Source: Octopus sinensis (Eukaryota). Taken from it: DNA of 64,000 nucleotides. The stretch's first letter is position 1. Every line of letters begins with the position of its first letter. The DNA lies in NCBI RefSeq assembly GCF_006345805.1, contig NC_043001.1:135036001-135100000 (forward strand), written 5' to 3'. Shown in pieces: positions 1 to 64,000 of this stretch. Position numbers and translations under genes: made by a program. Below the pieces are notes generated by a model, which did no database searches, had not been told where the DNA came from, and saw nothing but the letters and a program-made list of their open reading frames with translations.

Positions 1-57
1 CTTACTTACTCAGTCAAATAACGATTTTAACTAACTCCAAATATTTTCCTAATCAGC

Positions 58-535
58 AGGGCGTTGACCTGCCAGAACCGTTAGCACACCAGGGAAAATA
101 TTTAGCGGCATTTTGTCCGTCTTTACGTTCTAAGTTCAAATTCCACCGGGATCGACGTTGTCTTTCATCCTATCGAGGCTGATAAAATAAGTACAAGTTG
201 AACAATGTATATTTCTTTACTACCCACAAGGGGCTAAACACAGAGAGAACAAAGAAGGACAGACAAACGGATTAAGTCGATTATATCGACCCCAGTGAGT
301 AACTGGTACTTAATTTATCGACCCCGAAAGGATGAAAGGCACAGTCGACCTCGGCGGAATTTGAACTCAGAACGTAACGGCTGACGAAATACGGCTACGT
401 ATTTCGCCCGGCGTGCTAACGTTTGTGCCAGCTCGCCGCCTTGTGCCAGCTCGCCGCCTTTAAGTTGAACAATGTAATCGACTTTCCCCCCATATCGCCG
501 AAATTACTGGCCTGGTGCCGAAATTTGAAACCAAT
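58..535 (+). mobile_element. Old SINE-B copy (short tail variant), interrupted by a younger SINE-B
   Basis: Degenerate head (gccagaaccgttagcac...aagttcaaattcc), central ctttcatcc...gataaaataagtac, tail ggcctggtgccgaaatttgaaacca. Confidence 0.8.
210..460 (-). mobile_element. SINE-B (tRNA-derived, long tail) nested in older SINE-B
   Basis: Full match to other copies; 15-bp TSD aagttgaacaatgta at 195-209 and 462-476; 18-bp duplication of the head. Confidence 0.92.
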
Positions 536-1127
536 AATTTTTTAAATCAGTTTATTTACCCGCTTGGAAACACTAAAAATGATCCAACTAACTCGTCTTT
601 AATACCCATTCGGTTGCCTTAACATATGAGAAAAAAGAAAAAAAAAAAAAAAAAGAAACCCGAAGAACTCTCAGTTTTCAAAATAACGATGACTAATTTA
701 CAAGTAAAACGCTATAAGACTATAGCTAGCATGTTATATAAGTTGGATTTTATTAACGTAATGCAGCAGAATTGTTTTCTTCAAATGCCGTTGTTAAACA
801 GATAATGGTACTGGAGATTCATGGAGAGTATTTCTAGTATAAAATATAAAGATTGTTCGTGCAAGAAGACTTATGAAATACTTCAGATTAAATTGCAAAT
901 TGAAAATAACGTCTGTGTGAGGTTTCAACTGATAGATGCGGTGAAGAACGAACGGAAAAGGTGAAGCCCAATATCTTACAGATTCCGAAAAGCCATGCAT
1001 GTTATATGCTGCTATTAGATTTGCAAATGCTTATTGACACAGGAAGAAAAAAAGTTTACACTGAAAGACAAATATTTTCTTATTAAATTCACAGAATATA
1101 CAGAAAATTTCTTTAATAAGTTTCGAA

Positions 1128-1679
1128 AAGCGCAGGCATGGTCGTATAGTAAGAAGTTTGCTTTCCAGTCACATGGTTTCGGGTTCAGTGCCACTGCGTA
1201 GTACCATGGGCAAGTGTCTTTCCTGTATAGCATCGAGTTGGACAAATAATTGTGAGTGGATTTGGTAGGTAGAAATTGAAAAGAAAACCGATTATATATG
1301 GCGGCGAGCTGGCAGAATCGTTAGCACGCCGGGCGAAATGCGTAGCCGTATTTCGTCTGTCGTTACGTTCTGAGTTCAAATTCCGCCGAGGTCGACTTTG
1401 CCTTTCATCCTTTCGGGGTCGATAAATTAAGTACCAGTTACGCACTGGGGTCGATATAATAGACTTAATCCCTTTGTCTGTCCTTGTTTGTCCCCTCTGT
1501 GTTTAGCCCCTTGTGGGTAGTAAAGAAATATATAAATGTATGTATGTGTATGTGTGTGCGTATGTGTATTTGTACTTGTGTCAGTCTCCTCACCACTTGA
1601 AAACCTGTGTTGTTTCATTTACGTTCCTTCAAGGCGTTGCTCTAGAACGGCCACAGTAATAACTGAAACATGTAAAAGG
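1128..1679 (+). mobile_element. Old SINE-C copy with SINE-B inserted in its internal microsatellite
   Basis: Head with gggttcagtgcc B-box and tgggcaagtgtctt core; 3' part resumes after 1530 and ends aactgaaacatgtaaaag. Confidence 0.8.
1299..1530 (+). mobile_element. SINE-B, full length
   Basis: ggcggcgagctggcagaatcgttagc...gagttcaaattcc...gccccttgtgggtagtaaagaaata. Confidence 0.93.
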
Positions 1680-2088
1680 GATTACTGATTTAAGATGGCA
1701 GAAATTAATGTAAAGATTATAGTGCAAAAGCTGAAGAAAACATTTCAAACACACTTTTCTTCTAATTCGTTCAGAGAAAAATGTTCGTGGAAAAAAAAGT
1801 TGGCAAAAATTTTTTCATAAAACATACATCGTAGGATTAGAAATATGGCCTAAGGAAAACAGCTTCGAAGAGCGTTCTTTGTATCAAATACAAATATAGC
1901 AGAGTTTTTTTGTGCGTAATTATAGTGAATTGATAAGCTACGATTAATTGAGATCGTTCAAGCAATTATGAGTAAAAGCTCCCTTTAGGGATGGGTGTTT
2001 AAACGGAGAAAGTTCCAATAACATCAGCCGCTGAAATTTTTGGAAAATAAAGACAATACAGATAGGAGGGATCTGAGGCAGCTAGCTG

Positions 2089-2090
<2 letters not shown>

Positions 2091-2142
<52 letters not shown>
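2091..2142. repeat. (GA)n microsatellite
   Basis: Pure GA run. Confidence 0.98.
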
Positions 2143-2146
<4 letters not shown>

Positions 2147-4193
2147 GAGAGAGACTGATCGTTATGTGGAATTAAGTATTTTGCTAAAGAGCACAATTGC
2201 ATACGAATAAAGAATTCATAATCCTAACGCCAGATTCCTGACGCCATTGAGTCTGCATTGTCGCAGATAACTTAGATATACTGAGTCATCAATAGTCCTA
2301 AGTTAGATAATATTAATTCCAAAATACACAATTTCGGCATACATGAATTTGGTAATTTTAGAGCAGGAAGTAAAAGCATCACACGGGAGGAATTTTTGGT
2401 ACAAGAAATATTTCTTACTGCAGAACCAGCAAACACATTTTTTTTCTGCCTGTTTTTCTACTTCTTCCTTAATCAATATGAAAGAGGGAAAACGGAAATT
2501 TAAGATTAGGGTTGCTCAGAAAACGTTGAAAATTTTTTCCTATTTATTCCAAGTTCTCTCCTTGGCAGAATTTGGAATAAATAGAAAAAAAAAAAAAAAG
2601 TATATTTAATCTGTATTTCATGGCATTTAAATGAATTATGAATGTCTGAATATCGATTTACTTTGATTGGGTGGGAGGTGTAGATGATTCAATTGATCAT
2701 GAAAAGATGAAAGGGAAATTCACCGTGGCGGTATTTTGAACCCAGAAAACAAGATTAAAACATGGTTTCTGCCAACTTGATAATTCATTGTATAACAAAT
2801 TAGAGAATACTTCACTAAAAAATTTTCCAAATAAAAAAAAAATTAAATAAATATGTGACTTTGCCAAGATAAACGAAAAAAAAAAAAAAGAAAGAAAAAT
2901 AATAGAAATAATTTATTTGAACATTTGAACGTGTATGCGCGGATAAATTGAATTCATAAAAAAAATATACAAGAATAGAGGGGCGATTCTGTGTCGCCGA
3001 ATCACCGATACTGCTAACATTGCATTCAGACAAGTGTTTCTAATTTAGCTTTTTTGGAACAAAATCTCTCTTTCTCTTTTAAAAATTTAAGTGCAGCTGC
3101 TCATAATTTACTGCCCTGCTCCTAATTAAGCCCCAATTTTAATTAAGTGACTTTCTTGTTCACTTCTTTCTTCCATTCATATAAAACATAATAGAAATGC
3201 ACGTGAAAGCATTTGTGAAGAATTTTGAAAATCGTTCAGTTTTTATATAAGCAAGGTCCAGTTTGGTACCAGGGTGATTGCAGTACTGTTTTCGACATTT
3301 CAGTTTCACGTTTTTAATCTACCAGTTTCACTTTACCAAGCTGCAGCTGGCGCAGAATTTTTATTCCTATAGTACATTTGAAAGAACAATTTTACACATT
3401 TAAAAAATAATCTAATATCAGTGTAACATTTTATTATTTAAAGAAGAGAAATAAATCATTTATACAATAGGAACAATCTTCCGGTTTATTGATAATTGAG
3501 TTGGTTTATGAAAAAACTGAGAAGTTATAGTCAATACAGAGAAATGTGAAGAACTTTCAATGTATTTTTGCTCGATACATATCTACAAAAGATTCTTTGG
3601 TAACAAATTCACAACTGTCCTTTTTTTGATTTCATTTTCTGGATCGATATTCATGGATCGATATTCATGTTTGTCGGAGCGACGAGGACTATCTGATTAT
3701 GCGAGGATATCTAGTGCGCGCCGTCAACTTCCTTCTCTCGTCCGTGACCATCTTCAATTCAATGGCAAGACCAAGTCAGGACGTAGGAGATGGATACGGA
3801 TTCAATGGTTGACCAAAATGTCTTATTTGCTCCATCTTGTTCTCTGCATTCCACAATGTTTTGCTACATCTGTTTTCCTCTCTGTTGAATCATGAAAGTT
3901 TCTTTGTAGAATCCACCTGATCCAGTCTTCATTTTTGTATAGGTAGGTAAGCCCCAATATACTAATTAATCCATAGCTGAGAACCTGGCAGATGATACTT
4001 ACGCTATGTTAGACAAGACCTGGGTACACTAATAGCTAAGAGCTGGTTCGACATAACTATAACATGTATATAATTATGTTCTATATAATATATAAACTAT
4101 GTACTAAATGTGTTTATTGTAAATTAAATTTATTTAAAAAATCATGAAGAACTCATGTTCAGGATATGGTGTTGCATAACGTTATATACAGAA

Positions 4194-4562
4194 CTAGCAG
4201 TATCGCCCGGCGTTGTTCGGGTTTGTATGGGAAATAACTATAGAAGCATTTTTAGAGTTATAGCCAAAAAATGCATTAAAAATTATGGTAAATTTTTTTT
4301 TAAATCGTTGACTCATCGTAGACATTTTTAGAGAGTTACCTCCTTATATAATAGCGAAAAAATGCATTAAAATGGAAAAAATGGTAAATATTTTTTTAAA
4401 TCGTAGACTCATCGTAGACGTGCGCTAATACCCAGAAGGGCTCGATATGAATGACGACTATAAGATACCCGCTTTGGGTTAAACAGCACCGCAAAATGTG
4501 GGAGTAGTTAGGAATCTAAATCGTAGGAGACAGACACACAACTTGACTTTTATATATACAGA
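4194..4562 (-). mobile_element. Non-autonomous Helitron, subfamily 1
   Basis: On minus strand: 5' TC, subterminal hairpin cccgaacaacgccggg, 3' CTAG; no TSD; multiple copies in window. Confidence 0.87.
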
Positions 4563-5123
4563 ATGTATTGAAATTTGTGTTAAAATTATTTTAAAATTAC
4601 AAAAATCTTACTTTCTATTTATTATATAATGATTAAACTTCATTTTGATCATGTATATATCGTTGATCCAAAATTGTAAATAATTCACAAAAACCAAAAT
4701 TATAAACTGTATTCACGATTCAATTTCATTATTGTCACGTTCCAGTGATGAAAGAATATCGCATTTTTAGAATACACACAAACTCATTTGGAAAATAATT
4801 ATAGAAACTGTTATTGTATTTAAATTTTGTTAGTCAATATTAAAATATTTAGCTATTTTATTAGCTTCAAATTTTCACTTGAAACACTTTTTTAGCTCCT
4901 TTTTTTCGACAAATTCAGTTCCTTTTGAACATATTCAATTAAACACTACTGATTCAGATGACATGTAACAAATAAAAAGCACCGTCTTTTTTCTTTGTAT
5001 ACGAAGGTAATGAAGCAAAGCTGTTTTCGATCAAAGGGATTTAGATACTGTCGTTTATTACACACATGTGAGTGAGAAAACTTTGAGATATTTTTGGTAT
5101 CTAACATATGTCAGATACTGCGA

Positions 5124-5226
5124 GCGCTGCTTCTGATTGGTCAATCCATGGTGATGACCCGAGGTCACGGTGACAGCGCTGCTTCTGATTGGTCAATACA
5201 TGGTGATGACCCGAGGTCACGGTGAC
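5124..5226. repeat. Tandem duplication of a ~53-bp unit containing a reverse CCAAT box
   Basis: gcgctgcttctgattggtcaat(c/a)catggtgatgacccgaggtcacggtgac twice. Confidence 0.92.
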
Positions 5227-5322
5227 GGCACTACTTTTGTCATTCATAAGTTACAACTAAATGTGAAGAATTTAGTTATTGGGTTAATAAAATATGGTCG
5301 TTTATTCGTGTGTAATAAATAA

Positions 5323-5426
5323 AATACCAAACTCATTCTCTATGGATACCGTATTTATTACAACGAGTGACTTACAAGCCACGAGTTGTAATAAATACGG
5401 TATCCATAGGGAATGAGTTTGGTATT
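5323..5426. repeat. ~104-bp near-perfect palindrome
   Basis: aataccaaactcattctctatggataccgtatttattacaac / gttgtaataaatacggtatccatagggaatgagtttggtatt with a partly paired 20-nt centre. Confidence 0.93.
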
Positions 5427-6540
5427 CTCTATGTCATACACAGTCTCTGTGAACTGAAGATAAAACTCAGAGTAGTTTCAGCTCGGCCCTAATCAGCCAT
5501 TCCTTCTTGAAACCGAGATTTTATTGGAAACATTTGAAGTTTGATAAATAAATATAAATTGTTTAATTCGTTTTAAAAACCACGCATTGTAACGCTTCCT
5601 CGTGTTTTTTCTCTTTCAAATATTAAAAACATATCCTTTCTGAATAACATTTCTGTTGAAATATTTGAGACAAAAACAATGAGACAGCCTCCACGCAAAC
5701 ACAATAGAAACTCTCTCTCCCTTCCATAGATTCATATCTATCAACTAACAAACACATCCGTCCATTTGACGGTTTAAGTTGCTTTGGTAGTATTTTTTTT
5801 TCACCAGATAATTGAACTACCGAAAAGGTTTATGAGTAGCACGGGGATCTATGTTTCCGATTAACCTAGGAACGGAAAATCAAATTGAAGGCTAGTTATC
5901 GTAGAGGTCGTTGCACTTTAATGATCATAGAACATATGTTTGCAAGTGATGCAAAGTAGAGTTACTGAAGTAGATTACGGATAATGACTTCAAACTATAA
6001 TCGTTTTACATGAAAGCGAAATTTCTTGTAAGGAAATTGAAGGAAGACGTTGAAACTTACCCTCTGCAAATTTATTTTATTCAACAGCAAAAGGAGCTAT
6101 TTTTTCGGAGAGATAAGCTAACAAAAGACCCTTTATTCTGTCTTCCCACATAACCTGCGCATAAACTAACAGCGAATGCGGCATAAAGTTAAATTGGTAT
6201 GGAGTTTTCTGAAAGATACGTATAGCTTTCGCTAGTGGAAGCAAAACACATATTTAAAGGTTGAGTCATATGCGATTGTTTAAAAAAGGCTAGAACGACA
6301 ATGCCAAAACGTATTTGAAACAATGGACAACGGTCGAAATATCATAATGGATGGGTAAATAAGTATCCTTAAAGTGAAACAATGTATTCGTAGGTAAACA
6401 AAGGTATCAACAAATAGAAGAGAAGGAAGGGAACATTACCTTTCAAGTAACTCAGAATAGGTAAAGGTAAGCTTGCCAAAGTTTAATGCAGTTTAAATAT
6501 GGAGATTAAGATTGTTTGGTATTGGATATTCATCGCATAC

Positions 6541-7070
6541 AGTGTCCTTAGTCAATTTAATCCGCGTCGTAGATGTACACTCGAAATAAATAGAGAAAAT
6601 CCTTTCACTTTTATAAAAAGATTAAAAATGTATGACAGACCCTACATACAAAAAAATTATGTCCATTTACGTCCCTTTACGCGGAAGCTCTGGGCAAAAT
6701 ATCATTGTGCAAGTAATGTGTGTGTAAAGTTTGGGGAAAATCGGTTGAGAACTGTGGAAATTTATGCGTTCAGTGTTCCTAGTCAATTCAGTCACCGTCG
6801 CAGATGAACAGTCGAAATAAAGAAATAGACAAAATCTTTTCACTTTTATAAAAAAAGATTTAAAAAGTATGGAAGACCCTACATACAAAAACCTATGTCC
6901 ATTTACGTCCGTTTACGCAGGAGTTCTGGGTAAAATGTTATAGTGCATGACCATCCTTGTGACACAAGTGATGTGTGTGTAAAGTTTGGTGAAAATCGGT
7001 TGAGAATTGTGGAAATGTATGCGTTAGTCATTATACACACACATACTGTGATTTATATATACTAGACTAG
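6541..7070 (-). mobile_element. Helitron-like 5' segment with two diverged ~230-250-bp tandem units
   Basis: Units start at 6541 and 6771; both carry gtgtgtgtaaagtttgg..aaaatcggttga, similar to 7413-7445 in Helitron subfamily 2; ends in tttatatatactaga. Confidence 0.6.
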
Positions 7071-7140
7071 ATAAAACATTATGTTACTTTGAAAACTTCT
7101 GTTTTAACAATGGATAACTAGTATTGCTATGTATGTAATA

Positions 7141-7523
7141 CTAGCAGTATCGCCCGGCGTTGCTAAGGTTTGTAAGGGAAATAACTATAAAGCATTTTTA
7201 GAGAGTTATAGCCAAAAAATAGCAAAAAAATGGAAAAAAAATGATGGTAAATTTTTTTGAGAGTTAAAAAGGTGGAGTTGCGTCCCCTAGACGGTCTGTG
7301 GTTTGGGTTTCTGATTCTCGACCCCATGTCGAATTTATCGATTTTTTTCAGAACTGGGGGAACTTTTCAAAATTTTCGCTGCGTTAGTTTTGAATTATGA
7401 CATTGGGCTATGTGTGTGTCAAGTTTCATTAGAATCGGTTGAAAGCCGTGGTCAGGGTGAGGGTACAAGCAAACAGACACACAGAAACACGCACAGACAA
7501 ACTGCCGTTTATATAGAGAGAGA
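7141..7523 (-). mobile_element. Non-autonomous Helitron, subfamily 2
   Basis: Same 3' hairpin and CTAG end as subfamily 1, different 5' body; matches 28292-28669. Confidence 0.87.
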
Positions 7524-7717
7524 TGTCGATATTGACTGCTTAAATTAGCACGAAATACATTTATAAGTGGGATCTAAGAGAGTTACTTGATGTTCATGCC
7601 TTTACCATGAACACCAACAAAAAGTAGCTACAGAATCAATACAAAACACTGGGTCGCAGATTTATAGAGGAAGGCGAAATGAGACAGCATGATGTGCATT
7701 CGTCTTAGTAGAATAGC

Positions 7718-8112
7718 TATCTTTTATCTTTTATCTCTTGTTTCAGTCATTGAACTGCAGTCACATTGGGGCACTGCCTTGAAGGGTTTAGGTTAACAAA
7801 TCAACCTCAGTACTTTTGTTTTTAAAGTTCGGTATCCTATCATTCTCTTTTTGCTGAACCGCTAAGTTAGGGGACATATACAAGCCAGCATCGGTTGTTA
7901 AGCGGTGTAGGGGAACAAACAGAATCACTCATATACCCACATATATGATGGGTTTCACATAGTTCCCGTCTACCAAATCCACTCACAAGGCATTAGTGAG
8001 CTCGGGACTATAGTAGAAGATACTTGCCTAAGGTACCATGCAGGGGGAGCGAACCTGAAATCAAATGGTTGCAAAGCGAACTTCTTAACCATATATATAG
8101 TCGTGTCTGTGC
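7718..8112 (-). mobile_element. Old SINE-C copy
   Basis: Diverged match to SINE-C along its full length. Confidence 0.8.
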
Positions 8113-8638
8113 CCATTTTCTCTTCTTTACTTTTTTTTTATTCTGAGAATTCCTGTGTAACGGAAATATAATGAAAGTATTACAGGCGAGAATCGAGATT
8201 GAACAAGGAATACGTTTCAACCGAAGCTGTATAACACCGACACGAAAGGCGTGTTATTATTATTATTATTATTTTTTATTTTTACAATGATGACACACGC
8301 AGGCACGGAGAGAGTAAAGTTTCCTTCCATATGGAAAAAAAGATTTATCGACTTATTGCATGCCACGTTCTCATGAACAGACTGTTTACAACCTGTCTGA
8401 ATCAATTTCTCTACGACCAGCATAAATGTATTGATGACTCGTTGGAAGCTGAACACGATCTTACACAAATGAAGGTATATTATTTGGGGCGAAGGAAGCA
8501 ACAAAAATAAGTTGAAAAGTTTAGTAGAGTAAGCAGAATCGAATTTGAATCCACAAATGTATTTATCTTATGAATCTTCAGTCTTTATGAGACTTCTGGC
8601 GTTCTATTTATAATAGAAATTCGATCATATTGACTTCT

Positions 8639-9040
8639 TACTCTTTTACTCTTTTACTTGTTTCAGTCATTTGACTGCGGCCATGCTGGAGCACCGCCTT
8701 TAATCGAGCAACTCGACCCCGGGACTTATTCTTTTTGTAAGCCCAGTACTTATTCTATCGGTCTCTTATGCCGAACCGCTAAGTAACGGGGACGTAAACA
8801 CACCAGCATCGGTTGTCAAGCAATGCTAGGGAGACAAACACAGACACACACACACATATATATATATACATATATACGACAGGCTTCTTTCAGTTTCCGT
8901 CTACCAAATCCACTCACAAGGCATTGGTCGGCCCGGGGCTATAGCAGAAGACGCTTGCCCAAGGTGCCACGCAGTGGGACTGAACCCGGAACCATGTGGT
9001 TGGTAAACAAGCTACTTACCACACAGCCACTGCTGCGCCT
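8639..9040 (-). mobile_element. SINE-C (tRNA head, CORE-like block, internal (TA/TG)n, (aaagagt)n tail)
   Basis: Minus strand aggcgcagcagtggctgtgtggtaag...gggttcagtccc...ccttgggcaag; near-identical copies elsewhere. Confidence 0.93.
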
Positions 9041-9348
9041 TTATATTTATTTATCTGCTAATATTGTTGATACCTAACTGTTCGAAGCCAATCATATTTA
9101 CTTCAAATATAGAAAGTATGTTATGACAGAAACGATAGACCATGGACGCAAACTAGGTTAAGACGTTCGCTTCACAACCACGTGTTCTGGGTTCGATTCC
9201 ATTGCACAAAAACGAGGCAAATATCTTTTACCACTGTTTCAACCTCACCAATAACTTTTGAGACGAATTCAGTATTCAAAAACTGTGCAAAAAACGCCCG
9301 CCCATCGTAATGTTTGTATGGTCTCCCCTCTCTCTCTCTCTCTCTTTC

Positions 9349-9389
<41 letters not shown>

Positions 9390-9440
9390 ACATACATACA
9401 TACATGCATACATATACATACATACACACACGCACACACA

Positions 9441-10220
9441 TACACGAGAGTGAACCGAAAGTGAAGTGAGCGTAATTGTTTTAACTAACATAGATCGTTC
9501 AAACTGCACATCTTGTCAGAGTACATCTTTCTCTGTAGTAATTCTTTCTTTATCCTGTTTTATTTTTCATATAATGGTTCCAAGTACAAGCAATATGTCG
9601 TCATTAAGTTCTTGACGAAGGGGTGTAAGATGGGAAGTTGCAGGCTTTCCGACGTCCACGGAAGGCTACAGGTTGTTTTGAGAGATGACACCATTGACAG
9701 GGACAATGTGCGTAGATGAAAGAAGATTAAAGATGAAGAAAAACTAGCAGTGAAAACAAGACATGCACTGATAGACCATTAAGTGCTACCGTTGATACAA
9801 ATCGCTTGCGAATGGACGAATTGATTCACTAAATAGGCGAATCACAATCCATGAACTGGAAAGTGAGTATGAAGTGGGCATCTTGGCAGCTGAAACTCGA
9901 TTTGAAAGAGAGAAGGGTGGAAGCCAATGAAGACACGTTACGGTTTCTTTCCGATCTGGTGACAGAAGATAAAAGACGACTGTACCTTTATGATCCGGAA
10001 ACGAAGGTCCAGTAAATAGAATGATGTGGCAGATCCAAGACCTAAGAAGTTCAAGGTCCAGCAATCATTAAGGTGACTTATTTTGTATAACAAGGGCATT
10101 GTTCTCTTTTATTTTGGTACATTGAGACGCTAAAAATGCTTAGAGAAGCCATTAGGAGGAAGAGATCGATCAAGAATCTGAAAATGATCCATATCCATGT
10201 CAATGCAAGACCTCTTTTTT
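9441..10220 (+). pseudogene. Mariner-type transposase fossil
   Basis: KQYVVIKFLTKG...DVHGRLQVVLRDDTIDRDNVRR resembles the mariner N-terminal HTH; later NRRITIHEL and YIETLKMLREAI; many stops and frameshifts. Confidence 0.65.
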
Positions 10221-10223
10221 TTA

Positions 10224-10606
10224 TGGAAGCACTCCATCGGTTACGACGATGAGAGTTCCGGTTGATCCGAATCAACGGAACAGCCTGCTCGTGAAATTAA
10301 CGTGTAAGCGGCTGAGCACTCCACAGACACGTGCACCCTTAACGTAGTTCTCGGGGATATTCAGCGTCACACAGAGAGTGACAAGGTCGGCCCCTTGAAA
10401 TACAGGTACAACAGAAACAGGAAGTAAGAGTGAGAGCAAGTTGTGGTGAAAGAGTACAGCAGGGATCACCACCATCCCCTGCCAGAGCCTCGTGGAGCTT
10501 TTAGGTGTTTTCGCTCAATAAACACTCACAACGCCCGGTCTGGGAATCGAAACCGCGATCCTATGACCGTGAGTCCGCCGCCCTAACCACTGGGCCATTG
10601 CGCCTC
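10224..10606 (-). mobile_element. SINE-A, tail type 1
   Basis: tRNA-like head with A box (tggcccagtgg) and B box (ggtttcgattcc); ~383 bp; many near-identical copies. Confidence 0.94.
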
Positions 10607-11056
10607 TATTCAACTATATACTGTAATAACAAATAATGATTTTTTTTATCATGATATGTGAATATAAACTCAGCAAGTTTAAGCTGGTGTGCGATGCAGA
10701 AACAAATGTGATCTACTCTTAAAGCCCGATATCCTCCATTCTTGTGTTATATTATTCTTATATTAATTTTATGCTAGGAGGAGTTCCACATGTGTATCCA
10801 GCCCTGGAAAATACCTTTCTATAGAATAACATCTGGTCGCCAAATAACGGCATAAAAAGCTCTTAAATGCACGTAACGAGGTTTTTACTCGAATTGTATT
10901 AAATGTCCTTATACACATACATAGGTACTGGGAGACGCTTCTTCCCCTCAAACTTCCGAGTTCAACTCCTACATACGTTTATGATTTTTTTCGTTGGTAA
11001 TGGTTTTCTGTGCACGCGCGCACACACGCACGCAAACACGCACATAAACAAATAAT

Positions 11057-11379
11057 CACACACACACACACACACGTAAATGTTTTCCCAAATAAAAGTT
11101 CACTGAAACAACTGTAAGCTAATGAATTTCATGACACAATTTGTTATTCCTCTGTCATTTTAATTTCTTTTACACACGCTCGCACACGCGCCCGCACACT
11201 CACACTCACACACACACACACACACACCACACACACACACACACGTAAATGTTTTCCCAAATAAAAGTTCACTGAAACAACTGTAAGCTAATGAATTTCA
11301 TGACACAATTTGTTATTCCTCTGTCATTTTAATTTCTTTTACACACGCTCGCACACGCGCCCGCACACTCACACTCACA

Positions 11380-11420
<41 letters not shown>
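11057..11420. repeat. Exact ~170-bp tandem duplication bounded by (CA)n
   Basis: cgtaaatgttttcccaaataaaagtt...cgcgcccgcacactcacactc appears twice with no visible differences. Confidence 0.93.
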
Positions 11421-11422
<2 letters not shown>

Positions 11423-11524
11423 CAAGATAAACAACTTTCGTCTTCCTTCCAATCAACTTCGAATGAGAATAAATAAATGATGTGCAAACTGAATATTTAA
11501 TCTAGTTGATATAAATGATATAAA

Positions 11525-11592
11525 TAATATAATATAATATAATATAATATAATATAATATAATATAATATAATATAATATAATATAATATAT
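11525..11592. repeat. (ATAAT)n pentanucleotide microsatellite, with inverse (TATAT)n-type run at 11650-11690
   Basis: Direct reading. Confidence 0.95.
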
Positions 11593-11694
11593 ATCATCAA
11601 CGGTCGTTAACGGATGATGATGATATATAAAAATATATATTATGTTGTATTATATTATATTATATTGTATTATATTATATTATATTATATCATA

Positions 11695-12093
11695 CTAGCA
11701 GTATCGCCCGGCGTTGCTCGGGTTTGTAAGGGAAATAACTATATAAGCATTTTTAGAGATGTAAAGTATAATAGCCATCTCAATATGGCTAACCACAAAG
11801 GGGGAGGGGTGTTACTGTAGCTTTTTACGTTCTGAGATTTAATAATAAATTTTTAGGGAGTTACTTCCCTTATATATGCCAAAAATGCATTAAAAATGGG
11901 AAAAATTGATGGTAAATTATTTTTAAAATCGTAGACTCATCGTAGACGCGCGCTAATACCCAGAAGGGCTCGATATGAATCACGACTATAAGATACCCGG
12001 TTTTGGTTAAACTGCACCGCAAAATGTGGGAGTAGTTAGGAATCTAAATCGTAGGAGACAGACAGCACACAACCTCACTTTTATATATAAAGA
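11695..12093 (-). mobile_element. Non-autonomous Helitron, subfamily 1 variant with captured segment
   Basis: TC...hairpin...CTAG, inserted between A and T; 11759-11850 replaces the usual internal repeat. Confidence 0.87.
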
Positions 12094-12588
12094 TTATGTT
12101 ATATATATCAACTATGACTAAGTGTTCAGTTTGAACGCCATCAGTGCATTCATTTATTTATTCTCATTAGTTGCTGATTAGAGAGAGCGGGCGGAAGTTG
12201 TGTGTCTTATTGTGTAGCAACGGTTTGGCAAGGTCATGGAGTGTGCTTGATATCATTAGTATTACTGATATCATTGTAATATCAATACATTCCTCTTGTG
12301 GCAGCAGATGGTATTAAACGGTTGGATACAAACGTCGTTTATTATATACTTATATACTGTGTCTATGTTTATAATGTTTGTCCAAAAATGTCTTGTATTG
12401 AATTATTACTTTGATGATATTAGCATAAAATTTACATATTTATTCTTTTCTTCTATTTGTTTCAGTCATTAGACTGCGGCCATGCTGGTGCAGCGCCTTG
12501 AAGAGTTTTTAGTGAAATGAATCGACCCCACTAATTTATTATTTTATATTTTTTTAAAGCTTGATACTTATTCTTGCTTGATACTTAT

Positions 12589-12634
12589 TCTCTCTCTCTC
12601 TCTTTTTCTCTCTCTCTTTCTTTCTCTCTCTCGT

Positions 12635-12674
<40 letters not shown>

Positions 12675-12813
12675 TCATTCATTCATCCATTCTTTCTTTC
12701 TCTCTCTCGTTCTTCTTTCTTTCTTTCTTTCTATCTTTCTTTCTTTCTTTCTCTCTCTCTTTCTCTCTTTCTTTCTTTCTTTCTTTCTTTCTTTCATTCA
12801 TCCATTCATCCAT

Positions 12814-12854
<41 letters not shown>

Positions 12855-12880
12855 TTTCTTTCTTTCTTTCTTTCTTTCTC
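12589..12880. repeat. Polypyrimidine (CT)n/(CTTT)n/(CATT)n compound microsatellite
   Basis: Direct reading; adjoins a SINE-C 3' fragment at 12445-12580. Confidence 0.96.
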
Positions 12881-13070
12881 TGGGAAGATTTTTTTAGAAT
12901 TATGTCTCAGTACGTCATGATGGATTTGAAATCTCTTGGTTCCAATATCTATTTTCACTTCCCGGACGAAAAGATAACGTGTATTTAGATCAAAAGATCT
13001 GTACTGAAATTGCGTGAGCGAGCATATTTATCTGTCTCTCTGTCTGTCTGTATCTATCTTAATATATATT

Positions 13071-13131
<61 letters not shown>

Positions 13132-13634
13132 AAGATAATATCTCTTAATCAAAAGTGGTACTAAATTTGTGTATGTATGTATGTATGTATGTATGTAGGT
13201 TTGTTTGTTTGTTGTGTGTGTGTGTGTGCTCGTACGCGCGAACTTTAGGTTACTTAGAATATGTTTTTGACATATTTGAACTAAAAGCAACTTCACTGCA
13301 CTTATCATGGAGAAAAACAATTCTCTTACGGTTTTAAATCTGTCCAGAGTTGCCTCTCTTCGGTATTTCTTATTGATAACGCCGAAAAAAAGCAAGAAGC
13401 GTTGCGTCTGGAAATCCGACAGGGGATAAAAATGGGCAGATATGGAGATTTCCCACCTTTTACCATATGGTGTCAAAATTCTTTTATGGAGAGAATTTTT
13501 TCTCCACCGTACCTGCAGTGAATTTGCTGTTAGAGGTTCAAGTATATCACAAACATATTTCAACTAACCTAGAGTTCACTTATACCTAAACAATGCTTAG
13601 CGTTGACATTGCTGAATACATACATACATACAAA

Positions 13635-13672
<38 letters not shown>

Positions 13673-13894
13673 CGTTTCTGCCAGCTCGCCGCCTTAAAAT
13701 AAGTACCAGTTGAGCACTGGGGTCGATATAATCGACTACCCCTGTTCCTCAAAATTACTGGCCTCGTGCCTATTATTGAGAGGATTATTACTGTATGTAA
13801 AAAGCGTTACAAACTATGAAGACACTTCCACTTATCTCGGTATCGCTCATAATTTTAAAGCAGCAGCTGAAAATAGATATTTGCAAAATAAGGA

Positions 13895-14276
13895 GGAAGC
13901 ACTCTGTCGGTTACGACGACGAGGGTTCCGGTTGATCCGAACAACGGAACAGCCTGCTCGTAAAATTAACGTGTAAGTGGCTGAGCACTCCACAGACACG
14001 TGTACCCTTACCGTAGTTCTCGGGGATATTCAGCGTGACAAAGAGAGTGACAAGGCCGGCCCTTTGAAATACAGGTACAACAGAAACAGGAAGTAAGAGT
14101 GAGAGAAAGTTGTGGTGAAAGAGTACAGCAGGGATCACCACCATCCCCTGACGGAGCCTCGTGGAGCTTTATGTGTTTTCGCTCAATAAACACTCACAAC
14201 GCCCAGTCTGGGAATCGAAACCGCGATCCTACGACCGCGAGTCTGCTGTCCTAACCACTGGGCCATTGCGCCTCCA
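13895..14276 (-). mobile_element. SINE-A, tail type 1
   Basis: Full length; TSD-like tttgcaaaa(a)taa on both sides. Confidence 0.94.
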
Positions 14277-14747
14277 CTTTGCAAAAATAAATACGGGGAA
14301 ATAAGTGCGATGTTCATCAGAAGTAGTAAAACTTGGGATATTTCTCTAACTGAGAGATCTGTTAGCCATTATAGGTGTCAAAAATATACCGAGTGATCCT
14401 CTGTCTCTTCTTGCAATTTGAGCGGCATTTTATTCTGGAATTCATAAAAGAGTGGTAAAAAGAACCCCCAAACAGAGCACAGCATGATAGTCATCAAACG
14501 CCTATTGTTCACGGTCTATTCTGACACGACTTAGGATTACCGAGACGTACACTAATTTGTAATGATGACAGAGTAATGAAGTTCATGTGGAGAATGGTGT
14601 TGATGTTGGCGTTAAAATACATTAATTGATCTGTAACGTCGCGCATCAGTGACATAGAAAATTTATATTATGAGATTGCTGAGTATTAGCTCTCGTTTCA
14701 TGATGGTCCCGGAGGTTCAGGTAAAAACATACCTGTACAACATATAG

Positions 14748-15131
14748 TGGAAGCACTCCGTCGGTTACGACGATGAGGGTTCCGGTTGATCCGAATCAAC
14801 GGAACAGCCTGCTCGTGAAATTAACGTGTAAGTGGCTGAGCACTCCACAGACACGTGCACCCTTAACGTAGTTCTCGGGGATATTCAGCGTGACACAGAG
14901 AGTGACAAGGCCGACCCCTTGAAATATAGGTACAACAGAAACAGGAAGTAAGAGTGAGAGAAAGTTGTGGTGAAAGAGTACAGCAGGGATCACCACCATC
15001 CCCTGCCGGAGCCTCGTGGAGTTTTTAGGTGTTTTCGCTCAATAAACACTCACATCGCCCGGTCTGGGAATCGAAACCGCGATCGTATGACCGCGAGTCC
15101 GCTGCCCTAACCACTGGGCCATTGCGCCTCC
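14748..15131 (-). mobile_element. SINE-A, tail type 1
   Basis: Full length; TSD acaacatatagt. Confidence 0.95.
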
Positions 15132-16535
15132 ACAACATATAGTATATTAGTTGGTACGCGGCAAGAATGTTTTCCCTTGCATTTGGTATTACTGTTGATT
15201 CGCTAAAAGGCAACGTGATAAGTTGCGTAAGGTTTCGTTTTCCTGTACCCATCCTAGAATATTTTCAAAGAATTTAAAAAATGCTACTCTGATGTTACTG
15301 TCTGAAGCGGCAGTGTTGTTTGTGGACGCTCCACATATGATGAACACTCCATCGAAAACAATAATGGGGGAAAATAATCCATTAGGAATAAACTTTCTTA
15401 TTGTGGACTGAAACTTTTATCGAACAGTGTGCATGATACCAAGAACTTCCAACACAGACATAATAGATAATTACATCAAACAATTACCATTTGAGAATAT
15501 TGAAGATTATCAGACTCTTCACCAACATGATATCTCACCGTAATGCAGCTTTCAGTGATTGCCATGGGTATCAACTTAACTGTGTTTGCTCGCCGTGAGT
15601 TATTCCGAAGATGGGAGACCGACTGGTTGATGATTTGTCCTTGATTTGCTTGGTGAGAGCCGAGTTATGTTCTTTTCGAATTCCATCAGAACTCTGATTG
15701 ATTTTTAGCGCTAAACTGCTTAACCGGAGAAAAGAACACAGATCTCAAGGAAGTTTGAGATGGTGTTCTATCTGGTGGCATGATCTCCGGCATACTGACA
15801 AGCTAATAAATAGTGTGTTCAGGTGAAAATCGCATGACCCAAATGTAGCTCACTCACAATAGTGAACTGATAATTAAGCGAAAGGGTTTCAAATCCCTAC
15901 AGATGTATGGAAACAAAGTAAGGATGACGATTTAGTATAAGCACTGAAACACCATTAAAAAATGACTGAATCTAATGGTTTTTGCTTTATGATAGTGAAA
16001 TAAAACATTTTTTTTCTCATAGGTATAATATCGTTATATAACTTGTGTTTGTCAAATGTGAAAGTAATGTTATTACGAGACTTAAAATAATATTTGTTTA
16101 ATTAATTCATTATTCAGGATATTTAAATGAAGTAAGATTTTCCTGTGGCTTTTTTTTTCTAGCAAAAACTGTGACTCTTTCTGCGACATTTTTTTTTTAC
16201 ATTCCGTGACTTAATTTAACTTCTCAGTTGTAGATTCTAACCAAAATCCATTTACGGGTTTAATTTCATATTTACCAAGATCCATAAATAGGTTTACCAT
16301 ACACTTCAGATTAACTGAGACGATCTCAGTTTTCATCCTTTGTCTTGACATACCAGGCTGCTCGACTTATCTCGGGAGAGTTCGAAACAACGACGAAATT
16401 TTAAAACTTCATGAGAATTTGAGAGATTATATTTCATCATTTCGGGACTTAAGTACTTAATCATACATCATAAATCGGTGACTAGAGTATATGTTACTAT
16501 GTTATGGCCATAAGGCACCAGCAGTAAGGTAGCTG

Positions 16536-16621
<86 letters not shown>

Positions 16622-16914
16622 AAATATAGATAGTAAGAACAAGGAAAAGAAACAGAGCTGATACTAAGACAAAGAAAGTAAGACAGGGGTAAGTCAAGAC
16701 AAGTTACAATAGTAATGCAGTTAAAAAATAAAGGGTCCGAGTTTCCTTTGAAATAAACGGCACAAAATCAACAGAACAAAACAAAACTGTAGAGAACTAA
16801 CTAACATCTTAATTTTAGGATGTCAACGATAATGGTTATTTTTAATACGCGCCTGGAAAATATTTTCTCTGCTACCTTCACATAATGAAAATTACGATAT
16901 TCTTTGAGGAATGT

Positions 16915-17296
16915 GGAGGCGCAATGGCCCAGTGGTTAGGGCAGCGGACTCGCGGTCATAGGATCGCGGTTTCGATTCCCAGACCGGGCGTTGTGAGTGT
17001 TTATTGAGCGAAAACACCTAAAGTTCCACGAGGCTCCGGCAGGGGGTGGTGGTGATCCCTGATGTACTCTTTCACCACAACTTTCTCTCACTCTTACTTC
17101 CTGTTTCTGTTGTACCTGTATTTCAAAGGGCCGACCTTGTCACTCTTTGTGTCACGCTGAATATCCCCGAGAACTACGTCAAGGGTGCACGTGTCTGTGG
17201 AGTGCTCAGCCACTTACATGTTAATTTCACGAGCAGGCTGTTCCGTTGATTCGGATCAACCGGAACCCTCATCGTCGTAACCGACGGAGTGCTTCC
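16915..17296 (+). mobile_element. SINE-A, tail type 1
   Basis: Full length; no TSD; 3' flank matches that of the 13895-14276 copy. Confidence 0.94.
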
Positions 17297-17484
17297 TCCT
17301 TATTTTGCAAATATCTATTTTCAGCTGCTGCTTTAAAATTGTTATGAGCGATACCGAGATAAGTGGAAGTGTCTTCATAGTTTGTGATACTTTTTACATA
17401 CAGTAATTGTATTGGCATCCTTTCTGTCTCGCGAGACAATGGAGTTGCGCATGAAGTTGTCTAGTCGTAATAATCCTCTCAATA

Positions 17485-17690
17485 ATAGGCACGAGGCCAG
17501 TAATTTTGAGGAATAGGGGTAGTCGATTATATCGACCCCAGTGCTCAACTGGTACTTATTTTATCCACTCTGAAAGGATGAAAGGCGAATTCGACCTCAG
17601 CAGAATTTGATCTCATAATGTGAAGACGGACGAAATACTGCTAAGCATTTTGTCCGGCGTGCAAACGATTCTGTTTGCTTGCTGCCGTTT
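17485..17690 (-). mobile_element. SINE-B, short tail variant
   Basis: Minus strand cagaatcgtttgcacgccggacaaaatgcttagc...gcctttcatcctttc...aaattactggcctcgtgcct. Confidence 0.85.
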
Positions 17691-17699
17691 AACATACAG

Positions 17700-19099
17700 T
17701 AATAATACTTTGAATTGGAATCCTTCCTTTTTCATTCCGTCAGAGCGACGGAATAACAGGAGTGCCTTGCGACACTGTACGCCATGAACCCAACTTAAAT
17801 CTTCGATAGCACCAGGCTTCCCGTCCACCGAAACTAGTGAACTTGGGAAACATCCGTTTTGCCAGTGGAGACAACAACCGTTCACCATCCAGGAGGAGCC
17901 AAAGATGCCTCAACCTCAGCGCATGTTTGCGTATCATCAGCCAAAACATCGCTAGTCCCCCCATTAACGGTTTTTGGCAGCAGATAGAAGTCTCACAAGT
18001 GGTTTCGAGCCCTTCCACAAAAGCGAAAGAGCTGCCTTTCCAACTTGGTCAACCACGAAAGTTTGTAGCTCTGTCTGTATTAACATGTTGAATGTCTAGC
18101 CTTGCTAGTTTTGTTTTTCTGTGACAGAAGCTTGGAGGAGTGTGATCTGCTCCAAGTCTACTGTCACAGCCGCCACCAGCCAGGCTGCATTCACTTCTGG
18201 TGGAATTTTAGCTATTCTCACTTTGGAGGTTCTCCCCACCCCCATATACATTGGGAGGAGAATTACCTCGTCTGTTTTTAATGTTTCTATCGAATGGATT
18301 TGAACCTTTTCTTCACTCACCATTCGAACTTCCACTGTGCCAAATCTTTTGCCTCTCGTGATGTATTCTACAACCTTCCATATGTTCTTCAAAAATTTCT
18401 CTATTGTTTCTTCCTGCACTTTTTCTTTTTTCTTGTCCTAATATTAAACGTTTTATATATAATTATTTTCCTTTTTTCGACTTCTATTATTTCCTTTGGT
18501 GGAATTATTTCCACTTTCGTATCATCTTTTTAAGACGTATTTTTATACTTTAAAAGCTCACTTTTCTCAGTTGAGATTTTCCTTGTTTTTCCTCCGGTTG
18601 CCATGGCGAAACTTTTCTCTTCAGTCGAAACCACACTTGGCTCTCCACTTTTTACACTTGAGACATCAATATTCCTTTTTACACATTTTTTTCTTTTTAA
18701 GTAGTTTTGTCTTCATTTTTTCTTGGCGATACAACCGGAGATAAGACCAGTGAGACCGGTGAGATCGGCGAAAGACATGGGAATTCTTTTTCGTAATCCA
18801 TAACGAAAATTGGCAAACACACCAACTACACAAAATTTTGTTCACAGGCTTATCGCCGCACAAAAATAATTTTTTTTTCTTTGCACAGTTCGAATAATTA
18901 GTAACAAAATGCTTAAAACAAGCAAACAATAATTCAACAGTTCTAACAATGCAATAACTATAAATTCAACAATTCTTCAACAATCTTACCTTATTAAACA
19001 GAGCCGAATATATCAAAAACATAAAAAAACACATTCTTTTTATCTTAGTAAAGTAGGAGTGTGCAAAGCTTTATAATTTGCAAATGTGAATGAAAATAC
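17700..19099 (-). mobile_element. ORF1(gag)-like retroelement remnant, array unit 1 (3' end not found)
   Basis: ORF 18105-18419 (..RGKRFGTVEVR..LLPMYMG..KVRIAKIPPEVNAAWLVAAV) homologous to unit 2; 5' end gtattttcattcac. Confidence 0.7.
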
Positions 19100-19103
19100 T
19101 TTG

Positions 19104-20756
19104 TTTCTTTATTGCCCACAAGGGGCCAATGAAGAGGGGACAATACAAAGACATGTGGAAACATAGAACAAACGAAACAAAGTAAAAAAAATCAAAAACG
19201 TATGTTACAAGATGAATGATAAATGAAAATGAAAAAAATGTAATGAAGCTATTCGGCGGCCCCACCTAAACCTCGTTCCTTCTAAAATAGCTATCTTGTA
19301 CTCCCTCATGAGTTCCATGTATTCCTTACAATCGGGCTTCCCTTCTTTATCTATATTCACTTTGCAAATGGTGATTCCATGCTTATACCTTTCTATATCT
19401 GCTTTCCGCTCCTCCGAAATAAACATGTATAAATACTCCCTCTTCACATTAATCCTCGTCCATTTTAATAAACACTGTGTCCTTCCAATACCATGATTCT
19501 GTGACCAGTTCCCGGTTTGAGTCATCTATCATGCACGCAAAGCAACTCTTTCCTTTGGGCGGGGAGGGTGGAAAGTTTGGCGGCTTGTGTGTGAATGTTT
19601 CTTCTTTTTTTGTTTCTGTGTCGGAAGGGAGTAGGTAGGCTTGGTGTCTGTGGGGCGAGGGTGGGGCTGAGAAGGTATGGGTGGGATGGGTGTAGGTTGG
19701 GGTTTCAAGTTCGTATCAATTACCTTCTTTCCCCTTCCACTTTCTATCTTCCACGTTTCTTCCTTGGGTAATATTTCTTCCGCTTTTTCGGTCATCTCCA
19801 CTGGTTCTTCTGCTTTCTCTGTTTGTTCCTCCGTTGTTCTCTTGGGCGGGGAAGGACAGTCCAGTCTAATATCGAGGAATTCTATCCTCCACCTTAACTC
19901 TCATTTCCACTTCATCTAACATGACTATTTCTGTAATTTTTTCCACAGTTTCTATCGGTGCTTGTATCGTCATTTCTAGCGTTTTTCCCTTTCACATTTC
20001 ACAGTTTGTACCTGTGACCTAGAGCGCCTTTATATCGTCCTCGTCTCCTTTGAGGACTGCAGCTGCTATCCAGGCCACATCTATTTCCGGTGGTATTCCT
20101 TCAACACTGACCTTTGTTGCACGTCTACCCATGTAGGTGAGTAACAGCACCACTTCCTCGTCTTTTACGGTTTTTGCTGCGTGTCTTATTGCATTTTATT
20201 CCTTTCTAAATCTTACTTCTACCGTTCCAAATCTTGCTCCTCTTTTGACATATACGATGTCTTGCCACAAGGACTTCAGCATATTTTCCACTTGACTTGT
20301 GGTCACAATGTCAATTTTTCCTGCCTTTATTGAGAAAGTCTTGTAAATAATTGTTCTTGTTCTGATATCTTTTAATATTTCCATTGGAGGGGACAATTCT
20401 ACGTTGAAACCTTTTTGAACTTTTCCATTTTCTTTAAATCTATTTCTTCCTCTTGTCTTTTTGCCATATCTGCAAACCTTTTCTTTTCCTCAATTTTTCG
20501 TCCATCTCTCCTATAGCTCTTAACAGTTCGTCTTCAGAAGTCGACAACTCAGACCCACTAAGTCTGAATAACACATTTTCATCTTAACCATGGCTAACTT
20601 TTCTCATAAGAAGAGAGAAAGCATAAACAAACTGCCACAAGGCAGCACAATTCAATAAACAGAGTGTTTAAAAACACATAAAAATCAAACATAAAAATTA
20701 AACCCGTCTTAACAGCAGCAAAACGACTCACCAACCAAAAGTGAATGAAAACACCT
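19104..20756 (-). mobile_element. ORF1-only non-autonomous retroelement (~1.65 kb), array unit 2, both ends present
   Basis: 5' gtgttttcattcac; broken ORF ..KRGARFGTVEVRF..LLLTYMGRRATKVSVEGIPPEIDVAWIAAAV..IRLDCP; Pro/Lys-rich segment; 3' ttgtcccctcttcattggccccttgtgggcaataaagaaa; no RT or EN motifs seen. Confidence 0.72.
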
Positions 20757-20757
20757 G

Positions 20758-21485
20758 ATTCTTTATTACCCACGAGGGGCATAGATAGATAAGACAACAC
20801 AAGACACGTGGGGACATATAACAATTAAAATTACTATTATGAAAAAATATGGACGATAAATGATAATGATATATGAAAAATGTGCCACCTATCCCACCCC
20901 AGCAGTATCATTTACGTCCTTTTCGTATCCAGTCAAAGTTGATCCCATATTGTTCCTCTAATTTCTCATTTTCTATCTCGTCCGGTACGTCCTTTATATC
21001 ATACACCACCTCTCTATATATCTCACTCCCTCTTTAAACTTCTCTAATCATTTTCATTCTACATTCCGGCATCAATGCGTCTAAGACCATATTTTCTTTT
21101 TTATTTCCCTTCATGTTTATAACTTTCACATCCTTTCATTGCAACAACTTATTTTTCACTTCCATTTTTACACCCTTAAACACAGCACAAGCATAACGAG
21201 TGGGAGGGGCGTTTTGTGGTTTTTTTTTGTATGATTGCTGCTCTTTTTTTCTTTTTTGTGTCGGTGGGGAATGGGTGGCTTCGGTGTCTGCAGGGGGAGG
21301 GCGGTGCTGAGAAGGTATGGGTACTGGTTGGGGGGGTCACTTAAACTGTCCTTTTTCCTCTTCCTCTGTTTTCTTCCAGTAATTTGCTATCCATCTTCCT
21401 CATTTGTTCCTTCCATCCTTTCTGGTTCATTCTCTTTCTCTTGGGTTTGCTTATTTTTCAGAGGGCAGTCCGCTCTAATGCGGCC
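20758..21485 (-). mobile_element. Array unit 3, 5'-truncated
   Basis: GRIRADCP knuckle remnant at ~21460-21487; gctgagaaggtatgggt block shared with unit 2; 3' gcccctcgtgggtaataaagaat. Confidence 0.7.
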
Positions 21486-21674
21486 CTTATATATATATAT
21501 AAGTGAAGGCGTACAGTTGAGGGATTGAGAGAACAAACATTAGAGGTTGTTATCCGATTGAGAAAATATTTAATGAACGATTTTGTAAAATAATCATATT
21601 TTCCTCTAAATGAATGATAGTACATTTATTATGGTTTGTTGTAAAGTGGTAAGCTATAAATGTATAATGTAAAT

Positions 21675-21981
21675 ATCACCGTGATCACCGTGACCGACCA
21701 GGCTATCAGATGTTGCTACACATCGCTGGTCACACTTCGCACTGTTTTAGCCTTCAAATGACGCTACCCCGCTGGCTAAGCGAGCAGGCCAACAGAAGAA
21801 AGAGTGAGAGAAAGTTGTGGTGAAAGAGTACAGCAGGGATCGTCACCATCCCCTGCCGGAGCCTCGTGGAGGTTTAGGTGTTTTCGCTCAATAAACACTC
21901 ACAACGCCCGGTCTGGGAATCGAAACCGCGATCCTACGACCGCGAGTCCGCTGCCCTAACCACTAGGCCATTGCGCCTCCA
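21675..21981 (-). mobile_element. SINE-A head and body with tail type 2
   Basis: Matches SINE-A up to ctctcactct, then a different tail ending ggtcggtcacggtgatcacggtgat; TSD ataatgtaaatat. Confidence 0.93.
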
Positions 21982-22344
21982 CATAATGTAAATATAATAC
22001 TTATAATGTCTTCTTTATTGTAGTTTTATTTCATAACCAACCCTATTACCGATTACGTGACATAATTAGATTACGTTACCTAGGTAATTACTTATAGTGA
22101 ATACACATACTCACACATACACACATATAATCCAAATAATAAGAAGAAGATAACCAAAATTCTTTAATAGAATGTGTTTAAAAATTCTCTTTTAGTTAGA
22201 TTGTTTACTTTTCGCCAAATCCACTTTATGGTGTGATCGTTGTAATTGTCGTGAAACTTGGTTTTCCTACACCTGGAACCCAGCCCAGTATTCGAGTCGA
22301 GTGCTTCTCTGGAAATACCCTAACTTTAGACCTTACCAAGATCT

Positions 22345-22385
<41 letters not shown>

Positions 22386-22386
<1 letters not shown>

Positions 22387-22675
22387 TCACCGTGACCGAC
22401 CAGGCTATCAGATGTTGCTACACATCGCTGATCACAATGCATTGTTTTTAGCCTTCAAATGACGCCACCCCGCTGGCTAAGCGAGCAGGCCAACAGAAGA
22501 AAGAGTGAGAGAAAGTTGTGGCGAAAGAGTACAGCAGGGATCGCCACCACCCCCTACCGGAGCCTCGTGGAGCTTCAGGTGTTTTCGCTCAATAAACACT
22601 CACAACGTCCGGTCTGGGAATCGAAACCGCGATCCTCCGACCGCGAGTCCGCTACCACTGGGCCATTGCGCCTCC
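22386..22675 (-). mobile_element. SINE-A, tail type 2
   Basis: Matches 21675-21981; flanked by (TA)n and (CA)n. Confidence 0.92.
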
Positions 22676-22702
22676 ACACACACACACACACATATATATA
22701 TA

Positions 22703-22738
<36 letters not shown>

Positions 22739-22949
22739 AAGTTGAAAATGCACTGAGTCTTTTTATTTATTTATTTTCTTTAGAAGCAACTGTCTTGCTG
22801 CGGCATTGTCCCACGTCTTTCTGTCATCAGTGAAATCTGTGAAACCGGATAAGTTTTTAAAAATCTAAACGGCACCCAGTGCATTTTCAAATTCTATTTC
22901 TTATATTTCTACCCTTATAGACAAAAAGAACTTTGTCTTCTATATATAC

Positions 22950-23142
22950 CATATACGACAAACTCTTTTCAGTTTGTATACAATTGTATGCAGTGCTCTA
23001 TCTACCAAATCCATTCGCAAGGCTTTGGTCAACCTGGAGCTATGGTAGGAGACACTTTCGCAAGGTGCTGCACAGTGGACTTGAACTCAAGGCCGGATGG
23101 TTGGGAAGCAAGCTTCTTACTACATAACCACATCCATGCCTA
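22950..23142 (-). mobile_element. Old SINE-C 5' half
   Basis: ctaccaaatccattcgcaaggctttggtc...aagcaagcttcttactaca. Confidence 0.78.
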
Positions 23143-23355
23143 CCATTAAAAATAAATGCTCAAAAATCAATTAAAAACACACACACAAAAAAAACGGTGT
23201 AATTTTTAAGGATTTTGTTGTTGCTATTTTTACCAGAACGAACGACTGCAAGGGGCCACTTTAATTCCCTGTCCTTCCCTACTACCCCGCAGGCTCGTGT
23301 AAAACACATATAAAACTGACATATCCCTACCCAGTAAAGGAAGATGTCTATCAAC

Positions 23356-23780
23356 TGTTAAGTGTCGTGTGACAGATTGATATCAGCCAGCTTCTGTATT
23401 ACACCCAAGCGCCCACCCAACAGAGGCAGCTGACATCCAGCCAATCAGTCAACAATCAGCCCTTACCAATTACCAAGATCCCTCATTATTGCCTCTTCTC
23501 GATATCAAGGCCTTCACCGTCACATCCGTCAATAACCCTCAACTCCTGTTGTGAGTTGTGTTGTGTTGCGTTTTCTGTGTATGTGTGTGTGTATGTTTGT
23601 TTGTTGAGCAGCTACCACAAGAAATAAGTGAATGAAATGTGGAACTCCCTTTCAGTTTAGGATATATTTTTTCTTATTTTTCCTACCAATTATACCCACT
23701 GCACCCACACACTTCCAGTGCGGCTGGGAGGGCTTTCATTCAGAGTGTGCGTGTGGGCGCAGCCTTCACGAAAGTTAACA
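23356..23780 (+). mobile_element. Possible solo LTR
   Basis: TGTTAA...TTAACA inverted termini, internal CCAAT boxes, locally higher GC; no matching TSD. Confidence 0.3.
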
Positions 23781-24040
23781 CGAAATCGAATAAATAAACA
23801 AAAGAAAGAAACAAACAAAAGAAAAAGGAAAAGGTTGGCTAGAACGGAATAAGGAAGGACTATATAGGAGTGTGAACATGAAAAACGAGACGATTAGTTG
23901 GCAAAAATAAATGTTTACACACGCATACACGCGCACTAGCACACACACACACGCGCGCGCGCGCACTTACTCTACTACTGCCATCTATAAGCATACACTC
24001 ACCTATCCAGTTTCCACTGATTAACCGGTGTGTGTGTGTC

Positions 24041-24076
<36 letters not shown>

Positions 24077-24174
24077 CATGCAGGAAGTAAATAGACACCT
24101 CTAATTTTCAAAATCTTTTATTTAATACGCAAAGCGAACAATTGAAATGTAATCGATAGGTAAGACTACATACT

Positions 24175-25197
24175 TTAGTAGTTAGTTGACATTCCCTTTG
24201 CAGTTTTTAATTCAGAAGCTCTTTTTGGCATTGAACTGATGTGCTTTGTGATTGTCTCTTGTAGAATTTCTGCCCACTTTTCACGCAACAATCAAAACAA
24301 TTCATCTTTAGATTTAGGTTTCTGTCGAGTTTTTCGTATAGCTCTATCTAGTATGCTCCAAAGATTTTCAATTGGGTTCATGTCAGTAGATTGGCTCGGT
24401 CAAGGAAGCTTTTTGATCCCATTTTCAGTCAACCATTGTTGATCCCTTTTCGCTGAGTGGCATCGAGCCTCATCTTCCATGAATAAAAACTCATTTTTCG
24501 TTATGTTCTCGTGTAAATACATCGGAAGTAGTCCTTGCTTAAGTATTTCGATGTATTTTCAGAATTTATGGTTCCAACACATTCAATCAGCTCAGAACGA
24601 CCATTGCTGGTGATAGCCCCCCATACTATTGCAGAGATACCGCCATGTTTCACAGTTGATTGGAGTCGTTCCAAATCAAATTCTTGATTGGGAAGCCTCC
24701 AGACCCAATCACGCCCACTGTCTGAAAATAATGCAAATCTGGATCCATCTGAGAAAATCACTCTATCCCAAAATGAACTGGATTTTTCTGACATCTCCTT
24801 AGCCCATTTCTTTCATTTCATGATATTAATTGGTTGAAGGAGAGGTTTTCTTCTAGCTGCTTGTCCATAATACCCAAGCTTATGCAGGTATGTAACACAC
24901 GTTCTTGGACTAACTTACAGCTGTTTTGCAATGCCAGAAGCCTTCGAACTAGGTTCGTTTTCCACAATTCTCTTCAAATAGCGAAGCTTCCTTTCCGAAG
25001 GATCCAGGTCGGCCGGGACGAGAATCTGTTGATTCTTTACCTTGGCTTTTGAATTGCACTATAATTCTATTAACAGTGGCAAGAGGAATTTGAAGATTTT
25101 CGGCAATTTTTCAGTGGCTAAGACCAACCTCAGATTGCCCAACAATACGACCTCTTTGAAAATTTGACAGTTCTGCCGAATTTTTTGTGCGTGTCAT
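24175..25197 (-). pseudogene. Tc1 DD34E transposase pseudogene
   Basis: MTRTKNSAELSNFQRGRIVG.. HTH; [12 protein letters not shown]; [15 protein letters not shown]; FMEDEARCH; PSQSTDMNPIENLW; ends AKGMSTNY*; internal stop and frameshifts. Confidence 0.92.
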
Positions 25198-25270
25198 TGT
25201 TACTCTTCACAAATGTTTGACTTAATGGCACCTGGAATGAAAAAGAATAATTACATTGTAAATTTTACAC

Positions 25271-25560
25271 TGGTTGTATACTGTCAACTTAACGTGACAG
25301 TAGGGGATTACACCACCGCTGTTTAGCCCTAGGAAGCATCGACGCTTCCTGTCGGCTTCGACACACTGTGTCCTTATATATTTACGAAGAGGAGACAAAT
25401 ACCCCCAACAGCTAGGCCTGCATGGTATTTCTCCCCCCTTCGTAAATATATAAGGACACAGTAAGTGTGTCGAAGTCGACAGGAAGCGTCGATGCTTCCT
25501 AGGGCTAAACAGCGGTGGTGTAATCTCCTACTGTCACGTTAAGTTGACAGTATACAACCA
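25271..25560. mobile_element. 290-bp foldback element inside the Tc1 5' region
   Basis: ~130-bp arms tggttgtatactgtcaacttaacgtgacagtagg... / ...cctactgtcacgttaagttgacagtatacaacca with few mismatches. Confidence 0.9.
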
Positions 25561-25719
25561 TTATATCGCCCCACCACCGTACATATCTCTATGAGATATT
25601 TAGAAATTTAATATTCCCAAATTTTACACTGCTGAAAACATATTAAGACGCTTAGATAAGAAATTTTGAAAATTAAAGGTGTCTATTTACTTCCTGCATG
25701 TCTGTGTGTATATATATGC

Positions 25720-26010
25720 AGTAAAAAAAGAGAACAAAACACAGAGAAAAAGAAAACAAAAAGCAAACAAACGTTTGGACATGGCACAAGTAATATATTA
25801 ACGAAACACTCAGAGAAGGGAAAGAATAGAAGTTTTACGCTTCGAGCATAGCTCTTCTTCGGAAACAGGAAGAAACAGGAAAATCCAAGACGAAGGAGGA
25901 GTAAAATCGCCAACAATCACGTGCGGTTTACATTTTTGAAGTAAGTGACCAGAAGTAGGAATGGAGTGAAAATGCTTTCTGGAACAGGAGAGTGCGAAAA
26001 TGGTCAGTAT
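25720..26010 (-). mobile_element. Penelope-type pLTR module with variant hammerhead at 25832-25866
   Basis: Minus strand gttt-CCGAAGA-a-gagc(tat)gctc-GAAGC-GTA-aaac; homologous to 49384-49586; lies between TA/TG tracts. Confidence 0.65.
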
Positions 26011-26080
26011 GCGTGTGTGCGAGCGCGTGTGTAGTAGCGTGGTGTGTGTGTGTGTGCGTCGTAGCATGTGTGTGTGTGTG

Positions 26081-26134
<54 letters not shown>

Positions 26135-26137
<3 letters not shown>

Positions 26138-26538
26138 TCTTTTACTCTTTTACTTGTTTCAGTCATTTGACTGTGGCCATGCTGGAGCACCACCTTTTAG
26201 TCGAGCAAATCGACCCCAGGACTTATTCCTTGTCAGCCTAGTACTTATTCTATCAGTCTCTTTTGCCGAACCGCTAAGTTACGGGAACGTAAACACACCA
26301 ACATCGGTTGTCAAGCGATGTTGGGGGGACAAACACAGACACACAAACACATACACACACATATATATATGTATACATATATACGACGGGCTTCTTTCAG
26401 TTTCCGTCTACCAAATCCACTCACAAGGCTTTGGTCGGCCCGGGGCTATAGTAGAAGACACTTGCCCAAGGTGCCATGCAGTGGGACTGAACCCGGAACC
26501 ATGTGGTTGGTAAGCAAGCTACCTACCACACAGCCACA
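26135..26538 (-). mobile_element. SINE-C
   Basis: Near full-length match. Confidence 0.93.
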
Positions 26539-26614
26539 TGTATATATGTATATATGTATGTATATATGTGTGTATATAATATATGTTTGTATGTGTATGT
26601 ATACATGTATGTAA

Positions 26615-26647
<33 letters not shown>

Positions 26648-26878
26648 GGTACTTAGGTGTCCTCCGAGAGTGGAGGCTAGTTCTGTTTGTTCACCGAGGA
26701 ATTTTTACCGAATGCCCTCCTCTCTTTTTCCATCTTCTTCCAACCCCTTCTCCGTCCGTTAACGAACAGGGGAGCTCCAACATCAATGGTTCCTTATCTT
26801 TTTGATTGCAGGGTGTCCTGGGGATCAAACAAAACGTTACTGGCTTACTTTGAATGGAATATGCTTCAAAGTTTAAAA

Positions 26879-26900
26879 TCTCTCTCTCTCTATCTATCTA

Positions 26901-26967
<67 letters not shown>

Positions 26968-27017
26968 GTCTGTCTGTCTATCTGTCTATCTGTCTGTCTG
27001 TCTGTCTGTCTATCTAT

Positions 27018-27099
<82 letters not shown>

Positions 27100-27100
27100 G

Positions 27101-27162
<62 letters not shown>
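26879..27162. repeat. (TCTA)n/(TCTG)n compound microsatellite
   Basis: Direct reading. Confidence 0.98.
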
Positions 27163-27165
27163 CCC

Positions 27166-27411
27166 CTTTTATCTTTTACTTGTTTCTGTCACTGGGCTGT
27201 GGACATACTGGAGCAGTGCCTTGAAGGGTTTAGTCGAACAGATCGACCTCAAAACATAACATTTTAAAGCCTAATACTTATTCTATTGGTCTCTTTTGCT
27301 GAACTCTTTTGTTACGGGGATGTAAACAAACCAACACCAGTTGTCAAGCAGTGGTGGGGGACCGACACAAAGACATACATACATACATACATACATACAT
27401 ACATACATACA

Positions 27412-27445
<34 letters not shown>
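27166..27445 (-). mobile_element. SINE-C 3' half with (CATA)n
   Basis: cttttacttgtttctgtcactgggctg...ccagttgtcaagcagtgg. Confidence 0.82.
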
Positions 27446-27447
27446 AA

Positions 27448-27673
27448 GGCGGCGAGCTGGTAGAAACGTTAGCACGCCGGGCGAAATTCGTAGCCGTATT
27501 TCGTCTGTCGTTACGTTCCGAGTTCAAATTCCGCCGAGGTCGACTTTGCCTTTCATCCTTTCGGGGTCGATAAATTAAGTACCAGTTACGCACTGGGGTC
27601 GATGTAGTCGACTTAATCCGTTTGTCTGTCCTTGTTTGTCCCCTCTGTGTTGCCCCTTGTGGGTAGTAAAGAA

Positions 27674-27677
<4 letters not shown>
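27448..27677 (+). mobile_element. SINE-B, full length
   Basis: Full match; followed by ~210 bp of imperfect (TA)n. Confidence 0.93.
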
Positions 27678-27724
<47 letters not shown>

Positions 27725-27817
27725 TATATAGATATATATATATATATTTGTATATATAATATATATAATTATATATATATATATTATTTGTATATATATA
27801 TAATATATATATATATC

Positions 27818-27882
<65 letters not shown>

Positions 27883-27963
27883 ATTATTAAGCAGGACAAC
27901 AACATTAAGGCAAGGCAAACATCTCAAGTCGTATACAATGTTATTATTGGAAAAAAATTCAAA

Positions 27964-28019
27964 GTCTTACAGCTGTTTCTGGGATATCCCCGAGTATGGG
28001 ATATTCCGTCATCAGAGAC
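27964..28019 (-). ncRNA. Minimal type I hammerhead ribozyme with canonical core, in a Penelope-type module (~27882-28238)
   Basis: Minus strand gtct-CTGATGA-cggaatatccc(atactcg)gggatatccca-GAAAC-agct-GTA-agac: 4-bp stem I, long stem II, palindromic acagctgt stem III. Confidence 0.82.
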
Positions 28020-28238
28020 AAATAGGGACAATGAGAATGGTATATTTTAATGAGATGACGACATAGAGGAAGGGAGTAAAAGAATAAAGAGATGGAAAGA
28101 AAGAAGAAAAAAGAAGCATAAAAGTGTATAGTTCAACTTTCCGACTTTATAGAAACAAGAGCCCTAGTAATCCGGTACATCACTTACCTAGAGTACCTAA
28201 TCGTTTAGATCACTTGTGTACTAAACCCCCCCATACTC

Positions 28239-28291
<53 letters not shown>

Positions 28292-28296
<5 letters not shown>

Positions 28297-28669
28297 ATAT
28301 AAACGGCAGTTTGTCTGTGCGTTTTCTGTGTGTCTGTTTGCTTGTACCCTCACCCTGACCACGGCTTTCAACCGATTCTGATGAAACTTGACACACACAT
28401 AGCCCAATGTCATAATTCAAAACTAACGCAGCGAAAATTTTGAAAAGTTCCCCCAGTTCTAAAAAAAATCGATAAATTCGACATGGGGTCGAGAATCAGA
28501 AACACAAACCGCAAACTGTCTAGGGGACGCAACTCCACCTTTTTTAACTAAAAAAAAAATTTACCATCATTTTTTTCCATTTTTTTGCTATTTTTGGGCT
28601 ATAACTCTCCAAAAATGCTTTATAGTTATTTCCCTTACAAACCCGAGCAACGCCGGGCGATACTGCTAG
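28292..28669 (+). mobile_element. Non-autonomous Helitron, subfamily 2
   Basis: A|TC...cccgagcaacgccggg-cgatactg-CTAG|T within (TA)n. Confidence 0.9.
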
Positions 28670-28750
28670 TATATATATATATATATATATATTATGTATA
28701 TGTAAACAAATTCAAAATGCGATAAAAAAATTAATTATATATATGTATAT

Positions 28751-28805
<55 letters not shown>

Positions 28806-28809
28806 TATA

Positions 28810-28872
28810 TAACGGGAAGCTTTATGAAAATAAACAAAAGACGAAGGCAGGGAAAACAAACGAACAATTGTC
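28810..28872 (-). mobile_element. Terminal fragment of the module seen at 46901-47107
   Basis: taacgggaagctttatgaaaataaacaaaagacgaaggcagg identical; abuts (TA)n at the same junction. Confidence 0.85.
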
Positions 28873-28874
28873 GT

Positions 28875-28973
28875 GGAGGCGCAATGGCCTAGTGGTTAGG
28901 GCAGCGGACTCGCGGTCGTAGGATCGCGGTTTCGATTCCCAGACCGGGCGTTGTGAGTGTTTATTGAGCGAAA
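28875..28973 (+). mobile_element. SINE-A 5' fragment
   Basis: Head only. Confidence 0.9.
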
Positions 28974-29829
28974 TTTAATTCCTGTTTTACTTGGAGTGGC
29001 CCTCACAGCTTTTCGATGTTTAAAAAATCCTGTTATATTTTTATAATTAAATATTATTAGGAATTGCAGAAAGATAATCATTAAAATATTTTGTATATTG
29101 TAGACGTATAGTCAATGTATTGCAGATAAATTTTAACAGCAAAATCTTATATGGACCCCAGTTGCGAACTACTGGTCTAGAAGTTCTTAACTAAGTATTG
29201 TTTAGACATTTTGCTACTAATTCTAATCAACCTTTCCCTGATCCAAGAAAAGGGCTTTTATGGAAGTTAATAGAAGTGGGGTTAGAAGTAGATGGCAAAA
29301 GAGGAAAACGCAGGGTCTCCGAGAGAAATTTTGCCACAGAACAGAACAAGACTGCTTTCGGAGCCAGAGGAGTAAGGACCCCTCGAAATTCAATCCAAGA
29401 CGTTTATGGTGCCTTTTTTTTCTTTTTAGTGAAGTACCCGGCAGAAATGAGGGGCTCACCTCTTATAGGGCCTTGCCTCTAGGTGGTCTCTTATCCAGTT
29501 AAAATATGCAGCTGAATCTCCCCGCAAACCGTCCATTACCGTCTTAAAAAATAATGTAGTCTAAGCTGCACTGTACCTAAAAAAATGAAACTGATTTGCA
29601 GTGAAACAATAAAGTTTTCCTCATAGAAATTAATATGTATCTCAGAAGTTATTCCCTTAAAATGTTTCATTATCTTTTACAGACAAATACTAGCAATTTT
29701 TGTTTACACGATCCCCTAATCTGTTAGATGTTGCGAAATCTATCCCAAATAAGCATATTAAAGTCGCTGAGATCTGCAAGATATATCAACCCTGTCAGGC
29801 TGATCTGGAATTAAACAACCACAATAGGT

Positions 29830-29873
29830 AGTAACATATTGGTTTGAACTTTTGGCACAAGGCCAGCAACTGT

Positions 29874-29912
<39 letters not shown>

Positions 29913-30075
29913 AAATCGATTACATTGACTTCTATACATGGTATTTGTTTTATCGATCCCAAACGGATGAAAGACAAAGTCAACCTCAACGGAATTTGAA
30001 CTAGGAGCGTAAAGAATCCCAAGAAATATCATTAAACATTTTATTCGACATACTAATGATTCTACCAGCCCGCAA
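29830..30075 (-). mobile_element. Old SINE-B, short tail variant, with (GA)n expansion
   Basis: ttggtttgaacttttggcacaaggccagcaa...ggatgaaagacaaagtcaacctc...gaatttgaact. Confidence 0.75.
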
Positions 30076-30379
30076 TATTTTGGCGTGAAGCATTGCTGAT
30101 TTGAACATACAGAAATTTCTGACTTAATTACAAGATGATTTTCTTTCCCCAAAAGATGATTTCTTGTTGTATCGACCCAACAATATTTCTGGTACATATT
30201 TTATCACCATCTCAGGTAGGAAATATGGAGACGACTGCAGAGGAATTTTAATTCAGATCTACAGAGATCTTATAGAGAAGCAAGTCTAGTATGAATTTGA
30301 ACTCAAAACGTATTTTAAAGGAATTTTGTTCGGCTCTCTATCAATTCTGCAATCTTATGCTTTAAATGTATTAGTCATA

Positions 30380-30929
30380 TTGGTATCAAATTTTGGCGCA
30401 CGGCCAGCAATTCTTGGAGAGGGGGTAAGTCGATTATATCGACCCTAGTACTCAACTAGTGTGGCGGCGCAATGGCCCAGTGGTTAGGGCAGCGGGCTCG
30501 CGATCGAAGGATCGCGGTTTCGATTCTCAGACCAGGCGTTGTGTGTGTTTATTGAGCGAAAACACCTAAAAGCTCCACGAGGCTCCGGCAGGGGGGTGGC
30601 GACCCCTGTTGTACTCTTTCGCCACAACTTTCTCTCACTCTCTCTTCCTGTTTCTTGAGGAACGCTGCGATCGACGGGCGTCCCGTCCAGCTGGGGGGAA
30701 CACATACGCCACAGAAACCGGGAAACCGGGCCCATGAGCCTGGCTAGGCTTGAAAGGGCGACATTTATCGTTTTTTTTTAGTACTCAACTGGTACTTATT
30801 TGATCAACCCCAAACGGATGAAAACGCAAAGTTGACCCCGGTGGAATTTGAACTCAGAACGTAAGGACGGACGAAATGTCGCTAAGCATTTTGTCCGGTG
30901 TGTTAACGATCCTGCCAGCTTGCCGCCTT
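30380..30929 (-). mobile_element. SINE-B short tail variant, host of a nested SINE-A
   Basis: Halves at 30380-30460 and 30780-30929. Confidence 0.85.
30463..30779 (+). mobile_element. SINE-A head and body with tail type 3
   Basis: Tail gctgcgatcgacgggcgtcccgtccag...gccacagaaaccgggaaaccgggcccatgagcc; TSD agtactcaact(a/g)gt. Confidence 0.9.
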
Positions 30930-31421
30930 CTCTGTATAAGTTATATGGAAATTCTTTATTAATTTCAGACATTTTTATAAAACATGTTGCAACACTTGTA
31001 CGACGGCTCGTTTTAGTTTTGAATTGATAAGTTTACAGTTTGTACACATCATTGGGTGGACATCTCAAAAGTTATGTTAAGTTTTAACATGCTGTACAAA
31101 CTATTTGTATTTAGTGTGCAGAACGCTCCCACGAAGTATTTTCCTTCGGCTATATTGTATGTACAAACTATAATTTGCGTTTTAATTAAAAACAAACAGC
31201 AATCAGAAACTAAAGCTACATGGATAATTTGATGATGTCAGAAACCTGTTGGATTTGTTCGTTTGAGTGTGTTGGCGTGAGGGAGAATACATTTTACTGA
31301 ATAACTTATATGTTCTGGGTAGATTTCATGGCACTGTCCTATGACCACAATAAGATGACTGAAACCAGTGCTGTAGTAGATTTGGACGAAATTTACTTCA
31401 GGTTACATATATATGCGTGCA

Positions 31422-31883
<462 letters not shown>

Positions 31884-32746
31884 GTACGTATTTATTCGAC
31901 CACCCAAAACGTGTACATATAAATACATCCACGTGGCTGCAATGCGAACTTAACCACATAGACATACCAGTGTCTACACACACACACGTTAGAGGCGCAG
32001 AGGTCTCCGTCGTTGGCTCGAAGTAAACTTTCTTATTTGTATATATTACAGGATCAGTTCAACGATGTTTCAGTCGTAACAACTCCCTCAACTGGAATCA
32101 ACAGTTACATTGTTTAATATAATATATAAGTCAGTAGGAAATTGTTTGTGAGGATTTTGGCAGCTATTTTTTGCAGGATGAGTGACCATTTATCGAACAA
32201 AATTGTCTGTCAATGAACAATTCTCCATTTCCCCGTTCCTCTCTCTCCTTCTTTTTCTTACAGTTTCCATTTCATATCATCAGAGTAGGAGGCTGAACTA
32301 AAAGGCAAGTTAGTTGGCGAAGTGATCGCTTTAGAGTCCAGATGAGTTTTGATTAGTTAAGAAAGATTATGGAATATCGACACCTTAGTATAATCGCACA
32401 CACATGAACGCGCGCACACACACACACAGCGTACCGCTTACTCAGTGAATTAACGGGCTGAGTATTTCGCAGATACGTCTACCATTAATGTAATCACAGC
32501 CAGAATCAGCATGACACAGCATGTAACAAAGTGGATCATTTGAATCATAAATACAGTTGGTTCGAAGGGCTTCCACACAATTACCACTTATCTAATTTCA
32601 CTCACGAGGCATGAGTCGATACCAGGCTACAGTAAAAGACTTGTCACTGTCGGTAGTCGCATCGAGCCAAGGGCCTCATGATTGTGAAGCGTACTTCTTA
32701 TACAATCAGTCATTGTATAGGTAGACAGATAAATAGATAGATAGAA

Positions 32747-33146
32747 GGCGGCGAGTTGGCAGAAGCGTTAGCACGCCGGGCGAAATGCTTAGCGGTATTT
32801 CGTCTGCCGTTACGTTCTGAGTTCAAATTCCGCCGAGGTCGACTTTGCCTTTCATCCTTTCGGGGTCGATAAATTAAGTACCAGTTACGCACTGGGGTCG
32901 ATGTAATCGACTTAATACCTATGTCTGTCCGTGTTTGTCCTCTCTGTGTTTAGCCCCTTGTGGGTAATAAAGAAATAGGTATTTCGTCTGCTGTTACGTT
33001 CTGAGCTCAAATTCCGCCGAGGTCGACTTTGCTTTTCATCCTTTCGGGGTCGATAAATTAAGTACCAGTTGCGTACTGGGCCCGATGTAATCGACTTAAT
33101 TCCTTTGTCTGTCTTTGTTTGTCCCCTTGTGGGCAATAAAGAAATA
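32747..33146 (+). mobile_element. Tandem SINE-B dimer (full copy plus 5'-truncated copy)
   Basis: Second unit starts at internal ggtatttcgtctg (32978); agataaatagatagatag on both outer flanks. Confidence 0.92.
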
Positions 33147-33152
33147 AGATAA

Positions 33153-33217
<65 letters not shown>

Positions 33218-33704
33218 CAGGCAGACATTGAGACAGACAGACTGATAGAGACAAAGTTAGAATAATAGATAGACATAGAAAGAGAGAGAGTGAGTGAGAG
33301 AGAGAGAGAGAAAAGGAGGGAGAATAAATAAACGGAATATACCCGTATGTGACTAAACTATATAAAATGTCTGACATGAACGTGTAAGATAATGAGAGCG
33401 CACGAGCTGTGGGAGAAACGGTGTGAGGTTTTATCTACTTCAGTGAAGGAAAGGTGTGGTCCTGCAGAATAAGAATTCAGAACTGCTTTTAGTGTTCTTT
33501 TACTGTGACTTTATTGTAATAACAGACATTTGAAACGAAATGGCATAATAGCAAAAATAAACATTTGTTAAATGAGAAATGTAAAAATGCTCCGAGCACT
33601 CCTGTCGGCTAAAATCTTAGCTAAAAACACACGACATGAGATGTTTTTTTCTTTCTGGAAGACGTTCAAAGAAAAGGTTAGTGCGAATGAATGACTAGAT
33701 ATTA

Positions 33705-33820
<116 letters not shown>

Positions 33821-33931
33821 CCAGATGAGTTGGAGCGAATAACCTAACTCTGTTGTCATAATGGGCAGAAATCTTACTGAGTAAATACGAACTAACAGGT
33901 ATATATTTGACGGAAGAATGGAAAAAGGGGA

Positions 33932-33972
<41 letters not shown>

Positions 33973-34109
33973 TATCAGGAAATATGAAAAATATAGAGAG
34001 AAGTTTAGTTTGCTCACAAAAGATCAACAATTTTGAGATAGGCAGAAAGACAAGCAGATAGATTAATAGAAATAGAAAAAGAATAGACTAGAATAAAATA
34101 AAATAGAAT

Positions 34110-34163
34110 ATAGATAGACAGATAGATAGACAGATAGATAGACAGACAGACAGAGAGATAGAC

Positions 34164-34222
<59 letters not shown>

Positions 34223-34230
34223 CAGATAGG

Positions 34231-34306
<76 letters not shown>

Positions 34307-34330
34307 TAGATAGATAGATAGATAGATAGG

Positions 34331-34374
<44 letters not shown>

Positions 34375-34451
34375 TAGACAGATAGGTAGATAAATAGATA
34401 GATAGACAGACAGACAGACAGAGAGATAGACAGACAGACAGACAGACAGAG

Positions 34452-34482
<31 letters not shown>

Positions 34483-34483
34483 G

Positions 34484-34554
<71 letters not shown>

Positions 34555-34960
34555 GAGCTAGATGGATGGATGGATGGATGGATGGATGCGAAAGGAACAG
34601 ATAAAAAGAGAGAACTAAATGCAGTAGGGAAAGAGAAGGGCACGAAAGAGGGTAACAGAAAAGGGAGGGGGAGGAGATGCTAAAGATAAGACGCAGCAAG
34701 GGAGAGAGAATATGAGGTTGAAGCGGGGGGGGGTCGATGGAAAGAGAAGCGGCAGAAAGGGAGTGAAAAGGAGAAGGCAGGAAAGGGAAATATGGAAGAG
34801 ACGGAGGAAAAGAGACGGAGTGGAGAAGTGGAGGTAGAAGAGTGGGAGTGAGAAAGAGAAGAGGCGTGAGGAGAGAGGACGGAAAGAGGAAAGCAGGGAT
34901 GGAAAGAGGAAAGAAAAGCAAAAGGAAGAATGAGAGAGAGTAAGGGAAGAGGAAGAAAGT
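34110..34960. repeat. (GATA)n/(GACA)n/(GGAT)n array followed by a purine-rich low-complexity tract
   Basis: Direct reading; source of the long spurious ORFs. Confidence 0.96.
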
Positions 34961-35181
34961 GTACAATTGGCATGCAACAAACATGGCGGTGTAAAATTTG
35001 CATAAAACTTAGCTAAATGTCATGAAATCATCAAAGGATTATGAAGTGAACTTTAAAAGGAAGGATTGGCAGGGATTAAAGGATTAAGGGGCCTCTAATG
35101 CTAATTTTGACATCCAGATTCCATTTATAACAACAGTATTGCTCTACTATCTCCTTTTATCCCTTTTGGCAAGGGATTCTA

Positions 35182-35253
<72 letters not shown>

Positions 35254-35275
35254 AGTGTGTATGTATGTATGTATG

Positions 35276-35306
<31 letters not shown>

Positions 35307-35670
35307 TCCTAAATAGGCCCCATGGTTGGTGGGAAGCCAAGACATAGAGGTACTTTGTCTGTCTGTCTGTCTGTCTGTTTGTTTATGTCCTTGTTACGTG
35401 ATATAAATTATCCTGGAAGATATTCTTACCAAAACACTTTTAATTTCTTTTTGTATATATTCATATTTGTTTTTTCCTTAATTCTTTTTTTTTTCTTCAC
35501 ATTTTTATTTTAGAGATTCTAGACAAAGCAGGATTGGCTGTCTTTAACTGAAAGACGAAATGGTCATGGTTGGAATAACTATAACGCAAAGATGCGATGG
35601 TGCAGGTTGGCTGCCTGTAACACAAAGACAAGATGGTCGAAATAGGAATATTTTTTAACACAAAGACGCG

Positions 35671-36079
35671 AGGCGCAGGAGTGGCTGTGTGGTAGGTAGC
35701 TTGTTTACCAACCACATGGTTCCGGGTTCAGTCCCACTGCGTGGCACCTTGGGCAAGTGTCTTCTACTGTAGCCTCGGGCCGACCAATGCCTTGTGAGTG
35801 GATTTGGTAGACGGAAACTGTAAGAAGCCCGTCGTATATATGTATATATATATAAGTGTGTGTGTATATGTTTGTGTGTCTGTGTTTGTCCCCCTAGCAT
35901 TGCTTGACAACCGATGCTGGTGTGTTTACGTCCCCGTCACTTAGCGGTTCGGCAAAAAGAGACCGATAGAGTAAGTACTGGGCTTACAAAAAGAATAAGT
36001 CCCGGGGTCGAGTTGCTCGATTAAAGGCGGTGCTCCAGCATGGCCGCAGTCAAATGACTGAAACAAGTAAGAGAGTAAG
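35671..36079 (+). mobile_element. SINE-C, full length
   Basis: aggcgcaggagtggctgtgtgg...gactgaaacaagtaagagagtaa. Confidence 0.94.
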
Positions 36080-36364
36080 AGAGAGAGATCATGACGATCA
36101 ACTGAAGCTGCGATTCTAAGTCGTACCCGGGTGTAGGGAAGAAAAATGACGTTCAAAATTTGTGGCGGTTTCGTCTGCTCGCTCATTTAATCTCCTTATT
36201 TCTCCACATTTCAAAATGAATCAAAATGAATGAAAAAAAAAACCCCCATCTTTAAATGCAATTCAAATTATAATTTTAAATCAAATTATAATTTACGAAG
36301 AATTCATGTTGAAACTAATATTAAATTATCATTATTATTATGCTAATTATACCAGAAAATATTA

Positions 36365-36780
36365 GGATCTTTTCGGTTTGAACGGCAGTTTTTTCTAGCG
36401 GTGTCATATGAATTTGTCACCCATAATTATGACCCTAGAATCGATCTATTGCTTTTCAATCTCTTGTAGGGTTAGGGTTAGGGGTGGGGGAAGGGAATCT
36501 TTTTTCTTCACAAATGTAAATAAACCCAATCTGTTTCTTAAACGAGGGACATATTCATACGACACAGAATGCTTTTTACCTCAATAGACGTCACTGATTG
36601 GTTGAAATTGCAGAAATTGAAGAAAAAAAACCAACAAATATCTTACAAACTATAGAATTTTCTCAATAAAGGCAAGAGGAAAAGATGTTTTATAAACACA
36701 TTCTACCAGTATACGAAGTTTAAAATTTTTTAATTACCTAGAAATTATGTTAAAAACTGCCGTTCAAACCGAAAAGATCC
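36365..36780. mobile_element. MITE with ~29-bp perfect TIRs and probable 8-bp TSD (Merlin-like by termini)
   Basis: ggatcttttcggtttgaacggcagttttt / aaaaactgccgttcaaaccgaaaagatcc; flanks aaatatta and aaatattt; internal tagggttagggttaggg. Confidence 0.9.
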
Positions 36781-36969
36781 AAATATTTCGCAAATATATC
36801 CACATAAAAAAATCTTTGAATTTGACATTCTCTTTGTTACTATGCATATTCTGATGGTTAGTGTGAAGTTTGGAGAAGATTTGGTTGCTATTTCTAGCTT
36901 CTTCTTTTGGACCTGCATGAGTTATTCATCTATACAGTACTTGTTTCGGGTTACATGTTAATATTGTTA

Positions 36970-37195
36970 AGGCGGCGAAGCCGGCGAGCGGGCAAAATCG
37001 CAACCGCGTTGGACAAAATGCTTAGCGGCATTTCGTCCGTCTTCACGTTCTGAGTTCAAATTTTGCCGAGACCAACTTTACCTTTTATTCTTTCGGGGTC
37101 GATAAAATATGTACGATTTGAGCACTGGGGTCGATATAATCGACTCTAACCTCGTCCCTCGAAATTGCTTTCCTTGTTCCAAAATTTGAAACCAA
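36970..37195 (+). mobile_element. SINE-B, short tail variant
   Basis: Head, central domain and tail ccaaaatttgaaacca. Confidence 0.85.
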
Positions 37196-38964
37196 CATTG
37201 TTGCTAAATATGTCCGATTGTTCGGAAGCGAATTATTAAAATCATCCTACAATATCATGTAAATGGTTAGCACTACAGCCCACAAATTAATCAATTATCC
37301 AGTCCAATTCAGAACATTATTACTTAATCACAGTCATTCCTGTCGTAAAGCATTTTCTCACGAATTTAAAAATCTCGAATGCCAACTTACATTCTTCGAG
37401 TATAATTACTTCTCGAAACTATCGCTTTAGTAATAAAACACTTCATAAATATAAATGCTTCATTAAAAGGTGATTTAAGTGCTTCATTGCAATGATCGTG
37501 GCGTTCGGTCTTAATATATAGCCTGCTGATCGTGACACGAATCTTAGGAAGGCTCAAAGGAACTTAAATACGATTATTTGATGTAAATTATTCGATTGTC
37601 ATGATGAGAAATTGTCCCGTTTAAGTTATAATAATGGAGAATTGATACCGTGGTTTGAAAACGTGGAACATTTATTGGTGTTTCTTCTGGGAGGGAAAAA
37701 AACTATTTAGCTTTTAATGAATAGCCTTCTGCATTATTATTACCTCATTGGACACCTTCATTTTATTTCGGATGTTTTAAAACCAATCCAGTTTGTGTTG
37801 TTGAAGATTCTATCACCAGTCTATCGAAATGTCACACTTATAATATTGTAAACGAAAGGGATTCCCGATTGGAGTAGCAATTACATAATCCACCTCATTA
37901 ATCTTTGAAAAAACACGGATGTCACGTAGTCTCATTTTTCTTTTTCCCTATCTCTTCTGTAGCTCTAAAAAAAAAAGGTATTGTGTCTATGTTAGAAATA
38001 GATTTTAACTAGTTTTTTTTCTTGTTGGTTTTGCTGTTGAAGGGGAGAGCGACAACGGCGGTATCTGATGCAATTACTTTTACGATGTTGTTTCACTCAC
38101 GTCCCAATATTCCAACTCCTCTTTCTCTTTTTCTTTCTCATATTTTCCTTCTTTTGTAAAGGATTTCTACATTTTCTTTTTCTCTCTCGTTTTTTTCCTG
38201 TTTTGTTTTGGTGCTACTGGGGAAATAAAACACTCCAGAATTTTTTTCAACATTGTTAACCTTGAAACCGTCAGATTTCACGCACAGAAAAATCCTACCG
38301 TCTCTGTTCACTTTCTTGCTTAAATTTGTTCGTGCTTTTAACAAATTCATAACACAACATGCTTCCCATTTTCCCCAGATCGCAAATAATTAAGTCATTA
38401 GTTTCAACCAGAAGAAATAATGCTCTTGTAACTAATTAAATTACACAATCCAACAAATACACTTAAGACTTAGTAATTTCTCTGTGTGTATACATTACTA
38501 ATAGTTTTCCCACATTTTCAAACGATTCACTAAGCCCTAGGATCTTCAAGTGTAAAAGAAACTCGGTTAACCATCAAAGAGATTAAGAACTTAATTTTTA
38601 ATTTTATTGAAACGCTTACTTTTGACTCTAAGAGTTGAGAGGATGATAAAAGTCGGCTCAGAGGTCAGGTATTTCACTAGCTCTAAGTCTGGATAGTACA
38701 CCTAATACTTTTGTTTCAGCGATCCAGCCCGTGTAACGGTAAAATATATATCACAAGCAGAATTTAGGCTAGTTGAAATGTGTTTGTCAAATATTTCAAC
38801 TCCATAAGGCAAATACACTGCAGTTACCGTGGAGGAAAAAAATCTCTCTTAAGGTAAAAATGTGTGAAAACACCCGGTTTCGAGTTTTTTTACTCTTGTC
38901 AGTGAGATGTACCTAACAGAGGCAACTCTGAATGAATTTAATAAAGCCGTAGCTTTATATATAA

Positions 38965-39366
38965 CTAGCAATATCGCCCGGCGTTGCTCGGGTTTGTAAG
39001 GGAAATAACTATATAAGCATTTTTAGAGAGTTATAGCCAAAAAATAGCAAAAAAATGCATTAAAAATGGAAAAAAAATTATGGTAAATTTTTTTTTTTAA
39101 AAATCGTTGACTCATCGCAGACATTTTTAGAGAGTTACTTCCCTTATATAATAGCGAAAAAATGCATTAAAATGGAAAAAAACGATGGTAAATTTTTTTT
39201 AAAATCGTAGACTCATCGTAGACGCGCACTAATACCCAGAAGGGCTCGATATGAATCACGACTATAAGATACCCGGTTTTGGTTAAACTGCACCGCAAAA
39301 TGTGGGAGTAGTTAGGAATCTAAATCGTAGGAGACAGACACACAACTTCACTTTTATATATAAAGA
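38965..39366 (-). mobile_element. Non-autonomous Helitron, subfamily 1
   Basis: TC/hairpin/CTAG with A|T insertion; ~95-bp internal direct repeat. Confidence 0.9.
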
Positions 39367-39415
39367 TTCAGTTAACACGTTGACTGATTTGCGCTAGTAA
39401 ATCGTCTGGTCGAGG

Positions 39416-39531
39416 TAAACAACGAAGCGTTAGCGCCAAGCAGTGTTTAGGTATGAGCAGAATTTATTTCAACTTAGCCTAAATTCTGCTCATGCCTAAA
39501 CACTGCTTCGCGCGAACGCTTCGTTATTTAT
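39416..39531. repeat. ~115-bp palindrome
   Basis: aacgaagcgttagcgccaagcagtgtttaggtatgagcagaattta / taaattctgctcatgcctaaacactgcttcgcgcgaacgcttcgtt, 13-nt loop. Confidence 0.92.
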
Positions 39532-39869
39532 CACAAGGTTGTATAGTTCAATAGTTCATCGTTTCAAGCAGGGCAGTGCTATATAAATGTTATAGGTGTT
39601 TTGATAGGTTGTCGTGCTGAATTCATCTCTCGTTTACTGTAATCAGAAAAAAAAAAAAACGGGGTCTCAGAAACTTCATCTCTATGTAGAATCTCAGTGG
39701 CCTTATCTTCATGTAAGCTAAATCTTCGACAAGCAGTTTAGAAATAAAGTAAAGGACGGCTCGTTGTCGCGTTAAAGAATAGCTCTGAGTTACAGTTTCA
39801 CTATTTTGTTTTGATATAGTCCCGACGCATTTACCAGACTGTACTATGTTGAGATGTCATTCCATGATA

Positions 39870-40270
39870 GCAAAATATCGACTTCAGAGGATGCCTTTTT
39901 GTATTGACAAGAATCGATATTTTCTTAAATATCGTGAGGGAACTTTCCAAGTTACTTTTTGTATTTCTTTGTGCAAGCCTGACTGCTTCAAAGACCATTA
40001 ATTGTCTTTACCAGCTGTTCTCTATTTTTGGTATGTTGGCTTACATTCATTCTGATTGTGAAGCCTCTTTTGTGAGTCAGAAGGTGGATGAATGTTTCAC
40101 AAACAAAAACTAATTCATATAGTCGAAGCATAGGTTATAACTCTCCAAGTAACGGATAGGTGGAGAGATTCAGTGGAATAATTTGGAAAACAAATATGAA
40201 GGCCTTAAAGTCACATTTGTTGTCTATTCAGTAAGAACAGCAGACTGTCCTTACTGACACTTTCCGCTCC
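39870..40270 (+). pseudogene. Ty3/Gypsy integrase core (rve) fossil
   Basis: FLNIVRELSK..TINCLYQLFSIFGMLAYIHSD..SFVS; YNSPSNG*VERFSGIIWKT; ALKS; matches the D,D35E integrase pattern with decay. Confidence 0.85.
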
Positions 40271-40523
40271 CTATTCTTCACCACCTTGTTTAAGCAATTT
40301 ATTTTTGGAATGACATCTGCCGAACAGAGCTGATAAAGCAGTCGTTCCCAGAATTAGTTTGCTGTGGAACCTATACCTGTAGTTTACAGATAACTCCAGC
40401 CGCCCAAATTTTAGTATGACATTAAACGAAACAAAATTTGTCCCAAAGAATATATTTATATGGAAAAAAAATTATAAATAAACAACTTATTTTTTGATAA
40501 TATTTATCATATAAAAAGTATTT

Positions 40524-40929
40524 ACTCTCTTTACTAATTTACTCTTTTACTTGTTTCAGTCATTTGACTGCGACCATGCTGGAGCACCGCCTTTAGTCGA
40601 GCAAATTGACCCCGGGACTTATTCTTTGTAAGCCCAGTACTTATTCTATCGGTCTCTTTTGCCGAACCGCTAAGTGACGGGGACGTAAACACACCAGCAT
40701 CGGTTGTCAAGCAATGCTAGGGGGACAAACACAAACACAAACACACACATATATATACATATATACGACAGGCTTCTTTCAGTTTCCGTCTACCAAATCC
40801 ACTCACAAGGCTTTGGTCGGCCCAGGGCTATAGCAGAAGACACTTGCCCAAGATGCCACACAGTGGGACTGAACCCAGAACCATATGGTTGGTTAGCAAG
40901 CTACTTACCACACAGCCACTCCTGCGCCT
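40524..40929 (-). mobile_element. SINE-C, full length
   Basis: Near-identical to other copies. Confidence 0.94.
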
Positions 40930-41569
40930 ATATAATAAATTTTATTCAATATTTTTAAAAGGCATTTAACTCTTGGACCACTAAGACATTTTTTTAACGG
41001 ATTACCTCTGAGAAATACTCCAAGAAAGTGTCATGGAGGGTGTTGTTATGCTTCTGATGTGATGCTGGTGGTGAATGAAAATGTCTTTTTAAGGCTGCTT
41101 GTAAAAGTGATTAAGAAGACTCATGAACAATTGACAGAAGCTTTATTTACGGCACATCGTATTTTCTGTGTTGCTTCTTTGGATGAAAAATAAAAGCAAC
41201 AATTTATACACACTGGGAGAGACATACTACTGGGGTCTACAACGAACTAGTTGGTGTGTATCAATCTGTGATTGGCCCATCACAACTGGAAAAAATAATC
41301 CCGCTATATTCGTGACGGCAAAAGCTGTACCTTCTATCTGCAACAACTGGTGAATGAAATGAGGATGGAGATGTTAAAGCGACTGTCTCAGCATACTGAA
41401 ATTGCCGTCAAAACACCACCTTTCTATGGAGCTCATTAAGAAATGCTAAAAAGGCCGAATCACGTGATGGCTCGATGCTGGTTTGTCGGTTAATCGGCCG
41501 ATCACATGACACAACAGTGATCGTACCATGCTATCTGCGATTCGGTTTCGAATCTGCTATAAGAGTATT

Positions 41570-41797
41570 AACCTTCTAGTAGAGTCATGTCTGCCGAGGT
41601 GAGCTGTCAGTGTATCGAACTTCTAGCAAATGTGACGTCTGTCAAACTGTTAGAATATCGAACTTTTAGCAGAGTGTCATCTGGTGAGTTGATAAAATAT
41701 CGAACTTCCAAAAAAAGTGACATCTACCAAGCTGATAGAATGTCAAAACCTCTATCAGAGTGATCTACTGAGTAGATAAAGTACTAAACGTCTAACC
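41570..41797. repeat. Degenerate 42-43-bp minisatellite (~5 units)
   Basis: tatcgaactt recurs at ~41613, 41656 and 41698, with weaker copies on either side. Confidence 0.75.
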
Positions 41798-43649
41798 GGA
41801 GGGAACGAGCAGTGGCTCGTATCCTGTCAATGGCGCTGCAGCCAATACTTAACTCTGGGTCAGTCTGTCTAGATGTAAATAGGTACCATTGTGTAGACTC
41901 CCCGCTTAGATATTCCTTCTATAAAGTTATCAGCAGTGTTTTAAGGTGGTGAGCTTGTAGAATCGTTAGCGCGTTGGGAAACAGGCTCAGATGCATTACT
42001 TTCGACTCTTTACGTCCTTAGTTCAATTTCTGCCGGGGGTCAATTTCGCATTTAATAAAATGCGAAATTTAGGATCAATAAAAAAAGGTACTAGTCAAGT
42101 CCTGTGGGGTGGAGGTGTCAATGAAATCGATTCAACTGCCTCCACTCTAGATGTCTGGCATTGCATCAAAATTAAAAAGAATTATTATCATTTCACTTTC
42201 AGGATCAAAATCCTGTATTTCCCTTGACTGGAATGAAGTCCCTCATCAACACACTCCTATATGGCGCTCAGACGTGTTGTCGTCTTCTCACACTGTCTCT
42301 TTCACTGCAGTGACGTTTGTTCCTCGAATCTGGTCTCCCACCACTTCCACTTAAGCTTTTCTGACTTATTCATTTCTCTTTCTCTCGTCACAGCATTAAC
42401 TCTACTTCCAGTACTCGTACTAATCACTACAACCAGTCAATCCTCAGGAATTCTCTTCCTGTTCATGATGGGTTTTTCTCTGTTTTTCAAAAACATTAAC
42501 CACATCAATCTTACTAGTCTCTGACGATCCGCAAAGGCTATGGATGCACTCCCTTCCTCCAGTGCAAGACCTTGTAAAAAACAAAAAAAAAGGTTCAAAC
42601 AAACATTTGATTTGACTGAGACAACCCTAGTATTTGATACTCTCTCTCTGTTTGAATTCTGTTGTAAACAGATGGGATACACCGGCGCTCCCTTATTCTA
42701 TAACCACACATAGGAAAGTGATAGCTAACGCGGTATCTTGAATTAAAGGTCGAAGAAATAAAGCTATATGAGCTTTTATTTATCTTCCTACTTAGCTTAG
42801 AAAGATTTGATGTCTTGCTCGTGACTAAAGACTTTAATGAATGTTTTCACGTTTATCATCATACAAGATTGCTATCTTAAAACAGCGAGCAGAATGGTAA
42901 ACATAACAAAATTTCATTTCAGATTCTAGATTCCTTTTTCTTTCGTTGAAAACTTTCATTATGATTCCTCGCTTATAAACAACACGAAAGTGGAGTAAGA
43001 AGAAAGTAAACAGCTCTTCTCCCTCCTTTTACGAGAAGTGAATGAGTCTTGATGTAATATAGTTTTAGGAAATCCTAAATAGAAATATAATCCTCGCAAT
43101 CCTTTGCGAGGGGCCATCATCTTCCCCAAAATAATTAATGGCATATTTTCAAATACAAAAATGAATGGGTTATCCCTCTCTTTTCGTTGTGAACATATTT
43201 CCAACAATAAGATTTATAGTTTACGACCATTTAAATTTTATATTTCTCATTGTCATTCCCTATCTTTGATTATTAAATCAACTGCTAATGAGTACAAAAG
43301 AGTAAACGTTTTGTTTTCAGTTGTTATAGACATTTATTATATATTTATCATGCTATTCTACAGAGCTAAACGATCAACCAATTTTCTAGATTTTGTAATC
43401 ACAATTATCCTATCAACTAACTTACTCTGTGAATGATGACGTATTGTACAAAAAGGATATGTACAGCTATTTTGTAATTTGTGTTAATGATCTGAGGCCG
43501 GTTACTTTTTGAAGTCATTTAATTCTACATGTTTTGATAATACTTTGGGGAAGATATGAACATTCACAACATCCTATTCGTCACGCGAATAATTTGTACA
43601 CTTCCTATCTATGAGAAGGATGAACTGTCTCACAGGAGTACGAGAGATG

Positions 43650-44450
43650 AATGTCTATGAATATTAACATCAATGACATTTTCCATAATGTGATTTCTAA
43701 ACAATATCCATCGTCTTCCCGAGTCTCTTAAGTCACACATCAACGGTCTCTTCTAAATAGAGATGCTGCCTTTATCATCATCAAAGCTTTCGACCAGTGA
43801 AAGCTCCCAAGCTAAATTGGCTGCTTATGGGATCCATCAGTTACCCATTTCTTGAATTACAAATTTTTTGTTAGACTACAACCATTGTAGCGTGCTTTTA
43901 CGAAACTGCGATACATAATTTATCGACTCTGTAATTCGAAGTTCGGTTATGTTTCCTCAACTTTTCTTTATAGCAATGGCTTTTCAACCACACACAAGCT
44001 CACAAAGACGATGCAATTTTTTACTCTTCCTTAACCTTTCGCATACAGGCAATATCTTCACGAAACCTAGATACTTCATTCAGATTTGCATTATCCTTCA
44101 ATGATGACCTAACAACTTAATGCCCTTCAACGGCATTAATACAAAAACCCCATAAAAGAAGGAAATAATCTTGCACTTATCCTATATTATGCATGAACTG
44201 CACACAACTAAAGCTCTTGTCCTCGTTACAGTTACCAGATCTCACTATATCTTATAATCTTACCTGCTGATCTCACATATTTGATATTGCATACCGAAAG
44301 GCAAGGCTTCCTTTTTCGTTTCTTCACTTCTAAACAGTTGCTAACTCTCTACAAAATTTCAGTGAAATGATATACGACTAATATATCTACCAGCAACTGT
44401 TGTGACTATTACTGCAGACATAGAACTCTAAGACAACGTCGAAAAAAAAT
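43650..44450 (+). pseudogene. Highly decayed CR1/Jockey-type LINE reverse transcriptase
   Basis: KAFD, AKLAAYGIH, *ITNFL, LLTLYK remnants in the expected order. Confidence 0.6.
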
Positions 44451-45221
44451 TGCCATCTAGCAACAATTTACCATTGGCAAATGGAAGCAGTATAGCCGAA
44501 TGGTTAAGAAGTTCATTCCACAATCATGAGCTCTTGGGTTCCATCATACTGAGCGGCATCGTAAAACAAGCGCCTTTTACCATGGCCCCGGGTAAATCCA
44601 ATTGAAACTGGGTAGACGGAAACTGTTTGAAGCCTGTCACTGGAAAGGCCAGGTTTGTCACAGACTGTGTAACGCTTGTTCTGCACGAATATTGTATTAA
44701 GAGGATTCGTTTTTGTGGAAAACTCAGCCACTTATACGCTATTTCAATAAATAGGGAGTTGAGTTGATTGAACAACTAGATACTCATCGTTGAAATCGAC
44801 GGAGATCCATTAACCTTACTTTATCTTTCATTCGTTTCTGATATTGGGCTGCAGCTATGCTGGGGTACCATCTTGAAGGGTTCTAGTCGAATAGGTCGCC
44901 CCCGTATTTATTTTTTAAGCGAAATACTTATTCTAGAGGCCTCTCTTTGCTGAACGGCTATGTTATAGGACGTAAACAAACCAACAGCAATTATCAATTG
45001 GATTGGGAATGGGGACCAGCTCAGGCACAAAGACACACGTATGAGCCAAATTGATATCACCATTCCCATCAAATGGTACTTTCCCATTTCCTTCTCATAA
45101 TCCCAATAATGTCTTCTGTCATCCCCAACCCTACTCTGTTTTTCTCAGTTTCTTCTCTCTTGAACTACATCACTCAGAAACTACCCAGTAAAAGTTACAC
45201 GCCAGCCAGCCCGCGGCTGAC

Positions 45222-45350
45222 GCTGCTGCTGCTACCGCCACTGCCGCTGTTGCTATCGCCTCCGCTGCTGCTACCGCCACTGCCGCTGTTGCTATCGCCT
45301 CCGCCGCTGCTACCGCCACTGCCGCTGTTGCTATCGCCTCCGCTGCTGTC
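45222..45350. repeat. 39-bp GC-rich tandem repeat x3
   Basis: gctgctgctaccgccactgccgctgttgctatcgcctcc three times, one substitution. Confidence 0.95.
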
Positions 45351-45352
45351 AC

Positions 45353-46406
45353 CACAAAAAATTCAGCAACGTCGACACGCAAATAAAATTTGAAATAGAA
45401 CACCTGAACGAGTCTGGAATCCTTTCTCTGCTTAATTTCCAAATCAGTATCACGGAGGAGGGTTCCAGCTATACTAAGTTTCACAAGAAAGCTGCCAGTA
45501 GGAATATGTTCGAACACTATGAATCAGACTTGCCCACCAGAGCCAAAGCTGCATACGTACGAAACGAAATCACACGCATAAGCGACAGAAGCAGCGATAC
45601 AGTCAACAAAGCTTCCAACCCCAAACGGTAACTCAAGAACGTAATGCACAACGGCTATCCTCTATCTTTATCCAAACGTCTGCATTGAAAAAACATTAAA
45701 GTGAGTAAAACATAAGAAGGCCCATAATCCTAAGTTTGACATGTGCTTCCTTAAACTATACTATTTCGATGACAGAACCACTGGCGCTATACAATATGTT
45801 AATCGACAGGGAGGCACTCAACATATAAAATGGAGCTTACTGGTCCATCCCCAAGGAAATTTCTAGGAATAATACTTTAGATAGGATCGTGGAGAACACA
45901 CTATCCAATTGCTTAATCAACGACTTCAAATTGTTCTCGAGGGCCTATATTGTATACGAGGGAGTCTACAGTAAATGTGGAGCTACCTCCATTGGGGGCA
46001 CCACAAGGATTTGCATGTTCGAATCAAAGAACATACGTGCACAGACACTTCAATAAAAAAAAAACACCAATAGAAGTGTCAGACCCAGAATTTCAAGGTA
46101 TCCATCAGGGCCACTCAACACAACAGAGGCAAACTGAGACCGGCCATTAACAACAGATAAATGCTACACGAAGCTGAATGGTTACTATAGCAACCCCTGT
46201 CTGTATGTCACCTTCCTCCCCAACACATCTGAGCAATGACCTGTTTCCATTTCTTGCTTTTCCACATGTCCTGAGGAAGAGGTAATAGTCCCGAAATATA
46301 GAAATATAAGGTAAACAACTTTGTTTAGTTTTTTTATAGTTTACTTTATATATTCTTGCATCTATCAAGTCTCTTTAATGTAATATCACACAATGCTTCA
46401 CCAAAA

Positions 46407-46408
<2 letters not shown>
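45353..46408 (+). pseudogene. 5'-truncated Penelope-like element: RT thumb, GIY-YIG endonuclease and decayed hammerhead
   Basis: FSNVDTQIKFEIEHLNESGILSLLNFQI..TKFHKKAASRNMFEHYESDLPTRAKAAYVRNEITRI; NGYP; VYE..KCGATSIGGTTR/LHVRIKEH; CTGAGGA..GAAA at 46271-46296; ends at (CT)n(TA)n. Confidence 0.87.
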
Positions 46409-46487
<79 letters not shown>

Positions 46488-46900
46488 GAATATATATATA
46501 TATATATTTTTTTTTCTCTCGCATGATAAGAGCATATGTCATTAATCTTGTGACAAAGCCTATTTTTGATTTTCTAAACGGATTTTGAATATTGATAGTA
46601 GGTACATATTTTTGTAAGTATACATTATATTTACAGAACTATGAATATACTGTATACATAATTTATATAGTGCACACATACACACATACGCACACGAAAC
46701 CTCCAATGTATAAATTCTCGACAACAAATACTGACCAACATATATTCATTATTCATAAGCTCTTTTTCAAAATTTTTCTTTCGTTTTATTTATTCTAAAA
46801 TTTTTTTGCTGAATATTTTCTGAACATTAGACGAAACTTATTTAGTTACAAATTTATTCTAATATCCCAAATAGCATATATATATATATATATATATATA

Positions 46901-47107
46901 TAACGGGAAGCTTTATGAAAATAAACAAAAGACGAAGGCAGGTGGAGTACAAACAAACAATTGTATTAGTATAGCGCTCAGGAATATAAATAAAACAAGT
47001 CTTTTACGTTTCGAGCCTATGCTCTTCGACAGAAAGATACACAGAAAAGAAACACGGAGATAAACAAGGAGAGAAAAAAAATGCGTGCAGAAGCTAGCGA
47101 ATCAACA
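46901..47107 (-). mobile_element. ~207-bp Penelope-type module in (TA)n with variant hammerhead at 47000-47037
   Basis: Minus strand tcttt-CTGTCGA-a-gagc(atag)gctc-GAAAC-GTA-aaaga; (TA)n on both sides. Confidence 0.75.
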
Positions 47108-47446
47108 TATATATATATATAGATAGATAGATAAACGAGTAGTATAAGGTGTCGATTCAGAGAATCGAGGAACTTCTTTCAGTTTCCGCCTACCAAATTC
47201 ACTCACAACACTTTAATCGGTCCGGGCTTATAGACGAAGACACTTGTCCAATGTGTTACGCAATGGGGCTGAATCTAAGATGTCGCATGGTTGGCAAGCA
47301 AACTTCTCAACCACACAGCCATGTCTGCGCCTCTTTGTATTATTTTTACTTTTTGTTTTTTGTTTGCTAAAATCCCTAAACTGAAATATAACGATCCCAT
47401 AAGATAGTTTTGTATATCTTGTTTATTTAGCTACAGTAGAATAAGT

Positions 47447-47828
47447 GGAGGCGCAATGGCCCAGTGGTTAGGGCAGCGGACTCGCGGTCGGAGGATCGCG
47501 GTTTCGATTCCCAGACCGGGCATTGTGTGTGTTTATTGAGCGAAAACACCTAAAAGCTCCACGAGGCTCCGGCAGGGGATGGTGGTGATCCCTGCTGTAC
47601 TCTTTCACCACAACTTTCTCTCACTCTTACTTCCTGTTTCTGTTGTACCTGTATTTCAAAGGGCCGGCCTTGCCACTCTCTGTGTCACGCTGAATATCCC
47701 TGAGAACTACGTTAAGGGTACACGTGTCTGTGGAGTGCTTAGCCACTTACACGTTAATATCACGAGCAGGCTGTTCCGTTGATCGGATCAACCGGAACCC
47801 TCATCGTCGTAATCGACGGAGTGCTTCC
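47447..47828 (+). mobile_element. SINE-A, tail type 1
   Basis: Full length. Confidence 0.94.
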
Positions 47829-48621
47829 ATCCACTCCGTCATTTAATGTGCTAAATCGAAAGATCGTAAAAACAATTTAATTTGTAACAACAATAACGAC
47901 ATAATAGCGACAACAACAACGTAAACAGCAAATGAAATAAAATGGTTCCTTATGCTGATGTAATGATAGATTATATTGGAGAGAAAACGAGATTGCATAA
48001 TGCTCATGACCAGTGGCGACTCCTGTATAGGGACTGCAGAACTGCAGCACCCCCTATTTCCACTCGATATTATCGGTAACATTCAATATAACAAGTCCTT
48101 TTTTCTTTAATTCTTTCTTTATATTTGTACATTTTATAATCATTAAGCTTAATGTCAGTAGTCATCCCCTAGTTTATGAAAAAAATACAAAAATCTTTGT
48201 ATAGAACTGTGCGCTTCACAGTTCCAGCGACGCGGTGTTTGGCTGCTGTGCGCATGCTCACATGTCCGAGATAAGAAGCTTCATGCTAGGGAGAGAGAGA
48301 ACTGTGGTTACACAGTGCCGACCCTGGTATGCTGGTAAAAGGTAGTGTTTCTTTTTGACTCCGCGTGTGCTGTGCTTAAAAACGTGTTTATATTCTTGAA
48401 TATGATAAAGCGTAGGATTAGATTATTATCCTGTTTCCAGCTAAAGTGTTGCTGCTAGGATTTGAAAGATAGGGCAGATTCCTACCCACCTTATCTTGTG
48501 ATTTAGGGAGGAATTTTGAAAAACAAGGGGAAATTCGCGGCTGTGTTCAGGTGAATTAAACGCACAATCCGGCAGTGGCTAAAACGTGAACCGATCAAGT
48601 TCATGTATAAATTTTCTTTCT

Positions 48622-49037
48622 ATACTCTTTTACTCTTTTACTTGTTTCAGTCATTTGACTGCGGCCATGCTGGAGCACCACCTTTAGTCGAGCAAATCGA
48701 CCCCGGGACTTATTCTTTGTAAGCCCAGTACTTATTCTATCGGTCTCTTTTTGCCAAACCGCTAAGTGACGGGGACGTAAACACCCCGGCATCGGTTGTC
48801 AAGCGATGGTGGGGGGACAAACACAGACACACAAACATATACACACACATACATATATATATATACATATATACGACAGGCTTCTTTCAGTTTCCGTCTA
48901 CCAAATCCACTCACAAGGCATTGGTCGGCCCGAGGCTATAGCAGAAGACACTTGCCCAAGATGCCACGCAGTGGGACTGAACCCGGAACCATGTGGTTGG
49001 TAAGCAAGCTACTTACCACACAGCCACTCCTGCGCCT
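48622..49037 (-). mobile_element. SINE-C, full length
   Basis: Near-identical to other copies. Confidence 0.94.
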
Positions 49038-49334
49038 ATATGTTTGTTTCCTTATTAAAACAACGGCTAAAAATCTTCTGAAGCAGCGTCCCCAACTAAT
49101 TTTATCTACGAGTCACCACTGCTCATGACTATGATATAAGGCAAGGATTTTTAGTGTTCATTGTGAGAAATTCCGCGGTTCTGCAAGATATGGTATCTTT
49201 TAAAAGAATTTATTAAAAAATTATTTTCAGTCTCGCTGTGCGGCATCGTGGGCGAGGTTTTATACTATATCTCCGAACCGACCAATACCTTCTGAGTGAA
49301 TTTCATAGACGGAAACTACGTAGAAGCCCTTCAC

Positions 49335-49383
<49 letters not shown>

Positions 49384-49387
<4 letters not shown>

Positions 49388-49586
49388 ATCCAAACAAGAA
49401 AGCACAAAAAAACACAGCAACGCGAGGACGTGGAACAAATATAGTATTATTGGACGCTCAGGAAAGAAGGAGGGTTAACGTTTCGAGCGGAGCTCTTCGT
49501 CGGAAACATAGGAGAAGGAAAGATCCAGAGAAGGGAAGACAGAGGGGAAAAAAATCGCCAACGGTACGCGCGCGGTCACATTTTGA
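49384..49586 (-). mobile_element. ~203-bp Penelope-type module with variant hammerhead (49473-49507), inserted in the internal (TA)n of an old SINE-C (~49230-49795, +)
   Basis: Minus strand gttt-CCGACGA-a-gagc(tcc)gctc-GAAAC-GTT-aac; (TA)n on both sides; SINE-C halves outside. Confidence 0.75.
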
Positions 49587-50135
49587 ATATATATATATAT
49601 GTATGTGTGTGTGTGTCCATCGTTTGACAGCCGTTGTTGGTTTGCTTACCTCCACGTAACCTTGTAGGTTGGTAATAGAGAACGACAAAAATAAGTACCA
49701 CACTTAAAAAGTAAGTACTGGGGTCTAAAATCTTTCAAGGCGGTGCTCCAGCATGGCCGCAGTCCAATAACTGAAGCAAATAAAAGAAAAGATAAACTAT
49801 CAAAAATAAAATGGCTTCAGCACTTCTCTCTCTAAATCAATTTTTGTTTCATTCAATGTCTTCAGGTTGTCGAGGTTTTTTCTGCAAAATATATAAGCGT
49901 TGGTTCTGCAATTTAAAAATAAAAATATCGTATAAGGTTTCCACGACAAAATAAATTTGGGAGCGGCTGGCTTAAGCGTAAAACTAAAAATTGAAACCGG
50001 ATTGTCGTCTTTAAAAGAACTTTATCGTCTAATTGATGATCATAAAAATAATACTGCCTCCTCTCTCGTTCGATAACACTGTCTCCCATTGTCAAATTTT
50101 CCCCTTGTCTTCTTTTTTATTCAACCTTTAAAATT

Positions 50136-50278
50136 TATATATATATACACATATATATATATATATATATACATATATATATACATACACATATATATAC
50201 ATACACATATATATACATATATACATACACACATATATATATATACATATACACACACACACATATATATATATACAT

Positions 50279-50309
<31 letters not shown>

Positions 50310-50334
50310 CATATATACACAAACGCACACACAC
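50136..50334. repeat. (TA)n/(CA)n compound microsatellite
   Basis: Direct reading. Confidence 0.97.
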
Positions 50335-51742
50335 GACAAAGAACCTAACAATTAAGTCCCTGGCGATGTAGTGAATGAATAATATTGACTTAAAACTTTA
50401 GTTTTATTCGGTATTAAGCGACTGGACAATTAAATTTGCTATTGTTCAGGAAACACTCGATAAAGATGTTCCAAGCGTCATGATCGGGAATTAACAACTA
50501 TACTGAATGGGGGCACAAAAGCAGATTTGTTTGAACAAAATCAGTAGGTCTACGAAGACGCGTTTAAACAATAGTGTACAGTAACCTTACAATAATTGGC
50601 GGCTCCTCCGACCAATGACCGTCACCATATTGTTAATACGACACGGACTTGCTTTATTTCACAATGCGTGTCAAAAGTTCAACATTTTTCGTAAAGAAAA
50701 AGGTTATTGGTAGCACACTTCTTTCTGTGTCTCTTAAGAGCTTCAGAATCAGAGCATTAATTTAGCAGCCCCCAACTAACCCCTTCCTCTAAATCCCATT
50801 TCCCAAGACTATCTAAACATGCGTAGCGTCGATAATAAGAGCCCCTTGTTTTTCTTTCTCTGCTTAACATTAATTGTCGTCATTCTTCTTTTTCTCCTTC
50901 TTCCAGTTCCATGCTCTTGTTTACTGTGGGTGAAACTTATTGCAGTCGTGATATCAGCTAAATCCCGCCAATGAAAATACTTTAAATTACCACCGTGACT
51001 GGAATATAAAATTAAGTAAATAAACACAGATAATTACTAATATTCTCCATATTCTTCGATTTTATTATTATTTTTTTTTTTGTGTGCCAAACTGTATCCG
51101 TATTCATTAAGTTAACTTGCGTATGTACATAACTTTGTGTGTAAATGTATCTTTGTGTATAAACGTACGGTTTATGCATTTAATGTTCGTGTGTCAACGT
51201 GACTTTGTGTATAGATGTGTGTTCGTGTACACACTTGTGTATAGATGTGTGTTCCTGTACAAACGTGTATGAATGGAATGTAGTTTTTGTTTCTGTATAT
51301 ATTAAATACGGAACCAATGTTGAAGTGACTTGTAATAAAGAGTCAAACGTAACAATTACTCCCTATGAGACAAAGGTTGGTCATACTACGCTGGTTAGGG
51401 TTTATTGAAGGGTCACAATTCAATCTGTCGTTGATTGTGTTTCATTGTTAATGAACGAATGGTGTTAACCCATGCGTGACCACCATGGCTATAACTTTGT
51501 TACTGAACAATAGTCTAGTTGTGTGTGAGTGTGTAATAAATGGCGAAGGTTTGAGTAATAAATTATATTATAAAATACAACAAAGTGATGGTAGTTACAT
51601 AGTTGAGTAGTCTAACCTATTAGTTTCCGCCGTGTCACGGGTTCGAATCTCGCTGTCAACGATGTGTTTGAGTGCGTTGCATTGTAACGTTAACGTTTAA
51701 GCTCCCAGAGCGCGAATCTGTAACGAAAGTTAAATAAGTGCA

Positions 51743-51901
51743 TAGGAGTGGCTGTGTGGTAAGTAGCTTGCTAACCAACCACATGGTTCCGGGTTCAGTC
51801 CCACTGTGTGGCATCTTGGGCAAGTGTCTTCTGCTATAGCCCCGGGCCGACCAATTCCTTGTGAGTGGATTTGGTAGACGGAAACTGAAAGAAGCCTGTC
51901 G

Positions 51902-51937
<36 letters not shown>

Positions 51938-52157
51938 AGTGTGTGTGTGTGTGTCTGTGTTTGTCGCCCTAGCATTGCTTGACAACCGATGCTGCTGTAT
52001 TTACGTCCCCGTCACTTAGCGGTTCGGCAAAAGAGACCGATAGAATAAGTACTGGGCTTACAAAGAATAAGTCCCGGGGTCGATTTGCTCGACTAAAGGC
52101 GGTGCTCCAGCATGGCCGCAGTCAAATGACTGAAACAAGTAAAAGAATAAAAGAATA
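51743..52157 (+). mobile_element. SINE-C
   Basis: Full match. Confidence 0.94.
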
Positions 52158-52449
52158 ATGTAGAGAGAGGATGGGGTGGAACATAGCCCCACCACGACCA
52201 CCTCTAAAATGCGTGTCCTGTAGCTCAATGGATAAAGTGGCTTTCGATATTCATTTCTTCTGGCTTTTTACGTACTGAGTTCAAATCTCGCTGGGGTCTA
52301 TTTTGCTTTTCATCACTCCGTCTCTGCGTGGTGAGTAAAATAAAACACCAGTCAAATACCGGTATCGGGGTATCGACTTAACCACTTCCACTGTACTTAA
52401 ATTGGAAGCAATTATTACATTTAAAAACTAAAATTTATAATAATCACAT

Positions 52450-52625
52450 AGGCGCAGGAGTGGCTGTGTGGTAAGTAGCTTGCTAACCAACCACATGGTT
52501 CCGGGTTCAGTCCCATTGCGTAGCATCTTCTGCAAGTGTCTTCTGCTATAGCCCCGGGCCGACCAATGCCTTGTGAGTGGATTTGGTAGACGGAAACTGA
52601 AAGAAGCCTGTCGTATATATGTATG

Positions 52626-52656
<31 letters not shown>

Positions 52657-52847
52657 GTGTGTATGTTTGTGTGTCTGTGTTTGTCCCCCTAGCATTGACA
52701 ACCGATGCTGGTTCGGCAAAAGAGACCGATAGAATAAGTACTGGGCTTACAAAGAATAAGTCCCGGGGTCGATTTGCTCGACAAAAGGCGGTGCTCCAGC
52801 ATGGCCGCAGTCAAATGACTGAAACAAGTAAAAGAGAGTAAAGAGTA
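52450..52847 (+). mobile_element. SINE-C with internal ~30-bp deletion
   Basis: gatgctggt joined directly to tcggcaaaag (ggt microhomology). Confidence 0.93.
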
Positions 52848-52987
52848 TAGATTTGCTTCAAATCGATATACAAGAGAAAGGAATTAGTCTTTCAGATTCT
52901 TACCAAGAAAGTGACAACTAGAGAACGCAGTATAATATCGACTTTATTACAGGAAGCAGGAGAACTTTAAAAGGCGGTAATTTCCTG

Positions 52988-53150
52988 TTGTGAGTTCAAA
53001 TTCCGCCGAGGTCGTCTTTGCTTTTCATCCTTTCGGGGTCGATAAATTAAGTACCAGTTACGCACTGGGGTCGATGTAATCGACTTAATACCTATGTCTG
53101 TCCTTGTTTGTCCCCTCTGTGTTTAGCCCCTTGTGGGTAATAAAGAAATA
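52988..53150 (+). mobile_element. 5'-truncated SINE-B
   Basis: TSD ggtaatttcct. Confidence 0.9.
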
Positions 53151-53218
53151 GGTAATTTCCTATTATAGACTGCTAATTTTTGTTTTTATTTACCATAAAA
53201 TTAGTTAATAAACTATTA

Positions 53219-53485
53219 TACTCATGAGACGGATGTTAATAGATGATCAGCGAACTTTCGGAATCGCTATCACTTTTTCATAGAGACGGAAAAGGGTAAG
53301 GAATTAGGTAATTGCTTCCTTCTATGAAAGAATTTTATTACCCGAAACATTTAATTTTCAATATTTTTTGCCCTCCAATTTCATGCCATTTTCCGGTAAA
53401 TTTTTACTGGAATTTTTTCTACTAAGTAGTGATAACTATTTCCGAAAGTTCGCCAATCAATTGTTAAAACCGTCTCACTAGTGTA
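53219..53485. mobile_element. Old MITE with ~55-bp imperfect TIRs
   Basis: tgagacggatgttaa..gcgaactttcggaa..tatcact / agtgataactatttccgaaagttcgcc..ttaaaaccgtctca. Confidence 0.75.
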
Positions 53486-53699
53486 TTTACTAAACCTTTA
53501 GTAAAAAGAAAAAATAATTAAAAAAACGGTTGTCGATAATAGAAAAGTATCTAAAAGATTTTAGGTGAAATGTGGTATACGCATTCGAAGCAGTATTTAA
53601 TTAAAATAGCCTTTTATATAGAAAAGTAATATATACGCACTGTCGATAGGCCAGTTTCTTCAGTATTTGACCTGAAATAGTATCTCTAATATTTTTCAT

Positions 53700-53786
53700 T
53701 TTTAACCTCGTTTATAGTACGCACTAGGGATTTTGACCTTTAAATTTTGGGGTGGAAATGCGAATTATACTCGAGGATTTACGGTA
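53700..53786. mobile_element. pogo/Tc2-like transposon end
   Basis: tatactcgaggatttacggTA, same terminus as at 55702. Confidence 0.55.
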
Positions 53787-54462
53787 TTCGCTTACTTACA
53801 AGGACATGACAGACACGAGAGAAACTGAAAGTAAAAGTAGATTGTATGACATTTTATATTTAGCGATGTAAGTGAAGTGAAATGTCTAAATGTTGGAAAC
53901 TGAAACCGAACTACGAAATCACCTAGTTGTGATTCTAAGGAACTCACTACTTAAAGGACAAATCAGTATTTTAGCTGGGGGTTGGCGAGGAGGCGGCCCA
54001 CCTTGGACGATGCTTTTAAAGGGGCAGCATTTTGAGGCCTACTGTATAAGCCTGTATGGGAAGCGGATGGATACGGCAAACTCAAGGCTGATCCGAGTGG
54101 CATACACTCTAGCTACGTCACTGAGACAAATTTCAGACATTCATATTTTACCGAAAGGATTTAGGTATCGAACTGATGACTAAAGAGTTCATGACTAATT
54201 GTTCTGTTACGGACGACTTATGGAGTAAGTGTTGAGTGCACTTTCACTACGACGAGTATTTCGCTAGCTTACAGGACAGATTCCAATACTCTCCTTACAA
54301 GTGAAGTGTGAAAGGAAATGATGAAGTATAACATAAGCGATGAGGATTAAAGACAAGTCTTCCAACATTTCTTTTCTAAAATAAATTAAAGGAAAAGGCT
54401 TCACCTCAATTTTAGATGTTGATATGTAAAGGTTGGTCTAATTTTGAACTGAAATTATACCG

Positions 54463-54508
54463 ATGATGATGATGATGATGATGATGATAATGACGACAAC
54501 GGCGGCGG

Positions 54509-54540
<32 letters not shown>
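54463..54540. repeat. (GAT)n trinucleotide repeat
   Basis: Direct reading. Confidence 0.95.
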
Positions 54541-54858
54541 GTAGCTGTGGTGGAGTAAACCTATTGAAGTCGTAACCATCTAGCCTGTATATCAGTGACT
54601 ACTACATTATCTAATGTGTCCTCTCGGAAATGAAGACGATAGCGGGGTCCGATGTGAGGGACATAGCTATTTCTAGCAGGTCGAGCCATTACGTGGAGGC
54701 TTGCTCCATACATAGCACGTTGATCCTCAACAAGAGGGAATCCCGAATTCAAATCTGAAGTCACTTTATGTGTCTCCCCCACTCCACACACACACACACA
54801 TACAAAATAAAAACATTTTAATATATTTAACTGGTAGAGTGCCGGACTACATGTATCA

Positions 54859-55200
54859 TTTACTTGTTTCAGTCGCTGGACTGCGGCCATGCTGAGGCAT
54901 TCTTGGAAGGGTTTTGGTGGAACAAATCGACTCTTGTCCTTAATTTTAAAATCTAGTACTTATTCTATCGGTCTCTTATGCCGAACTGCTAAGTTACGGA
55001 GACGGGAACAAACCAGCCCCGGTTATCAAGTGGTGGGTGGGACAAACATACATACATATTTATATGACAAGCATTCATACTGCTTCTGCTTACCAAATTA
55101 GTTTGCAAGGTATTGATCGGCCTTCCCGAAGTTATAGTAGCAGATATTTGTCCAAGTGCTGCGCAGTGGGATTGAACGTAAACCACGTGGCAGCAAAGCC
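54859..55200 (-). mobile_element. Old SINE-C
   Basis: Diverged full-length match. Confidence 0.82.
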
Positions 55201-55594
55201 TGTGTAGGTATTTAGTTATGTCCCTTTACATTTTGATTCCCTTTATCCGACGACACCATTATTTCTTTATTGCCCACAAGAGGTTAAAGCAATGTCTGAG
55301 TCTCTATTTGGTGTCCGGCAATGTTTATTCAGACGCATTTTGTGATGTCGGGCGCGAAAATACCTTAAGCTAAGCCTGAAAGCAATGAAGTCATAAAAGA
55401 ATCATCCATAACTTGCAGTAAGCAACATTTATTAAAATAAAAGTATTCAGAACACAGAATAACATGTAACAAAAACAACTAGCAAACATATTTACATTCC
55501 CAGTTAAGAACATCATCATTATTGTATTACGCATGCGCGAAATTTTTTGTCCGACTAGTTGCTGCTGGCTTAATTAGGCACGACTCAAGTTAGA

Positions 55595-55702
55595 GAAGGA
55601 GTGCGTATTATACACAAGGTTTAGGTTTTTCAGAAGTACAGCCTCCTAAAAATCCTCTGCGTATTATACTCAAGGGCGGACTATACTCGAGGATTTACGG
55701 TA
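55595..55702. mobile_element. pogo/Tc2-like transposon end with subterminal repeats
   Basis: tgcgtattatac twice, then tatactcgaggatttacggTA. Confidence 0.6.
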
Positions 55703-56396
55703 TGTATTTACAGAATTTTTTTTTCCTAAACTACTTACTCCATTCTTAACGTTTCTTCCTTTTTCTTTGCTTTATTTCCAGTTTTAAAATTCCTCTGTCC
55801 TAAACTCTCTTATCTCTAGACCGATATTTCAATCAATAATTACATTGTTTTCACTTCAAACTATCACGCATCTGGTAGATTAAAGTTACTCACACAACGG
55901 AGACGATCTAGCATGAAATATAAAGCGCGCGCGCAATTTCTGTCGCCCTCTCCCCACCCTCTCTCTCTCATCTGCTCTCTGAAGTGGATGCACGCAAGAA
56001 CACAAATGAATCCGATTTGTTATTTTGGTAAATCTTCAATCACCGTGAGAAGATGGAAACGGTTTTACCATCGGACCAAAGTATATTTGATCGGATGCAT
56101 TAAGTGTAGAGGAAACTAGCTAGCCCTGCTTGTAGTGTGCAATGAAAGAATTCATTAAGCTGGCTGGGATGACGGCATTACGTGAGATCGTAGAGAAACA
56201 TGGGAAGGTTCAGTGCTGACATGTAACGACTTTCATCGCTCTTCTGTCTGAGCTGTGCGGATTATTGTAGCTGCACGCAGAACAAATATAAATTCAATTC
56301 CATTTTAATTAAAAACAGAACTTTTTTTTTATGAAAATAGAGAATGTGATTATAATGTTCCGAATTACATCTATACTTAGATAATTTTATTGTTTA

Positions 56397-56799
56397 CTAG
56401 CAGTATCGCTCGGCGTTGCTCGGGTTTGTAAGGGAAATAACTATATAAGCATTTTTAGAGAGTTATAGCCAAAAAATAGCAAAAAAATGCATTAAAAATG
56501 GAAAAAAAATGATGGTAAATTTTTTTTTAAAATCGTTGACTCATCGTAGACATTTTTAGAGAGTTACTTCTCTCATATAATAGCGAAAAAATGCATTAAA
56601 ATGGAAAAAAAATGATGATAAATTTTTTTCAAATCGTAGACTCATCGTAGACGCGCGCTAATACCCAGAAGGGCTCGATATGAATCACGACTATAAGATA
56701 CCCGGTTTTGGTTAAACTGCACCGCAAAATGTGGGAGTAGTTAGGAATCTAAATCGTAGGAGACAGACAGACACACAACCTCTCTTTTATATATAAAGA
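56397..56799 (-). mobile_element. Non-autonomous Helitron, subfamily 1
   Basis: TC/hairpin/CTAG with A|T insertion. Confidence 0.9.
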
Positions 56800-56845
56800 T
56801 TTATGATATTGTTCTGTAAATGGTAAAATGCTTGGCGAACCCTGA

Positions 56846-57168
56846 TTTTGTTTCCTCATGACATCCAGAAGAATGGATATTTTTTAATGAAATTTTCTAC
56901 AAATACACTTCATCTGGTGTAGATCCCAATTGTATCGGGATTTGTTGTGAATAAATTTCTCCAAGGGTAAGGAGAAGAGTTTAAGGAAAATTCCCACAAA
57001 GTCGGGTTTGTTTCCTCAAGGAATTTTCCGAAATTCCTTTCCCTATCCTTGGAAAAATTTATTCACAACAAATTCCGATATAATTGGAATCTACACCGTT
57101 TGAAACGTATTTGTATAATATTTAATTAAAGTATCTCTTTTTCTGAAAGTTATGAGGAAACAAAGTCG
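56846..57168. mobile_element. Foldback MITE with ~145-bp diverged arms
   Basis: tttgtttcctcatgac..ggtgtagatcccaattgtatcgggatttgttgtgaataaattt / aaatttattcacaacaaattccgatataattggaatctacacc..gttatgaggaaacaaa. Confidence 0.85.
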
Positions 57169-57390
57169 AGGCAGGGCCTCACTTATGTAGGTTTGCCAAA
57201 ATCTCTTTATATTAACTCCAATAAAAATAATATTGTGAGCTTTTAAACACGAAAATTCCTTTGTATCATTTAGTTATTGGGAAAATGATGGCAAACAAAA
57301 ACCTGTGTCGTTCGGCTTTGCACGACAATTATAACAAAGCACATGGTCTCGTCCCTCTTCTTTAAAATGTTGAGATTATATTGTGTGTAA

Positions 57391-57702
57391 AGGAGGCGCG
57401 TGGCTTAGCGGTTAGGGTTGTTGTACTCATAGTCGTAAGACTGTGGTTTCGATTCCTGGCCAATATTATGCGTTGTGTTCTTGAGCAAAACACTTCGTTT
57501 CACGTTGCTCCAGTCCACTCAGCTGGCAAAAAGGAGTCATCTTTTTGGGCGTTGCTGTGTGGTAAGAAGCTTGCTTCCCAACCACACGGTTCCGAGTTCT
57601 GTCGCACTACCTGGCACCTTGGGCAGGTGTCTTCTGTTATAACACCAGGTTGACCAAAGCCTTGTGAGTAGATTTGGTAGACGGAAACTGAATGAAGTCC
57701 GT

Positions 57703-57739
<37 letters not shown>

Positions 57740-57797
57740 ATGTGTGAGTCTTTGTGTATGTGTTTGTCCCCTACCACCACATGACAGTCGGTGTTGG
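57391..57797 (+). mobile_element. SINE-E 5' half followed by SINE-C 5' half
   Basis: ggaggcgcgtggcttagcggttagg..ttcacgttgctccagtccactcagctg, then gctgtgtggtaagaagcttgc..ccttgggcag. Confidence 0.78.
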
Positions 57798-57805
57798 GAC
57801 TGATT

Positions 57806-58086
57806 TATCGATAAGAGGGCATTTTCCCCCCATGACCCTTGACAACAATATCTAGTTGATTAGTCTTGATCTCCTTGTCTGGGTGTATTGGCATATCCCA
57901 GGGTAAGGTGTCTTTGACATTCTTGGGGACCTTTTCTGGTGTATCTCTGTACCATCTCTTTTCTGTTGATATTTCATAATACTGGTATTACGTGTATGTA
58001 AGTTTCTGGTATTCCAGTGTACGTAAGTTTCAACTCTGTCATGTTTGTGGGTGTAGTCTTTCTTAGCTAAGACTAGACACCCCATC
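57806..58086 (-). pseudogene. R4/Dong-type non-LTR retrotransposon C-terminal (RLE) fragment
   Basis: GCLVLAKKDYTHKHDRVETYVHWN, frameshift, then YEISTEKRWYRDTPEKV..WDMPIHPDKEIKTNQLDIVVK..LID (RHD and PD..D motif remnants). Confidence 0.8.
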
Positions 58087-58229
58087 TGCCTATATTCTGC
58101 AGTTACCGTATTCTGCTTTATAATATGCTGTTGGAGGATTCTAGAATGCAGAACAAAAGATTGCAGTCGGTCATTTAAGTTTTGGTACAGAAATACCTTA
58201 TGCACTTACAGAAGGACTACTAAGATATT

Positions 58230-58788
58230 GGAGGCGCAATGGCCCAGTGGTTAGGGCAGCGGACTCGCGGTCATAGGATCGCGGTTTCGATTCCCAGACC
58301 GGACGTTGTGAGTGTTTATTGAGCGAAAACACCTAAAGCTCCACGAGGCTCCGGCAGGGGATGGCGGTGATCCCTGCTGTACTCTTTCACCACAACTTTC
58401 TCTCACTCTTACTTCCTGTTTCTGTTGTACCTGTATTTCAAAGGGCCGGCCTTGTCACTCTCTGTGTCACGCTGAATATCCCCGAGAACTACGTTAAGGG
58501 TACACGTGTCTGTGGAGTGCTCAGCCACTTACACGTTAATTTCACGAGCAGGCTGTTCCGTTGATTCAGATCAACCGGAACCCTCATCGTCGTAACCGAC
58601 GGAGTGCTTCCATTTCAAAGGGCCGGCCTTGTCACTCTCTGTGTCACGCTGAATATCCCCGAGAACTACGTTAAGGGTACACGTGTCTGTGGAGTGCTCA
58701 GCCACTTACACGTTAATTTCACGAGCAGGCTGTTCCGTTGGTCGGATCAACCGGAACCCTCGTCGTCGTAACCGACGGAGTGCTTCCA
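58230..58788 (+). mobile_element. SINE-A tail type 1 with tandem duplication of its 3' ~177 bp
   Basis: atttcaaagggccggcc...gtgcttcc twice; single outer TSD actaagatatt. Confidence 0.94.
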
Positions 58789-59621
58789 TCATCCACTAAG
58801 ATATTATATAACAGACCTTTGGATTAGCGAAGCTAAAAACCTTACACATCCGGAAGTTAGTACTGTTTCATTATCTAACAGAGAATTTGTCTTTCTATGC
58901 ATGCTATGACATTTCAATTAGTCTTAAGTTTTAGGTATACGGCAATAAATATATAATATCAAGTCATCATTTATGTATACTCGGTCTACCCCATTAAATT
59001 ATCAATAATCTCATTAGCAGATATAACAAAAGGTTGTCTGAAACAGATCTATAGATTTTGTTGAAGGCAAAACTCGTTCAAAAGTACTAAACGGATGGAA
59101 TTGGCGATATTGATTTATTTTTCGCTTTCAATAGGTTAACTCTCTAAGGGACTTTAAATGGAAGAATCTATCTGCTTATTCTAATATGGCAAGAACGGCT
59201 TCTTTGTGACATTGAGTCGGAACGTTCGGCATCGGGAGGTCAGTTAAAATCTGGGTTTTTTTCCCTAAGCAATTCCACGTTAAAAACGGTCTTCTCTACA
59301 TTATACGTATTCGCCTCTAATTTATAGATAGAATATGAAAATTAATATAATGTTAAATGAGCGTGTGCCTATGATCTGAGGTTTACATGTGTATAATAAT
59401 ATGTATGCATTTAGTTTTCTATTCAAGTATATAACACATGCCTCTTTGGGTTTATTTATATAATTATATGTTTATACATACATATAGACCTTGTGGTTGA
59501 TGTTGACGTTCCAATGAAGGAGCCTTGGATCTAGGTTAGAAACCGGTTCTTTCTCTATTGGCAAGAAATTTTGAAATAAAACTGAATGACACACACACAC
59601 ATACACATATATATTTCGTGC

Positions 59622-59672
<51 letters not shown>

Positions 59673-59703
59673 TACATACATCTGTCTACATATACGCACA
59701 CAA

Positions 59704-59735
<32 letters not shown>

Positions 59736-59829
59736 CACACACACACACACACAACACACACACACACACACAACACACACATACACGCAATCACGTAAAC
59801 CACCACTGGCCTTGCACAAAACACTTCAC

Positions 59830-59930
59830 CTAACACTTCCTTCTCAGAACATCAGCCTTCTGGAATTCCATCCTTGCGCATGTATTTCATACTACTACCA
59901 CCTTTGCAGCAATCCATAAGAAACATTAAG
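59830..59930 (+). pseudogene. Possible LINE ORF2 C-terminal fragment
   Basis: HFLLRTSAFWNSILAHVF resembles the FFPRT..LWNSLP..VF motif. Confidence 0.4.
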
Positions 59931-60623
59931 CTCATCAGTCTCACTCAAAGGACTGAGAAGGCTGATGGGGCCTTCTCAAAGCTTCCTCCAGACTCCCACC
60001 TCCCAAAATGGAGTTGAGCGACCAAGTTGGTTCGTAATTGCCATTTAGTTTTGTCACCGTTGTTTAATTTGAATCACTGTGATTCCAATCTATTATATTA
60101 TAGTGCTAACGATAGATTCCTGTTGTGTAAAACAATTTGTCCCGCTGTGGAAAAGGGATGGTAAAAGTGAGTGTGCGATAGGAGAGCAGACATACGCACA
60201 TTCACAAGCATATGAATGCTATTGATGCACAACTACATACATGCACATATACGACAATTATCTGAGTGTGTATGTGTGTATGAGAAAGTGTGTGTATGGG
60301 AGTATCTGTATATGTGCACAGGCCATTAGCATTCGTATACGTGTGACTATGTGTATGTGAAGACGTGCCTAGTGGTGTTTGTTTAATTCCCCCTCGTTTA
60401 CTATTTACCTGACGATTTAATGCAAGCGTGTTAGAGCAAGTCATTGCCATGAAGATTGAACATCTATCTACGCTATTTTCCATATATTAATTACTATCTT
60501 CTTAACTCTTTTCGTAAAATGTGTGTAACGGTATGACCTGGATATGGAGACTTTTGAACTATCTATATACTAATCCTATCTTTCTTTGTAAAAAATGTGC
60601 AACGGTATATAACGGTATATATA

Positions 60624-60853
60624 GGCGGCGAGCTAGCAGAAGCGTTAGCACACCGGGCGAAATGCTATGCGGTACTTCGTCTGCCGTTACGTTGTGAGTT
60701 CAAATTTCGCCGAGGTCGACTTTACCTTTCATCCTTTCGGGGTCGATAAATTAAGTACCAGTTACGCACTGGGGTCGATGTAATCGACATAATACCTATG
60801 TCTGTCCTTGTTTGTCCCCTCTATGTTTAGCCCCTTGTGGGTAATAAAGAAAT
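60624..60853 (+). mobile_element. SINE-B, full length
   Basis: Full match; ggtatata on both flanks. Confidence 0.93.
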
Positions 60854-61345
60854 AGGTATATACTGGATACTGGTGTCACCAACGATGTAAAAATCAAGTG
60901 CTTCTTAAAATATTTTATTACCGAAACAGAGTTTGGTATGTTACGTCGGACAACGATCATAGAACGCGACAGCGAGAATAGAATAGATAGAGGCAGAGAA
61001 GATATAGGGAAAATTAAGGGAATAGCAAAAAGAAGAAAGGAGAATTAGGAGTAAAGAAAGCAGAATCAAGAAGACTAGGAGAATTAACTCAAGAGGAAAG
61101 GAGTAATATTTATGCAAGAAATGGAGCTTGACGGTATCATCTGCTTAACGATGAAACTGAAGCTAATAGGGAAACATAATTGCTAATCAAAATAAGGGGC
61201 AAGTGATAGGCGATGGTGACAGACAAAAATATTTTGCGCAAGTCAGAATGAGGAAACAAGTTACAAGAGAATAGACTACGTTTTCTAGAAATTAATCTAA
61301 GAATTATGAAGGTAAATAACAGGATATTATTACCGAAATGTTTAT

Positions 61346-61678
61346 GAAGGCGCATGGCTCAGTGTTTAGGACATCGGGCTCACAATCATGAAGTAGTAAG
61401 TTCGATTCGTGGACCGGGCTGTGTTGTGTTCTCGAACAAGACATTTTATTTCACGTTGCTCCAGTTCACTCAGCTGTAGAAGTGAGTTGCAACGTCACTG
61501 GCGCCAAGTTGTATCGGCCTTTGCCTTTCCCTTGGATAACATTGGTGAAGTGGGGAATGAGGGCGGGTATGCATGGGCGACAGTTTGTCTTCCATAAACA
61601 ACCTTGCACAGACTTGTGCCTGGGAGGGTAACTGTCTTGGTGCAATCCTATGGTCATTCATGATCGAAGGGGGTCTCT
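61346..61678 (+). mobile_element. SINE-E (tRNA-derived), full length
   Basis: A box tggctcagtg, B box agttcgattc; 18-bp TSD tattaccgaaat(g/a)tttat. Confidence 0.87.
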
Positions 61679-61755
61679 TATTACCGAAATATTTATAGCT
61701 GATATTACCGAAATATTTATAGCTGATATTACCGAAATATTTATAGCTGATATTG
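61679..61755. repeat. 24-bp tandem repeat x3
   Basis: tattaccgaaatatttatagctga. Confidence 0.95.
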
Positions 61756-62287
61756 CACCACAAAATGGGGCGTGGAATTTCCACAGGTTCTTCTAGTTTC
61801 TTATTAAAGTGATACTCTGCTTTCTCTATGAACATTGGCTGGAAAGCAGAGAAATAATTCGTATATAGGGAGTCTCAAAGTAAAAGAAAAACAAAAAAAA
61901 ATCAATATGAATAATCAATCATAGTTTATGTTGAAATACGAAACGATGAATATATGTTAATTGTATGAACAAGAGATGGTGTTTGTCGCATAAAAGACAG
62001 TTTAGAGAATCGTCTCTTTGAAATTGGTGTCGTTGTTGGTGTTTAGCTCCAGGCCGACTCTTATTGAGCAGACCTAATGAGTAGGCGTATGGTAGCAATG
62101 ACCATGGGTTTCAGTCAAGTACTGAGGTCGAATTAATCGTGTTGTTTTCCTTCCGCCGCTAGCGATGTGGCCTTGTGCTTATGTTAGATATCATTATGTA
62201 CGTCGTAAGATTTTATGCTTGTGGCACTGTCTATGGAATGTGTGTGCGTGTGTGTATGTATAAATATATATATGTGTGTGTCTGTGC

Positions 62288-62319
<32 letters not shown>

Positions 62320-62321
<2 letters not shown>

Positions 62322-62812
62322 CGTAAAGTGTACTAGCCATCTGAATGTGGCTAGCCACTGGGGGTGGGTGTTACTGAAGCTTATAGCCCCAGGAGATCAT
62401 CGTCTCCAGCTGGCTTTAAACACACTTTCTGTGCCCTTCTGATATTCGCAAAGAGAGGTCATCCCCTCTCGAAAACCTAAGTGATACATACGGACTATAG
62501 TTTCGAGGTATTTGCCTCTCGTCAACGTACGGTAATCACCGATTTTCGATTGGAGTGACCTGTTGACGAGTGGCAAATACCTCGAAACTATAGTCCGTAT
62601 GTATCACTTAGGTTTCCGAGAGGGGATGACCTCCCTTTGCAAATAGCAGAAGGGCACAGAAAGTGTGTTTAAAGCCAGCTGGAGACGATGATCTCCCGGG
62701 GCTATAAGCTTCAGTAACACTCACCCCCAGTGGCTAGCCACATTCAGATGGCTACTACACTTTACGTTGTCGAGCGGTTACTGTTTACATCTCGTTCGGA
62801 GATTTATTAATG

Positions 62813-62815
<3 letters not shown>
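62320..62815. mobile_element. Palindromic Penelope-type element with two opposed hammerhead motifs, in (TA)n
   Basis: Arms 62320-62526 and 62562-62768, 35-bp spacer, ~47-bp unpaired extension; (TA)n on both sides. Confidence 0.85.
62487..62531 (-). ncRNA. Minimal hammerhead ribozyme fold (C3U core variant)
   Basis: cgtacg-TTGACGA-gagg(caaata)cctc-GAAAC-tata-GTC-cgtatg; palindromic actatagt stem III. Confidence 0.72.
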
Positions 62816-62894
<79 letters not shown>

Positions 62895-63609
62895 CATACA
62901 TACACTCATAAATGTATGCATATGTGTGCATGTATGTATGATTAGTTTCTGTATGCATATGTCTATCTGTACGAATGTTCGCGTGAGACTGCATTAATGT
63001 ATATGTATGTCTCTCCTAAGAGCCCGTAAACTGTTAACCTGTAAGTGTTATATGAACAGAATGGGATTACAAAGACATCAGTATTTTTTTCTCTTCTCAT
63101 TATAGTTGAACATCTTATTTCCTGTGCCAAACTGACCTTTAAATGTTCGCTCTAGTTCCGTGAAAATATTAATTGGGCTAGACTTAAATATTTAAAATGG
63201 AAATAGGTTAGCACGTTTCTTGAATTATAAACTAGTTTCCTTCAAAAAATAATTCCTTCAGTTTCACTAAAATTTATCTTCTAATATTCCTATATTTTAA
63301 AATTTTATTTTTCAAGAAATACGTATTTGGCGACTTGGCAAATGTTGAAGACCAATATTTTAAAATAGTAATGCTTATTGCCCGAATAATTTTGCAGTAT
63401 TAAAGGTCAACCACTTAGTATTCTAAAATCATTCGAGGTGCGGTGAACAGTAATTGTTTCTTACAGCTTGGTTTGCAGGCATGAAGATTAGTACATCATC
63501 TTAGCATAAGGTTATTTACTTATTTTTAACCACCGATAAAGGACAAATGGGTAGAATGTCGGTTTAAAAAAAAAACTTTACTAGTCGGGTGGCTAGTGTT
63601 CCAGACAGT

Positions 63610-63986
63610 GGAGGCGCAATGGCCCAGTGGTTAGGGCAGCGGACTCGCGGTCATAGGATCGCGGTTTCGATTCCCAGACCGGGCGTTGTGAGTGTTTATT
63701 GAGCGAAAACACCTAAAGCTCCACGAGGCTCCGGCAAGGATGGTGGTGATCCCTGCTGTACTCTTTCATCACAACTTTCTCTCACTCTTACTTTCTGTTG
63801 TACCTGTATTTCAAGGGGCCAGCCTTGTCACTCTCTGTGTCACGCTGAATATCCCCAAGAACTACGTTAAGGGTACACGTGTCTGTGGAGTGCTCAGCCA
63901 CTTACGCGTTAATTTCACGAGCAGGCTGTTCCGTTGATTCGAATCAACCGGAACCCTCGTCGTCGTAACCGACGGAGTGCTTCCAC
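63610..63986 (+). mobile_element. SINE-A, tail type 1
   Basis: Full length; 14-bp TSD agtgttccagacag. Confidence 0.95.
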
Positions 63987-64000
63987 AGTGTTCCAGACAG

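Follow-up and report, generated by a model that had tools for sequence, protein, structure and literature searches.

The window, by which we mean the whole 64-kb stretch of Octopus sinensis DNA analyzed here, carries three retroelements (units 1 to 3) arranged head to tail on the minus strand, accompanied by copies of a short element that we call SINE-B and by other repeats (Table 1). Unit 2, the middle element, has no ORF2. A genome search with it returned 67 matches from 40 scored of 339 candidates, and among the matches listed its nearest other copy is 78% identical. It does not itself lie inside a SINE, and its 19-bp target duplication is found in the window only at the 2 flanking sites when up to 2 mismatches are allowed. 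The same kind of search with unit 3 gave 44 matches, and all 9 other loci fetched have an ORF1 upstream and no ORF2. The tail of unit 3 adjoins the upstream copy of the unit 2 duplication, as expected if the two elements landed at the same site. Unit 1 is not an ORF1-only element, since the 5′ part of its ORF1 is joined at about 18060 to 18070 to ORF2 codons ~811 to 917, with about 2.58 kb deleted and the 3′ end and tail lost. Both parts match a single locus (L083, G000:C1:74.395-74.399 Mb) with identities of 84% and 87% and a spacing of about 2.58 kb, and the 3′ end of L083 is the shared tail described below. Unit 1 is thus a relic of an autonomous partner within the window itself, and the proposed LINE, thought to be unseen, is represented there by a deleted copy of one subfamily.

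Table 1. Positions of retroelements and related features in the 64-kb window.
Feature	Position	Strand	Remarks
SINE-B copy	208..442	-	15-bp target duplication
SINE-B copy	1300..1531	+	reference copy in this work
Unit 1	17742..19010	-	relic of autonomous LINE; 5′ boundary approximate
Unit 2 target duplication, 3′ copy	19081..19099	-	17/19 identical to 20736-20754
Unit 2 shared 3′ tail	19104..19153	-	hairpin (4-bp stem, 5-nt loop) at 19114-19126, then AATAAA, no poly(A)
Unit 2	19104..20735	-	full-length ~1.63-kb decayed ORF1-only retroelement: 5′ UTR, broken ORF1, 3′ UTR, tail
Unit 2 broken ORF1	about 20591 to 19250	-	tandem RRM core; zinc-knuckle region lost
Unit 2 target duplication, 5′ copy	20736..20754	-	doubles as 3′ flank of unit 3
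Unit 3	20757..21487	-	ORF1-only element, truncated at its 5′ end, from a sister subfamily; retains the 3′ part of ORF1, the 3′ UTR and the tail (about 20759-20810)
SINE-B copy	27447..27677	+	in (TA)n
SINE-B tandem	32747..33147	+	full copy, then unit starting at SINE position 48/49, the site of LINE subfamily S
SINE-B, 5′-truncated	52987..53150	+	11-bp target duplication
Lone tail fragment, ~27 nt	55259..55288	-	23/25 to unit 2 tail
SINE-B copy	60623..60854	+	8-bp target duplication
Second SINE, ~400 bp, abundant	7717-8087, 8628-9068, 26135-26537, 35671-36085, 40519-40956, 48618-49049, 51744-52158, 52439-52847
Another frequent SINE-like family, different head	16925-17290, 14790-15135, 21795-21985, 22500-22680, 58223-58789, 63603-63985

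The original prediction had noted that an ORF1-only element and SINE-B end in a common 3′ tail, and all tails that it quoted are found in the window on the strands given. The tail combines a stretch rich in pyrimidines with a short hairpin and AATAAA, and it ends without poly(A). In a search within the 64-kb window, the last 50 nt of unit 2 align over 50-51 nt with 6 SINE-B copies at 78-86% identity (E 7e-5 to 3e-10) and over 29 nt with a seventh, tail-deleted copy at 93%, while the tail of unit 3 matches that of unit 2 at 75% over 69 nt. The lone tail fragment aligns over 55259-55283 (E 2e-5); no target duplication was found around 55259-55288, and the fragment is probably an extremely 5′-truncated insertion whose source family is not assignable. 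Across the genome, a 35-nt SINE-B tail pattern has 38,668 exact matches in the 2.72 Gb searched and its reversed control has none. For unit 2, the tail is the element's own 3′ end, because the target duplication brackets the whole unit and its relatives carry the tail in register.

The other repeats of the window include the ~400-bp second SINE, which we label “OK-like”. Elsewhere in the genome, LINE subfamily B and ORF1-only elements with K-type tails insert at its head site. The SINE-like family with a different head gave no match to the shared tail in searches of the window. Older SINEs that resemble SINE-B in head and body and have another 3′ end, one without the shared tail, lie at 17521-17686, 60-199, 30787-30927 and 36982-37145, possibly pointing to tail exchange in the history of SINE-B.

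Autonomous LINE subfamilies, their targets and SINE-B

A genome search with a piece of ORF1 gave 12,477 candidates, of which 150 were scored (12 of these 150 ORF1 matches were left unfetched). Full LINEs lie around ORF1 matches; their ORF2 comprises the domains Exo_endo_phos, RVT_1 and zf-RVT, and they carry variants of the same tail, so that the autonomous endonuclease–reverse transcriptase LINE whose existence had been postulated is indeed there. With its APE endonuclease, reverse transcriptase and C-terminal zinc region, this lineage belongs to the L1 group of non-LTR retrotransposons. The best solved relative of its ORF2 is human L1 ORF2p (E 4e-69), followed by R2 (2e-23), and all 14 own-genome ORF2 rows fall into one branch (support 98) that includes subfamily S. 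Beyond the L1 group, which is shown, the lineage is likely part of the Tx1 clade, as suggested by a preference for repeats and microsatellites as targets that is described for Tx1 elements in the accessible text of PMC4494074. Its neighbors in the ORF2 tree are unnamed proteins or hypothetical proteins of fish, in a comparison from which named Tx1 references were absent.

ORF1 is predicted to fold into tandem RRMs (pLDDT 90) followed by a CCHC knuckle, and RRM12 proteins lead the comparison of this model with the PDB (E about 3e-4). The only named homologues returned for these proteins are from Octopus. An Atlas cluster of the ZCCHC3-type RNA-binding domain kind scored 0.90 against ORF1 and is a lead only; kinship to a fish LINE with such domains was rejected after a profile comparison matched the knuckle only, at a probability of 11%.

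Tail variants were found in at least 7 subfamilies of this one lineage (B, TC, D, E, the unit 1 type, L087 and S) instead of the one LINE originally proposed. Subfamily TC inserts into (TC)n (3/3 full copies), subfamily B has the tail in 28 of its 30 top loci and is then each time followed by the one site in the second SINE, and subfamily D uses several sites with 16-20-bp duplications; target duplications across the system measure about 8-28 bp. Subfamily D copies at L050:6819-7000, L055, L057 and L062, all on different contigs, share one 17-bp duplicated target inside a repeat, and the remaining copies lie at other sites. Another common target was seen for L018, L021, L022 and L028, and a third for L026 and L083, with a ~28-bp duplication in L026.

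SINE-B tandems are frequent, and their later units begin at position 48/49 of the SINE. One example is L267:2128-3645, where a full SINE-B is followed by 7 units starting at position 49, shortly upstream of an S-type LINE fragment. It was a LINE 3′ end seen at this same site in L076 that led us to subfamily S, whose copies are found at SINE-B position 48 in 15/15 older and 20/20 young cases (the latter comprising 17 by the strict pattern, 2 with one mismatch and 1 on the other strand). The young copies are 98.5-100% identical. Nineteen of them are full-length elements of 5.31-5.36 kb, flanked by a 16-bp duplication that corresponds to SINE-B positions 48-63; their ORF2 (1134 aa) is open in 6 of these 19, and L270 and L272 combine an open ORF2 with a full 520-aa ORF1. 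Among 82 SINE-B copies, a sample enriched by loci that were partly fetched because S sits in them, 35 3′ ends run into the position-48 site and 47 lie elsewhere.

Over its last 34 nt, SINE-B is matched best by older S copies (30-31/34; young S 27-29/34). The SINE-B tail looks like a mosaic, given that its distal 26 nt are identical to subfamily B while over 50 nt subfamily E (scores of 36-38) equals or exceeds the best older S copy (34-37). Judged by insertion target and terminal tail together, subfamily S is the most likely driver of SINE-B. Relatives of subfamily B were considered as partners and rejected, as none of the 30 top and 20 more distant loci (15 of the latter with the tail) is a G-type sister at SINE-B; nearly all of the tails found there are of the K type and lie at the site in the second SINE. 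At the junction, 34 of 35 SINE-B self-insertions have G first, including all 3 in which the upstream copy has C, whereas S insertions keep the base of the target (14 C and 5 G among 19). Outside the position-48 site, 15 of 47 SINE-B flanks start with GGTA. This junction G would be compatible with a read-through RNA whose end pairs with the target, a more speculative idea that builds on few cases. No upstream consensus was apparent at 10 SINE-B target duplications outside SINE-B.

Regarding the origin of the SINE-B head, ARAGORN found no tRNA gene in the window, and an Rfam scan of one SINE-B copy gave no relevant match, in particular none to an snRNA that would indicate a U1/U2-derived head. 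SINE-B contains motifs that by eye resemble the boxes of Pol III promoters and may represent them.

The association of tails and targets extends to the ORF1-only elements. Among 90 ORF1-only tails, the K type, which is also the variant of subfamily B, adjoins the site in the second SINE in 28/28 cases and all other types in 0/62, a rule that was written after inspection of the data and for copies that are not independent. K-type elements occupy 3 separate places in the ORF1 tree. Of the 30 terminal nt in the tail of the L056 subfamily, 29 agree with subfamily D; the sister of this subfamily, A, is closest to B, and the tail of unit 2 is closest to L087 (41/50). At the level of sequence comparison, ORF1-only subfamilies match different LINE subfamilies in both tail and target. 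The SINE-B head is where the nearest relatives of unit 2, L003 and L005, are inserted, and it also harbors L006, L103, L127, L135, L158, L060 and the deleted unit-1-type LINE L084. From tail similarity alone, the driver of unit 2 is likely an older L087- or unit-1-like subfamily and not S; the different site of its nearest relatives also speaks for an older sister. SINE-B and unit 2 would therefore have different sister subfamilies as partners, and the three-member system of the original prediction becomes a many-member network, so that this first reading was right in kind and wrong in number.

We consider it highly probable that a site-preferring endonuclease–reverse transcriptase LINE lineage underlies these observations and that SINE-B and the ORF1-only elements share its tail and are likely copied in trans by its ORF2, a trans-mobilization that we infer from sequence. 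That SINE-B and unit 2 are both moved by one and the same LINE family, or that subfamilies cross-mobilize so freely that any assignment of partners is meaningless, appears unlikely to us. It would accommodate the G-type hairpin and AATAAAGAAA end that are nearly identical in subfamilies S, D, E and L087, the majority of sampled SINE-B copies outside the position-48 site and an ORF1-only pair standing in tandem with a D copy at L060, but targets vary by subfamily and track the tail type. Furthermore, L003 and L005 lie in the SINE-B head but not at position 48, and unit 2 is old, as its closest listed copy indicates, whereas SINE-B and young S are recent.

A clade of ORF1-only elements

We parsed 196 ORF1 loci using a query that favors ORF1-only matches (one locus was counted twice and 2 labels were later corrected) and obtained 91 with ORF1 and tail but without ORF2, 33 with ORF2, 5 labeled as deleted and 67 unclassified. 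The loci labeled as deleted are unit 1, L084 and 3 others, among which L154 was mislabeled. A first ORF1 tree of 116 of the 128 classified rows (12 with fewer than 150 aligned residues were left out) contains a 76-row branch with support 99 that holds 74 ORF1-only rows including unit 2. For a second tree, L008, L099 and the second L044 element (all long branches) were dropped together with L114 and L154, and S was added; it separates 72 ORF1-only rows from 40 others, again with support 99. Two apparent cases of ORF2 inside the ORF1-only clade were dismissed, as the ORF2 belongs to a tandem neighbor at L114 and is an unrelated fragment 2 kb away at L154. Unit 2 thus belongs to a deep clade in which ORF1-only elements have persisted for long. 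Apart from this main clade, a further 5 or 6 ORF1-only rows stand on long branches, making a second origin of such elements possible.

Over the RRM-knuckle core, dN/dS between ORF1-only elements is 0.09-0.28 in 13 of 14 measurable pairs and 0.61 in the other (3 were saturated), compared to 0.07-0.18 in 3 pairs of autonomous ORF1s, and the ORF1 of this clade is under purifying selection. Young ORF1-only subfamilies have open frames of 412-487 aa and near-identical copies with their own duplications on different contigs. Contigs of 4 presumed RNA runs cover parts of a young copy, with no ends visible in them, and we draw no conclusion from these. We give hardly any credence to the idea that ORF1-only elements are merely repeated dead-on-arrival internal deletions of autonomous LINEs that do not propagate themselves. 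Such deletions do arise (unit 1, L084 and other loci labeled as deleted), but the trees do not place the ORF1-only rows within the autonomous ORF1s, and together with the low dN/dS between subfamilies and the near-identical open copies this already contradicts that explanation.

Much the same verdict applies to a derivation of the tails from SINE-B. Had they come from independent truncated SINE-B insertions with their own target duplications, a form of the idea that is refuted here, the tails would be confined to individual units, but other copies carry them and duplications enclose ORF1 together with the tail in unit 2, in L026 and, judged by the best local match, in 8 of a further 22 elements. 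The tail is the 3′ end of the ORF1-only elements themselves. An ORF1-only tail acquired from SINE-B and not from a LINE is conceivable in principle through template switching onto the RNA of so abundant a SINE, yet we regard it as very improbable: upstream of the shared part, unit 2 runs into a 3′ UTR typical of ORF1-only elements and not of SINE-B, and the ORF1-only tail variants fit different LINE subfamilies better than SINE-B.

Young ORF1-only elements occur in arrays, among themselves as well as with full LINEs, in which a target duplication lies between the units (L044-L047, L056 and L060). At L060:1500-1600 and 6890-6960, and in L056, a D-type LINE shares its first ~50 nt with the ORF1-only elements behind it, which suggests from the sequence that the two kinds of elements exchanged 5′ ends.

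A putative mobilization network and its known counterparts

Folding of the shared tail, a check suggested along with the original prediction, gives a small conserved hairpin. It could be anchored in 94 of 106 tails, where its 4-bp stem and 5-nt loop exist in 46 variants. The third stem pair flips between C-G and G-C and is Watson-Crick in 32 of 46 variants compared to 21.5 after shuffling (0/5000), and the fourth is paired in 31 variants compared to 22.9 (7/5000), for a stem of which the two inner pairs are partly fixed by the anchor and a shuffle that ignores relatedness. The energy of the hairpin is weak (z below -2 in 1/8 single-sequence folds), and by analogy it seems to be a small recognition element of the kind known from stringent SINE/LINE pairs, not a strong structure. 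Separately, the 3′ UTRs of L050, L053, L083, L085, L216, L047 and L056 contain a G-run that closely follows the stop codon and, immediately ahead of the tail, a C-run complementary to it. The two form a long-range duplex in some 3′ UTR folds, inconsistently, and may constitute a second, long-range RNA element of autonomous and ORF1-only elements.

We propose that ORF2 of the LINE lineage binds the tail and that target-primed reverse transcription starts there at the nick, a process of stringent recognition that is established for stringent LINEs (PMC3747384, accessible text). A parasite that copies the tail of one subfamily would then land at the site of that subfamily, and ORF1-only elements may retain ORF1 for a function that it has to perform on their own RNA. 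SINE-B would land in its own head and finish by pairing with the homologous 5′ part, creating units that start at position 48. With the target regenerated by duplication, repeated insertion would build head-to-tail mixed arrays such as that of units 3 and 2. More tentatively, and at somewhat below even odds, we suggest that one ancient ORF1-only lineage hops between hosts by retuning or swapping its 3′ tail to match whichever sister LINE is active and thereby inherits its target, that several LINEs home into the very SINEs that they mobilize, and that pairing of 3′ read-through RNA with nicked DNA partly sets the site. The latter would be akin to cotranscription effects cited in the accessible part of PMC4494074.

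Non-autonomous LINEs that retain ORF1 have been described as HAL1 in the L1 clade, HeT-A in Jockey and Ag-Sponge in CR1 (accessible text of PMC5786205 and PMC5753468). Like these, the octopus elements have only ORF1, LINE-type ends and a dependence on autonomous partners, and they too may have several origins. They differ in coming from a site-preferring L1/Tx1-group lineage, a clade outside the list in the available text of PMC5786205, in their structured tail without poly(A), and in forming one clade with many subfamilies that match the tails and targets of different partners. Their ORF1 of tandem RRMs and a CCHC knuckle sets them apart from HAL1 proper, which is derived from mammalian L1, though they are HAL1-like in how they work. 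Stringent SINE/LINE pairs have their last ~50 nt in common, including a small stem-loop with compensatory changes (PMC3747384 and PMC4824008, as far as accessible), and SINE-B and the octopus LINE lineage resemble them in sharing a terminal tail with such a stem-loop. The SINE-B/S pair additionally shares an insertion signature, position 48 of SINE-B. According to the accessible text of PMC3747384, SINE partners are predominantly CR1 and RTE elements and L1-clade cases come from plants and algae; unlike these pairs, the octopus partner is an animal L1/Tx1-group LINE that inserts inside the SINE that it likely mobilizes.

Preferred targets of the Tx1-type LINEs Tx1-Mar, Tx1, Keno, Kibi and Koshi are other repeats or (TC)n, and the crocodilian SINEU and Tx1-Mar resemble the octopus system as a SINE and a LINE with a common target and tandem insertion. 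SINEU elements, however, have snRNA heads and their target is a DNA transposon whereas SINEs are the targets in octopus; no LINE sharing the SINEU-1 3′ end was found, and the accessible text describes no ORF1-only member (all PMC4494074). For octopuses, abundant SINEs with the families OK, OR1 and OR2 are on record (Ohshima and Okada 1994, as cited in the accessible parts of PMC4758252 and PMC4824008), and recently active L1-Tx1 elements with 13 families and 421 insertions were reported for O. vulgaris (PMC13282606, PMC8967140). The accessible text of the two latter repeat surveys gives no partner, tail, target site or ORF1-only family. Each part of the network is thus known (SINE-LINE tails, elements of the HAL1/HeT-A type and Tx1 targeting), while their combination is new among the texts searched: we found no earlier description in this literature, which included the accessible parts of PMC10294476 and PMC3531059, though Repbase/Dfam, subscription papers and supplements may hold individual families.

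The network introduces no new biochemistry. It points to the probable engine behind a SINE that ranks among the most abundant of this octopus, with at least 38,668 exact tail matches. Young S copies with open frames and a fixed 16-bp target make tail recognition and targeting directly testable in an animal L1/Tx1-group element. The ORF1-only clade offers a natural experiment from which one may learn what makes a parasite keep ORF1 while it borrows ORF2, and how retroelement parasites change partners.

A few smaller features accompany these elements. At L095:4300-4974 (G000:C1:168.524 Mb), a unit-2-type tail and a short spacer form 8 tandem units of ~87 bp. In the window, a short inverted repeat lies at 17750-17775, where the ORF2 relic of unit 1 breaks off. 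An open frame at 45221-45631 (+) follows a GC-rich tandem repeat, and its second half presumably corresponds to the C-terminal part of a Penelope-type element, which it resembles.
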